Part shown: one piece after another, positions 1-64,000 of the stretch
Layout: every line of letters begins with the position of its first letter
Position numbering within the stretch: the stretch's first letter is position 1
Origin: Gekko japonicus
Lineage: Eukaryota
Direction: 5' to 3'
Assembly (NCBI RefSeq): GCF_001447785.1
Contig: NW_015164664.1
Span: 588,274 to 652,273, forward strand
Length of the DNA stretch: 64,000 nucleotides
Position numbers and translations under genes: made by a program
The notes under the pieces: generated by a model
Databases searched by the model: none
Seen by the model: the letters and a program-made list of their open reading frames with translations, nothing else
What the model was told of the DNA's origin: nothing

Positions 1-480
1 AACTCATGAAATTTTATTCCAGCATAAATTGTTGTGAACTTTTGGGCCTGCTCCTTCACATACAGTGAGTGAACCCTCGATAGGCAGACAGGCCCTCTGT
101 GAGATAAAATGCTGGACTAGGTGGAGCACAGGTCTGATCCAGCACAGCTCTTCTTACGTTCTTGTGTTATGTAGGAGGAATGAAAAGCTGAGTCAAGAGG
201 TCATGAAAGTACAGAGCAAAATATTATGATGTAAAATTCAAAACCCAGCACAGAAAATGCACAGGCTGTTTATTGGTTATGATAAGCTAGTTACCCACCT
301 GTAAGGGGTGGGAAGTTCCAGGGTTGGCTAAGATGGTAAATAGCGGTATGTGTGTGTGTTAACTTCCACATAAAATGCTTGCGTAGTGAGGATCCATTCA
401 TCGCATATGAAGAACTCTGTGAAAGCTTTTGCTAGAATAAAATGGTGTGAGTCTTTAACATGCCAAAAGGCTGCTTTGCC
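1..480. mobile_element. Old, degenerate inverted Penelope-like pLTR remnants with a CR1 3'-end fragment (about 103-163) between them
   Basis: 1-60 (ttttattccagcataa...) is a decayed reverse complement of 405-470 (atgaagaa..gaaagctttt.gctagaataaaa..gtctttaa), the typical reptile Penelope pLTR/hammerhead tail; ctggactag..gtctgatccagc..ctcttcttacgttctt is a CR1 3' tail. Confidence 0.45.
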
Positions 481-1780
481 TGCATCCACCTATCTTGGCT
501 TCCCCCTCTAAAATTATTTTACATACACTGTTCAAGGAAGAGTGCGTCTGAGCCCTAACAAACCTTTATTCTATCCGGAACAAGACAACTTGCGTTGAGC
601 AGCGCTTCTCGAAGATGCTCGATGCTGGCGGCGGTGGAAAATTCAGTGCGGTGGCTCACGGCGATGTCCTGAACGTGGTCTCTGTTCCAAGGGAGATGGA
701 TCCCATCCTCGTCGCCAGTGAAAAGTACGCAAACGGAGAGTGATTTCAGCAAAACGTACATTATTCTATTCGGAACAAGACAACTTTGGCTGGCTCGCAG
801 GCCGGCTTATATCCCCCGAGAAACCGCCACCCAAAACACACCCCTATTTCCCTATAGGTTATTTACAGTGGCTGAGAGTCCCACAGGCTCTCGGCCGGGA
901 ACCTAGCCACCTGATTGGAGCAGGCTAGGATCCGCATAGTCTATTGTCTCTTGGAGCGAAGCTCGACGTTTGTCTCTGGACTTGTCTGGACTGGATACAT
1001 TACATTCACCTTTCAGGATCCAAATTCTGTAACCCTGCAGAACGACCCTCCTCCCCAGCTGGAGTCGAGCTCTCTCTACACTTGTCTCTGAAGCTTCCTT
1101 CTCAGAGATATGGGTACATCTCCAAAGCTGAGCGCTGTAATTCTATCAGCTACACGCAGGTATCTTTGTAGGCTCTGTGGGAGAAAGGAAAAATCCCTCC
1201 CCCGTCTAGCAGGACCCTTCTGGAGCGCACTTGGTGATAGTTAAGTGGCCTGTCTCTTTCCATACAAGTGTCTCGTGGCCTGCTGGAGAAGCTTGTGCAA
1301 ATAGCAAATTCCACATAACCGGTTTTCTTTTTTTTAAACTGTCTGCTCAGCTCCTGTTATCCCAGCTGCAGGTCCCCCCAGCCGCTGGCACAAGTCCTGG
1401 AAGTCCTCCGTTACGCTGCTACCTACGTTGCCCTCACCTTGGTGTTTCTGGGAAGTCCTGTGCTCTTTTCCAGGACTCTCCAGGCAAGTAAGCCACACTT
1501 TGCACTACTATCCCGGCTGCCATCCGTGTTCACGCTTGCTGCCTTCTGGAACTCCAGGATGACTGGCAGGTTTGCTGTCTTCTAATCAAAGTTCAGCACA
1601 AATCTGTAAAGATGGAGGGTAAAGGGAATAGAGGCAGTTGGGTGGTGAAAAGAACAGGGTGGCTTGGTGGGAAATTGGCGACTATTTTGATCAGCCAATA
1701 AGAAACATTTTCTGAAAGTTCCAGCTCTTCTGCATAACAGTAATCAGGAATGTGATGCACGTCATGCTGGTGTTATACCC

Positions 1781-2373
1781 TTCTGTCAGTTTTGGGAAAG
1801 ACAAGATATGAATACTTTGATTAATAAAGGAATAGCATTCTGTCTAGGACCAAGCCCCACTTCTGCTGGGTGGCTGACTTCGGCTCTGAACTCCAGTTTA
1901 GAGGAAGTGTGTCTACAATTACTGCTGTAATTACTGTGACCATTTCTGCAGTAGTGAATTCCCCATATTGACGTTTTTAAAACTGCTCATTATATGAAAT
2001 TTTCCACAGTAGATTTTTCCTCACCAGGCACAAACCCAAAGTTTTCTCCTTCTTACCCTGCATTTTCAGATTTCCCAGTTTTAGCGAGTTCTGAAAATGT
2101 GGGGTAAGAAGGAGAAAACTTCAGGTTTGTGCCTAGTGAGGGAAAATCTACTGCAGAAAATTTCACATAATGCGCAGTTTTAAAAATGTCAATGTGGGGA
2201 ATTCACTACTGCAGAAATGGTCACAGTAATTACAGCAGCGATTGTAGACAACACTTCCTCTGAACTGGAGTTCAGAGCCGAAGTCAGCCACCCAGCAGAA
2301 GCGGGGCTTGGTCCTAGACAGAATGCTATTCCATTAAAGTATTTATATCTTGTCTCTCACAAAACTAACAGAA
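1781..2373. repeat. Long inverted repeat (fold-back), arms about 290 bp, 19-bp spacer
   Basis: 1781-2070 is the reverse complement of 2090-2373 with scattered mismatches and one short indel. Confidence 0.95.
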
Positions 2374-2599
2374 TGTGGGGGATTTCACTACTGCAGAAAT
2401 GGTCTGTATGGACTTTGTTTAAGTATTTATGTACCACTTTTATCTGACTTCAAAGCAGTGTACAAGGAAACACAATTTAGGCAAACAGAAATGCACAGTG
2501 CAATTCCGGGTCCACTTGGCCCAGCTCACTCAGAGCCATCAGGCTGAAGAGAATGGGTTAAAAACTCCCTGACATGCACCTCTGTCTCCCATCCAGGCG

Positions 2600-2785
2600 T
2601 GTGTGTGAGAGTATGTGTAAAGTGCCATCAAGTTGCAGCTGACTTCTGGCGACCCCTGCAAGGGGCAAGACAAGTGAGAAGCAGAGGTGGCTTGCTCTAG
2701 AGTCTTCCTTGGTGGTCTCCCATCCACGTATTGACTCTGCTTTGCTTCCAAGATCTGAGACTGGGTTATACCAGGCCCCCTTCTG
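2600..2785 (-). mobile_element. 5S rRNA-derived SINE (SINE3-type), degenerate
   Basis: ggtggtctcccatccacgtattgac..ctgctttgcttccaagatctga is the reverse complement of the 5S internal promoter region, followed by the same non-5S body as the other copies. Confidence 0.65.
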
Positions 2786-3018
2786 TCCCAGCCCAGGCTT
2801 AACGGAAGTTCAGCCCAGATCTTACTCAGCTAGTGGAGGCATTCCAAGATCCCCTTCCCTTGCTAGACTTGCAGTTGCTCCTCTGGAACTGTGTGTTCGA
2901 TCAGTAACGGAAAAGCAATGCAGGTGGTGTTTATCTATTTATGCCCTTCCTTATTTTTAATTCCACTTACAACAACTAGTGAAAACATTTTAAAACTGTA
3001 GTGAAATGTGTGTAAAGA

Positions 3019-3458
3019 TGCAAACAAACGAAGAGCACCAAACAAGCTTCTATATTCCAGATCCCCCCCCAATACAAATAAACAAATGCACTTCTCCTCA
3101 AACAAAAATATTTCAACTTTTAAAAATAATAATTTTAAAATGAAGTATTGGACTAAGCAATCAGCTGCGGTGGTTTGGGGCTGCTGCAGAGACAGGACTA
3201 GAAGCAGAATGCCTCTGTCAGGTATTAGAGGGCAGACAGGTGCAAACAAAAGAAGAGCACCAAACAAGCTTCTATATTCCAGATTCCCCCCCAAATAGAA
3301 ATAAACAAATGCACTTAAAACAAAAATATTTCAACTTTTAAAATTAATAATTTTAAAATGAAGTATTGGACTAAGCAACCAGCTGCAGTGGTTTGGGGCT
3401 GCTGCAGAGACAGGACTAGAAGCAGAATGCCTCTGTCAGGTATTAGAGGGCAGACAGG
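3019..3458. repeat. Tandem duplication, two copies of about 220 bp
   Basis: 3019-3240 and 3241-3458 are near-identical (tgcaaacaaa...gggcagacagg). Confidence 0.95.
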
Positions 3459-4262
3459 TTCACAATGCAGACAGGATCCCGTCCCTGGCTATATCCTTTC
3501 CACTCCATCTCTTTCTGCTTTATAAAGCAGGCCTGGGGACATTAGGAGGGGGAACGAGGTTGAACTGGCTGCTAGCATCCTGTTGCCTGGACCAATTGGT
3601 CATCTTTTTACTTGGGCATGTTGACTTTGCACAAAAGGAGTTGCAAAGAACCTGTGCTCCTCTTTATGGATAACGTGAAAGGGAGCATCTGCAGGTTGTG
3701 CAGTTGTGCATGGAGAAGATGTGGCAGTTCTCCATTTGCATGTTTCCCCGAAGGGTGCAAAATTAGTGATGTTTTCCTCATTCCCTGCTTCCTGGCATCA
3801 TGCAAAGTTGCATGGAGTTTCCTTCTGAAGAGTTAAAAAGAGTTTTTCTTTTTGCCATTTCCTTCTCTCAAGTGTTTCCAGAGGAGGTGAGTGCATTTCA
3901 AGGTGTGTTGATCTTCGCATTGATGGGCTATCCCAGGTGGGGGCAACCTTGGAATAACTATCATTGTTGTGATGTTTCTCTCTCACAGTGCCTGCTTTGC
4001 TGTGGAGGGGTATGGGGAAGTACACAGCCAGAGGATGGAGCCAGGAGCTGCAGCTTCGCTGGAGATTTATTGGCATCTCACTGGCCTTCTTTGCAAGGTA
4101 TACAAGGGCCCTTTTGAACTCCAATAATCAGAAGTTTTCCAGATGATTTAAATGGAAAAAGTACAGTGGTTGACAGTTGTAGCAAGGAATGCAGATGTTA
4201 CCTGAGTTTGTTCTGGGGAAATATATTCACCCTATTTTTCAATTTAAAAAATACCCCAGAGT

Positions 4263-4490
4263 CACCCTGACCTGAATAGCTCAGGCAAGCTCGATCTCGG
4301 AAGCTAACCAGGGCCGACCCTGGCAAGTAATTGGAAGGGAAACCTCCAAGGAATACCAGGGCTCAGGATGCAGAGGGAGGCTATCAAGCCATCTCTCTGA
4401 AAAACATCGAAGCTCCCAGCAGGGATGGCCAGAAGTCGCCATGACTTCTAGGCATGCTAGCGCATACGCACACATGCACACACACAAATA
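4263..4490 (+). mobile_element. 5S rRNA-derived SINE (SINE3-type)
   Basis: gatctcggaagctaaccagggc..ctggcaagtaattggaagggaaacctccaaggaatacc matches the 5S A-box/IE/C-box region; non-5S body and (CA)n tail follow. Confidence 0.75.
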
Positions 4491-5863
4491 CCCACCAAAA
4501 AACCACCAAAACCTAGAGTTGCTTACAGTAAAATCAAGAACCTAAGTAAGTCAGAGCAACAAACTCTCAGCTGTGTGTGTGTGTGTGTTTAAAAACAACA
4601 ACAATCCCAAACGACATCTTCCTCCGAGGCTGTCTTCTTCCAAAATTCAAACTCCTATATGAGGGGGGTGTGTTTGTGATTCCTTCCACCCTCCAGATTA
4701 GCAGCGACATTATTCCGGATCCTCCCTCATCTCATGTCTGCGTGGTGGTGGGGGGGGGGGGGGGGGCTTCTCATTTTTTTAAAAAAAGTTCCCACTTCCT
4801 TGCCAAACCTTTTAGGTAATTTAAAAACTATAACCACCAGTCAGCCCAAATGCAGTTATCTCCTCCCCACGAACCAGGCATTTGAGTGAATTTTTAAAGA
4901 ATCGTGTCCCCCCCCATACCCATCCAGTGTAGCATTTTGTTGTCTGCTAGAAGTCTCATGCAAAACTCGTATGCAAGCTCGTGCTGTATTCTCTGATCCC
5001 CACACTCAAGGTATACTGCCTCTCACCATGGAGGTTTTACTCAGCTGTTACGTCTGATAACTGTAGAAAAGCCAAACACCATGTATTCATTTGATTTCAT
5101 AAGAATCTAAGCAAGATCAGAAAGTGGGGAAAATATACCATGGGAAGCGGGTGGGGTGGGGGTGGTTGTAACAATCCAAGCACCTGGATTACTGTTCTAT
5201 ATCCATACATGGGGACCAACTTTCACTAAAGGTGTTCAGTGGGAGTAGTACACTTGTGTGTTCTAAATCATCTGAAAAATTCCCACGTTCCTGTACTGAC
5301 TGCTGCTAAATTGTGGATAATGGGAAGAAATGGATACTGGAGGAGCAAATGCTCCCCCTGCTGGTGATTTTTTATCTGCGCATGATGATGACCAGTTAGT
5401 AAAAGGGTATGTACGTGTGTCTCTGTTTCCAGTGGCCCAGATCAAGCGGGGTTGAGGAGAAGCCTGTGGGTCAGTCTTACTTGCTTTCCTATCTCTTCTC
5501 AGCTGGACAGCAAATGTACTGCATGAGATACTTCTACTGCTGCAGTCGGGGCCCACATGGAGACAGGAGACCTGGTCCTTGCTGTGCACAGCTGTTCTTA
5601 TCTGCTGGATTGCCATGGTGGGTTGGAGGCATGTGCCATGCAGGGCGATGGGGCTCGGTTGGGCTGTACCAGTTGTGGCTGCTTGATAGAGCAGAGAACT
5701 TGTGCTCAAAGCGGCACACTTGCATGCTGATTGTTCGCGCTCTTGTGCAGGTGGTGGTGTTCCCTGTCAAGGAACAGATTTTCTCTTTGTGGATCAGGGT
5801 AGCCAATAACTCCTCCGTGGCTCATTGCCAAGGTTCAGAATATGTAAATGGCAATTGATAGCA

Positions 5864-6223
5864 GCAGGGCTATTTTTGGGCAGGAACGCACAGGAACGGA
5901 GTTCCGGCTGGCTCCCAAGTTGGCCACGCCTGGCAGGAAATCATTAGCATAATAGGCCACACCCAACAGCAGAAACTCATTAGGATTGGCTACATTAGGG
6001 GTGTGTGGCCTAACATGCAAAGGAGTTCCTGCTGCAAAAAAAGCCCTGGGTTTTGACAACAAACAAGGTAAACAGAATAAGAAGCAAAAGGTGGGTGTGG
6101 CTGGATGACCACACTTCTAGTAACATGGGGTGTGGCCTAATATGCTAATGAGCGGTGCTGTCAAGGGTGTGGCCTAATATGCTAATGAGTTCCTGCTGGG
6201 CTTTTTCTACAAAAAAAGCCCTG
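5864..6223. mobile_element. hAT-type MITE copies (CAGGGCT...AGCCCTG termini; ggccacaccc/cattagcata subterminal motifs)
   Basis: Inverted termini at about 5865 and 6048, a second right end at about 6222; same family at 7824-8234 and 16621-16722. Confidence 0.6.
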
Positions 6224-6559
6224 GATAGCAGTAACTGCAACAGTGACACAAAGTGTTTCTAGTGCAACCTCTGTGGGTCTCTGGATACTTGAGACAAGAA
6301 TGAAAATTGGCCTAAACGGGGCAAAGAAAATAATTTTGCAGGTGTATCTTCTGCACCCCCACCCACCCCCCACAGCCCAAAGGACTCTTCTCCCCCCTTC
6401 TTTGAGACAGTGTTGGACCCCCAAGGTTAGGTCTTTGTGTGTTCTCCTCCCCATTAAGCAGCTGTAGAATCACAGGGCTGAAAACTGACCATGGCCTGCC
6501 TTGAGAGAGTATCCTCCACAGAGCAATGTCTTCTGGGCAGGGGTCAAGTCCAGTTACCT

Positions 6560-7818
6560 TTATTGGCATGTAACCCTTGCAAACCCATATACAACAACAA
6601 CAAAAAACAACAACCACAGCATAGAATAATATCTGCAAAATACAGAAACAAGGTATAACCAAGTAAGTATACCCATCAATTAAATAAAGGGCGAATAGAA
6701 ATGGCACCAAAAAGAAATTTAGCAACCGTTTCCATTATCTCAAGGTTTGGATTATCAAGAAGAATAAGGATCTTTAGGCAATCAGGATATTCTTCTAATT
6801 GAGCCAAAATAAAATTTAGAAATTTCAGTCGTTGTGCATGGTAGAAGGGGCACTGCAACAAGACATGGGAAATTGTTTTGATATTATCATTTGTGCATGG
6901 ACAACATCTGTCAGAAAAGGGCACACCCTGAAAGCGGCCAGATAATAAGGCCAAAGGTAATACATTGAATCTCACCAAAGAGAGGGCTCTACAGAGTTCG
7001 GGGGTGTGCAGTTGGTACAGGTAAGAGGTGGCTTGGCCGACTTTAGGAGATATTCCAAAATACAAGGGTGAACAGGTTTTATTAGCGGCATTATACAGTG
7101 AATGTAGCTCAGAACAAAGTAGATTGGCTCTTATAATTGAAAAAGCCTCAGATTCGGAAGTAAGGAATCTAAGGTGATATCCAGGGATTTAATTTTGGAT
7201 TCTATATAGGTAATCCAGTTAGAGTCATTAGATTCCAGTAGAAGCTGATAGGTGTAACTAGAAGGGTCTGAATTGAAAAGAAGAAGAGAAGAGATTGGAT
7301 TTATAACCCGCCCTTCACTACCCACAGGTGTCTTAGAGCGGCTTACAAGCTCCTTTCCCTTCCCCTCCCCACAACAGACACCCTGTGAGGTAGGTGGGGC
7401 TGAGAGAGCTCTTGACAGAAACTGCTCTTTTTCAAGAACAGCTCTTATCAGAGCTACGGCTTGCCCAAGGTCATCCAGCCAGGTGCAAGTGGAGGAGTGG
7501 GGAATCAAACCTGGTTCTCCCAGATTAGAGTCCGCGCATTTAACCACTACACCAAACTGGCTTTTACTGGCTCTTAAAAGAAGGCGAAGCCAATACTTAA
7601 TTGTAATTAGCCATGCTTTAGTTATCAACATGTTCTGGCCACATTCCAGGCATAAAGCTGCATAGGAGAAACACATTGGCACCCCAAATATTTTCCTCAG
7701 GAAATAGAACTGAGGCTGTTCTATGAGATTTCCACTTTGTATTGATCCAAATAGGCACCCCATATAATAACTGGGCCCCTATTTTAGCATTAAAGGCTTT
7801 TAAAGCAGCAGGTATATA
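6560..7818 (-). mobile_element. Non-LTR retrotransposon ORF2 3' fragment (RTE-X-like), interrupted by a SINE
   Basis: Translations QLLYGVPIW..FLRKIFGVP..AALCLECG..IKYWLRL and the C-terminal knuckle RCCPC..TISHVLLQCPFY; frameshifted. Confidence 0.7.
7280..7572 (-). mobile_element. tRNA-derived squamate SINE (Squam3/MIR-like)
   Basis: Reverse-strand head agccagtttggtgtagtggttaa (A box)...ggtttgattcccc (B box); (TTC)n-type tail; flanked by aaaagaag. Confidence 0.75.
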
Positions 7819-7823
7819 CTGGG

Positions 7824-8234
7824 CAGGGGTCATTTCCTGCAGGAGCGCACAGGAGCGGAGCTCCGGCAGTAAAGAGCTCAGGGGGCGGGCACATGCAACA
7901 AGCCCCCCCCCCCCCCCCCCCCACCCCGCCCAAGAAAAAGCAGCCAGATAAGTTGCAGAGCTCCCCCCGCCCCCCTGGTCCAAAACAGTCCAGTGGCACC
8001 TTTAAGACGAAGTTTTATTCAGGTACAAGCTCTCCCTCCTCTGCAAGGACAGATCTGCACATTCCCCCCCCCCCATAGCTAGCAATCCAAAACAGTCCAG
8101 TGAAGCCTGAGCGGTGGGTGTTGCCTTCTGACACACTTCTGGTGATGTCAGGGGGTGTGGCATATGCAAATAAGTTATGCTAATGAGTTATGCTAATAAG
8201 CTCCTGCACCTCTTTTTCTACGAAATGACCCCTG
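7824..8234. mobile_element. hAT-type MITE containing a short Penelope-like fragment
   Basis: TIRs caggggtcattt / aaatgacccctg; flanks atactggg / cttctggg (degenerate 8-bp TSD); internal cagtccagtggcacctttaagac. Confidence 0.6.
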
Positions 8235-8943
8235 CTTCTGGGTAACTTACAACTGCAGCATACCATACAGAGAGGGTAGGGATGAGCCCAGCTGTGCTGC
8301 ATCAGGATGTCTTTGTGGATCGATTACTTAGGCAAGCCAGCCAAGCAACTTCCTACGGGAGGGTAAAGAGCCTCTTTCCAAGCTGCTTATACTCCCCTTG
8401 CTCATTTGGTCTGTTCTCGCCAGGCCATTCTGAACCCACTGAGTGGGTTCCTGCTCATGCTGGCCTTCTCTGCCAGAGAAGCAACTCATGTGCCAGAAGG
8501 ATGATGCCTCCCCATAGATCCTCAAGTAAAATCACCAAGAACAGCAACTCACTCTCAGAAGCCACCTCTGACTCTGCATTCGGCTCTCTGCTGGGCGCAG
8601 GCACGATGGAGGCATCCAGTCTCTTGGCTTCCTTGGGCACCAGCACTTCCATGGGTAAAGATACAAGGATCAGGCCGCCATTGAGGACCTTCTGCAGGGC
8701 AGAGGATCCACAGGAAGATCTCACAGACTAGGCCCGGAGAGGAGAAAGATCTAAGTCCCAGGGTGCTTTGCTGCGATGTCAGGTGGGTATGCTGAGTTTG
8801 GCTTAGGCAAGTGAGTCCTGAGGGCATTTCCCTGCAGAGATGAGATTCTTCAGCAATGAAACTTGTTTCACTGGGTAGAGGCTGGAGGGCAGACTTTGCC
8901 TAGGGCATTCTGGCAAAGTGGGTGTTGCAGTGATGCTCTAGAC

Positions 8944-9314
8944 CAGGGATGTCAAACGTAAGGCCCGTCCAGGGCTCTTACCCAGGCTGCAAGCAACTGG
9001 TATGTATGGAAATGTAAGGTACTCCCCCTTTTATGGTATCTCTTGGAAAAAACGTAGACTTACATATGATTAAATACATTTATAGGGGCTTTTGTGGATT
9101 CCCCAGTAAATCAATTGCTTTCACTGCTAGGAATCAATTGCCTTTGTTTGTATTTTGAGTAAAAATAATATTGTTAATTGGGTTTGCCTGTGTCCTTTAT
9201 AAAGTTTATATCTCCGGTACCTGGCGTTACATTGTGTGACACACAAGGCTCGGCCCGACAAAGTGACATTTATGTCTGATCCAGCCCTTGTAACAGATGA
9301 GTTTGACACCCCTG
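8944..9314. mobile_element. hAT (Charlie-like) non-autonomous element
   Basis: TIRs cagggatgtcaaac / gtttgacacccctg with a perfect 8-bp TSD CTCTAGAC (8936-8943, 9315-9322). Confidence 0.85.
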
Positions 9315-10065
9315 CTCTAGACCTTTGGACTTACCACGTCTTGCATGACTCTTGCATGTTCAAGTGCTGTTTCTTTTCCCACAGACTTCATTTTTGCAGT
9401 TGATGAGAATGGCTCCATTTAACCCCTGCAAAGGGGTGAGATGCAGGAACGGGCACGGGCAAGTACTCGTGGAGGCCCCTGGACTTGAGCCACGGGGGGG
9501 GGGGCTGCTGTGTGCCCCTTCCCCACCTGGCATCTTGCTTCTCTCTATGTGGCTGGCCTGGCATGGTAAAGATGTCTCACCATCCCTGGATCCTCTGTTG
9601 AATAGAGGTACTATCCCTTTAAAAGAGGGGGAAACACCTTGAAATTAATCATCTGTAAGTAATAGCATCAATAATTTACTAAAACAGAGCGGGGGAGCAA
9701 TTGCCCCATTGCATTAACATGCAGTGATACTTGGGCACAGGGAGAAAATTGGTGTGTGCGTGTGTGTGTGACTGACTTTAAAAGTCTTGATCTGTCTGTT
9801 TAAATATCATGTATAAGGGAAGTTTGAAAGGGAGGGATGCTCTTGGATGGACTTCTGGCTTTGTCTGCTTCTTGTACCGCTCACCAGCAGGTGGCATCGG
9901 TGCCTCTGGTTACAGTTTGGGCTGAGACTGGGGAAAATTATGCATGGTCAAGAATGCTTGGCCTCTCTGAAAAACGTCCTAGTCCCACTAGGGGTAACCA
10001 GAAGTCACCATGACTTCTAGGCTCACAAGGGTGCACATACAGGCATACATACTGTACTCACAAAA

Positions 10066-10138
10066 AGAGAGAGAGAGAGAGAGAGAGAGAAGAGAAGAGA
10101 AGAGAAGAGAAGAGAAGAGAAGAGAAGAGAAGAGAAGA
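10066..10138. repeat. Compound microsatellite (AG)n + (AGAAG)n
   Basis: Directly visible. Confidence 0.95.
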
Positions 10139-10999
10139 ATGCCTGGTCCACATGCATAACTGCTCCTCCATTGCAAAATCATGACAAGAAATGAGGCAAG
10201 GAGATTAAATCTAGAAGGTTTCCTCTTAGGAGGTCAGACTTGACCCAGCTTGGGTGCTTATCACTGTGCCCTTGTAACTCATCGGGGACTGTGTGTTTGT
10301 CTCCCTTTAACATCTGGTTAAACATCTGGTGGGTCAGGGACAAGTGGAACCAAACCATAGCCAGGCTTCCTCCACCAGGCCGGGCATTTGTGGCAGGGCC
10401 TGTCTTGACTCTCTGCAAGTGTGCACAGTAATGCTGCCTATTTTGGAGACAAGTTTCCTGAATTGTGTCAGGTTCCCGTTAAGCAGTGAGGAAACCCTAA
10501 ATTCACCTGTAGCCTGGATTAAGAGTCTGGGGAAGCAAAGCAATAGAAAATGACTAAACCAGAAAGCATATCTGAGAAGTCCTAAGTCACGATGATGAGG
10601 AGCTCTTTATAACATTTATGCCTCTTACAGGTGTGTCCTATTTCTGGCAGGCTTATTTTCTCACTTAATGGCTTACCTGAAGCCATTCTCTTCCCTGATG
10701 TTGGAACGGAACGGGGAGAAGAGGGGTACTTCCTGGTCATTCTCCTTATCAGTGGATTCATTGGGGGGGGGGGAATGAGAGTGCTGATCTACTGTCCTTC
10801 ATGTAAACAGATAGATGGTCTTGTGGTGGCCAGAACCTATTCCCTTTTTAAAGACTGAGAAGTCCTTGCAAATGTGCAGTAGCGACTTGAGTTCCCCTAA
10901 CGCATGTGCAGAGTGTCTTTTCATGCACTCAGCGGCTGCTCCAAGCAGTGCACAGGGTCATGCAGATTCTGCCCTTGAAGCTTGGTATAGAAATTGAGA

Positions 11000-12050
11000 A
11001 AGAAAGCCTGCGTTGCATCAGGGAAGTTATGAAGTCTAAGAGGATGCCAGTATGGCCAAAAAAATCCAAAAAAGGCAAGAAGGCTTCCATTAAAAACTGT
11101 AGGTAGGGAAATTTAAAAAGCATTCATCTGGCAAATCAAGGCAAGTTAACAAAATAATTTGAAGAGCGCATGGCTAAAATCCTAACATTTCTTGAAAGTC
11201 AGCCTCAGGAAAGCCAGGGAGGTGTTCAGAAAGTGGCATTGCTAAAGCACAAGAGGGAGAATGCTAGAGAAGCTGAATGAATTTGCATTTAGTTTCACTG
11301 GGGAAGGCGTAGGTGACTGAATCAGGGGTGGTGCCTGACAAACAGAGGTGAGATTTAGTTCTAGGGCTGAATAGCAAATTGAAAATTAACATCATCAGGT
11401 CCAGATAACAAAAACCTTTAAGGAACTCGAAGTGTAATTGCTGCTGTCATGAAAATGCACAACTTTTCACAAAGGTTGGCTTTTTTACTGGAAAACTGGG
11501 AGAGAGCTGTTATACCACTATTTTAAAAAGGGGATCAAGGAAATTACAGGCCATTTAATGCAGCTTTTGTCCCAGGTAAATTGGTTTAAAATGTTAATGA
11601 AGCTCGAACTGTGAAGCATATAGCAAGAACTGCATGGTTTTTGGGAAAGGGAGTCCTGCTTCATCTGTCTTTCTACACCGTTTGACCTCACCTTTCCTCC
11701 AAACCACTCAGGATGTCATCTAGTATGTCAAGCAGAGAGAATGATTTGAGGTGTGTAGATAAGTGGGAATTCAAACCCAAGGCCTAGTTCTTCCATTCTA
11801 GTCTAACCACCACACCGGCTGCTGTCAACCAGTTATCTAGAGTTCTTTGAGAATGTTACCAAGCTTATGTGCAGGGTGATCTTGCATACTTGGACTTCTA
11901 ATGTTTTTTGGCAAAGCTCCTGACCCAAAAACTTCTAGAGGAAATTTAGCTGTCTTGGGGTAAGAGGATGGGTTCCCTCATAAATGAGGGGGTTAAAATC
12001 AGGAATCAGAAAGAAAGGAAGCAAGCAGTTGGGTCTCCCTTGTATCAGAC
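11000..12050 (+). mobile_element. Highly degenerate CR1 LINE RT fragment
   Basis: Remnants of W..A.V.P.FKKG..GNYRP..L.S.PGK and QHGF..G.SC motifs (gaaaactgg..ccactattttaaaaagggg..aattacaggcca; catggtttttgggaaagggagtcctgc). Confidence 0.5.
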
Positions 12051-12104
12051 AATCAGGAATCAGAAAGAAAGGAAGCAAGCAGTTGGGTCTCCCTTGTACC
12101 AGAC
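11997..12104. repeat. Tandem duplication, 2 x 54 bp
   Basis: 11997-12050 and 12051-12104 differ at one base. Confidence 0.9.
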
Positions 12105-12349
12105 CCATAGCTACAGTGGGGCATCCCGGGGCCCGCCTCCCCTCCCACTTACTGCCAAGACCCCTGACTTCCCATCCAGCCCCCTGGCCCCACAACTTCC
12201 AATTTTTAATTTTATTTGTAGTGCTCCCTTGGGGGGTGGTGTGTGTGCAGGATGCCCCTGACTTATATAAAGCCCCCCCTGAATTAAAAAATCCTGGCTA
12301 CAGGCCTGCCCTGTGTATTGGGTATGTGTATTGGGGACCCGTGCTGTTG

Positions 12350-12890
12350 AATTTATTTTGTTTGATTTCTAGACTGCCGTCCCCTAGACAGAGGGCTCAG
12401 AAAGGTGAACAGCATTCCAATATATTTAACAAGTACATTTTAATAAATTCATTTACAATCAGTTGAAACAGTTAAAAACAATAACAGATCCAAGATGGCA
12501 CTTCAAGTCCTAGTTTATGTCCTAACCCTGTGGAGGGAGAGAAAGATGGGGGAGGCCAGGCTTAGTGGGAAAACGTTGCTGTCCTCAGTCATAGGCCTGG
12601 CGGAACATCTGTCTTACAGGCCCTGTGGAACTGCACTAGATCCTGCAGGGCATGGATGGATGTCATTAGGGAGGGAGTTCCACCAGGCCGGTGCCAGGGC
12701 TGAAAAGGCCAGGGACCACCGGGAAGTTCTTCTCTCCGGCGTGTAATGCTCTTCTGGGGGTATACCAGGAGAGGCAGTCCCGTAGATATGTTGGTCCCAG
12801 ACTGTTTAGGACCTTAAAGTTAATACCAACACCTTGAAACTGATCCGGTATTCAGCCTGGAGCCAGCACAGGTGGCAAAGCACCAGTCCA
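12350..12890 (-). mobile_element. L2-clade LINE 3' fragment
   Basis: Translation AHIGLVLCHLCWLQAEYRISFKVLVLT resembles the L2 ORF2 end (HITPVL..LHWLP...RI.FKVL); AT-rich tail at about 12350. Confidence 0.65.
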
Positions 12891-12907
12891 ATGTGCGCTG
12901 TCAGTGA

Positions 12908-13526
12908 AGTAAGGCAACGGAGAAAGAAATACAAAGAACTTGTGCTCTTCCTCTGAACAAATTCAATTGGATACAAATGGCTATTTCCAGAAGGAGTAGC
13001 ATTTAAGATCAAAGAGAAGAAGGTTAAGATTGACTCTGTTCTTAAAGCTCAAGAATTTCTAAAGGAGCAGCTGGGAAGGTCAGGAGAGAAAGAAGAAGAC
13101 GACAGCAGGTCCAGCGACGAGCTGGAAACTGGTTCATCTGGCGAGGACTCTTTGTCTGAGCAGGGGGCAGCAGCCACGAAAAGTCCCTACAAACTGCAGA
13201 AAAGAGAGAAGAAGAAGTAAAGGCTGAAGGACTCTGAATTGTGCCTTTGAGAACTTTGGTTCCAGGGGATGATGGGGGGCACTGTTATTGGGCAATTAAA
13301 TGTAAATGGGGAGGGTTAAAAGTTCTAAAAGATTGACACAGTTCATAAGAAGTACAAAGATGATAAGTTTGGATGCTAAAAAAAAGCTAGTTAGAGGATC
13401 TCCTCTCTTGGTTTTTTAGTCAGTAGTGGGTTCTTTACTTTCTCCCTTATATGTAGTTTTCCCCTCCCCCTTTTCTGTTGTAGTTTTTTGTAGTGTTAAA
13501 AAAAATCAATAAAAAAATCCCCCAAA
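12908..13526 (+). mobile_element. 5'-truncated L1-derived element ending after ORF1 (HAL1-like)
   Basis: Frame 12906-13220 encodes an L1 ORF1p C-terminal-like peptide, then a 3'UTR, AATAAA at 13508 and an A-rich tail; 18-bp TSD aatgtgcgctgtcagtga. Confidence 0.65.
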
Positions 13527-13541
13527 AATGTGCGCTGTCAG

Positions 13542-13930
13542 TAGGGTTGCCAGTCCCCAGCTGTGGGAGGGGATCCCTTAGTTTTGTGGGCTCCTGCACG
13601 CTGCTGGCCAGCAGGAGGAAATCCCCACCCCACAGCAACGTGGAGCAACGTGCTTACGTCACTCGGAAGTGATATAGGCATGTTTGTGATGTGTGTGGGG
13701 GGTGACGCTCTGGTTTTTGGGCAGAACTCTACGGTTTGAGGGCAATTTTGCCATAGAATTTTGCCCAAAAACCAGAGTGTCGCCCCTAACATGCCTACAT
13801 CACTTCCAGGTGACATAAGCATGGCATGCAATGTCACTTTTGGTGGTACCAGCATGTCGGGGGCGACACTTCCGGCTCCCAGAACCCCACCACCACCCTG
13901 CTAGCATTTCAAAGGGACCTGGCAACCCTA
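13542..13930. mobile_element. hAT MITE (TAGGGTTGCC...GGCAACCCTA)
   Basis: Perfect 10-bp TIRs; 8-bp TSD gctgtcag / gctgccag. Confidence 0.85.
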
Positions 13931-14017
13931 GCTGCCAGTGAGGTGACCTGGAACTGGTGACAGAGCTGTGAGGTTGTGGGTGGCATCCGCTCATTCGGGA
14001 AGGTGACCATACACACA

Positions 14018-14220
14018 AAGCTGCCTTATGCTGAATCAGACCCTTGGTCCATCTAAGTCAGAGTTGTCTATTCAGACTGGCAGCAGCTCCTCAGGGTCTC
14101 AGGTAGAGGTCCTTCATATCACCTATGGCCAGATCCTTTCACTGGAAATGTCAGGGACTGATCCTGGGACCTTCTGTATGCCAAGTAGATGGTCTACCAC
14201 TGAGCCACAGCTCCTCCCTG
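14018..14220 (-). mobile_element. tRNA-derived SINE with CR1-like tail (further copies about 24853-25050, 31660-31830, 35715-35885, 47820-47995, 60695-60830)
   Basis: Reverse-strand head ggctcagtggtaga..ggtcccagg.tca.tccc (A/B boxes) and tail ggaccaagggtctgattcagcataaggcagctt. Confidence 0.7.
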
Positions 14221-14339
14221 GGAATACAAACAAATACTGAAGAGCTCAGAAATGATCTCTCGAAAGTACCCTATCTGAAAAAGGCTGTTGTAGTGCTCAA
14301 AAAGGTGGAGGAAAGGAAACCCAAATGAACAGGAAATGT

Positions 14340-15230
14340 AAAGTGATAACACTGTGGTGGGGGAAAAAATCCAATATCACGTATTCCGTGCTGGAGTCTG
14401 AACTGGCTGTGACTAACCAGGAAAGAGATCTTGGGGTGGTGGCCTTAACAGTAGTGACTCAGTGTGTAGCAGTGGTGTAAAAGGTAAATTCCATGCTATG
14501 GCCAGTATTATAATGCTGGAAGACCAGGTTTCAAGAATATGACCCATAAAATTGGGTTTTTCCTTCCCCTCATTTTTTGGTGACATCTGCCCTGAAGAGT
14601 TATGTTGAGCTCAAAAGCTTGCACACTGGTAGGTATCACTGGATTACTCCTAATAAAGATATTGCATGGATTACTTTCTTGGTTTCTACTTCTGACACAT
14701 CTGTAAGCAGTCCTTCATTATTACAATGCCTTTATATGGTGTCTCTGCATTTGGATTATAGCATACTGTTCTAGTTACCCCATCTTTACAAGCACATCAT
14801 AGTGCTGGCTGATGCTCCTTCCCTACAAGGAAAGGCTAAAATGTTTTTGAGTTTTTCAGTTTAGCTAAAAAGATGACAAGGGTAGGGGGACATGATAGAG
14901 TTCTCTAAAATTATGTGTGGGGTAGAGGAAGCAGACAGTTTATTTTCTATTCCATAATATTGGGATTGTAGTCATGCAGTGAAGACTCAGGACAGTGTCA
15001 CATAATGGACATTTTTGAAATTCATTGCCAGAAGATGGGGTGATAGACATGGTCTTAGAGGGGGATTAGGCTATCAGTGGCTATTAGCCATGATAACTAA
15101 ATAAGACTTGCTTATTCAGGAGCAGTGTACTTCTGAACACCAGCTATTGGAGGGGGTAACAACAAGGAAGGCTGCCAGAGATGGGCTGCTGGGCCAGACG
15201 ATCCGCTCTGATGTTGCAGGGCTCTTTTGA
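14340..15230 (+). mobile_element. Degenerate CR1 LINE 3' fragment interrupted by a Penelope pLTR remnant (about 14585-14690)
   Basis: gaaagagatcttggggtg (EKDLGV), ggggacatgatagag (GDMIE) and a CR1 tail ending gggctcttttgatgtt; insert cctgaagag..gctcaaaagcttgcac..cctaataaagatatt. Confidence 0.55.
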
Positions 15231-16039
15231 TGTTAAGAGTAAGTTTTAGAATGGGCATGATCTCAGCTTTCTTTTGAGGCAGGTGTAAGGCTGCAAAGGT
15301 AGGTATGAAGGGCTGCAACCCATACCTGAGGAAACTAGAGTCACTTCACACAAAGAATTCATGTTGCAAAATCCGTCTTTTCAGCTTATTGGATTCTGAC
15401 GTGCACTCTCTTCTTGAGTGTGCCTTGCCCTGATTTGGAGATTTCAAACAGGTGTTAGCCCCCCCCCGGTTTCCAGCCTTGCCAGCTTGTTCCTTTTGGC
15501 ACATTCAGCTGGACTTGTAGCCTGCAGTGAGTTTGTCTCAGCCACTTGGCGGCAGGTCCTGCAAGGCCGCTTTGCGCTGCTGGGTGTTTTGATTGAGCTA
15601 CACTTTCTCCCAGTGCCTTGGTGAGTACAGGGTGAGCTGTGCCAAAGCGATAACTGGGCTGGCACCCACCCCAGCTCGCCCTACCCTTTCTCTGAAGGGC
15701 GGAGGAAGCACGTCAAGGAACCACTGAAATCTTTTGTCTCCTGCGAAACTGGAGTCACTAGATGGAGGGAGGGTGCTATGTACAATTCCAAGAGGACAGG
15801 CTTGCTGATGTTGCCTGCAAGGCATGTCCAAGACCTTGCGCACTTCCACCCATCAAAGGGATTGGGGAGTCTGTGCAATCCCCGGGGAACCCTTTTTTGC
15901 AAGAATCTTTTCCCTAGGAAGAGGATACAATTTTTCACACTGCTCCTCCCCAGAACTGTCCCAACTCTGCCTTCTCAGAGCTGTCCTCCAGGTCCCTTCA
16001 GAACCTTTACCGATTATCTCAGAGCAGGAGGAGGCAGAT

Positions 16040-16620
16040 TTATTTTATTTATTTATTTATTCGATTTCTGTCCCGCCCTCCCAGTGAGCGGGCTCAGGGC
16101 AGGTTACGAAGTCGCATAAAGATTGAGACTAAAATAACAATAAATAGACATTTAACAATAAAATCCACACTAAAGTCAGCCATGTGGCAAACCAGAGCAA
16201 GCTTGCCTTGATAACAAAGCTCAGAGGGAAGGCGTTTCAGAGTGGTGCAGCTGGATAGCCTGCTATATTAAGAAAGTCAGCAGGGGAGGCCGAGATAGAT
16301 TTGGATGTCCGATGCTTCAACCGAAAGCCTGATGGAACAGCCCCATTTTACAGGCCCTGAGGAATTGTAACAGATCCCGCAGGGCCCTGACCTCAAGCGG
16401 GAGCTTGTTCCAACAGGCAGGGGCCAGGGCTGAAAAAGCTCTGGCCCTGGTTGAGGCCAATTGGACATCCTTCAGGCCAGGGACAGCTAAAAGATGTCGA
16501 TCGCTGGAGTGTAAGATTCTTTCTGTGGGGCACATATGAAAAGAAGCAGTCCTGAAGATCTGTGGGTTCCTGGCTGCATAGGGCTTTGAAAGTTAGCACC
16601 AAAACTTTGAACTGGACCCA
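16040..16620 (-). mobile_element. L2-clade LINE 3' fragment
   Basis: Translation RARAFSALAPACWNKLPLEVRAL..L..F.RACK..LF.QAF is the L2 ORF2 C-terminus; (TAAA)n tail. Confidence 0.75.
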
Positions 16621-16722
16621 GCAGGGCTTTTTTTTGTAGAAAAAGCCCAGCAGGAACTAATTAGCATAACAGGCCACACCCAACAGCAGACACTCATTAG
16701 CATAGTAGGCCACACCCCTGAC

Positions 16723-16880
16723 NNNNNNNNNNNNNNNNNNNNNNNNNNNNNNNNNNNNNNNNNNNNNNNNNNNNNNNNNNNNNNNNNNNNNNNNNNNNNN
16801 NNNNNNNNNNNNNNNNNNNNNNNNNNNNNNNNNNNNNNNNNNNNNNNNNNNNNNNNNNNNNNNNNNNNNNNNNNNNNNNN
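16723..16880. other. Assembly gap (158 N)
   Basis: Run of N, flanked by a MITE and a SINE half. Confidence 1.
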
Positions 16881-17899
16881 CATAATTCTGTCAGAGCTGT
16901 TCTCTCAAGGGCAGTTCTGGAAAGAGCTCTCTCAGCCCCACCCTACCTCACAGGGTGTCTGTTGTGGGGAGGGGAAGGGAAAGGAAGATTGTAAGCCGCC
17001 CTGAGACTCCGAGTGAAGGGCGGGGGATAAATCCAATCTCCTCTTCACCCTCACCGATGGCACCGACGGTGTCTCGTCAAGGATTGGGAGTTGGATTCCT
17101 GATCCCAGGTTCCCAAGGCCTATGGGTCACGGTGAGAGCAGCAGGTGCTTCCAGAGTCTCCGTTCTTTGGACAAAGCAGGCCCCTTGGGAATGGTCTAGA
17201 TGAGAGCCGTGACTGGTTGGGGTCTTTAAATGAGAAAAGCATACACAGCTGACTGGAAACCACTCTCTGAGCAGGCCTTCTGCTTCCAGTCCTGTATGTG
17301 TGACTGGAAGCAAAGGGGCAAGCACTCTGCACAGGCTCAGGAGGCATTCCCCAGTCATATTCTGAATGCGTTCTTGAAGAATCCTTTGATTTCAGAGCTA
17401 AGCCCTGATGCTGCAGAAGGGTGGCTGGCCAACTGAAGCCTGGCGTTCGTTTTGGCCATCCTTTGTACTGGGTTCCAGCTGCTGGGCCCACTAACTGGGA
17501 GCCCTGGGAAGGCCTCAGCCAGAGTGTGAAGTTGTAGTGTGACAGTTGGGGGTAGTGGCTGCTTCACGGGTGGGCCATGCCCTGATTGTGTGCTTGGGAG
17601 GGAGGTGGTGCACAGCCAATGCTGCAGTGGCGTCTGTGGGACTTGTGATCTTTGGGCTGCTTCACAGCTGTTTGTGTCACTCTGCTGACGGGACCTTGGA
17701 ATAGGACGTCCGAGCACACGAGTTAATGTTTAGAGATAGCGAGGTGTTGACTTTTGGCAAGAGGCTTTGGAGACTTCACACTGGCAGCGCAGGGCAGGCT
17801 CTTGCTTCAGGGGCGATGTGTGAAATCGTGATTCGGGGCACAAGAAAGAGTTGGGGCTGGCACTCCCCAGAGCGGACAGGGCACACCCTGTTGCAATCG

Positions 17900-19260
17900 C
17901 AGATGACCATCAGCTGAGCATCGTGTAGGCGAAAGGCAGGGATCCAGCCGGGGGTGGGGTGGGAAGCATCGACGGCTGGGGACGGACAATTCGCCTGGAG
18001 GCTGCCCTCTGCCTCCACCAACAGCCTGCCTGGACTGAGCTGCCAGTGCTTCACCCACACCCAGGTGCTTATACGTCTCTGAAGTGTTTGTATAAGGGCA
18101 AGAGGCTGCGAAGAGGCGGGGAGGGGGGAGCAAATCAGGCTCTCCTCTCCTCGGATCGAAGAAACGGGGAGGGATCAGTCCAGGTATAAAGGTCTCTGCC
18201 TCGCTGGCTACGTCTTCTAAAAGAGGAGGGTGATCTGGTGGCGGACAGTATCGGCTTCTGCTACAGGTGAGCGTGCCGGGACAGGAGTCGCTCAGCCGGG
18301 CTCGACTGGGATTCTGCTGCCGGGGGACGTGGCGAGTATCAACCGCTAAAGGCATTATTGGGGGGCGGGGCGGAGAGCGGTGCTTCTGGCAAGTCCCAAA
18401 ATCTTCAGCTGAGCTCTGCGAAATTCCTCGCCCCCTCCCAAGCTTTGAGCAGCGAATTCGAGTGGATTGAAACGGTGCGAGGCGATACCTTTTCTTACCG
18501 AAGGACAAGTTCCAAACTGGTAGCTGAAAAGTCCATTTGGAACAGGTTTTCTGTTCGCTCCCATCGGCTCTACAAAGTTCAAAGCCAAGAGCGGATGGGC
18601 AGGGGAAGCAGTTCGCACCTACTCCAGCGGGGCGCTGTGCCGGGCCTGGGGCTTTCTACCCACATTTTGGGGAGCCGAGAATTTCCCCTTCCCCCCTTCC
18701 TTCGAAAGGGAAAAGAAATTTCAGTTGCTTGAACACCCGAGGTGGGGAAAGGGTGAGCAGGATTTCCAGCGCCAAGGTCTTTGAGGAGCTCTTATCATTA
18801 CATAAACGATTAAAACATACAGAAATCCATGGGATAGTGATTGAAATGGCAGAATCCCCTGTTCCTGCGTGTGAACGTGGCTTGCCGAGGCCGGGAACTG
18901 AGCAGCCCGGAAAGGGAACCAGGGAGCAATGTTCCCTCTAAGCTGTGGAGTCTTGTGAGCAAAAATTCTATTTTGTGAGCTACGGGCATTAAAGTTGTGA
19001 GCGAGTGACTTGGCTACTGCATAAATTAGTTTGCTCTGGAGCCCTCCTTCCTGAGCTAAGACAAAAATGTGTGAGCTGGAGGCTGAAAAACTGAGCTGGC
19101 TCACACTAACTCAGCTTAGAGGGAACACTGCCAGGGCGCGCCCCTCTTTCCCAAGAAACCAATAGGCGCTCGCTGAGGCGTCACTCAAATTAGGCCTCGA
19201 AATATGGCGCCTTTAACGGGAGTCCTTGCGGGGTGCGCTGGGGCCTTTTACTGGTAACCA
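17900..19260. promoter_or_regulatory. CpG island; candidate distal promoter with TATAAA (18185-18190) and splice donor CAG|GTGAGC (18266/18267)
   Basis: Visibly CpG-dense relative to flanks; GC boxes, TATA and a consensus donor about 7.2 kb upstream of the GJB1 coding exon. Confidence 0.5.
18927..19130. mobile_element. hAT MITE (CAATGTTCCCTCTAAG...CTTAGAGGGAACACTG)
   Basis: TIRs; TSD ccagggag / ccagggcg. Confidence 0.85.
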
Positions 19261-19563
19261 ATGGTCCCTCTAAGCTGTGGAGTCTTGTGAGCAAAAACTC
19301 TACTTTGTGAGCTACCGGCATTCAAGTTGTGAGCGAGCGATTTGGCTACTGCATCAATTAGTTTGCTCTGGAGCCATCCTTCCTGAGCTGAGACAAAAAT
19401 GGGTGAGCTGGAGGCGGTGTACAATGGTTTTGGCTCATTGTGGTGTGGTCATTCACTATCTCGGTTTGTACACCGCACCCACCAGCTGCTTCCACCTCTG
19501 TTTGCAGGACAGCTGAGCAGCTCCGTAGCTAGCTCACACTAACTCACCTTAGAGGGAACACTG
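19259..19563. mobile_element. Same hAT MITE family, carrying a 100-bp captured insert
   Basis: TIRs; perfect TSD ctggtaac (19251-19258, 19564-19571). Confidence 0.85.
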
Positions 19564-19659
19564 CTGGTAACTGCCAATCTTCTCCTCGTTGCCAGTCTTG
19601 AGCTCTGCCACCTTGCCCAGCCTTGTTGATGGCACTACTGAGCAGAGCCTATTCTCAAG

Positions 19660-19905
19660 AGCCGATGTGGTGTCGAGGTTGAGTGTGGGACTACAATCTG
19701 GGAGACCCAGGCTGGAATCCCCTCTCATGCCCTGGAAGCTTGCTGGGTGATCTAGGGCCCCTCACGCTCTCTCGGCCTAACCTACCTCTCAGGGTGGTTG
19801 TGAGGATAAAATGGAGGAGAGGAGGAGGATGTGAGCTGCTTTGGGTTCCCATTAGGGAGAAAGGTGTGGTGTGAAAATGAATTAAATGAATACATAAAAT
19901 AAGTG
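19660..19905 (+). mobile_element. tRNA-derived MIR-like SINE, old
   Basis: tggtgtcgaggtt..ggagacccaggctggaatccc head; cctaacctacctc.cagggt.gttgtgaggataaaatg core. Confidence 0.6.
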
Positions 19906-22059
19906 TTGCCCTAAGTGACTTCTCTTATGCCGTTGCTGGCTGAGTCCATTGCTGTGGTGTTTCCGCAGGGGCATGGTTCAGGTCCCCCACCACTTGCTAG
20001 TCAACGACCAGGAGCCAGTGGAGCCTTTGCTCTGCATCAGCACCCTCCTTCGCTTGGGTGACTTGGCTGGAGAACCAGCTCTGATACCAGGTTTGACGTC
20101 AGGCTGAGCCGCCCCACCCCCCGTCTTCTCCCACTAAGCAAACTTTAATATCGGGGGGGGGGGGGGGGCGGCCACGCTCATTGTGGTGTGGTCATTCACT
20201 ATCTCGGTTTGTACACCGCACCCACCAGCTGCTTCCACCTCTGTTTGCAGGACAGCTGAGCAGCTCCGTAGCTAGGGAATTTTTTGGGAGGGGGCCCCCG
20301 GCCTCGGGGGCCCGCCAGCTAATTAAATGAAAGTACAATGCAGGTGGTAGGTTGGAGCACTTTGGGGGCAGCCCAGGAGGGAAGGGGCCCAGAAGAAGCA
20401 ATAGGGGGCTGCTGGCCCCATGAGCCCTATGTTAGCTCTGGGCCAGCACCTGAGCAGAGGTCCACAGTCACCAGACCTCAAAGGGGCCATCTCTGTCCTA
20501 GCACAGACGGGCAGCCATGCATGTTTTGCACCAGATATGGAATCCATGCACTAAATGGCGGTCGGGCTGGGTGTGTGATCTGGATAAAGGCTGTGGGGAG
20601 CTGATCCTTCGTTTCCTATGCCATTTCCTAGATAGAATGGTTCCTTCCACCCAGCTGTTGTTAGGAACAATGAAGGGGGGGGGAGAGAGGTATAATACCT
20701 GGGCCAGGCTTTGTAAGAGAAATGGGGGTGTAAAATCCAGAAATCTGTCCCTGTCAGAGCAACTGACCTCTGTAGCAATAGGCAAATGTCCCCTCAGAAG
20801 ACAGGTATGGTATAATTGCTGTCTCCCCTGTACACAGCTGCTTCTTTGGCGGGGGGGGGTATTTCTACCTGGGAAACAGAACGGGATGAAGAGTTAAATG
20901 CCCATGCCACGGTCGGTCCTGACCTCAATCGCTCCCCCAGTTCCCTGTTTGCCTGAAGGAAATCACTCGTCTGTGTCTTTGTTTTCTGCACATGTTGAGT
21001 GGTCTCCTCCTTAGTTCTGGAGAGAGAGGGAGGTATGGCCAGAGAGACCAACAGGATAGGGCCTTGCGGACCTTTGCTCTCTTAAGCCCAAGGGCCTCTG
21101 GGCTGGCTGTGTTTGAACTGGCTTAATGGTTACCTTTCTGGTCAGCTTTCTGCCTGCCCTTTTTGTACTCAGGGCAAGTGGAAGATTCAGTGGTGCTTTG
21201 CGCAATTGTGTTGGGGGCCCCATCCAGATACTGGCTGTGGGAGCTGTCCTTGGCTCCCTTCCTCTGGTCTGCACCAAAAGGTTTCAGCCACGACTCACCC
21301 AGCCTCCATGTCTTTTGGTAGTTTAGAGCTGCTTGGGACAGGCTGCTCCCAATGGATGGTCCCGGCTCTTCTCCCTGTACCTTGACTGGATATGCTCAGG
21401 AGGGGGCCTTTTTGTGTCTCATAATGACTTTGCAGTTTGCTAATTTCTCCCAGTGTGAGTTTCCGTGGCCAGTACCTCCAGCCTTCTGCTCTCCTGGGCA
21501 GCTCTGTACTTGGAATTGATTCCACACGGAAGGATGGAGGGTGTGTGTGTGTGTTTACGTGGGGGGAAGGATGCACTGGAGCAGGGTCAGCCTGGACACA
21601 AAGAACTGAGGGCCCCTTTGTGCTCCGTCAGGCTTGACACCAGCTTCCGGCACTGACTCTGCTCTGGACCCCGGAAAGAGATGCAAGTCGTCGGCCTTTT
21701 GACGGAAAAACACGGTCCAGCTGCTGCCCAGCAGCGTCATGACAAGGCCGCTGGCGTACATTGAATGCTCTGACCCCCAGGCCTGTAAGCAGCCGGTCCA
21801 GTCTTAACTCTTCCTTCCCCCGGGGCTGCTGCTGTGTCTCCAAGGCACATCTAGGGCACCAGCCCAAGGCCTGGCCTGCCAAGTGCTCCAGATCCTCAGC
21901 CACCCCCAGCAACATTTGCAACATCCTCCACCATGCCATCTAGACACTCTTCCCCAAAAAGGCACAGAAGGGAGAGAGAGAGCGCTATGTGGGGTCCTCC
22001 TCACCCCTGGCGGAGCCTGGAACCAGGTGTTGGTGCAGGCTATGACAGCCTGGAATGCC

Positions 22060-22200
22060 ACACACAGACACTTTGTTTGGCAAGGGTGGGCGGAAGTCCG
22101 GGCAGTGGACCTGAATTCTAAAGCGCGTTGTTTGGGGGCCGATAAAGGCCTCATTGTATGCAAAGTAGTTTATAAAGCAGCATATGACTCCCTGGAGCTG
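22060..22200 (+). promoter_or_regulatory. GJB1: GJB1 nerve-type (P2) promoter: two dimeric SOX sites, an EGR-like site and a TATA box
   Basis: ACACA-N5-TTTGT (22062-22076), GGGTGGGCG (22084-22092), ATAAAG-gcct-CATTGT (22142-22157), TATAAA (22171-22176) followed by gcagcatatgactccc, as recalled for human GJB1 P2. Confidence 0.7.
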
Positions 22201-22290
22201 AGCAGCGGCAAAGAGCGGGCACAGTCTGCGGGGCGACATGAGCCTATAGCCTGAGGCTGCTTTGGGAACGCTCCATTCCCCCGCTGCAAG
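22200..22290 (+). other. GJB1: GJB1 non-coding first exon (1b-like); start approximate
   Basis: Lies downstream of the TATA box, ends CAAG|GTAATG at 22290/22291; matching acceptor ttttctttgcag at 25422. Confidence 0.65.
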
Positions 22291-23529
22291 GTAATGTCTG
22301 GGCTGTGGGACCTTGTCTGAACCCATTCAGACTGCCAGCCTCGGGAGCTCTTTATGGGTGGATAAGGCTTGGCGGGTGGCACCCTAAAGTGGGGGTCTCC
22401 AGTGGTGGGGTGGGGGGGACCCCTGTGAGAATCCTCTGTTTGATTGAAGTGGTGGTCTGGGGCTGAGGCAAGGTGTGTGTGTGTGACTTCTGTCTGGAGA
22501 GCTTCTAGCTTTGGGCCTCATTCTGCAGGTGCAAGGGCTGTGCTGGTTCAGCTTCCCCAGGGCTGAGGTGTCGAGACTCCCAAAAGCTGGGAATCTGTTC
22601 AGGAATAGCAATAATGGTACGTGTCTGTATGTCATGTCAGTGTTCCCTGCATCATCTCTGTGGTGGTGGAGGGATTCGGTATTATTGTCACCTTATTGCA
22701 GGGTGGGAAAGGGCTGCCAAAGGCCATTGGATGAGTTTATGGCTGGGGTGAGGCTCCTGGGCTCACAGCTCAAAATATTGCTCATTGTAGTGTAGCGACA
22801 CCAGGTGAAGAATTATGGCGCTTTGCTCAGCAGCCGGCCTCTCTTGAATGGCTGGGGTGGGTGACCGATGGCATCTCCTTCCTTTGCAACTTGCTGTGCC
22901 TCTGCCCAGAGGAGAGACCCTCCTGGCAGGGAGAATGCAAGACTGGCTCTCTCACTCCCCCAGAGTGAAGGGCCATTCAGAAGTGAGGGAGGACTGCCTC
23001 CGTCTGGTCTCTGCTGCAGCAGAGCAGGCCTGTTTCAGACTCACTGCTTCCCAGTAGACCCCCCTCCCTTGGGAGATGCTGACTTCGATGCAGGGGCTGG
23101 TCCAGGGTTTCTGAAAAGCCTCAGTCCCTGCCTTGGCCCAAGGCCTCAGCAGTCACCTCAGCGCCACTTTGCCCACGGTGGAATGCAGGGCCTCTTCCGC
23201 ACTGCACGTGCCTCTCATAGCAACAGTGGGAGGTGGTAAGAAAGGAGAGTGGGAGGTAGAGATGTCCCTGGAGCTGCATTGAAAGCTCCCCAATGAAACA
23301 GTGGCAGACTGCCAAAGGCAGCTAACTGTAGGTTTCGGAACCAGCCTTTCGGTTTACTGCCTGGTGGGTATGAATAAAGTTTGGGACAAAGAGAATGCTC
23401 AGGCCAGACCTCAACCAGACCAGACCTGAGACCTATAAGACCTCCCGCTGTATTATTTTACCCATAAAGAACAGCCATTTATTTATGTATTAAGACTTTT
23501 ATTTCCTCATGGCTCTAGGTGGCTTTTTT

Positions 23530-23740
23530 TGCTGTGAAGTCGCAGCTGACTTATGGTGAACCCATATAGAATTTTCAAGTCAAGAGAAGGTCAGAGGTGG
23601 TTTTCCATTGCCTGTCTCTGTGCTGCTGCAACCCTTGACTTCCTTCGTCGTCTCCCATACAAATACTGACCAGGGCCAACCCTGCTTAGCTTCTAAGAAC
23701 TGACAAGATTGGAATAGGCTGGGCTATCCAGGTCAGGGCA
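23530..23740 (-). mobile_element. 5S rRNA-derived SINE
   Basis: gtctcccatacaaatactgaccagggccaaccctgcttagcttc is reverse-complement 5S internal promoter. Confidence 0.75.
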
Positions 23741-23955
23741 AGGTAGCTTATACATAATTAAAACCTCAAACAACAATAAGACCTTAAATTCTCCCCCTAC
23801 CAGTAAAGGCTAATAACTTGCAGTAAAATTCATACAAATGACACTCCATGTGTCTAAAACAGCCTTACAGCCCCCTTCCTTCTTCTGGGACTCCATTCCA
23901 GAATGTGGGAGCAACTACAGAAAAAGCATGGGCCCTGTTATTAGTAAGAATAGCC

Positions 23956-24421
23956 ACCTCATGGATGCAGTTACCAATAAATTACCTTATAATTCTCAAA
24001 TATCAAACCAATCGTAATTCACAGGAAAATGGTATCCAATCTTAGATTACCTGGCTCAGCAGCACTTTGTATCCTCTCAGTGGTCACAATTTTATAAATG
24101 GATCTGAAACATTATTAATCTATTAACGTTTTTCTCTTAAATTACTTCTACTGTCTTAGTTCTGTATCTTGTCTATAAACGGTCATTAAGTTATTGTCTT
24201 TATTATTTAAAAAGCAGAGCACTAACTTAATGCATAAAAAAATCTTTGATGAGTATGAAAGTCTGTACTTAACGTGATGGATTAGAGTTAATGGTACATC
24301 AAAATATGTTCTTAATTTACAGTATCGTGTTTGTTTTGAATTTGTACTTTGTATAATTTCACTTGTATAAACTGTTATAAATTTGCAATGTTAATCTGAA
24401 TAAAAACTATAAATTTAAAAA
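23956..24421 (+). mobile_element. 5'-truncated L1 (end of ORF2, 3'UTR, polyA)
   Basis: Peptide remnant LMDAVTNKL...F.GKWYPILDYL; AATAAA and A-tail; 10-bp TSD aagaatagcc (23946-23955, 24422-24431). Confidence 0.65.
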
Positions 24422-25434
24422 AAGAATAGCCTGGGGAAGGGGAGCAAATGGTATAGGGGAAGGAAGGTTAACTCTCCCTCCCATGGTGCTGGAGTCTGAA
24501 TCTTAATCAACCCCCCCCGGACTGGCGCTGTAAGATTGGCTCCTGTACAGCATAACTGTGCCTGTGATTCATGTGGGGAGCTGCTCTTTGCAGGGAGCCA
24601 TTTACAGTGGCCCTGCATATGGCTGTCAGACCTTGTGTTTGGTTTTATCAAGCTGCTATCCCATTCTGGCTGCAGGTAGAGAACGCATTGGCAAAACCAT
24701 TGTTTATGTGTTCAGGATGACTCAGTGTGAGTAGATGTACCCCCGCACCCTTGCAGTCATCTTGATTGCAGCTCTACATGTCATTGTATAATACCTCACC
24801 CCAAAATATATTTTTTTTCAAAATATAAGCCGGAATGGGAAAAACAGTTCCCAACATGAAGCTGCTTTATAGTGAATCAGACAACTGACCATATACTGAT
24901 GGAGCATTGCTCTATCAAGGTCAGTATTGCCCACTCTGACTGGCAGCAGCTATCCATGATCTCACCTACTTGGTCCATTTAACTGGCTGTGCTGGGGCTT
25001 GCATCTGGGACCCTCTGCATGCAAAGCAGCTGTTCTACCAGAAAGTTATGCCCCCTTAAAAAAAAAAACAGCAAAAGTTGGGTTGTGTGGACACCAACAC
25101 AAAAAACATGGTTGTATGAATTGGGAGAATGCCACAGCTAATATATGGCAATTTTATTAATGGTGCAGGCCTACGAGGAAAGAAAGTTTCAAACAGGACA
25201 AAAACCAGACACAGAAAACTGGCATGAATACTGATTCCAGGTTTAGAACTTGTTGTATTGGTGTGGTGGAAGAGAGACAGGCAGTTCTGGAAGAGGCTCT
25301 TTTTGAAGCCAAATACTCCTACTACCTCTGTGTTATTAGCAGCATGTGACGTGACCCTCTCCTGCCTCCCTCTCCTGGCATGACTGCTCTGACCAGACCA
25401 GTCTCTTGTCTTTTCTTTGCAGGAGTGAGGAAGA

Positions 25435-26271
25435 ATGAAGTGGGAAGGCTTCTACTCCCTTGTGATTGGTGTGAACCGTCACTCCACAGCCGTTGGCCGC
25501 ATCTGGCTCTCGGTAGTGTTCATCTTCCGCATCATGGTGTTGGTGGTAGCTGCTGAAAGTGTCTGGGGAGACGAGCAAGCCTCTTTCATCTGCAACACGC
25601 TACAGCCTGGTTGCAAGAACGTCTGCTATGACCACTACTTCCCCATCTCCCACATCCGCCTGTGGGCCCTGCAGCTCATCCTGGTGACCACTCCGGCCTT
25701 GCTCGTGGCCATGCACGTGGCATACCAGCAGCATCAGGAGAAGAAGCTGTTAGTGATGACAGGCCATGGGGATGCCAAGCACTTGGAAGAGGTCAAGAAA
25801 CACAAGATGCGCATTTCAGGGTCCCTATGGTGGACTTATGTTTGCAGCGTGATCTTCCGCATCATCTTTGAAGGAACCTTCATGTACATCTTTTATGTCA
25901 TCTACCCTGGGTATCAGATGGTCCGTCTGGTCAAATGCAATGATTATCCCTGCCCCAACTTTGTTGACTGCTTTGTCTCACGGCCCACAGAGAAGACAAT
26001 TTTCACTGTTTTCATGCTGACCACCTCTGCCATTTGTATTGTCCTCAACGTGATTGAACTGGTGTACTTGCTGGTGCGGGCATGTGCCCGCCGTGGTCAC
26101 CGAAACCCTAACCCATCTTCAGGAAAGGGCTCCTTCCTGGGCCACAAGCTGTCCGAGTACAAGCAGAATGAAATCAACCAACTGCTGACAGAACAGGACA
26201 GCTCCCTCAAGGACATTCTCCGTCGTAATTCAGGGGCACAGGAGAAGACTGACCGCTGTTCAGCCTGCTAA
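25435..26271 (+). CDS. GJB1: Gap junction beta-1 protein (connexin 32), 278 aa, single coding exon
   Basis: [36 protein letters not shown], both triple-Cys loops, Cx32-specific tail [25 protein letters not shown]; adjacent to ZMYM3 as in mammals. Confidence 0.97.
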
Positions 26272-26827
26272 GGGTATTGGGACCATGGAGGTGGTGCTTG
26301 GTTGCAGTAGACAGGACTGGGAAGAGAATGTGGGACTCATCTGTGAGTTGCTGTGGGTGGGAGGTGGCAGGGTCTTTCTTATGAAGGAAGTTCCCTCATA
26401 GTGCCTTCAGCCCCTCTACCAGCCTTCACTTCATCACTGGCCCTGACCATTCTTTTAGCTCCCTGCTGCCAGCCTACCAGCTGCCTAGAGGCATGATTTC
26501 CATGGATTTGGTAAGAATTGGTATAGTTGCTGCAGAACCTACCAGCTGCAGAATATTTGCAAGAAGATTTCAACTTGACCTCTGTTGCCCATGCTGCCTG
26601 GGTGAATAGGGAAGGCATGGTGGCTTCCACTTAGAGCTCCCAAAGAAACCGCAGTTGCAGTTTGGGGAGACCCTTCCCTTTCTTGGGTCCTGCACCGCCT
26701 AATCCTCTCCAAAAGAAGGGGCGGAGGAATCAACGTAATCTTAACACTGCACATAATTTTGCGTTGTAAATTCTGGAAGCAAAATTTAGATTTCATCTCT
26801 GTCAATTTTGGAATTTTGCGGTGCAGA

Positions 26828-26833
26828 AATAAA
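26828..26833 (+). terminator. Candidate GJB1 polyadenylation signal AATAAA (alternative ATTAAA at 27266-27271)
   Basis: First canonical hexamer after the stop codon. Confidence 0.4.
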
Positions 26834-28574
26834 ATCACAAGGATTCCTGCCATCTTTCTGCAGGGCAACAGATCAGCTACTTCAGTCCTTGTGTTTATAG
26901 CCTGGCACTTAATGCCCATCTTTTGTGCCCTGGATCTGGGCTGTCATAACACAAGCACCAAAGGAAGATGTCCCCATGCAGAATTGCCACCTTTGCCCAC
27001 CACCAGGGCTCCTGTGTCTCTCAGCAGCAGGGCAGGGAGACGTTCAAGAGGAGCCACTTGCCTCGGCAACAATGACAGAAAGGAACCCCTCTTGAACTTC
27101 TGCCAGTGGCACAAGTGTAAAAATGGGGGCCAATCCTAAGTCTTGGTTGCTGCTCTCATTTGGCAAGGGAAGGATTGGGAGGTTGCCAAGCCGAGGTGTG
27201 TGTGTGTGTGGGGGGGCAAACTGCTCTTCTCTCCAGTCTCACATCCCTATACCAAAGCAATCAGTATTAAAAGCTGATTTTACAATTCTGCCTTCAGTCA
27301 TTTGTCTGTAGGGCTCTTGTCTGTAACTTAAACTACCAAGAGATAAAGACTTGTGGTAAGTGGGACACGCTTATACTCCCAGTGGGAGACTGAAATAGAG
27401 AGAAGCAGGTGTGCACAAACACACCCTCCATCTGAAGCTTGGGGAGGGGCGCTGCTGTCTGGGAGAGACAGTGTGTGCTCAAACTGCCCCCCCCCCCCGG
27501 GACTGTCATAATGCTGTCATCTCCACATGTAGTTGCAGGCCAACAGCTGCAGGTCCCAGTCACCTATTATAAGCAGTGGTGGCTGCACTTCTTCACAATG
27601 CATCTAGGACTCTGCGCAAGAATTTCAGGGCAAATCTCCTCCTTGTGCACTAGTGGGGCTCTGGGCCTTTGCAAAATGACTTTTCTGTAGTTGAGGTGAA
27701 AAGGAGGCACCCAGCTTCCTACATGGAAATAGTGGCACTTCATGAAGACTGGGACAAGCATTTGTTTTTGGAAATGTGTATGCAGCCCTCTCTAGCAACA
27801 TTTTGGTGTTCAGAATAGCTTTACAAAATCATCAGAACATGAGCAAGTGAAGCAGCAACAGTAGCATGCTAGTCCAGCAGACTGTCTTTCCACATCACTC
27901 CTCCAAGGAGCATAATTGCTCTTCCTCCCCAATTCTAGGTTTAGGTGAATTCACACATGTATGCTTACTCCTCAGTGGCTGCAACATCAAGTGGTATTTT
28001 GCGTGTGTGAACCATAGCACACACACCAAACACCACAGACACCTTGTACGCAGGACGTTTCAAACACAGGCAGTTCACACATTCAGCTACAAGACAGAGG
28101 GCAAATCTTTTTCCATGGACTCCTTGTTCAAACTTGCTGCATTACAGATGCCACTGGAGGGAGAATGCTGTCGGCTGACTATGAAAACCAGGCTTTCAGT
28201 CTGAAGAACATTTTCCTGACAGTAAAGCCCCACTGAGTAAAACTGCTTAGGGTTGCTCCATCAGGTAGGATTTAGGGGAGTGGAGATACTGGAGAGCAGT
28301 GGGGCTCAAGTGGTGTACTCAACAATCCAAACCTTACTTTTTCTGTCAGAGAGAGCACTGAAAAATCATTCTGTACCTTTGGGGAGTGTTTTGATGTGAC
28401 TGTGGGGAAAATGGCTGCCAGCTCCAGTGCCTGATTGGCTAGTGCTTGGGACATCACCAACACACATCAGGAATCTTTGACACCCCCCCCAGCAGCTGTT
28501 TTTGCAATTGAGTTTAATTGTTCACATTTTTAATATGGAAGAATGCCATATGCATCCATATGACCACTCCAAAA

Positions 28575-28672
28575 ACAACAGCCATGTAATATCTTTAGAT
28601 TAGGACCAACCAAAATAACATGGAAGTGCACAAACTTTTTGAGTTTCCCAGGGTCTTTCATCAGGCTGGATG
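28575..28672 (-). mobile_element. Penelope-like pLTR remnant with decayed hammerhead core
   Basis: Minus strand ccagcCTGATGAaagaccctgggaaactcAAAAagtttgtgcac..ttggttggtcctaat. Confidence 0.55.
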
Positions 28673-29332
28673 AGAGCCCCCATCTGCATCTTGTCTGTAT
28701 CACATGGAGGTATTTATTATTATAGGTAATAAAATGGTATTGCACAACTGCTGTTTTTCGAATTTTGTTAAGTCTTTACTGCTCATACACATGGCACTAT
28801 TTAAGGCTAGCCCACCTGAAGCAAGACTGATGGGAGCTGGTATGCATGCAAGCAGGACAAGCTGCAAATCAGGTTCACACAACAGGTGGATAAGAACCCA
28901 CTGTGGCCACTGTTAAAATATGTTGACTGTGTTTGCTCCAAGCGGTCTCTTAACTTCTGCAGGCTCAGTTGCTATGCAAGGGCACAGGAAATGCCTGACA
29001 GCGGGACAACAGAAGACCAGAGTCCACAGTTCCTACTGCGGCAGCACAAGCCCTCTCACCGACGTCTCCTAGTGGCCCAAGAAAGGGGTCACAGAGGAGA
29101 GTGGCTGGCAACATTGTCATTGAACTGGGAGCAGATGCAAAGTTGTGCTAGAGGAAGTGCTTCGCCACAATGTCATGTTGCTCCAGGTTGGAGGAAGGAG
29201 TCAGCAGTAAAGGGGAGCTGACTGCCATAGCTTCCATGCTGGGTCAGCCAGAGGAAGGAAATGACCCTCCAACAGCACACATGCAGCCAGAGGCGGGTCA
29301 CTCCAAGGTCCTGTGAGCTGGAGAGCACTTAC

Positions 29333-29696
29333 CTAAATATAACCCCTGTACCATGTACACTCACCCTGCAGGAGGGGTTATAATTAGCAAAGTGCCCAGG
29401 CCGAAAATAAAGGCAGAGGAGGTTACCCCCAATCCCCAGTGGCTACTGTACTGGTCAGTCATGGCAAGAGCCAATAAGCAACAAAGCTCTGATGGCAACA
29501 AGGCCCTGCCTTGGACAGAGACTCAAGAGCTCAGTTCTCCGGTGATGGTACCAACGAACGGCAACAGCTGGTCAGGCACTTGTGGGCTCTTGCTTTTAGC
29601 TTCCTTTGAGGGGGGGGCAGTGCTCTTTGGGCAAGAGATGCTCGACAGGACTGCAGCCGATTGATGCTGGTGCTTCTGAAGCTGGAAGTGGTGAGT
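29333..29696 (+). promoter_or_regulatory. Candidate promoter/enhancer and non-coding first exon of the second connexin
   Basis: Two MEF2 consensus sites (29333-29342, 29378-29387), CCAAT at about 29471, CAGCTG E-box at about 29565, donor GTG|GTGAGT at 29690/29691. Confidence 0.5.
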
Positions 29697-30144
29697 TTTG
29701 CTGCAGCTACTGCAGGGATTTTCTTGCCTCTGGTCTTCAGCTGCATACCTGCAGTAATTTCAGTTCTTGAATAGGGCAGTGGCAGTATGTTCCCTGTATG
29801 TTCCCCTTAGGCTAGGGTAGTGCTGCAGAGTAATACCATTTGGTTGTGCTTGCAGGGGCAACAGAGCTAAATACAGGAAAGAGGCAGAGCTGCTACTCCT
29901 GGCCAGTAACTGGTTAACCAGGCCTGGGGCCTCTGTTGCCTTTGGTCAGATTAAACTCAGGCTTTGAGAGGCACAATGGGTACCACCAGAGAACAAAGGC
30001 AGAATGAGCCAGGTCGGCAAACTCAGCACAGGTAGAACCCGCCCCTCCTGGCATCTCACTCCCTTTGTGTTAACAGAAGGTGCTCCAATGCCTCTAATGG
30101 CATCTGCCTGTCCCTCTCTTTCAGGGCAAACAAATGTGGTGCCC

Positions 30145-31080
30145 ATGGGGGACTGGCACCTGCTTGGAAGGCTGCTGGAGAGTGTGCAGGAGCACTCCAC
30201 AGTCGTGGGCAAAGTCTGGCTGACGGTGCTCTTCATCTTCCGCATTCTGGTCCTGGGTGCTGCTGCAGAGAAAGTGTGGGGGGACGAGCAGTCCAACTTC
30301 TCCTGCGACACCAAGCAGCCCGGCTGCCAGAGCGTCTGCTACGACCAGACCTTCCCCATCTCCCACATCCGGTTCTGGGTGCTGCAGATCATCTTTGTCT
30401 CCACACCCAGCCTCATCTACCTGGGCCACATCCTGCACCTGGTGCGCATGGAACAGAAGGAACAAGAAAGCCTGGAAGCTCAGGGTAGCAGCTCCCTTAC
30501 GGGACACCCTAACCCTAACCCCACCAAGGTCTCCATTCGGGATACTCAAGGTAGGATCCGCCTCCAGGGGGCCATTCTGAGGACTTACATTTGCAACATC
30601 ATCTTCAAGACCCTCTTTGAGGTGGGCTTCATCTTGGGGCAGTATGTCCTGTATGGTTTTGAGCTGAAGCCTCTCTACACCTGCAGCCGCTGGCCCTGCC
30701 CCAACACAGTCAATTGCTACATCTCCCGCCCCACTGAGAAAACGATCTTCATCCTCTTCATGCTAGCCGTGGCCTGCCTCTCCCTCCTGCTCAACATAGT
30801 AGAGGTGTACCACGTGGCCTTCACCAAATGCAGGGTGAGACAGTCAGCCAGACACAATCCAGGTGCTGAGGAGGAGGCTAGGAGTCCCGATCCCCAAGGA
30901 CATGGGAGCACTACTCCACCCCGTAGTATCACTTTGCAGTCTAGGGACAAGGTCTCTAAGGGGGAGAGCCCTGGAGCAGGGATGGTGAATGACAGCCCCG
31001 CTTGGGTTGCGAGCCAGAAGCGAGACAGCAAGTGCAGCAAGACTGGCAGCAAATGGAAGCCTGGCGACCTAGCTGTTTAG
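30145..31080 (+). CDS. Alpha-type connexin, GJA3-like (probable gja2/cx39.9 group), 311 aa
   Basis: [50 protein letters not shown], Cys patterns C-x6-C-x3-C and C-x4-C-x5-[11 protein letters not shown]-terminal PDZ-type DLAV; acceptor ctctctttcag at 30124. Confidence 0.93.
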
Positions 31081-31970
31081 CCCAGTGGATGCTGTGCTCG
31101 GAGACAGCGAGACTGTGGAGCTGATGTGGTCAGCCTAGAACCCAAACCCCCAAGCGTCTCCCCATTGCCTGACTAGAAAAGAAGAGATGCAGAAGCCAGG
31201 ACCCTTGAAGGAGTGAAGCGGTGGTGGGGAGAACAACCCTCTCACTGCCTGGGCCTGTCCACACCCCTTTCAAGTTAGGAAGCAGTAGCTGAGCAGAAGG
31301 ACAGGAGCAGAGACTGCGGCGGAGGTCTTCCCAGCTCAGCAGGATATTCTGGGGCTGGTCTCATAGCTAAACAGAGCATCTAAGAACTAACGGTCTGCCT
31401 GGTACACTCCATATCCCCCCCCCCTTTAAAGTATATGGTAAGACCCATCCCTTCTGACCCTTGGTAGGAACAGCAGGAAAGCCAGCAGGAGAGTGTGCTG
31501 GCCGTGTGGCTCATGCTTGGGTCTAGGATGAGGTCTGCAGAGCCTCTTGCCACCTAGTGGTCGGAACAGACAAGGGCACCCAAGCGGCAGGAAGAAGCTC
31601 CTCCATGGGTTCCAAATGCAAATAGGGAAGCAAAGGAAGGGGAGCTTGCCTCTCACCTGCATGAGCCTGTCAGATCACTGTCTATCAAGTGAAACTATCC
31701 TGACAACCGGGGCTCTCAGGTTCACATCTTTCACATTACTGAATCATTTCTCTAACTGGAGGTGCCAAAAACTGAACCCGGGGCCCTCTGAATGCAAAGC
31801 AGATGCTCTAGCACTGAGCCACGGCCCCTCCCCTTGGCCCTGGGTGCTGACTGGTACACAGGCTCCAGTGCTATGGGAAAGGGAGCCAACTGGCACACCC
31901 TCATCGGCAGAAGCCCCAGACTGTCCTCACTGCCGAAAGAGAGGCAAAGACAGCATGCAGGTTTTGTGCC

Positions 31971-31976
31971 TTTATT
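31971..31976 (-). terminator. ZMYM3 polyadenylation signal AATAAA
   Basis: tttatt on +, about 830 nt past the ZMYM3 stop; a Pumilio-type TGTATATA lies upstream at 32096-32103. Confidence 0.65.
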
Positions 31977-32798
31977 TGAAATGAATGGTTTCCAGAGAGA
32001 CACGGGGCGGGTCCTAACACCCCGGTATCACTACAATGAGACCCGCAACTGGCTCACTCGTGACAAGGATACAGACAGGGGCTGGGCCAGAACAATATAT
32101 ACAGGCTCGACAGACGGCACCACCACCAGCCATAGCTCAGAGTTCAACGCAACACACAGACAAACGGAGAAGGAGGGGGGACGCCGGGCAGCCGACGCCC
32201 CACGGGGCGGTGGGCAAGCTATGCTTTGGGGAAGCAGGGCAAGAGACTGCCCAGATGTCATTCAGGCCTGCTCCCCCAGCACACACAAAGAGTATCCAGC
32301 TGTTGGGAGGGGGAGGGGGAGGGCTGTCACCCAGAGGAGAGAAGAAAGCCCCAAGCAAGAGAATGTGCACACAAGGAGCCCATGCCCCCCCTCCCCTAGT
32401 CGGGGAAAGGCTCATGCCCACACAGCTGCCCCCCCCGCCACCCACAAGGGCCTAACGCCGGCCAGGATGCTCTCCGCGTCCTCCTCACACCCCAAAGAAC
32501 AATTCATGAAGCTCCCCCCTCCCGGCCTGGTGCCGCAGAAGAAGACCCTGGCCAGGGGAGAAGGAGCAGGCAAGCAGGCACTCCTAGGCAGAACGAGAAG
32601 AGGGGAAAGGGCAGGAGGCTCTGGCCCCTCGAGGGAGCGGGGCGTCACTAGCATGGAGTGGGGGGCGTGTTGAGAGAGTCCTACGTGCCTGTAACCCCAG
32701 GCAGGGAAGGGGTAGCTAGCCACACCTCCCCGCCCCCCACCCTCTGGCTGGAGCAGCGCCGGGCCCCGCAGTCTCCCTCCGGCCAGGCTGGCACCGGC

Positions 32799-33000
32799 TC
32801 AGTCCATATCGTCATCCAGACCGCCGCCCCCGCGGCTGTGCTCCTCATAGATCTCGCGCACGGCTAGGATACGGTGCAGCAGCCTCTCAAGCATGCTTTT
32901 GTCCATGGGGATGACCGAGTACCACAGCGGTGACTCGGCGACGCACGATCGCTCCGGCTGCAGGTAGAACACATCGTTGCGGTTTCGAAGGCTCTCGGGG
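32799..33000 (-). CDS. ZMYM3: ZMYM3 coding exon 24 (last), stop TGA at 32799-32801
   Basis: PESLRNRNDVFYLQPERSCVAESPLWYSVIPMDKSML..ILAVREIYEE..DDDMD*. Confidence 0.93.
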
Positions 33001-36000
33001 CTGTGGCCAGAAAAAGAGAAAAGAGAATACTCACCTGGGTGGGAAGCAGAGAGATGGGCACCGGTGGGAGCTTAGCCAGACCCTCCGTTTCTGCAACGCT
33101 TTTCTTTGTGCCTCTGCAGCCTATGTGGGTAACTCCTAGCCAGGGAACGGGATCCACACGGCTGTGCAGAAGCACAGAGAGCCGAACTCCCAACATGATC
33201 TGTCTGCTTAGTGCTGCTCGCGCTAAGCTGGTTTTCAAGCCGGTTGCTTCCACACCCACCGGGCCCCACCAAGCCGCCGCTGCTACTTTTCATGCTCTCC
33301 ACAACCAGTGCCCTTGTGGCCATTTTATTTTTTACTGTTACTGCCCACACCCACTTTGAGGGCGGCCAGCAGTGATGGTCATGACACTGCCTGCAGCCTC
33401 TTGGCTCCACTTCCACTGACAAAAACCTGCCTAAGGCCTCAGCCAACAACGTGGAGTCCCTGCCAGGGCCCCTCACCATTTGGACAGATAAAACTCGTAG
33501 AACTTGACCGGGCAACGCAGCGGGTTCATGCGATTCTCTCGCTGCTCCAAGACCGGTGCTTCTTCCTCCCGCTTCCGCTTGCCGAGGCCGCCATCTGCAA
33601 GGAGAGAGGTAGCTGGGTCAGGGGCTGCCCCCACGGCCGATGGGCAGGAAAAGCACACATGCAGAAAGCGCTCCCTACCTCGCCCCTTCCGGTGCCGTAC
33701 AGGAGCATAGTAGCGGATGCTCACCACCTTGGTGGTGCCCCGTGACGTGGTGCACTTGCGCGACTGTCGAACCACGTTGGTGAAGGAGAGTTGCATGTGC
33801 TCCTCAGCTGTCTGCAGCCCAAAAAACTTGGTGTTGAAGAACATGAGGGTGTTGAGGAGCACAAATGGGGAGTAGACGCCCAGCTGCTTGCACTCCCAGA
33901 GGTGCTCCTCTTCCACGCGAGAGAAGACCGTGTCTGCAAACATACAGGCCAAACGACCTCCGTCAGAGCACAGGTATGGCACAGCTGACCACAAGGCGAG
34001 AGAGAGAGAGAGCTCTGATGAACTGCACTGAATAGCCTGCGGAACTGAACTACATTGGGAGGGGTGGGAGCAGGCTATCCCCTCTGGCAGGTGACCTCTC
34101 CGAGTCCCTGACGCCACTTTGCCAGGCCAAGGCACATGTTCCCTTTTGGATCTGATACAGTGAACCTGCCCCTGCTACCAGCAATTCGCCTGCTTGCTTG
34201 TGGCTGTGTGGGCACATGTGCATGGCCAGAAACAAGTAGGGAGAAGCCAGTCAGTCATTTCTCAACAGTCTGGGGAAAGGGGAGCCCAAACAAAAATTTA
34301 AAAAACCTTGGTTCTATAGCTCGTGTAAAATTTGCATTTCCTACGCTGTACATGAATACGGAAGTTTAACAGCTAGTGCATTGAGCTTGGGCCTAGGTAT
34401 AAAGCACAGCTCATCCTTAGGCCTCAGTGGGTGGTTTATAAAATGCAGATTACAAAGGCCTTCTTCCTGGAGTTACAGTGAAACAGCCTGAGACATTAAC
34501 AGTGCCACTGGCTTCAAGGGGCTTTAGAAGGATGTAAACTCTCCTGAGAGTGGGACTGTAGGATTGCGAAAGGCGCAGCAAGCATACAACACACAGTGAT
34601 TAGTCCTAAACAGGATCAGCTGTTGTTGTTTTTTTTTGGGGGGGGGGAACGAGGACACTCAGAACAAAGGCTGATTTAGAAGCTTCCAGACAAGCTTGGG
34701 GAGGGGGGGACCACAACCTTCTTCCTTGTGGACAGCTGACCGCCTGTTAACCCTTTCCCAGCATCAGGCCCGCTCTCTTCCCAAAGGCCCTCTGAGAATC
34801 CCAGAGTGCCAGAAGAGGAGAACAGGCTTCTGCCCCGCCAAACGACGTACTGTTGGGCAGGATCGTGGTGGGCTGCCAGCCGCTGAGTGTCTTGTTGAGC
34901 TCCTGCACGAAGGTCAGGTAGTAGAGGTCTGTGAAGATGTTCACCATGCGATTGTTCTCTAGCAGATACTGGTGGGCAAGAGTGGGGGAGAAGTACAGAA
35001 TCACGCAGGGAATGCAAACTTAGCCTCACACACACACAACTGTAGCAAAAGGAATTGCAAACTGAGTAACTGCCAAACTCCTGGTATGCACTATTCCCAG
35101 TTGCAGAAGAGCTTTTTTGCCCTGGGAAGAGCCACAAAGAAATGCCTTGCTTACTTGATGCTGACATGCAGGACAAGGCCCTGTTGTTCCCTGGCAAGTG
35201 GGGAGATGATGGGTGAGGCCAGGGCCTTCCTACCTGCTGTATGCCAAGGCAGAGGTAATAGATGCTGTCGGGCTCATAGCGCTCGCCATTGGGCCGGGTG
35301 ACTTCCTTGACGAACTGAGCTAAGCCGTAATTAAGCTCTGCGGCCGTGCAGGCCAGGATGTCCTCTTTGATCCGCATAGGCTTGGCTGTGGAAACAGCAA
35401 CAGGCAGCCTCAGGCTGGGAGGGAGAGACATCAGTTTCCCAGCATCCACCCACCCACCTCTGACATTCCCTTCTTATGCAACCATGGTCACCTTCGACCC
35501 ATACTTACGGCCAAAGCGCAGCTCATCACCTTTGCTCGTTTCGCCACCGGCATACTTGGCTTGCACCCAGCTCTTCCAGGCATTCACGCCATAGGAATAG
35601 TTGAGTGCCGTACAGCTGGGCTGGCTGCTCATGGAGTCCCGTGAACAGCTCTCAGAGAGCACCAGGCGCTTCTGGCCCTACAGTGGGGACAGAAGGCGGT
35701 CTCAGGCAGGCCACTGGTCTATCAAAGTCACTATCAGCTATTCCAGCAGTGGCTCTCCAGGATCTCAAGTCAAGGTGTTTCACATCACCTACTGCCTGAT
35801 CCTTTGAGCTGACGTTCCTGGGGACTGAACCTGGGACCTTCCTGCATGCAAAGCTGGTGCTCTACCATTGAGCCATGACCCCTTCACATGCCCTCTGCAT
35901 GCATTTTTTATCAAGGCTGCAGCCAGAATCATCATCACTGAATAGTGGTTCCTGCGCACCCTGTCATCACAGGCACTTAGATAGTATCTCCAGATCATTC

Positions 36001-39000
36001 CCTTTTAGATTTACCATCTGCTGGCTGCTTCATGATTCTAGATTCAGTGGGTGGTCTCACAGTGCCACCTTGAACTCTCCTGGCCTTTACTACCAAACTG
36101 CCCCATAGTATAATGTTAACACACTCCATGGGGGATGGCTGTATTTGGAGGCAGCAGTTTGTCCCAAATGCTAAACTCCCATTTTGTTCAACCTAAACTG
36201 GTCATTTATTTTGTGTAGCAGAAACCAAGGGGGGAAAAACACCGAACCTAACAATGAACTCCAAAACCAAGCAAAGGTTAGTGAAAAGGAGGGCCAATAT
36301 TAAAACCTTTCCATAAAAGATAAAAAGAGGTACATGTATTTATTAATAATAATAACAAATTTTAAAACATATATAGAGGCCCATTTACAACCAATGTATA
36401 TAAAATATAACAATATCAAGGGCTTACAAAGTTGACCTTACGCGTTTCGGCCAAATACGCCTTCCTCAGAGGTCATACATATGTGGCAAGATGGTTAATA
36501 ATTATTTTCACATTTTTACTTATGAATGCTGTGGCAACACAATCAAAGAAGGAAATTTTTGGACCACAAGTTTATAATCACTGGGCTAGTGATTGCACTT
36601 TAAAGGTCTTATGTGCATATTTACCTTATGCCTGGTGGTTTTACTTTTGAACAATTTACTTTATGGTCCTCATTGAATCTATACTTTGTATATATTTCTG
36701 ATTGTGTTTATGTGAAAATAATTATTAACCATCTTGCCACATATGTATGACCTCTGAGGAAGGCCTATTTGGCCGAAACGCGTAAGGTCAACTTTGTAAG
36801 CCCTTGATATTGTTATATTTTATATACATTGGTTGTAAATGGGCCTCTATATATGTTTTAAAATTTGCTATTATTATTAATAAATACATGTACCTCTTTT
36901 TATCTTTTATGGAAAGGTTTTAATATTGGCCCTCCTTTTCACTAACCTTTGCTTGGTTTTGGCATTTATTTTGTGTTCCACTGCAAATGGCTGGTCGTAG
37001 CCTTTGAAGCTGTTAATGTTGGGAGGAGCTGTAGGGCTGCCCCCTTTCCCAGAGGCTTGCCCAGGCACCAAGGTAATCAATAGAGGTCCTTGTCTGCACC
37101 CCCAGTTCAAAGTACAGTCAACAGCTACAAGAGAGAAGGGAAAATTCTCTAGACTGGTGCTACAGCTGCAGAATTCCCCAACCTCAATTCTCTTTCTACT
37201 ATGCACTCAAGGAGAGCCTTTACCGGCTACCAAAGAGTATTTATGGACTGTTTTTAGGGGTATGCTTTGGGCTTTCATGCAAGTTTTAAACTGTAAATGA
37301 ATTTTATTAACTGTGAATTTTGTAAATGGTTCTCTTTGATGTACACCACCCTGAGCCCGATTTCATAGGGGAGAGCGGTTTAAAAATCTAAGTAAATAAA
37401 CAAACTAGCGGTTTTAAATAAGGCTGGAAAAGAACAGATTGATGATTTTTCTTGCATCTTCTTTGCATTGTTTTATTCTAATGTGGTGCCACTTTAAACC
37501 AACCTAGAGGGTCCTTTCTGAATGGAAAGGTGGGATATTAAATGCCATCGTCCACTTTAAAGTCACAGCAAACAATGCTGTTTCCTCAGCAGCTGGCCCA
37601 CCAGGCTGGGGTGGGGGCAGAACTCACCTTGCGGATGGCACGAGGCAAATCTTGGTCAGTGGATACATCCTCTGGGCCCACCAGGCCACAGTCAAAGAGG
37701 AAATCCACGCTGGGATTAATGTCCAAGGGGTCTGGTGGGGGGAACAAAGAAAGAGGGTCAGCAATATAACAGGTTTCCCAGCTGCATGTGGCCCTCAAGG
37801 CCTTGGCTTACAAGCTCCACTGTACATGCAGAGTGAAGCACTGCCCATCACACACACATCCACCGTTCCTTCTTTCCCTGGTGGGCACTGACCCAGACCA
37901 CACCAATCCTAAAGACCGGGAAAGAGAGCAACTAGCCAGTCATTGGCCTCTCTCCCTTCTTCTTGTGGGCTCTGCAGGTCACAGCTACATGCCCATCTTC
38001 TGCAGGAGGCTTTAGAGGCAATGCCAGTTACTCTTTCTGGGGTGAGGGGCTGTTAGCCAGGGTCCATGAATTTCCCTCCCTGTACCTCCTCCTCCTTCAG
38101 GAGAGGCTGGTGCTCCACGCCCTCAAGCCCAGTGGCCCCAGGCCACTGTTACCCTTACTTTTGGGGAAGTCAGCTTCCAAATCCTGACCCGGCTCATCTA
38201 GCACATTTGCCATCTTGACCGCCATGGCCAACACATCGTCTCTTGCTGGCCCAAACAGGTCACAGTCCTCCAAAAGGCCCTCGGCACTCTGGTTGCTCAC
38301 CAGGTCTGTGAACACATAAATAGGTCAGGCAGCTGCCCCTTAGTAGTGTCTCTGGAAGAGTCCTCACAGACAAGATGATAGTCAGAGACACTCCAGATGA
38401 ATGGTTTCTGCCTACCAGACCACAGAGCTAGAAATGAGTGAAAAGTTTACCCTGCAAGCACGGAAAAGACTATTTCTAATTCCTAAGGACCAGCATGAAT
38501 GTATTAGGAGCAAGGGAGGAACATCCTTTACTGGGGTGCTTGCTGCTCTTGACAACCATCTAATCCCTGTCTTCAGCACCTTTATTCCTTTTTCTCCTTA
38601 TGCTTCAAGCAAAATTATTTGAACACAGGAGTCTTGAAAGCAGGTGAACAGACAGTAAATGGTTAATGCTGTAACCCGGTCTAAGAACCTTGAGTAACAG
38701 AGGATTCAAATGGAATTCTGCAGTTGAGAGTGGCAGTTAGGAGTGGCAGTGGACAGTTGACAGTGAACAGTGAGAGCAAAGCAGACTGTGAAAGGATCAA
38801 GAAGGATTCTGAGTTAGGGAAGTGGGACACATAACCCATCCCTATCAAGACTGAGGGAAATAGCTCCTAGAAGAGGGGGATGATCCCTAGTCTGTGGATA
38901 AGAAAGAAAACTGGAACTTGTGTGAATGTTCCTGACTGCACCAACTTTAGTGTCTGTGAGACCAAGAAGCTTATATTGGTTTCTATAAGCAGAGACTGCC

Positions 39001-42000
39001 AAGAAATCTCTCTCCTCAAGTTTTAAAGACTGTCTAAAAAAAGAAACAGCTACTTGTTTGCGACAAATTATTTTGTGTTTATTTGTATATAAAGTTACCT
39101 CATTCCTGTTGCCTGTACACCTCATAAATCCTAAACCTGATTCCTACCTGACCATTTCCCATCAAAGTGAAATAAAACAGTTTGTTAGTTTTGACTGACC
39201 ATCAGCCTTTCATGTGCCATTATCAAACAAGGATAAAAAAAGGATTTTAGTCTCTACCCTCAGTTCCCAAGGCTGGGTCAGCATTTAACAATATACGTTC
39301 AAATGACTGTGTGAGACAGCCAGAGAAAAATAAAGAAGAAAAAGGGAATGCTCAGCTAAGAACAAGATAAAGGGAACTCCTGTGAGGGAGGGTGAACTCA
39401 TCATAGCAGAGTTCTCCAACAACATCGTAATCAAAGGGACATACATAGAACAAACATATACAAAGCACAAAGGCTCTGTTTTTAACACGTAGGTTGAACA
39501 GAGGCAGCACTGCGCAGAACTATTGCTCATTTTCTCCCTTTTGACTTGAGGGGGTGACAAAAGTTCAGGCAGCTGTGGCTATGAGCAAGACTGTCCCAGG
39601 ACTTACCACAAAGGTCTGATGAGGCCTTGTCCAGCTCCTCTGCTTCTGCTATCATCTCAGCCATAGCCAGGATGTCAGCTTCCAGGGGGTTGGATGGGAT
39701 TTTCACCTTCAGTTCCTCTATAGTCTCTACAATCTTCTCCGTGCTCTCCAGTGTGGTGGGCAGGAACATTGGCACAGGCACCTACAAATGACGGATAACA
39801 CATCAAAGGGTCAGTGGACCAGGAATGTATAGTCTGTACAGAACAGGAGAAGGACAGGTTCACGCTTACCGGGACAGGCATGGAGAAAGGCACAGGTATT
39901 TTCTGGCAGTACATGTTCATAGGCACAGGCACAAAGATCGGCACAGGGATGGGTAGCACAACCACCTGGGGCTTCCAGTCAGCCTCTGTCAGGATCAAAT
40001 AGCAAGCCATTAGCCTTCCCTGCACCTGAGGGAGGACTCTTTTCCCCCGCAAAGAATCTGGAGGGGCCTTACAGCCATTTAGTCTCTGGTCAATGTAGAG
40101 AATCCACAGCTAGGACAGTGCATTCTCCTCTTCTACAGACTAAAAGGATACCCCTTCAGTCTTTTCTCACAGGACATGTCTTCCAAATCCCTGACCAGCT
40201 TTGTTGCCCTCTTCCAGTTTGTCTACATCCTTCTTAAAATGCATTGCCCAGAGCTTAACATGGTACTCCAGGTGAGGCTTGACTGTATTGCATTCATGGC
40301 TTTCCCGAGCAGAATGAGTCCTTGCTCTTGAGAGTTTGTGGGAGTGTGGGTCAGGCTGGATGTCCTCCCACCCACCCCAACCTCTGAACCACCCTATGTC
40401 ACTCCAATTAACTCTACTGCAAACAGAGAGCAGAAGCAAAGAAGGGGAGCCCAGGGTGCTCAAGAAAGCCAGCCTCTGCTGAAGACTCGTCTGCATGGCC
40501 ACAGCTCCCTACAGAGCAGAAGTCAAAGCCCTTGGGAAGCCCAGCTGACCTCCCCTTGCCCTGTCTCACCTGTCTGACAGCCCTTGGACTTCGTTTCTAT
40601 CTTGCAGGACACCCCCCGGTTCTGCATGAGAGGCTTGCACATGGCAGCTTTGTTCTTCCGTGGTGTGACCGGCTGAGACGGCGGAGGGGCAGCCGGTGTG
40701 GCTGGGGCAGAAGTGTTCTTTGCAGGCACCTGCGAAGGCATGGATCCAGACAGAACAAGCATCAGCAGTTGGTGCAGAGAGAGATCCTAGCATCTTCTTC
40801 GGCAAACCATGCTTCCATATGGCCGGAATCAGACTGCAAATAAAGCAGGGCTCTTTCCACCCTCCTCCCACCAAGCCTCTGAGCCTGGATCAAACTGACA
40901 GCCGCCTCCCACCATGAAGCAGGCCAGCAGGCAGCTGCACTCTCTAAACCACTGACTCACCGTGTTGGTCTCTGCTTTGGGGGTAGTGGAAGAGGGCTGT
41001 TTTGGCTCAGGGGTCTGACCTGAAAGGAAACATTTCAGAGATAAGGTCCTTTTTCACTGGTCGTGACCTGCCCAAGTCTGGAAGGCAGGAAATCCTACAG
41101 AATAGCTTACACTTGCTAACAGGACAATGGAGCTGTGGCCATGTCCCTGACTTCTGAATTGGGGGGGGGGGAAGAGCTGTGCTTGTGCCAGCCCATCCCC
41201 AGAGTTAATGCCTGACCTGTGTGTGGAGAAACCTAGGCAAGGCGTTTAGCAGGGCTCAGGAGCAGATTCACAATCCTGATTTTGCAGTGTGGGGAAAACA
41301 GGCAAAAGGAGCCCTCCCTGTCTAGTGAACCTCTTCTCATCCATCCTCAACATTTCAAGTGGAGAAGCCCATAGCTGCTGCTCACCTGATCCTGGTTGGA
41401 AGTGGGGGCCAGAGAGAAAGAGAAGAAAACAAAAAAAGATAACAGGGTGGTCTAAGTCAAGACAGATGTAAGGGCTGGAGGCATCGGTGCCTTACCCAGC
41501 CACTGCCTTGGGCTTTCTCAGGATGACCCACTGTACACATGTGAAAACTCATCAGTCCGGATTGTGTCTACCCCTGCTGTTTTGCACAAGCTCAAAAAAA
41601 AAAAGAGTATAAATTGTGAATCGAGTACTCTAAGAACAAAAATGTCCTTAAAAAAAGAAAAAAAGAGTTCCCAGACTTATGCCTAACAAACATTGCACAA
41701 TTTATACTGCAGTCACAGAATTCAGCCTTTTCACTACGGCAAAGGTCTTCATTTCTAAGCACAGCCAGTCCTGACTAGCTGAGAAGGTCTGAGGGTGCCA
41801 CACACGGACTGCCGACTGGTGCACAGAAGTTCCGCTCGGGGCAGGGTGGGGAGGAATGGCGCAGACCAGATCCCGACACAGCAAACAAGGCTTCTTCTGA
41901 ACGTGATACACCCAAGTGATCCTGGTGCGTTGCTTCCTTGCCCATTTCCCAGCATGGGACACTGGTACCCACCAGGTCCTCTGGCAACACCTGGGCCGGC

Positions 42001-45000
42001 TGCACCTGACGCAGGCACGAGAGGCCATCTCCAGCACGACAGGCCATGTCTACTGCAGGGGCACCATCCCTCTGCTAGGAGCCCCTGGGTCTCCCGTCCC
42101 AGAACTGACCTGGCCCAATACTGCTTAGCTTTTGATTCTGGGGAGAGGAACAGGAGGGTGAGAGCTGGCCCTGGCACTCCAGGCCAAGCCTGGCCCTCCA
42201 CACAGAACTCTCCGCTGGAGAACGGAGCCACCCATAGCAGCCATATCGGAGCCTCCCTGTTAAGAACGGGAGTTACAGGCAGCGCTGGTACCGGCTCCTC
42301 CCGGCTGGCTGGCCCTGTGTGTCATAGAACCAGAGAGGTTAGCAATGGAGGGAGGGAGGGAGGGAGGCGGGGGCAATCCTGCGCGGTCCCATCCAACCCA
42401 CCCACAGGGGCCAGTGCAGAATCAGTCCCTAGCAGCTCTAGCAGTCCCCCCTTGCAGTCAAGCTCCCTGCCGCTTTGGGCTAGCCAAAGCACTGGGCTAC
42501 TCACTGTTCAGCAAAAACAGGCCCTTTCTGTTTGTCTAAGTTAGGCTGATTCTGTTGGTTGTAAAAGCGCAGCAGACACTGCTGGTTGCAGAAGTGTTTG
42601 ATTTGCCCTCGCCAGTGGATGGTTTCCAACAGCTTCCCTTGGCGTTTGCAAGCGTGGCACCGAGCTGCCTAAAACCCGCAACAAGAGGGACAAAGAGACA
42701 GTCAGCCACAAAGTCCTCTGCAGAGCACAGGGCATGGCTGGCAGTCAGCGTAGCATGGGATCTCCTGGACCACGGGGATTCTGTCTTTCTTGGTACATAA
42801 AGAGAAAAAATTCTAGGTCTCCGGGAATGAGGAATTATAAAAGGTCATGCAGTTGCTGTTACAGCCCACCCCCCAAGAGGGGATTTGAGAGGCTAACTCC
42901 CAGCCTTCTCCTTTTCTCCCTTCTCCACGGCCCTCACCCTATGGCATTATTCACCCCACCTGGTCAGACCGAGCGCCACCCTCAAGCAAACCACTACCGC
43001 TTCTGAGCAAGGTGGAAAGCAAGTTTGACTGTTTCGTGTGCCTGACTTGCCGAAGTTAATCCAACTTCCCACAACGCAGGGTTCTAATTGCCAGCAAACT
43101 AAGGTCCCGATAAAGGAGACTGGAGCCCCTGCCAGAGAGCCGCGATAGAGACCCAGCAAGACGGCAAACCCAGAGATCACCCCCTACCCACCTCACCCAG
43201 GCTCTGGGACAGAGCTGCCCATCGACTGACCTTGAAGTACCACAGCAGGTATTTGCTTTTGCAGTCTTCGCTGCAAAAGTCCCAGGTGCTGCCCTCAAGC
43301 TGCTCGGTGACAGCCCGCTGGCACGTCTGGGAGCAGTAGGTGCAGGTGATGCAGCAGAGGCCCAGGTTCTTGGTGAAATCCTGTTTATAAAGAAGCACAC
43401 ACCCTGCGGAGAAACAACATGGGTGAAACCTTCCCGGGGGGGCACGGCGGGCCCCCTCACCGCAGCAGGGAACCCAGAGGCGAGCACAGCTTGGAGGAAC
43501 AGCAGAGCACAGCGGACGCAGAGGCAGCCTGAAAGCAACAATCCTGCACTGGCCCCCAAGGTGGGACTGAAACCGGGAGGGACTCGCCATCGCTCACCTC
43601 TCTGGTTCTAAGCAGAGTTTACTCCGAATGACCTTCGGCCCAAGCCCACCACATGCAAGGACCTGCAAGGCACAGCAAGGCCAGCTGGTGCTGGGGGCAG
43701 GCTGCAGCCGTGCAAGGCGGCCTCCTCCGGCACTCTCTGGGCAGCCAGGCCCCAGCGGGACCGCCCTCCACCCTCCTCTCAACCCCAACTTCCCTCTGCT
43801 ACTGGGCCCCTTTCCTCCTCTCCGCCAAAGGACTGTGTTTAGCCCAGGTCCGGCTCGTGCTCTCCCCAGGTACCTTCGCTGCAAAAGTTCTTCTCCACCC
43901 CCGAGAAGCGGATCTTTTCGTGCAGAAGCTTCTCCTGCTTGCAGTATTCGCACTGGGACACCACCCCATGCAGCCGCTTGAAGTCCTCACAGCAGTCTCT
44001 GCAGCAGAACTGGTAGACCTTAACTGACCACACCAGGACGGGACTCCAGCAGCAGAGAAGTGGGGCCAACTGGATTCTTACTGTCTTTCTGAGGACCAGT
44101 GGCAGACCTGGGCACCCCCGTTTCCCAGAACAAAATCTGCCCACCCCTTCTCTGCGCAGAGAGAGCAGATCTGAGGGGAAGCTATCTCCTGGACTGTCCA
44201 AACAGCTGCACAGTCCAGGAATTGTTCCCTTCCTTCCTCCCCTCCCGGGCAATTTCTTTGCCTCCTGACTGCAACCCCCTCACCTGCCAGTCCAGGATCT
44301 CGGGCTTCCCAGTGAAGAGGTTGTGGCAGGAATGGCAGGTCAAGTGGATCCCACCTTCTGGACTGGTGCGCTGCATTTTGAGGGAAGGGGAAGGGGAGAA
44401 AGATTCAGAAGGGGGCACAGGATCACCTATGCCCACTGTGCCCAGCTTGGAGTTGCCTACCCAGCCTCCTGTTTGCTCTCAGAGTGCCCAAGTTTCCAGA
44501 CTCACATCCACCAAGTGTTGTTGCCCTCCCTCCATAGTATACACCATATTTGTTCCCACCTACCAGGCCTAGATCCACCCTGACCCCCCCCTCCCGCACA
44601 CTCCTCCTATGCCCACAACCTACTGGCTGTAGACACAAGCCCTCCCACCTCCCCTTTCCCCACCACTGAGGGTTGACTGAACCCTATTCCCTAAGGAGGG
44701 GGACAGTAATCGGCAGGCACCCCACACAGGTTCTTCCCAGGGGACGTCCAGCTGCTGCAGCTGCTCCTGGGAGGGAACAGGGTTTGGCCATGGACAATGG
44801 AAGTAAAAGACCAACAGTCTGCGAGTAGAATAAATTATGCAAATCACACAAATGTTATTTGACTGATTTATTGGACAGCAGACACAAACTCTCTTCAGCA
44901 TCAGCAGAAGTAGAAACAGTTTATTTGAGACAATTACCCTCACGATAGATCAGACATTATATATAAATATATAATAAGCTAAGAATTAGCTAAGCGAGCC

Positions 45001-48000
45001 TCACCCTCACCCTCCCCAACCCATCTCTGGCTATTGGCTGAACTGCTGTGATATCAGAGTGTTCACAAACATTGCAAAAGATATGATCATAGAATGCTGC
45101 TTGGGGCAGGATAAAGGTAGGGAACTTAACTCTGGGACAGGAGAGGGTGAGTAAAACAGGGAGGTGTGATGACTGGAAGAAAGGGCAGCAAAGGGCTAGA
45201 AAAATGGGAAAACCTGACACTGAGGAGTTAAGGGGTATGTGCTTTTAGTAACAAATGGTGCCAACAGACAGGCAAGAAGAGCTAAATTTTATACACAGGG
45301 CATGGAGCTCTGTCTTAAGTGCAAGAATGCAGATCAAGGCGAGATAGGACTCATATGACTTTGGGAGAGCACGGGCAACTTCAAAGAGTGATACAGCCCT
45401 TCCCCTTCTCCATCTTCTTTAGCCTTAGAGTTATTAGCAGACACAACCTTCACCTTCCAAAGCTTTTAACAGCAAACAATAACAGCTAGAAGCCTTTTTT
45501 TTTTTAAAGATTATGAAAGCAGAGACTTTCAGGAGTCTGATGGATGCACCAGATCGCAGCCATGCAGAAAACCCACGTTCCTGGGTTTGGTCCCATCACT
45601 GTGACGGTGGCAGAGCCTCCGTATGTACCTGGAATTTGGTCCAGCAGCTGGGGCTGCAGAACTGGTACACCACCTGCTCATTCTTGTTGTAGTAGCAGGG
45701 CTCAGACAGACTCTTCCGGCAGAAGCTGCAAGGCCGAGGGGGTCCTGAGGAAAGGAAAGGCAGGAAAAGGGGCCAGGCTGGTGAGGGAGGACGTGTAGGA
45801 CTCCACCCCACCCCACACCCAGCTCAACATAAGGCCCACTGCCTGAAACTCAGCTTGGAATTTGTCCCCACCCAAGTCAGGATTCCTTCCAGAGCAAACT
45901 GTGGCCAACACCCAGACAGCAGCTCCTAACAACTCAGTTCTCCAGATCTAGGCCCCCTCCTGAGCAACCCTGGTAAGCCAGATTCACACCTCCAGAAGCC
46001 TGGCCCAGCTGCCAACAAATGGAGCAAGACGCCCCAGCAGAAGAGCTCCCAGCCTGACCCACGTGTTGCAGAGTGGCCCTTCTAGCACAGGTGGTGGTCC
46101 ATCTGCCTCCTGCTCTCCTTCCTCATGTGCAGGACACTCTTCCCCCACCACACAAATCCGCCGCAGGCAGCAGAACTGTAAGGGGAGTCCACGACCTCTT
46201 ACCTGTCAGGCCCGCTTGCTTGACTTTGTAGGATGTGGTGCAACAGATGGAACAGAAGAGGCCCATCTTGCCATTCCGGTCCTTGTGGGACAGCATGTCG
46301 AAGTTCTTGCAGAGCGTCTTGCACCACATGCATGGATATACCCGGGTGTTCTTCTGCAAAGAGAAAAGAGCAGAGTGGCTGCCAGGCGGTCCTAATCACA
46401 TCCCTGAGCCCTCTTTCCATCCTTTATTTTGCTCTGAACCTGCAACATCTTCAACTCTCACATAGGGCCAAACTGTCAGCCAAGCCAAGACATTCCTACA
46501 ACAGTTCCCAGGAGGACACTTGTGCACTGTTAAAGAAGGAAATGTGCAGCCCTCCAAGTGTCACAAGGGGTGTGTACGGATCCTTTCCGAGCCTTTTCTT
46601 CTGGATTACAAATGGAAGGCAGCCTCTCTGGTTTTGCAGGTCCCGAGAACTCCTCGCAGCAGACGACCTGAGAAGGGGATGGACTGGGGCTTGTGGCTCA
46701 CCGCAGTTCATCTGGGGCCTGACTCAGAGAGAGCCCTCTGCTTTCACCTTGGCTCAGAGGCCAGAGCTGTGTGGAGGTGCATCCCTGCCTCTGCCCAGCC
46801 TCACCTTCTTGTAGCTGTTGAGGCAGGTGGTGTTACAGAAGCGCTTCTGCTGACCCTCATGGAAGAGGTACTCCAATGGCATCCCCTTGTTGTAAAGGTA
46901 GGTACCGCAGTTGTCGCAGCAGTTAGTTTTCAGGCCCTTGGTGGCACGGAACTTGGTGAAGCAAGCGTCGCTGCAGATGCGGTGCACCACATTCCCATTG
47001 CTGACCTCGTGCTGAATCTGCAAACAAGACACAGTCATTCACAAGCAGAGGGGGCATCAGCAATGGTCTTCATCACCCAAAGGGTAACAGGTACTAGGCA
47101 TGATAGCTGGTAGGCCAGGAGGGATGGCAAGCTTTAGCCCCAGTGGGAGGGCAGGGTAGGAGAAGGCCAAGTAAGGGCTGAAGCCCAGCAAAGAAACTTT
47201 TGATAACCAGCATTAAAATCATATCCCACATTTGGAACCTAGCAGCTATGGCAGCTAGTCATTTGAGCCTACTGCATTTCACATCTCCATTGTCAGTAAA
47301 GCCCAGACAGCATTATTTTATTTATTAAATTTCTATTCCGCCCTTTCCCAAAGGCACAGAGTAGATCACAACTGTATATAAATGCATAACATATAATAAA
47401 AGATAATAAAATCAGATACTGGCCATTCATAAATGATCAATGAAATACACAAAAGCTAATGGGTGGGTGAGTTCCAGGAGGGCCGACAGACCAAGATCAG
47501 GAGAAGGCCACCCTGAACAAGACTGACTCGCAAGCCCTACGGAAGCTTGAAAGGTCCTGCAGACCTAATGTACACAATCAGGTGTTTCTTAAACTATAAC
47601 CAATTTAAAATTAAACTTAATCCAATTCTTAGCAAGCCTACTTCCTTCTCACATGGTACGTAGAACTCCTTTATAACCAACTCTTCTCTCCATTCCTTAG
47701 ATGCTCCTTTCTTCCTACTTGCTTGGAGGGCCTTGACAAAGTGGGATCTGCTCATGCAATCCACTCGCCAACACAGTTCCCCAAGTGTCACAGGGCATGT
47801 TACTCCATGGCTATCATTCTGGAATCTGCCTGACCAGAGTGTCCTTTTAACTCCAGCTGGCAGCAGCTCCCCAAGACCTCAGGCAGAAAGAAGTCTCTCC
47901 CCAGTCCTCTTAACCTGAGAACCTTTAACTGGAAATGCCAAGATTAAACCTGCAGTCTTCTGCCTGTAAAGCATGGACTCTGCCACTGAGCAATGCTACA

Positions 48001-51000
48001 GCACGGTGGTCTCGAACTACAGGCAGCACCAGACTCATGCAGATTCCAGTTTCCCTACCGGCCAAGCCCTCCATTCCTTAACAATGCCCCAGAAACTAGC
48101 CGTGCTCACCTCTCCTGCTTTGTAGCACACACTGCAGCGGACGGTGTCTGAGGCTTCTGCTGTCTGTGGTGCTGGTCTCTGCTGTTGCGCTTCATACAGT
48201 GAGAGGCATACAGAAGTGCAGAACTCATGAAAAGAGCTGCCCGAGCCAACCTGGGCCACGACGGACTCCTTGGTGTTCCAAATCTCCCTGCAGACAGAAG
48301 GGCATCAATCAGACAGAGGGTTAGCCACACCTTGGACCATCCCAGCAAACCAAAGGCAACGCGGAAGCCAAAGACACCAAGAAAAATAGCAAGCAGGGGA
48401 GGGAGGGTATTTGCGAGGCTAGGGCCTGCTGCATCAAAAGCAGCAGATAAGAAACAGGGAGCCCATGTGCAGCAAATGGCAGCAGGGGGCGGGGAAGACA
48501 GCAGCGGCACCCACTTTTTGCAGAAGGTGCAGTTCTTCTTGCTGAGTGGTCTCTTAGAAAAGGTGGTGAGGCAGGTGCTGGAGCAGAAAAGCTGAGGGAG
48601 CCCCTTGCGCTGATAGGCTGTCTGGCCCTTCTGCAGTGGCGTCCGGCAGTTGGCACAAGTCATCTTGGTCACTGTGGAGCGGGCAGCCCGCTGGGCCATC
48701 TGGTTGCGCAGAGACAGGCGAGTGGTGCGCCGAGTGCGACAGGGAACAAAGTCCTCATCGTTGGGGTCATCTACCATGGCATCTGAATCCTCATCAGAGA
48801 CTGGGACTGCAGGAAGCAGGAGAGATGGGGATCAGAATGGTCCTGGGGCATGGACAGAAGGCACAGGATGCAGCCCCTGGCTGAAGCTAAGCAGGGCTGG
48901 GTCACAAATCTCCAGGGAGGGTCCCCCTATGGTAACTTGCCTGGAGTTCCATGATAGAGGGGACATTGGATATCCATGAAATAAACAAACAAGAATCCAA
49001 TGAAAACAAAACAGCAGGAAAGAGACTTTAGAGGAGGTCAGAACATATTTACAAAATTGTCATCCTTCAGCATCCTGAAAAAGACTTCAAGAATCACCAA
49101 TACCAACTCCCACATAAAGGCAGGCTTTACTTTACCTGTCTTGGATAGATGCTTTAAAAAAAATCCTCCATCCAGTGAGGAAGACTCCACCTTTCCCTTG
49201 GATATCAATATAACCACATTGTGCTTTTGTTCCACTTAACTTTAGGAGTTTGGAACCACATAGTTCTTTCCCCATAACTGACCCTAGTGACTGGACCAAG
49301 ATCATCTGAGGGGACTGGGAATTGAACCCATAGCTCTGCAGTCCAACTCTCTGTCCCTTACACCATACTAGCTTTAGGCAACTGCTCTTTTGGTAAACCA
49401 GTCTCCAGACTCTGTGAGCTGTCTGTACCTCTTCAACATAAGACTGCTGGCTGAAGGGCAACTTACTGCTCTCAGAGGAGTTTACTGTTTCAGGTCGGGA
49501 TGCCTCTGACCTCCTGGCTCGCTCACTCCTCTTCCGCTCCTGGAAAACACCAATGAATCTTCAGTCGAGCCAAAGGCACCTGGCCTAGAGAAACCTTCAA
49601 ACTGCAATTATTTACTGAGCACTTAGGAATACTAAGCACTGTACAAAAAAAGGTAGGTAAATCCAGCCCACAAGTTCATGATCTACCATGGGGAGGAAAG
49701 GAAAAGGAAGAGGAGAAGCAGCGCAGATGGCTTGTGACATAGAACTACAGCAGATGGGAGGCCTGCTTTTTCTAAAAGAGCAGCATATGGGCAAGGAGTT
49801 GAGGGAAGAGTTAAGAGCCTTAGAAGAGAGACTACCAATCACCTGTGCCACCTCCTTCCTTACCTTTTCAACTGGCTGCTCACTTCCCTTTGCACCAGCA
49901 CCTTCCCCTGCAAGAGAAGGACAAAAAAAACCCAAAAGCTGTCTGTGAGGCTCCAAAAGAACTAAGTGGCCCAGACTGTGGCTTGCAACAATCATGACAT
50001 GAAAGCATAAACAAAGACTGGGGGAAACTGCTGCAGTGCTGAAGTGCACGGCACAGAAATACTTGGAGGAAGTGGGAACTCCTTTACAATTGGCACTCAA
50101 GAAAGCCAGGTGGACTCTCCAGCTGTGGCCGGAGAAGCAGCAGTGGAAGAAAATAGCTTGTGAGGGAGGGGAGAGCAGCTGGATACGTAACACATTGCTT
50201 GGCAGGCAAAGGCAGGTTAGGACTGTGGACGAGGGAGCTGCAAAGAGTCTTTTTCGAAACAAAAGCAAGTGGGACAGCCACTGGCATCCTCCACCCTCAT
50301 CTTCCTCCAGTTTGCCACCAGAGGAGAAACGAGAAAGGAGAAGAGGGCCCATGCCCTACAGATAGCCTCTGTTGTTCATACCCACCTGGAAGGGATGGTG
50401 ACTGTGCTGCCTCTTCTGCTTTGGGCTTGGCAGGGTCTTTCTGGGAAGTGCTGCTTTCCATCTCTGCTTCAGCTGGGCTCTCTCCCACCAGCTCAGGAGC
50501 CGGATCAGACGTACTGTTGAGGACTGACTCCTTCTCCTCCTCTGTAGATGCCTCCTCTTTCCACAATGGGGAGCTTTTCCTTGGGGCTTTTAACCGGGCT
50601 TTCTTAGCCAGCCGCTGGCTTCCTGGTGAGCCGACGGGCGAGGCTGTTAGGTCTCGTGAAGGTGGGGTGTTGCTCACCTCCACGACGTCAGGGGACTCCA
50701 TGGCATGGTTCTCGGGAAGGGAAGCTGCACTCTCCAGACCCTCATCTTTTGGGTCTTCAGGCTCAGTTTTGCACACTCCTTCCTCTTTCCAAGCTTCTGG
50801 CACCAGGGCTTCCATCCCTGGTGCAGAAGGGTCCCTAGTCCCATCTTCTGGATCTTCAGTACCACCTGCCTTGTACAGGCTGTCCAGGTCCTCTGACTTA
50901 GTGGGAACCACCAGCTCATCCTCTTTGCTCAAGCTATCTAGGATACCAGGCTTCTCCAAGATAGCCAAAGGATCAGATTTATCCAATCCCAGGCTATTGG

Positions 51001-51247
51001 GTTTACTTAGGTCTGACAAGCCATCTGCTTTCACTAAGTCCAGGCCCAAGTCACTGTCTGAGGTTGCTTGCTTGGGCGCTTCCCACTCCATCTCTTGGGG
51101 CTGGAGAGCTGAGGCTTGTGGGACCGAGGCTGTCTGGGAAGCCAGCAGATCCTCTCCAAACTCCATGTCTGCAGGGAGGTCGCCTATTAGTGGCTTATCA
51201 GGCAGAGAAAGTGGCCCCAAGGAGCCAGGAAATTCATTGGGATCCAT
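32799..51247 (-). CDS. ZMYM3: Zinc finger MYM-type protein 3; 24 coding exons, about 1424 aa once the exon-12 frameshift is corrected
   Basis: N-terminus MDPNEFP..LPDKPLIGDLPADMEFGEDLL, multiple FCS/MYM zinc fingers, Pro/Val-rich PxP region, C-terminal DUF3504-type domain; all introns GT-AG with consistent phases except one. Confidence 0.97.
33477..33594 (-). CDS. ZMYM3: ZMYM3 coding exon 23
   Basis: GKRKREEEAPVLEQRENRMNPLRCPVKFYEFYLSK. Confidence 0.93.
33679..33933 (-). CDS. ZMYM3: ZMYM3 coding exon 22
   Basis: [38 protein letters not shown]. Confidence 0.93.
34851..34968 (-). CDS. ZMYM3: ZMYM3 coding exon 21
   Basis: YLLENNRMVNIFTDLYYLTFVQELNK. Confidence 0.93.
35234..35385 (-). CDS. ZMYM3: ZMYM3 coding exon 20
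   Basis: KPMRIKEDILACTAAELNYGLAQFVKEVTRPNGERYEPDSIYYLCLGIQQ. Confidence 0.93.
35509..35677 (-). CDS. ZMYM3: ZMYM3 coding exon 19
   Basis: GQKRLVLSESCSRDSMSSQPSCTALNYSYGVNAWKSWV. Confidence 0.93.
36433..36475 (-). ncRNA. Minimal type I hammerhead ribozyme (sense to ZMYM3 pre-mRNA)
   Basis: Minus strand UGACCU-CUGAGGA-aGGCguauuugGCC-GAAA-CGCGUA-AGGUCA. Confidence 0.8.
36748..36790 (+). ncRNA. Minimal type I hammerhead ribozyme
   Basis: Stem I UGACCU/AGGUCA, core CUGAGGA (36754-36760), stem II GGCC-uauuu-GGCC, GAAA (36775-36778), palindromic ACGCGU stem III, GUA cleavage triplet (36782-36784). Confidence 0.85.
37628..37731 (-). CDS. ZMYM3: ZMYM3 coding exon 18
   Basis: PLDINPSVDFLFDCGLVGPEDVSTDQDLPRAIRK. 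Confidence 0.93.
38159..38305 (-). CDS. ZMYM3: ZMYM3 coding exon 17
   Basis: LVSNQSAEGLLEDCDLFGPARDDVLAMAVKMANVLDEPGQDLEADFPK. Confidence 0.93.
39607..39781 (-). CDS. ZMYM3: ZMYM3 coding exon 16
   Basis: VPVPMFLPTTLESTEKIVETIEELKVKIPSNPLEADILAMAEMIAEAEELDKASSDLC. Confidence 0.93.
39870..39985 (-). CDS. ZMYM3: ZMYM3 coding exon 15
   Basis: WKPQVVVLPIPVPIFVPVPMNMYCQKIPVPFSMPVP. Confidence 0.93.
40140..40290 (-). mobile_element. CR1 LINE RT fragment
   Basis: VKPHLEYHVKLWAMHFKKDVDKLE resembles CR1 RPHLEYCVQFW.P..KKD.DKLE. Confidence 0.7.
40570..40729 (-). CDS. ZMYM3: ZMYM3 coding exon 14
   Basis: TPRKNKAAMCKPLMQNRGVSCK. Confidence 0.9.
40961..41019 (-). CDS. ZMYM3: ZMYM3 coding exon 13
   Basis: QTPEPKQPSSTTPKAETNT; tttcag| and |GTGAGT. 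Confidence 0.75.
42505..42668 (-). CDS. ZMYM3: ZMYM3 coding exon 12 (apparent 2-nt deletion near its 3' end)
   Basis: AARCHACKRQGKLLETIHWRGQIKHFCNQQCLLRFYNQQNQPNLD; |GTGAGT. Confidence 0.88.
43231..43403 (-). CDS. ZMYM3: ZMYM3 coding exon 11
   Basis: CVLLYKQDFTKNLGLCCITCTYCSQ..FCSEDCKSKYLLWYFK. Confidence 0.93.
43874..44018 (-). CDS. ZMYM3: ZMYM3 coding exon 10 (acceptor position uncertain)
   Basis: VYQFCCRDCCEDFKRL..CEYCKQEKLL..FCSE. Confidence 0.85.
44284..44370 (-). CDS. ZMYM3: ZMYM3 coding exon 9
   Basis: RTSPEGGIHLTCHSCHNLFTGKPEILDWQ. Confidence 0.93.
44853..45471 (-). mobile_element. Putative solo LTR
   Basis: TGTTA...TAACA termini, flanks acaaa/gcaaa, minus-strand order CCAAT, TATA-rich tract, AATAAA. 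Confidence 0.4.
45629..45744 (-). CDS. ZMYM3: ZMYM3 coding exon 8
   Basis: PPRPCSFCRKSLSEPCYYNK..YQFCSPSCWTKFQ. Confidence 0.93.
46203..46353 (-). CDS. ZMYM3: ZMYM3 coding exon 7
   Basis: KNTRVYPCMWCKTLCKNF..LFCSICC. Confidence 0.93.
46805..47017 (-). CDS. ZMYM3: ZMYM3 coding exon 6
   Basis: IQHEVSNGNVVHRICSDACF..RFCNTTCLNSYKK. Confidence 0.93.
48110..48287 (-). CDS. ZMYM3: ZMYM3 coding exon 5
   Basis: EIWNTKESVVAQVGSGSSFHEFCTSVCL..CSVCYKAGE. Confidence 0.93.
48515..48806 (-). CDS. ZMYM3: ZMYM3 coding exon 4
   Basis: PVSDEDSDAMVDDPNDEDFVP..CANCRTPLQKGQTAYQRKGLPQLFCS. Confidence 0.93.
49467..49539 (-). CDS. ZMYM3: ZMYM3 coding exon 3
   Basis: ERKRSERARRSEASRPETVNSSES; |GTAAGT. Confidence 0.88.
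49864..49907 (-). CDS. ZMYM3: ZMYM3 coding exon 2
   Basis: EGAGAKGSEQPVEK; cag| and |GTAAGG; 44 nt fits the phase. Confidence 0.75.
50386..51247 (-). CDS. ZMYM3: ZMYM3 coding exon 1 (exon begins 51264)
   Basis: ATG at 51247; donor G|GTGGGT, phase 1. Confidence 0.9.
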
Positions 51248-53589
51248 TCAGAAAGAGTCAGTAACTAGGAAACAGAAACAGGAAATAACATTAGCATGTT
51301 TAACTAATTCAAAGACTTATACCACTCCTCTGAGAAAACATGAACCTGGAGGAAATCACATGCTAGAATTAGGGTGTCAACCTGAACCTAAATTAAATTC
51401 ACTGATGGAGATCAAAATCTATTACTTTGAACCCAAACTGGAATGGAACCCCCTAATCAAAGGCAGACAGGAAATGAGTCGGACATCATTTCTACAACCT
51501 GAAACCAGTTTCAAAGAAGTAGCTTCAGAGCTCAAGAGGTTCTTTTGAGAACACTGGGAACCCGCCTCTGTGAATCTCCATCCCATATTGAACCAGGGTG
51601 TTTTTTTATTTGCATGATGCAATTTCAGAAAAAACAGAGCTGGAAAAAAATATATACAATCACCAAGTTTCCAGGGCAGAGGAATACTGAGACAGAAGAA
51701 TGTATCCTTTTTCATCCCAAAAATAATGTGAAGGTACATCAGATCTTCTAGCTATGAATTATCACTCTTATAAAGACAATAGACAAAGTGAACTCATCAT
51801 GGGCATATAATGTCCTCTGAAGATGCTTCCATTACTGAGTTCCACTACAATTCTGACAACCAACTCAAAAAAGCACTTTAGGGACTCCTTCTTCATCCAG
51901 TCCAAGGGGCACTTGCAACTGCTGCTCCCAAAATGTGCCATAGCAGGCCAAGCCAAAGTAACACTCAGAAGTGATGTAACCCACTCCTCCACACTTTGGC
52001 CAACTTTTTTGATGGCCAGGAACGTGATGGGTGGCCTGTTAACAGAAGATGGCTTTAAAAATCATTTGGACTGCTTGTAAGTGCTGTTGCTAGCTCTGAG
52101 AGACTGGAAGCTGGCAAAACCCCAAATGTGTAAAACTTAAATATGCAAGGTAGCTGTGCTCTCAGCAAGTTCCTGATACAGCCATTGGTCATTAAAAAGC
52201 TGGTCCCTGAATTAGCACAGAAGGCCCAAGTGGTTCTTGAGAGATAACAAGAGAGCCTGTTCAGCAAGCTGCCTTTGCATGCGATAGGACAGCTTTCTAT
52301 TTCCACCTGTCACCCTGGTCTGATCTGAATAGTGTTGAAGGGAAAATAAGGAGGGGCTAGAAGGACCATAAATTCAGGCCTTACCTGAGATGTAAGGGAC
52401 ACTTGCCTCATCTTGTGCAGAATATGGGCAACTATCATGATATTTATGCTTTGACTAAAGTTTCATTTGGCATGGAGTTAATGGGGAAGCACAGTTCCAC
52501 AGTCTGTAAAATGGGAATGTGATTTTTTTCAGAGAGAAGAGTGTAACAATGGATGGGTTATCTGCCTTGCATTTCTGGTCAATCTTTGTCTTAGTGAACC
52601 TTCCCAAGTGAAGAATTCTGTTTGTACTTCCTTGGAGTATAATATCAGCACTGTCCTGTCCTGGGACAAATGGGACCATGTAGATCTGGGCAGTAGTCTC
52701 AACTCAAACCTCCAGCTGTCCATCTGACCTTTGTGCTATGCACCCTGAGCATCAGCCCAGGCCTCTTCCTAGAGTCCAGTCCTGGGGGCCACTCTCTCAA
52801 GGCCTCAGAACCTTCACTTCTAATGGATGCTGGAGTGCCAGGCAGAGTTGAGGACATGCAAACACACTTGTAGGACGTACAATGCCAGCAAAAGCTTACT
52901 TGGGGGAACAAAATTATGCTGCCTAAACAAAGGAAAGCAGGTGGAAGTTGGCCCCAAGAGAATCTCTCAGTTTGGGAGGCCCCTTGTAGAGGCAGCACAG
53001 AATGCAGTGCAAAATGATAGAAAGTAGCAGTTAAAAGGGATCCAAATATACTACAATTATCAGATTTTCATATGATGCTTGCAGTCTTAAAAAAATCTTT
53101 TGGGAACAAGATTCTACAGTTCTGGGAAACTTGCTTCAGTGTCTTTTAACTGCACCATGTCAAAGCCCCCTCAGTCTTTTACTGCAGGAACATATTATAG
53201 ACTGCCCTCCTCATCTGCAAAAGACTTCCCTCTCCCTTGCAGACAACAGGGAACCCCTGTCTCTGCCTCCATAATGACTAAGTCTTCCCTCCATCACTTA
53301 TTCCAATTAGCAACACATTCAAGAGAAGCCCTCCTGTCCTCTTCATTGTTTTGTCTTGCACATCTCTAATATAGCAGACCCACTAACACCAGCTCATTTC
53401 ACAGACAGAACAATCCAATGTTGACTTACTCCAGTCTCAGACCATTCACTTTAATGAGCTTACACTGGAGTAGGTCTGCATAGGACTGCACAGCAGTGCC
53501 CAATTTAGTCCATCACTAATTCTACATGGGAGGGGGGCATTTTCAGCTGTAAAGGGGCAGATTCCTTGACATTTTCTTGGTGTCCCAAT

Positions 53590-53794
53590 CAATGTTCCCT
53601 CTAAGCTGTGGAGTCCTGTGAGCAAAAATTCTACTTTGTGAGCTTCTGGCATTAAAGTTGTGAGCAATTGATTTGGCTACTGCCTAAATCAGTTTGCTTT
53701 GGAGCATCCTTCCTGAGCGAAGACAAAAATGTGTGAGCCAGAGGCTAAAAAACTGTGAGCTAGCTCACACTAACTCAGCTTAGAGGGAACACTG
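53590..53794. mobile_element. hAT MITE, same family as 18927-19130
   Basis: TIRs and perfect TSD gtcccaat (53582-53589, 53795-53802). Confidence 0.88.
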
Positions 53795-54849
53795 GTCCCA
53801 ATTTTATATCTAAATCTTGAGGACAACCAAAGCCAACCTGCTGGAATGAGCAAAGGGCGACACTACCAAACTGTGCTGCTATCACTGGGAATGGGGGAAA
53901 TTCAGAAAACAGATGACTTCTAAGCCATATGCTAATTCTCTAGCTAAGGACACCAGGGTACCCAATTGTAGAACAGAGATCAGATCCAGAGAGCCCTCCA
54001 TGGGCTGACATGGCAGCAGGTAGACTCGATACCAAACATTATCCATTGGGTGGTGCCAAGGGGAGTGAGCTAATATTTTAGCTGTGCCCTACTCAGGATT
54101 GCCTTAAAAGATGTCTCAGTCACCTGGAAACACTGCCCAGAAGCTCCTGAATTAACTATAAGGAAGCAGAAGTTATGTTGCAGGGTGAACCTTGACCTGG
54201 CACAGCAAAGGCCACTTACCCCCTCCTACTAGCAGGCACCTGGAGAATTCCCTCCTTACAGAACCAGAAAACTAGCTGTGCCCACTGCAAGTCACTCTCT
54301 CCAAGGAATTAATGGTGTGAGGCTGTGATGCCTGGCACAGCTCAGATCCTAATCCTTGTCCTTTCTCTTCAGGATCATTCCCTGTTGCAATCCAGATCAC
54401 ACTTGCAGGTAATGTAACCTCACCCGAGCCATTACTTTCTCCCCATTCTGAAAATATATGTAGAATCCCTCCTTGAGATACTATGGATTTAAATCTATCA
54501 CTGCAGACTACCATTCTTGCCACAGAGAATATGTCACTTAGCCTAGACTGCCTTCTCCCATTAGCTCCTGCTCCTTGAGTGAGTGCCTGCAGGATCCCTT
54601 CCCAGCACGCTCCTGGCCCTGATCTACCCCACTGCAAACCCCCCCCCCAACCATTCGCTTCTTTGCATTCAGCAAATACCTGCACAATACAGAGTCTCAC
54701 ATCATTGCAGACTTGTGGCTCATCTGCTCTCCTCCCTGTGTAAGCCAAGGCAAGGCCCGGCTCCCCAGGGATCTCCCCCCACCCTTCACAGCAAGTACCT
54801 GCAGGCTTCCCCATCCCTGCTCACGCTCCCTCCCTGCCAAGATATCAGA

Positions 54850-56330
54850 CGAGTCTTGGACAGGCTCAGTTCGGGAGCTCCGCCCCCGTCACAGCAAGTA
54901 CCTGCAGGATCTCGCTGCAACGGCGCCAGGGTGCCTTGGCCCTGCCCAGGAGCACCTCCCAACTAGCAGCAAGCGCCTGTCGGACCACTCCCGGATCAGT
55001 CCGTTCGAACCCCAACCTTGGAACGTCGCCCAACTCCGCCCTCTTCGCACCAAGTGCCTGCAGGATCCTTCCCCCCCCCCCGGTGCAGTCCAACCCCCAC
55101 AGGCCCCGCCCACTAGCCCCACCTCCACCTTCCCCCCCCCCACTCCCCCCATTTCCAGGTCCCCACCACCCACCCGGCTCAGCGCGGCGCCCACCCGAGG
55201 TTTGGTTCGGGTCGCGACTTGGCGGCGGCCCCTTTAAATGGAGGCGCCGCTCGGAGCCCTGAGCGCGCCGCAGCCTGAGCAAGGGGGGAGGTCGGGGAGG
55301 GTGTCCATTGGCTGCGGCCGAGCAAGGACGGCACGGCGATTGGCTACCAGCGGCCGGGACCAGCTCTGCTATTGGCTGTGGAGGCGCCTGGGCTCGCGAG
55401 ACTCGCCTCGGCGCCTCTGCTAGCTGCAAAACCCGGCGAGGAATTCATGGATGAGGGATAGGAAAGGGGAGGTAGAAAATGCGGATCGCGGATCATGGAT
55501 CCGGGACACCACCAGTGGGGTGGGGGAGGGGAAGTGGGGCCAAGGGGCACGAGTTGGGGGGCCACCTACTCTCCGGTTTACCTTTTAAATCTCGGGGAGA
55601 ATTCCAGGGGGAAAGGTGCTCGTCGCCCCCCCAGGAATCCGTCCGCCCTCCCGGGGCCGTCGTCCCCTCACCTGTCTACCCACCGATGTGGGGCGCGCCC
55701 CGAGGGTCTGCCTTAGCAGCCGAAGCGACGGAAGGAGAGAACAAGCAGGCGAGCGCGCGGCCGGGCGGGGCGGACACGGGGCACGGGCACCGCCCCCGGA
55801 CGGCGCGGGATAGAGGGGCCGCCCCAAGACCCCCGGCAGGGAGGAAAGGAGAAGCCCCCTCACAGCGCCCCCGCCTAGGAAGGCGCCGCGGCGCCTCCCT
55901 CTGCAGGGAGGGGGGCTGCCCCATCGTGGATCGCTTCCAACTCCACCTCCTCCCTCCAGCCCCAGAGCTTACCTTCCCTCCCAATAAATGCCAGAATTAT
56001 TCATTCTTAGTTCCAATTCCCCTCTCAGCGACCCTAATCTGCATCATACAGTAGAATCTAAACTCGCATTCACACGTACACGCGTCGCAACACCCCCGCC
56101 CCCAATCCAGACTGGCTTTTGCGAGACCGGGCCAAGCACGCGCGCGGGGATCTTTGCTCTTCCTACGCAGAGAATCCCTCCCGCCAGTTCCTGTCTGGTA
56201 TCTGACCCTTGGCAACAGCCTCTTCTCCCGAAGATCCTCCGGGAGCCACCGGTCGCTATCACCCACCACGCCAGGAATTGCACCCAAGCCTCTTCCCCCC
56301 CTACACGTGACTCTTGGAGCCCCCCCCCCC
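54850..56330 (-). promoter_or_regulatory. ZMYM3: ZMYM3 CpG-island promoter with candidate non-coding first exon(s)
   Basis: Very CpG-dense; GC boxes at about 55763-55773; three CCAAT boxes; minus-strand donors AG|GTGAGG at 55672/55671 and AG|GTAAGC near 55972. Confidence 0.8.
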
Positions 56331-58720
56331 GTACTGGCTGCTTGTTCTCAAGGGTAGGAAGCAGAGAAGAGACCTGGGAAGATCGATCTGTTGTGCGTTC
56401 CAGCCGGCCCAATGCAGATGTTGCACTGGAGCCAAAGAAGCAGGGGATGCAAAGAAGCCCTTTGGGGGCCCCGTACGATCTGTTCCCCACCCCACCCCTT
56501 CTTCAGAAGGAAGTACTCCTCAGCACCCTCACATCCAGAACCACTTCCTTTGCCAGGCATCTCCCCTCACTCCTGAAGGTACAGAGCCCCAGTTGCCGCG
56601 GTTTTCCAGCAACCTAATATGGGCTCCTTCAGCTCACCGCCACCACCACACACACACCAGTAACCAGAAATGGGGCATGCGGCTCCATGGCATGGAGGCT
56701 TCTTGCCTTCTGCTTCCTACATTTGCAGGATGGTGATGAAAATGCAGCCCAAATACAGATTTTCAACATTGCTCTTGCAGAGGTTTTTACGACCCTAGAA
56801 TCCATTTATCACAGGATTAGGCAACCTTTGTGGACTAAGCGATGACAAAAAATGCAGTGTCTACCAGTAAAGATGTTGATGTGCTGGCAAATGGGGTGGT
56901 GGGAATTGTACTTGGATAGATATACTGGGAAAAAGCCAAGTCATAACAGCTCTGCCAGTGCCTCAGGACCTTGCCTCAGTCGCTTGGGCAGAGAACCAGC
57001 CCTGTGTGCCAAGCAATAGTTTGGCATGCTGCTGTTTGACATGTGTAGTTGGTATGGACTACTCGGATCTGTTGGGGTGATTTGCCAGTAAAAATGTATG
57101 TGGTTCTCCTCCTCCCTTTTTAAAGCTCATAACAGCCCTGTGGGGTAGGCTAGGCTGAAAGAGAATGATTGGCCCAAGACCAGCCAGTGAGCTTTATGGC
57201 AGAGCAGAAATTTGAACTCAGCTCTCCCTCTTTGATAAGACAGGCTGGCGATCCGCTACTTGCCCAGCTTAGGTGCTGAAAGTGAAAGTCAGGCCATCCC
57301 TAAAGGTTTTTTCACAAGGGGAGGTATGAGTAAAGCAACAGAGAAGAAAGATATAGATGGCTCCTTTATTTTATTACAATGATGTCCTCGCTTGAAACTT
57401 GTATGGGAAATGTCCCCTTCCCTCCTCATAGTATTTTTCAGGGCAGGTACAATGGCAGGGTGGAGAGCCACATGGCCTTAATTATAAACAGGACATTTTC
57501 ATTTTTCTTCCTTTATTCCCTCTCTGCTGTTTGTTGACCCTCCTGTTAGTGTAATTTGTGTCATTTTATGTATATATTTTAATGGGTTTTTAATCTTGTT
57601 TTAATGTTTTTATTGTTTGCAGCCCTAGAGACCCTGAGCTGAGTTGAAAGGCAGCTGAATAGAAATATATAGAGGGAGACTCATACTTCCCTAGAGCACA
57701 AGGGTGGATATGCTCTCCTTTGCCTTCTCTCTCCCCCACCCCCCTTTTCAGGTTATGTCAACCTGAACCCTCTGCGATCCCATAAAAAAGCATACCACTG
57801 TTTAGCAACTATTGTTCATGGTTGTCTGTACAATATCTTCTCTGTGTGCTTGCAGTTGATAGTGTATCTGCCATCTACTTATTAATTTCAGACAAGTACT
57901 GGTAACTCAGACAAGATTTTTTAAACATTTAAGAGAGACCATTCCATCTTAACAACTCTATGTAGAACCCAGCTAACCTTTTCACAATATCCAAAACTAC
58001 AGCTTTGTTTTTTAAAGCATCATATGCCTTCTAACTTTTAGTGGGGGGAAATAACAGCATCTAGAATCTAATTTTTATAACCTAGCTAAACTTTCTGAAT
58101 CCTTTCTCTTGTTTGAAGGACTGGTTTAAAAGTCTTTATCAAGCATGGAAGCCATCCACTCACCCATGTATCTCTCAGACGAACCCACCTCATGGGTTTG
58201 TGCTGAGAATAAACTGGAGGAGGGGAGACCTACGTAAGACATTTTGAGCTCCTTGGAGGAAGTGTGGGATAAAAATACACTTAATTAAATTATTACTGCT
58301 GGGCGTCCTTGGGTCAATCACACTGTCTTGGCCTAACCCGCTACAGGGCTGTTGTGAGGATAAAATGGAGAATCATGCATGCTGCCTGGGGGAAGGGCTA
58401 AATAAAAAAATGTTGAGACAAAGATCAATGAACACCCATGAGAGGCTGCAGTGGGATGTACACTTAACACAGATTCAGTGCCAGTGAATTTAGGGGGTCT
58501 TGCACACACAGACACTGAACTACAAGCAGGAAGTCTCCAGTTCAAGTCTTTGCTCTGCTTTTCTCTACAAAGAGAAAAAATATACAATACTTTACTATGA
58601 TTATACATATGATACAGGTGATCATCTTACGTAAATGTAGACATAAGCATAGGCATGAACATAGACAATAATTTATGGTCATCTACTTTTATCTGTCTAG
58701 GTTTGCCAACCTAGGTTTGC

Positions 58721-59432
58721 AAACTTAGACAGCATAATAAAAAGTAGGGACATCACCCTGCCAGCAAAAGTCCGTATGGTCAAAGCGATGGTATGGCTGT
58801 GAGAGTTGGACCATAAGGAAGGCTGAGCGCCAAAGAATAGATGCTTTTAAATTATGGTGCTGGAGAAGACTCTTGAGAGTCCCTTGGACTGCAAGGAGAT
58901 CAAATCAGTCAATCCTAAAAGAAATCAACCATGACTGTTCCCTGGAAGGCCAGATACTGAAGCTGAAGCTCAAATACTTTGGCCACCAAATGAGAAGGGA
59001 GCACTCACTGGAGAAGGTCCTGATTCTGGGAATTATTGAAGGTAAAAGAAGACGGGGACGGCAAAAGATGAGATGGTTAGACAGTGTTACTGATGCAATG
59101 AACATGAAATTGAGCAAACTCCAGAGGACAGCAGAAGACAGGAGGGCCTGGCGTAGGGTTCGCAGCCTCCAGGTGGGGCCTGGAGATCTCCCGCTTTTAC
59201 AACTGATCTCCAGCTGACAGAGATCAGTTCCCCTGGAGAAAATGGCTGCTTTGAAGGGTGGACTCTATGGCATTGGACCATGCTGAGGCCCCTCCCCTCC
59301 CCAAACCCCACCCCCTCCTGGATCCACCCCCAAAGTCTCCAGGTACTTTCCAACCCAGACCTGGCAACCCTAGCCTGGCGTGATGTGGTCCATGGGGCCG
59401 CGAAGAGTCAGACTCGACTGTGTGACTGAAAT
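58721..59432 (+). mobile_element. BovB (RTE) LINE 3' fragment
   Basis: YGCESWTIRKAERQRIDAFKLWCWRRLLRVPWTARRSNQSILKEI..LKLKYFGH..GKRRRGRQKMRWLD; 3' end gtccatggggccgcgaagagtc.gac.cgactg. Confidence 0.93.
59154..59372. mobile_element. hAT MITE inserted into BovB
   Basis: tagggtt...ggcaacccta with perfect TSD GCCTGGCG (59146-59153, 59373-59380). Confidence 0.88.
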
Positions 59433-60390
59433 AAAATCTACAATATCTAATTCCCACATAAGTTGCAAAACTACACTGATCTATTTATTACAGTTGTTCA
59501 TCAGAACTTGGCTGCGTAAGATTTATTTGTATATACACTAAATTTTCACTCCTGGTTTTTCTTTTCTATCTTTTCATTGCTTCATATCTAAAATTTCATT
59601 ACTACAAACATGTATTGTCTACCTCTTAATCATTCTCCACTCTGACAATTTAGTCCTAATTTGCAACTACATATTCAAAAAGTACATTCTATTTTTCTTG
59701 AAATTCTGAATTCAATCTATTATGTAAATAACATGCTAGTTTTGCCATTGTTGCATATCTATTTAATTAATTCATTAAGCTTATATCCCACAAGTGGGCT
59801 CAGGGCGGTTCACAACACATAAAAGATACAATAAAATAGGAATAAACGTATAATTAAAACTAAATTTAAAACTATCAGAACAAGATGGCAACTAAGACAA
59901 AAACAACAACTCCAGGGCAGTCCATAGTGCCTCCAGCAGGATGTTAGTCGAATACTAAATTACTGGAGGCAGGGGAGGCTGAGATGGTTGAACGTCCGCC
60001 ACCTCAGCGAAAGGCCTGGCAGAATCATTATATTGATGATATAACTGTACTTGTTTAACATTTACATTTTATACACACACACCATATACTGTAGTACCTC
60101 CTATAAAGATACTCTGTATAAAGCTGCTTCATTATAGCACCCTTTGTTTTGGGTGTAATTAAAAAAAAAAAAACCACGGGAGAAGGTGGTTGGGCAGCAA
60201 CTACACAGGATGATCAGCTCAAATATGGTCAGGCAGAATATGATGGGGGCACTTCCTCAAGTAGGATAACTACCACCAATTGTGCAACTGTGTTGGAGAT
60301 CTGTAAAAGATCTGCATAGATGAGGTCTCAGAAACTGACAAAGATGCCAGCTCTCCTGGGAGAAAGCCTTGACACAGAAGTGACCCAGAG

Positions 60391-60680
60391 AGCCAGTTTG
60401 GTGTAGTGGTTAAGAGCAGTGGACTCTAATCTGGAGAACTGGGTTTATAGAATCATAGTTGGAAGGGGCCGTAGAGGCCATCTAGTCCAACCCCCCTGCT
60501 CAATGCAAGCTCACCCTACAGTACCCCTGACAAGTGTTTGATTCCCCATTCCTTCACATGAAGCCAGCTGGGTGACCTTGGGTCAGTCACAGTTCTCTCA
60601 GAGCTCTCTCAGCCCCACCTACCTCACAGAGTGTCTGTTGTGGGGTGAAGAAGGGAAGGCGATTGTAAGCCACTCTGAAG
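60391..60680 (+). mobile_element. tRNA-derived squamate SINE with an inverted CR1 3'-end fragment (about 60447-60535) splitting its B box
   Basis: agccagtttggtgtagtggttaag head; insert atagaatcatagttggaagg..catctagtccaaccc; resumes at gtttgattcccc. Confidence 0.7.
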
Positions 60681-61989
60681 GCTTTATGGTTGAACACATG
60701 AAGCCACCTCACACTGAGATAGACCCTTGGTCCCTTAAGGTCAGTCTTGTCCACTCTGACTAGCAGCAGCTTTCCAGGGTCTCAGGGAGAGATCTTCCAT
60801 GTCACCTACTACCACTGAGGTCACAGCCCTTCTCCTCTCCTTGTTCTCTCTGCTCCTCATCTGCCTAAGGCTCTGGAAGTTGAGAGCTAGATGGAGCAAA
60901 CACTTCCAACTTGGTATAAGGCAGTATCATTTAATCATACAGACATAATGCATGGAAAATCCTGGTTTTCCATACAATATTGTTGTACAGTGTCAAATTG
61001 GGATGCCTCTGGAGTTCAGTCCGAGCTTGTTAACAGCTGTGTTCTAATAATTCTTCTCTCAGTTCTCATACTGTATTTTGAGGAACTGCAGGATTCTTCT
61101 GAGATCAGAAATGGGCAAAGCTTTGGTTTAAGAGAAGTGTCTCGACCACCCCAGGCAATCTTCTCATCTGCTGAGTGTGTTTATTTATTTATTTATTCTT
61201 CAAATTTGTATCCCGCCCTCCCCGGAGGCTCAGGGCGGCTAACAGGGGCACAAGTGCCTAATAAAAACAATAAGAACAGTATAAAATACAATACAATATA
61301 CAACATAATACAATTAATAAAATATCAGTGCTCCACTCCTCGCTCCAATTCCTACAATCAAGATTGTGTTCTACAGATGTTATAATAATACAACGACCGT
61401 ATGTCCCCACAACCCTATCATCCGCCAGGTACGTATCGCACCCCCCGATAATATCCGCATCGTGCAGTGCGGTGATGGAAAAGCGTTGGTGGAATAATGG
61501 TGTTCTAGGGTGTGATCTATTTACATGGGGCAATAGTGGCAAAGGGACTAGTCAGACACCCCCTGCATGCCTCAGCATTCCCTGCAAATGTTCAGAGACT
61601 CTTTGGCTAAAACTAATGCAGAGAGTTCCCAAAGGTATAATGAGTTGCGAAAAGCCAGTCTTTACATGGAGTTTGGTGGGTGAACACACTGTGCAACACA
61701 GGCACTCGAGAAAGCTCATAGCGTGTTTGAAAGAGGTGCTTTTGGTGAACATTGGAGATGGCCACTGTTCGCTTCTCTGGTACGCAAGATTAGGATTGCC
61801 AAGGGCCAGTTTGGGATGGCAACAGACCCCTGCCTGACCTTCAAACAACAACAGCCAGGTCAGGAGCGTGCATTCTGAAAGACGGAGAGAGAGAGCGGTG
61901 TCCATGCAAAGAAAAGAATTCATCTGAGGGTGCTTACCCCACACCCAAAGTGCACTTCTTTCCTCTTACTACTGTTAGCACTGCACAAG

Positions 61990-62175
61990 CTAGTTTCAGA
62001 GGGCAGTCATGTTGGTCTGCAGCAGAACAGTTAAATTCGAGTTCTGCAGCACCTTAGAGATGACGAGCAAGATTTTCAGGGTGTACGTTTTCGAGAGTCA
62101 AAGCTCCCTTCAAAGCTTACACCCTGAAAATCTTGTTCATCTCTAAGGTGCTCCTGGACTGGCATCTAACTGCAC
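61990..62175. mobile_element. Collapsed inverted Penelope-like pLTR (hairpin), hammerhead cores partly deleted
   Basis: gcaccttagagatga..caagattttcagggtgta pairs with tacaccctgaaaatcttg..tcatctctaaggtgc; tttcgagagtcaaagctcccttc is the reverse complement of a stem II-GAAA segment. Confidence 0.7.
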
Positions 62176-63529
62176 AAGCTAGGTATGGTGTCTCTGGACA
62201 GCAGAGGACGGAGGAAGATTTGCCCCAAACAAAGAGCTCCATGGATGGGAGTGGAGAGGAGGGTAGGCACAATTTCTTTTTCCTTCTGTTGAAAATCTTC
62301 CTCCATGCCCCTTCCCTCACCATCAGGTTTTCTCCTTGCCAGGGCCTCTCCTGCCTCCTGTTGCGATGGCCTCCAGGCATGCATTTCCTGCTGCTTTCTC
62401 TAGAGAGGTTTGTTTTCAGTGGCAGCTCCAGAAGGGGGTGGGGGAGTGGGTTGCTGCATGCGCAGATGCACAGCAGGAGGAAATGTTGCATCCAGGCCCG
62501 GCAAGTGGGAAATGGCACTGCAAACTGCCCTTTTGGAAATACCGAGGTCTACACAGCTGACACTGGAGATGTAATAAGGGTAGGTCAGAGCTCTGGCAAG
62601 GGAACAGCTATGCAAGAAAGGCTGTCCAGAGGTTCCTAGGGGTGGGAAGAGGGAATTACCCTTATGTTAAGCACATCATACAAGGATCTCAACATTGGAG
62701 ATCATGTTGCTTGCCCATAGGTGTTGTTCTTTTTTGGACAGGGTGATCCAACTAGGATACCCGTCCTCCCAGTGGGTGGGGGCAGACTGAAGAAAATCAG
62801 ATATGGGGATAAAAAAAGGACAATATAGAATTGTAGAATAAAAGGATGGGCTTCACTGGATGGCAGAACAGCATATGGCAAATTTGGGGCTATTGTGAGC
62901 AATGAGTTCTACAAAGTGGACTATAAATGAAGTAAATATATAAATAAATCAGTTGGGGGAGAAAGGCAAAATTACGCAGATTTTCATAGTGACCCAAGAT
63001 GGAGAGCAGGAAAATGGCATTTTGTCTAGAATCTGTTCCTCAGGACAGCTGTGACTGGGCTTGGGGTAGGGATAGCCAGCAAGGCCCAGTGTCCATGCAA
63101 GGAGAGAACAACAAATCTTACTTTAATCTGGAATGAGTTCTATATAGACCCAGTAAACCCACTGTTTTAATGGTGTACAGGTGCTATTCTGCCTACTGCA
63201 GGCATATTGTACTCTTGCATAGCAAGGATATGTGCATGTGTGTAGGATGGCCTCAGGGGTTGTAAGGCTGCTGAGAAAGATACGGACAGTCACTGACTTG
63301 GTCTTGCCCTCTTTCCTCTTCCTGGGTACCCTCAGTGTCTGCTAGAGAGTTGCTTGCCCACATTCCAGATTTGTGCCAGGCATGTTTTGGATAAAATCTT
63401 AAGTGTAGGCAATGGAAGGGGGTAGGAATGACCTCTGAAAGGCAACAAGGAGAAACAAGAGTGTTATGAGTCCTAATACTTCTCTCTTATATACATTGGA
63501 TTCCAGATAGTGCTAGATTGGCCAGTTGT

Positions 63530-63737
63530 TGTTTGCATCAAGTCACAGATGATTTACGATAACCCCATAGGGTTTTCAAGACAAGAGACATTCAGAGGTA
63601 GTTTGTCATTGCCTGCCTCTGCATTGTGAGTGACCCTGGTATTCCTTGGAAATCTCCCATTCAACTACTAGCCAGGATCAACCCTGCTTTGCTTCTGGGA
63701 TCTGATGAGATCAGGCTAGCCTGGCCTATTCAGATCT
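63530..63737 (-). mobile_element. 5S rRNA-derived SINE
   Basis: ccctggtattccttgga.atctcccat..tactagccagg..accctgctttgcttc..gatctgatgagatcaggc is reverse-complement 5S-like. Confidence 0.75.
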
Positions 63738-64000
63738 AGAAAATATAAAATAAAAATACCAAATAAAGCCATCGCCCAAAGCTTTTTAAAGAGGATACAT
63801 GTTTGTGTACCCCTACAGGAAAATGGCATTTTCCTGGTTGCCAAACAACCCCCTCTGAAGCCTATGATTGCAAACAATTGCTGTAGCCAGTTAGTTAGTT
63901 GCCCAGCCTAACCCTATGCATTTCTACTCCCATTTCAATGGGATTAACTCTCAAGTAAATACAGGATTTGGGAATGAGACATCTATGTTTTGAGCAGAGC

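Follow-up and report, generated by a model that had tools for sequence, protein, structure and literature searches.

A second connexin gene lies beside GJB1 in the genome of Gekko japonicus, and the locus raises the question of which connexin it is, whether it is a new one, and whether and in which tissue it works. The analysis covered the whole stretch of 64,000 nucleotides around the gene, referred to here as the window. With a probability of about 0.9, the gene is the orthologue of GJA2 (zebrafish cx39.9) and encodes an intact, working connexin that would most likely act in developing skeletal muscle.

The lineage has been described before. The name gja2 was proposed for "cx39.9/gja3like" in view of its close relationship to gja3 (Mikalsen et al. 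2020, PMC7066803), and the synteny table of the same study shows that cx39.9 shares its chromosomes with gjb1 in teleosts. A later survey reports gja2 in all groups of jawed vertebrates save mammals and crocodiles (Mikalsen et al. 2021, PMC7914757). Its Supplementary Table S1 gives gja2 as present in birds, turtles, lizards, amphibians, lobe-finned fish, all ray-finned groups, and cartilaginous fish, and does not list it for placentals, marsupials, monotremes, and crocodiles. The survey also describes gjb1-gja2 and gjb8-gja3 as tightly linked pairs of related genes, with the gja2-gjb1 linkage found from sharks onward, and its GJA2 orthogroup was united in 14/14 analyses and sister to GJA3 in 14/14 (PMC7914757). 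Supplementary Figure S22 of the survey prints a Gekko japonicus sequence under the label "Gj-gja2-XM_015409011-gja3like". Comparison by eye, line by line over 16 lines, found positions 30145-31080 of the window identical to this sequence at 936/936 bases; no mention of XM_015409011 was found in the main text of the literature. Since the identical sequence is already printed as Gekko japonicus gja2 (PMC7914757), the gecko gene is a catalogued member of a named orthogroup and is not new.

An earlier, sequence-only reading of the window had called this gene its strongest candidate for new biology, a claim that falls because the gene, its linkage, and its distribution were in print in 2020-2021. 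The same reading had the gene retained in a squamate and apparently lost in placental mammals. The loss stands, but retention is far wider than supposed, and marsupials, monotremes, and crocodiles share the loss. As the sequence, name, distribution, losses, and GJB1 linkage of gja2 were published in those years, the value of the locus as a discovery is small. Part of the recent zebrafish literature still calls gja2 teleost-specific, and database names such as "Cx32.2-like" and "GJA3-like" mask its identity.

The gja2 coding sequence occupies one exon on the forward strand (30145..31080) and is complete with 311 amino acids and a stop codon, as supported by the open reading frame and its translation, Pfam, the identity with XM_015409011, and the tree described below. 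In the open reading frame listing and translation, the frame opens with the ATG at 30145 and is uninterrupted up to its stop codon at 31078-31080. The Pfam Connexin domain (PF00029) covers residues 3-225 with an E value of 1e-98, and together with three cysteines in each extracellular loop it identifies the protein as a member of the connexin family. These cysteines, C54/C61/C65 and C180/C185/C191, are 100% conserved among 34 orthologues. Among solved structures, the top match is Cx46/GJA3 (2.5e-118), which spans residues 1-261, followed by Cx50 and Cx43. The C-terminus reads KWKPGDLAV. In the alignment of the 34 orthologues, the core P-x-D-L-A-V/I is found at the C-terminus of most gja2 orthologues and of GJA3, as part of the fuller pattern K/R-x-R/K-P-x-D-L-A-V/I; variants within gja2 are V/A-L-A-V in frogs and D-D-L-K-I/V in ray-finned fish. 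The reading frame, Pfam match, and alignment thus bear out the earlier description of an intact 311-aa alpha connexin with six extracellular cysteines and the end KWKPGDLAV, and its tail is indeed much shorter than that of GJA3, as had been noted (311 aa versus 438-465 aa in total).

The N-terminal MGDW of the gecko protein is common to all relatives. The connexin frame is also open upstream (30004-30144), where an in-frame ATG at 30004 on the forward strand gives an open reading frame of 358 aa, with an extension that occurs in no relative. The start is placed at 30145 because all relatives begin with MGDW and a likely splice acceptor, consisting of a pyrimidine tract and CAG, was recognised on the forward strand at 30111..30124 by reading of the sequence and motif scan. 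The ATG at 30004 lies upstream of this tract and CAG, and the extension is therefore taken as intronic. The 358-aa frame is a trap for annotation that relies on open reading frames.

Connexin genes usually have a layout of two exons, and the coding exon would for this reason begin at 30125, which leaves 20 nt ahead of the ATG. A candidate splice donor on the forward strand (29690..29696, GGTGAGT cut after its first G), found by sequence reading and motif scan, would end a non-coding exon 1 at 29690. Further upstream, the motif scan located two strict MEF2-consensus sites, at 29333-29342 (+) and at 29378-29387 on the other strand, which are suggestive as possible promoter elements. They are 45 bp apart and 767-812 bp upstream of the ATG, and they represent two of the three strict CTAWWWWTAR sites within the 64-kb window. 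An E-box, CAGCTG, is located at 29565..29570 in the candidate first exon or promoter region and, as a six-base motif, is weak by itself; the scan found a second CAGCTG E-box at 29738. The resulting gene model would have a promoter near 29330-29400, a non-coding exon 1 up to 29690, an intron of 434 nt (29691-30124), and exon 2 from 30125. This two-exon arrangement with a promoter carrying MEF2 sites is a reasonable model that the motifs suggest. The sequence occurs in 19 sequencing runs from one organism, of which 0/19 are recorded as RNA; three raw RNA runs of the species are also on record.

Downstream of the gene (31081-33400), the motif scan found neither AATAAA nor ATTAAA on the forward strand before the last ZMYM exon is reached. 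For its 3' end, the gja2 transcript may rely on a variant signal, or this end may overlap that of the convergent ZMYM gene. The same stretch is GC-rich (0.56-0.61) and contains a 293-aa open reading frame (31792-32673) that carries no family hint.

The neighbours place the gene in the setting described for its orthogroup. The GJB1 (Cx32) coding sequence of 278 aa lies upstream on the forward strand (25435..26271), with a Pfam Connexin E value of 1.3e-88; its score is 495 bits for human GJB1 structures and 358 for those of GJB2. GJB1 and gja2 are separated by 3.9 kb and both are on the forward strand, so the tight linkage to GJB1 that characterises the orthogroup is also seen in the window. On the other side, the exons of a ZMYM-type gene (33473..51247) are located on the reverse strand, convergent with gja2, and end 2.4 kb beyond it. 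They encode a DUF3504 domain (33473-34135), a QRICH1 domain (34676-35449), and MYM-type zinc fingers (48106-48777 and several open reading frames between 43 and 47 kb), all on the reverse strand. A search of the ESM Atlas with the N-terminal exon of this gene gave no usable match, and the only match in a search of solved structures was a zinc finger of ZMYM5. The gene is accepted as ZMYM3 by its position, because it adjoins GJB1. The previously proposed placement of the connexin between GJB1 and ZMYM3 consequently holds for GJB1 and for a ZMYM-type flank, with the name ZMYM3 given by position only. An assembly gap, seen as a run of N, is present at 16723-16880 of the window. Positions 54000-56000, where the ZMYM-type gene has its far end, are GC-rich (0.61) with a strong negative GC skew and are probably the CpG-island promoter of that gene.

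As a member of the connexin family, gja2 would assemble as six subunits into a hemichannel, and two hemichannels would dock through their cysteine-stabilised extracellular loops to form a gap-junction channel. The C-terminal ends of alpha connexins of the Cx43/Cx46 type are PDZ (ZO-1) ligands, and by analogy the P-x-D-L-A-V end of gja2 would most likely bind a PDZ scaffold such as ZO-1. To our knowledge, the expression and function of gja2 have been described for zebrafish only, and we know of no study in an amniote. All skeletal-muscle clusters of zebrafish express gja2/Cx39.9, and its expression in this species is muscle-specific. In zebrafish gja2/Cx39.9 mutants, coupling of muscle cells is reported to be lost and slow-muscle contraction to be weaker (Hirata et al. 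2012, as cited in later work). By analogy with zebrafish, and with the two MEF2 sites and the E-box in mind, the tissue of gecko gja2 would most likely be developing skeletal muscle. The broader proposal is that GJA2 is a muscle connexin of non-mammalian vertebrates, and that the short-tailed, MEF2/E-box-driven gja2 of reptiles and birds couples developing or adult skeletal-muscle fibres. This generalisation is tentative, as is the electrical-coupling system in reptile skeletal muscle that the sequence-only reading proposed; if it is true, reptiles and birds have a muscle-coupling pathway that is absent from mammals.

It is possible, though doubtful, that gja2 is a functional orthologue acting outside skeletal muscle in amniotes, for example together with GJB1 in the epithelium of gut or liver, and that the muscle role is a feature of fish or of anamniotes. 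The close spacing and same orientation of gja2 and GJB1 mean that shared control is possible, and the faster evolution of sauropsid gja2 and the loss of a tail motif, detailed below, would fit a changed role. In a turkey transcriptome study, a "GJA3-like" locus is reported to fall together with GJB1 in cecal tonsil; if this locus is gja2, expression in amniotes may extend beyond muscle. However, samples of cecal tonsil include muscle layers, and the turkey locus is only putatively gja2. The two strict MEF2 sites and the E-box upstream of the gecko gene, as well as the muscle-specific expression in zebrafish, also speak against a role elsewhere. Muscle expression of gja2 in gecko or chicken bears on two points: whether the muscle-coupling role known from zebrafish is ancestral, and what mammals gave up when gja2 was lost.

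That gja2 is a working connexin is supported by the conservation of the gecko residues, which was scored per segment over the 34 orthologues. Conservation is 0.93 in the N-terminus and first membrane segment, 0.91 in the first extracellular loop, 0.96 in the second membrane segment, 0.95 in the second extracellular loop, and 0.78-0.80 in the third and fourth membrane segments; it is 0.43 in the cytoplasmic loop and 0.30 in the tail. On the sequences compared, this is the pattern of a working connexin under purifying selection, a reading based on the segment-wise conservation, the invariant cysteines, and the retained C-terminal motif. In a neutral simulation on the gja2 reading frame, stop-free copies amounted to 5% at 0.1 substitutions per site and to 0.4% at 0.2. 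Among the best 120 of 3987 protein matches, at least 20 squamate entries, and those from turtles and birds, are connexin sequences without breaks; the query is spanned in full by most of the squamate entries, and a few represent shortened or extended models. The GC content at third codon positions is 0.74 in gja2 versus 0.49 in the upstream flank.

The rate of evolution differs among the groups. Root-to-tip distances in the gja2 clade are 0.32 in fishes, 0.38 in frogs, 0.58 in turtles, 0.96 in squamates, and 1.09 in birds, so sauropsid gja2 (squamates and birds) evolves roughly three times as fast as fish gja2, with birds the fastest. The tail motif PYNSKAAYKQNRDNLAVERN is conserved from teleosts to frogs and is lost in sauropsid gja2, and the sauropsid proteins are 40-80 aa shorter than those of fish and frogs. 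The constraint on amniote gja2 may have been relaxed or shifted, as suggested by the roughly threefold rate, the loss of PYNSKAAYKQNRDNLAVERN, and the outright loss of the gene in mammals and crocodiles. The same rate, together with the shortened tail and the missing motif, could also be taken as signs of a decaying relic that is open by chance or newly freed from selection and is heading for a loss like that in mammals and crocodiles. Such decay is very improbable, given the unbroken entries from squamates, turtles, and birds, the strongly conserved membrane and loop segments, the invariant cysteines, and the kept last residues; under the neutral simulation, a preserved frame is unlikely even in a single lineage.

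The identity of this working connexin as GJA2 was examined by protein search and phylogeny. The word-indexed search returned 3987 connexins at E <= 1e-20, of which the best 120, down to 413 bits, were examined. In this set, proteins of geckos, lizards, turtles, and birds under the name "GJA3-like" rank as the closest, with 61-90% identity. The nearest among the matches listed are Heteronotia (90%) and Paroedura, Euleptes, Sphaerodactylus, and Eublepharis (83-86%), and the next matches are the "gap junction protein, alpha 2" of ray-finned fishes, coelacanth, gar, and bichir, and an eel "connexin 39.9". The family was sampled further by an exhaustive search of representatives, and the key ones were named by cluster look-up: GJA3 of the squirrel family, pipefish, sole, and lamprey, GJA8 of frog and bat, gja5a of a teleost, and GJA10 of ostrich. 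The tree was computed with IQ-TREE under LG+C20 PMSF from 64 rows and 302 columns and was rooted on GJB1.

In this tree, the gecko protein lies inside a gja2 clade of 34 rows with support of 100/99, where the bootstrap was not fully settled (correlation 0.938). The clade includes fish "gja2", eel "connexin 39.9", and sequences from coelacanth, lungfish, frogs, turtles, birds, and lizards. Within it, sauropsids (100/99), squamates (99/91), and geckos (100/100) are supported. The branching of tetrapod gja2 follows the species tree: frogs diverge first, turtles next, and birds and squamates last; among the fish groups, the order was not resolved. GJA3 of mammals and teleosts branches outside the clade, so the gecko protein is placed in the GJA2 orthogroup and not in the GJA3 clade. 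No mammalian representative is found inside it (0), and the best 120 of the 3987 matches contain a single mammalian entry, a whale gene model in which a beta connexin and GJA3 are fused. The sole bird sequence outside the clade, a Melospiza model (P0220), joined no supported clade. GJA2 is an ancient alpha connexin and the sister of GJA3/Cx46.

When the 18 sauropsid sequences were constrained to join mammalian GJA3, the log-likelihood changed by -83.7 (AU test, p-AU 0.0002), with a GJA3 sample in the tree that includes no verified sauropsid GJA3. On this sample, the union with mammalian GJA3 is rejected. A phylogeny had been proposed in the sequence-only reading as a check on its assignment, and the gecko protein did not appear in it as a recent copy within GJA3. 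The assignment itself, to the gja2/cx39.9 lineage as the GJA3-related paralogon partner beside GJB1, agrees with the tree, the AU test, and the literature. Even though Cx46/GJA3 is the best solved structure and the C-terminal motif is common to gja2 and GJA3, the idea that a recent squamate or sauropsid duplicate of GJA3 landed beside GJB1, in place of an ancient paralogue, is rejected by the grouping with fish, coelacanth, lungfish, and frog gja2 (100/99), the tetrapod order, and the AU test, and the gja2-gjb1 linkage reported from sharks onward (PMC7914757) leaves it with next to no probability.

Several further observations were made in the search and the tree. A "GJA3-like" protein of the lamprey Lethenteron reissneri (P0127) joins the base of the gja2 clade (99/91), and the sea-lamprey GJA3 (P0130) does not. 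The branch of P0127 is long (1.0), and its position may be an artefact or a hint of a cyclostome counterpart of gja2. In the skink Tiliqua scincoides, a 242-Mb contig carries two extra, very divergent alpha connexins (P0184 and P0301) with lengths of 291 and 292 aa. Both are most similar to GJA3 (57% identity), sit on a very long branch (1.9), and may represent a lineage-specific duplication. Snake proteins are missing from the best 120 of the 3987 matches, in which more than 15 species of lizards and geckos are present, and many snake genomes are annotated. The gene may have been lost or may have strongly diverged in snakes, which is only a lead with a match list that ends at 413 bits. Artefact gene models occur among P0006, P0009, P0010, P0012, P0023, and P0084. 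They include fish models of about 540 aa in which the connexin domain occurs twice, the whale fusion of a beta connexin and GJA3, a swift model that is duplicated internally, and a swan model whose N-terminus carries a false extension of 143 aa.

Compared with known systems, the gecko gene is most similar to the GJA2 orthogroup of zebrafish cx39.9/gja2. The gecko protein belongs to the clade with 100/99 support, the gene has the same position beside GJB1, and the connexin domain, the six cysteines, and the D-L-A/K-V/I end are common to both. In contrast to fish and frog members, the gecko protein is 40-50 aa shorter and, like other sauropsid proteins, lacks PYNSKAAYKQNRDNLAVERN and has a branch about three times longer. 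GJA3/Cx46, known from lens and heart, represents the sister family, with a domain that is about 70% identical and an R/K-P-x-D-L-A-I/V end. It differs in forming a separate clade, in its longer tail (438-465 aa in total), and in its presence in mammals. GJA3 shares a different chromosome block with GJB2/GJB6 and ZMYM2, whereas gecko gja2 adjoins GJB1 and not GJB2. The layout of the two loci is nevertheless parallel, with an alpha gene beside a beta gene, which for GJA3 is GJB2/GJB6, or gjb8 in fish (PMC7914757). If the proposed muscle role of gecko gja2 holds, it would resemble GJD4 (mouse Cx39, zebrafish Cx46.8) in that both would couple developing skeletal-muscle cells. However, GJD4 belongs to a distant subfamily, with delta-4 structures matching gecko gja2 only at 2.7e-39, and, unlike gja2, it is conserved in mammals.

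Follow-up and report, generated by a model that had tools for sequence, protein, structure and literature searches.

A head-to-head Penelope-like pLTR insertion in a gecko ZMYM intron, likely copied from spliced sense RNA

The insertion and its host intron

The window analysed here is a 64,000-nucleotide stretch of the Gekko japonicus genome (contig NW_015164664.1). Its minus strand carries a gene that Pfam matches to DUF3504, a QRICH1 domain and zf-FCS identify as a member of the ZMYM family. Two connexin genes adjoin it (25435-26271 and 29968-31080, both on the plus strand), one probably GJB1-like and the other alpha-type; given the GJB1-ZMYM3 synteny, the GJB1-like neighbour fits a host that is ZMYM3. 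The insertion of interest occupies an intron of this gene (35678-37627, minus strand; 1950 nt) that has GT-AG ends and whose flanking exons join in frame. The same intron holds a tRNA-like head at 35819-35882 (minus strand), which scored 26.5 bits, under Rfam's cut-off, and drew no call from ARAGORN; it is probably part of a tRNA-derived SINE.

The insertion is bounded by an exact 14-nt target-site duplication (TSD), with its left copy at 36203-36216 and its right copy at 36963-36976. Inside lie two inverted arms. The left arm (36261-36513, minus strand) is sense to the host pre-mRNA and corresponds to the 3′ part of an element's pseudo-LTR (pLTR), truncated at its 5′ side. The right arm (36710-36962, plus strand) is the same pLTR part, ending at an inner, tail-less 3′ end. 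Only the left arm is extended, by a 44-nt Penelope ‘tail’ (36217-36260, minus strand) that forms the element's outer 3′ end; other family copies also end sharply at the tail's outer boundary. The arms are separated by a 196-nt spacer (36514-36709), so that the unit reads spacer, arm, tail in the orientation of the element. The window thus contains two outward-pointing element 3′ ends, one with a tail and one without.

This structure had been described correctly in the original prediction, from the near-identical arms to the spacer, the one-sided extension and the flanking repeat. Exactly two mismatches separate the 253-nt arms (36355/36868 and 36458/36765). Both changes are private, shared by 0/62 and 0/85 other copies, respectively, and one private change in each 253-nt arm fits a young insertion, as had been proposed. 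Both insertion junctions are present in contigs of an independent DNA run (X1) and the left junction also in a second (X6), so the insertion is not an assembly artefact. The empty-site joint was not found in these two runs, which come from one study and of which X6 has no right-flank coverage.

A Penelope-like family with minimal hammerheads

A search of the gecko's own genome returned at least 109 matches to the family, from the 40 of 1050 candidates that were scored. At one locus (L012), a GIY-YIG frame ends ahead of a spacer-arm-tail unit whose arm is 99% identical to that of the window. Two others (L053 and L055) have a frame of 769 aa whose RVT_1 (E 6e-7) and GIY-YIG (E 9e-6) domains both exceed the Pfam cut-offs, and the same exons and arm come immediately after it. 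The arm sequence is thereby linked to an RT/GIY-YIG ORF elsewhere in the genome; the Penelope-like origin that had been proposed holds. EN+ Penelope-like elements are defined in PMC8557442 by a CCHH motif whose two cysteines lie between GIY and YIG; the CCHH motif is present in the protein P0001 as LIYCIICQCQKKYIG followed by two histidines. Judged from its sequence, the insert is the pLTR of an EN+ Penelope-like element with an RT and C-terminal GIY-YIG ORF, and the insertion displays the inverted, 5′-truncated pLTR, the one-ended tail and the TSD of this class.

P0001 also has a zinc linker between RT and endonuclease, CGGCQVC (CX2CxxC). A CX2-5CxxC linker at this place characterizes the Neptune clade and is common to Nematis. 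Because only Neptune and Poseidon occur among the vertebrates sampled, the linker and the vertebrate host together point to Neptune. Among 20 loci taken from 31 matches, none had a tail running into an upstream frame, so the parent's full 5′ pLTR-ORF joint was not seen. A frame of ∼250 aa overlaps the RT frame from upstream in four copies (L053:4476-4560, L055:4452-4536, L061 and L065). All four have a U-UUU-UUA slippery heptamer at the overlap, down to ∼76% identity, which suggests -1 frameshifting; no strong structure was predicted 3′ of the heptamer.

Two other classes were considered for the insertion. A MITE or fold-back DNA transposon, which would carry inverted repeats at each end, be of constant length and have a short TSD of fixed size, was rejected on the asymmetric ends, the variable junctions, the 13-17-nt TSDs and the loss of introns. 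A non-LTR retrozyme was rejected as well: the window pair is head-to-head, and head-to-tail hammerhead arrays are absent from 129 loci.

Hammerhead motifs lie in both arms, at 36748-36790 (plus strand, antisense to the host gene, with cleavage predicted after 36784) and at 36475-36433 (minus strand, sense to the pre-mRNA). Their layout comprises a 6-bp stem I, CUGAGGA, an extra A, a 4-bp stem II, GAAA, ACGCGU and the GUA triplet. The plus copy has every part of a minimal type I hammerhead: the core, stems I and II, an NUH triplet and a palindromic stem III. The minus copy carries the change at 36458, which disrupts stem II at its inner pair and occurs in 0/85 other hammerhead copies. The claim of a full minimal hammerhead in each arm therefore stands for the plus strand and fails for the minus. 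In dimer folding, the intact copy forms a swapped double hammerhead (-35.5 kcal/mol) and the minimum free energy (MFE) dimer of the pre-mRNA copy is another fold. The search with hammerhead models that had been recommended came back empty: Rfam gave six matches in 34000-39000 at E≤10, none of them a hammerhead, as expected for a motif that lacks stem III.

Conservation of the motif points to the element as the level of selection. Eleven positions of the core show no variation among 13 other copies, whose arm identity goes down to 70%, and identity is 0.91 within the motif against 0.77 in the rest of the arm. The cleavage triplet is always GUA, GUC or GUU, and other subfamilies have a fifth stem II pair, G-C or T-A. 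The better conservation and the invariant core argue that selection acts on the element; we infer that the hammerheads would be kept for its life cycle and would be passengers with respect to ZMYM3. According to PMC4209133, single minimal hammerheads show no cleavage as monomers and low cleavage as dimers, and opposite-strand pairs 100-700 bp apart have already been described there. The lizard Poseidon motif required its protein (PMC11167929).

Splice state and copy start across the family

The spacer, given in the original prediction by its length, is not a neutral loop; by its alignment to other copies, it is the spliced 5′ leader of the element. It matches the joined exons of L012 at 194 of 196 positions. 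Leader exon 1 (36514-36569, plus strand) matches exon 1 of L012, lacks its first ∼8 nt and has no upstream TATA box. Exon 2 (36570-36651) and exon 3 (36652-36709), also on the plus strand, follow without a gap. The segments missing at their borders are 90 and 102 nt long in L012, and each is a GT...AG intron with a pyrimidine tract; the first is gone exactly at 36569/36570 and the second exactly at 36651/36652. DNA contigs of other copies run into the intron at the first of these junctions. Exact loss of GT-AG introns, a 5′ end near the start site, an absent promoter and a TSD, all of them present in the window insertion, are together the marks of a processed (spliced) retrocopy.

Splicing of this kind recurs throughout the family. 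Exact 23-mers across junction 1 matched 26 spliced and 4 unspliced copies, with no match for reversed controls. At junction 2 there were 45 exact matches to the spliced form and 31 with the acceptor, ∼10 of which are actually spliced at a duplicated acceptor. This duplication of the intron-2 acceptor is seen in a parent at L051:5930-5950; copies spliced at its first AG are 16-17 nt longer (L113, L114, L117, L119, L121 and L123-L126). The exact-junction matches and 20 ORF matches were assembled into 129 loci, after five duplicates were dropped and one gap-split copy was counted once. Because the junction and ORF queries determined which loci were chosen, these counts do not reflect proportions in the genome, but no query selects on the other variable.

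Splice state is sorted by where a copy starts. Intron 1 is retained in 22 of 22 segments that reach upstream of exon 1 and is lost in 64 of 68 that start within exon 1 (Fisher p 3e-17). The queries agree on this from either side: all ORF-picked copies retain intron 1, and the spliced-junction matches never reach the promoter. Of 16 exact matches across the border between upstream sequence and exon 1, 14 contain intron 1, and the two spliced ones start at -18/-19, below the TATA box. TATAAA itself stands at -29/-30 in 21 of the 22 upstream-bearing copies. Among the spliced copies, 27 of 63 start within -2 to +3 of a single site, which lies 30 nt below TATAAA. The exceptions are four exon-1-start copies with both introns, so the sorting is a strong rule and not an absolute one. 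It points to spliced sense RNA as a template.

A tree of 60 copies that used only the exons and the arm requires 15 changes of splice state, against a shuffled mean of 16.3, and at least six of the changes are forced. Spliced and unspliced copies are thus interleaved, and intron loss recurred in each subfamily.

Several further copies bear on how the family is transcribed and copied. L054:5732-6257 has intron 1 and lacks intron 2. In L068:1683-2250, a spliced 3′ part is joined in one direct run to an unspliced upstream part by a template switch, so two RNAs can contribute to one copy. RNA reads from other copies enter from upstream of exon 1 at 36513 (20 in run X21, 5 in run X22) and enter intron 2 at 36651 (6 and 3, respectively); intron-bearing pLTRs are therefore transcribed. 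A cap-derived G at 5′ junctions was considered and set aside: it occurs in 18/27 near-start and 13/32 truncated copies (p 0.07), and several of the Gs are explained by junction palindromes.

Origin of the inverted pair and relation to known systems

Of 44 head-to-head pairs of the family, 20 carry a clear TSD of 13-17 nt. The tail is at exactly one end in all 20 clear-TSD pairs, and none of the 44 has two tails. In 18 of the 20, no more than 23 nt separate the end of the tail-less arm from the inner boundary of the tail. Each arm has sequence missing from the other in 11 of the 20, the window insertion included. All 13 informative pairs have arms of matching splice state, and six of these pairs are spliced. 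Short palindromes occur at several junctions. L007, L011 and L070, three separate insertions on different contigs, have identical 14-nt target duplications, which apparently represent a single site in another repeat and a possible insertion hot spot. Two loci hold inverted pieces with outer ends away from the tail (L032:4369-5143 and L057:2371-3585), the former resembling LINE-1-type twin priming.

We hold with good confidence that the window carries a promoterless head-to-head pLTR insertion that was likely reverse-transcribed from spliced sense mRNA and is likely inert for its host. The parent pLTR would have been transcribed from its TATA promoter and its two leader introns then spliced out. 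The RT/endonuclease would have nicked both target strands 14 bp apart, and cDNA synthesis would have begun inside the RNA at two tail-bounding sites, one for each nick. One cDNA would have extended nearly to the cap, giving the right arm and the spacer; the other would have stopped after 297 nt, and the ends would then have been joined. A lizard Penelope-like protein has been reported to nick and extend both strands, with two start sites inside the RNA at the boundaries of the tail (PMC11167929). The simplest reading of the inversion is that a single spliced RNA was primed from both nicks, and we lean towards it.

The ORF-bearing copies may have been primed elsewhere, in the transcript's downstream pLTR; intron 1 would still be unspliced there, since a multi-kilobase exon precedes it and the cap is far away. 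Such priming would let only ORF-bearing copies inherit the promoter and the introns. Each transcript would then have two priming zones: a cap-proximal spliced leader that yields dead, intronless stubs, and a downstream unspliced pLTR that yields copies with promoter and introns, with two-nick priming at the tail sites producing the inverted ends. We regard the chances of this combined scheme as about even.

The same spliced sense template would also serve if a single cDNA folded back and copied itself; the resulting palindrome would then have undergone a one-sided deletion at its centre, and the endonuclease would have resolved the product at the inner boundary of the tail. Such a course is possible, if rather unlikely. 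It would account for the 13 of 13 splice-concordant pairs, and the short junction palindromes favour some snap-back. It would also agree with PMC8557442, which ascribes the tail to endonuclease resolution, and with PMC3846280, in which junction palindromes are read as self-priming. However, it requires an extra deletion, of 196 nt here, and again in 11 of the 20 clear pairs. Nor does it give a direct reason for the clustering of the second end at the tail boundary in 18 of 20 pairs, for which two internal start sites provide one (PMC11167929).

An improbable alternative is that the insert acts on the ZMYM3 pre-mRNA, either as a masked self-cleaving element or as a double-stranded substrate for ADAR or Dicer with a regulatory effect. 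In its favour, the arms are predicted to form a 253-bp duplex (∼-475 kcal/mol) in which the sense hammerhead is paired with the opposite arm at a mean probability of 0.98. Long intronic duplexes are ADAR substrates. The lack of an empty allele in the two DNA runs of one study counts on the same side. An AATAAA at 36344 (minus strand, host-sense), inside the left arm, would fall within this duplex. Of the self-neutralising hairpin in the original prediction, the sequestration is thus borne out by predicted folding, and the antisense-first order is forced by geometry: whichever strand is transcribed, a head-to-head insertion presents its antisense arm before its sense arm. A meaningful self-neutralising arrangement is not supported. 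Self-cleavage by the motif assigned to the pre-mRNA is not supported either, as the sense copy has the private stem II mutation and no dimer partner, and its MFE dimer is no longer a hammerhead fold. The geometry as a whole is dictated by the insertion mechanism. Two shallow RNA runs lent no support: X21 (313 reads, ∼3% sampled) and X22 (20 reads, ∼12% sampled) gave no reads in the unique intron flanks and, with nil coverage of the locus, no pile-up of read ends at 36784. Variant places in X21 include four A>G and four T>C of 29, no excess, again at nil locus coverage. The reads in the spacer have non-window alleles (17/17 at 36628 and 38/41 at 36638) and so come from other copies. The insertion is likely inert for the host and a host function is unsupported, although incidental editing of the duplex is plausible.

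Another reading, which we regard as very unlikely, takes the short copies for a SINE-like or retrozyme-like family that replicates independently, is non-autonomous and goes back to a single intronless master. The sharp ends of many near-full copies, 500 nt in length, would suit such a family, but spliced copies stand beside unspliced ones in every subfamily of the tree, the spliced copies have no TATA box, and the examined loci contain no tandem arrays of hammerhead units. Still less credible for these copies is self-priming on an antisense RNA (PMC3846280), which would explain both the head-to-head geometry and the introns kept in ORF-bearing copies, but conflicts with a spliced sense template: antisense RNA of an intron-bearing parent is unspliced at these sites, yet six of the 13 informative pairs and the window insertion are spliced exactly, so the model survives only if the antisense RNA derives from already spliced genomic copies.

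Taken alone, the insertion is ordinary for a Penelope element, and the interest lies in the family pattern. The layout and the ribozymes were already known; the splice-sorted pattern is what appears new. A literature search by title and abstract start returned no account of spliced genomic Penelope copies, and a prior description is possible. As a caution, pairs of intronic hammerheads in such genomes are usually transposon stubs. Among EN+ Penelope insertions, Pen2a_Av (PMC3846280; scheme in PMC8557442) is similar in its head-to-head pLTRs, one-ended tail, TSD and TATA/Inr-like pLTR promoter. The gecko insertion differs in having no ORF between the repeats and one spliced arm, and the family has a 44-nt tail and 13-17-nt TSDs, against ∼31 and 8-10 nt in the Pen2a_Av type. 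The minimal hammerheads of metazoan Penelope-like elements described in PMC4209133 share the core, the extra nucleotide between 9 and 10.1, the G10.1-C11.1 pair and the palindromic stem III; those of the gecko have a 6-bp stem I and a 4-5-bp stem II, nearer to canonical sizes, and one copy is mutated. Non-LTR retrozymes (PMC7229834; bioRxiv 10.64898/2026.07.22.740005) are likewise short, Penelope-derived, hammerhead-bearing, non-coding units that are often intronic, whereas the gecko units show no head-to-tail tandem arrays and no sign of a circular RNA unit.

Two further Penelope-like elements are comparable. Poseidon_Ac of the green anole (PMC11167929) likewise has two favoured 3′ ends at the boundaries of a tail, with a hammerhead lying upstream of them; the gecko family differs by its two leader introns, by the frame that overlaps the RT frame from upstream and by the CX2CxxC linker, which Penelope/Poseidon lack. 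In Drosophila virilis Penelope (PMC2377424), a pLTR intron likewise lies just below the start site and most transcripts are spliced. The gecko elements instead have two introns and common spliced genomic copies; PMC2377424 attributes intron retention to selection, and its available text does not mention spliced genomic copies. The significance of Penelope introns is stated to be unknown in PMC8557442, and PMC3846280 leaves undecided whether the template is antisense or unspliced sense RNA. The sorting of splice state by copy start makes the retention question testable and, if true, priming in two zones of one transcript would explain how Penelope elements keep their introns with neither an antisense template nor selection.
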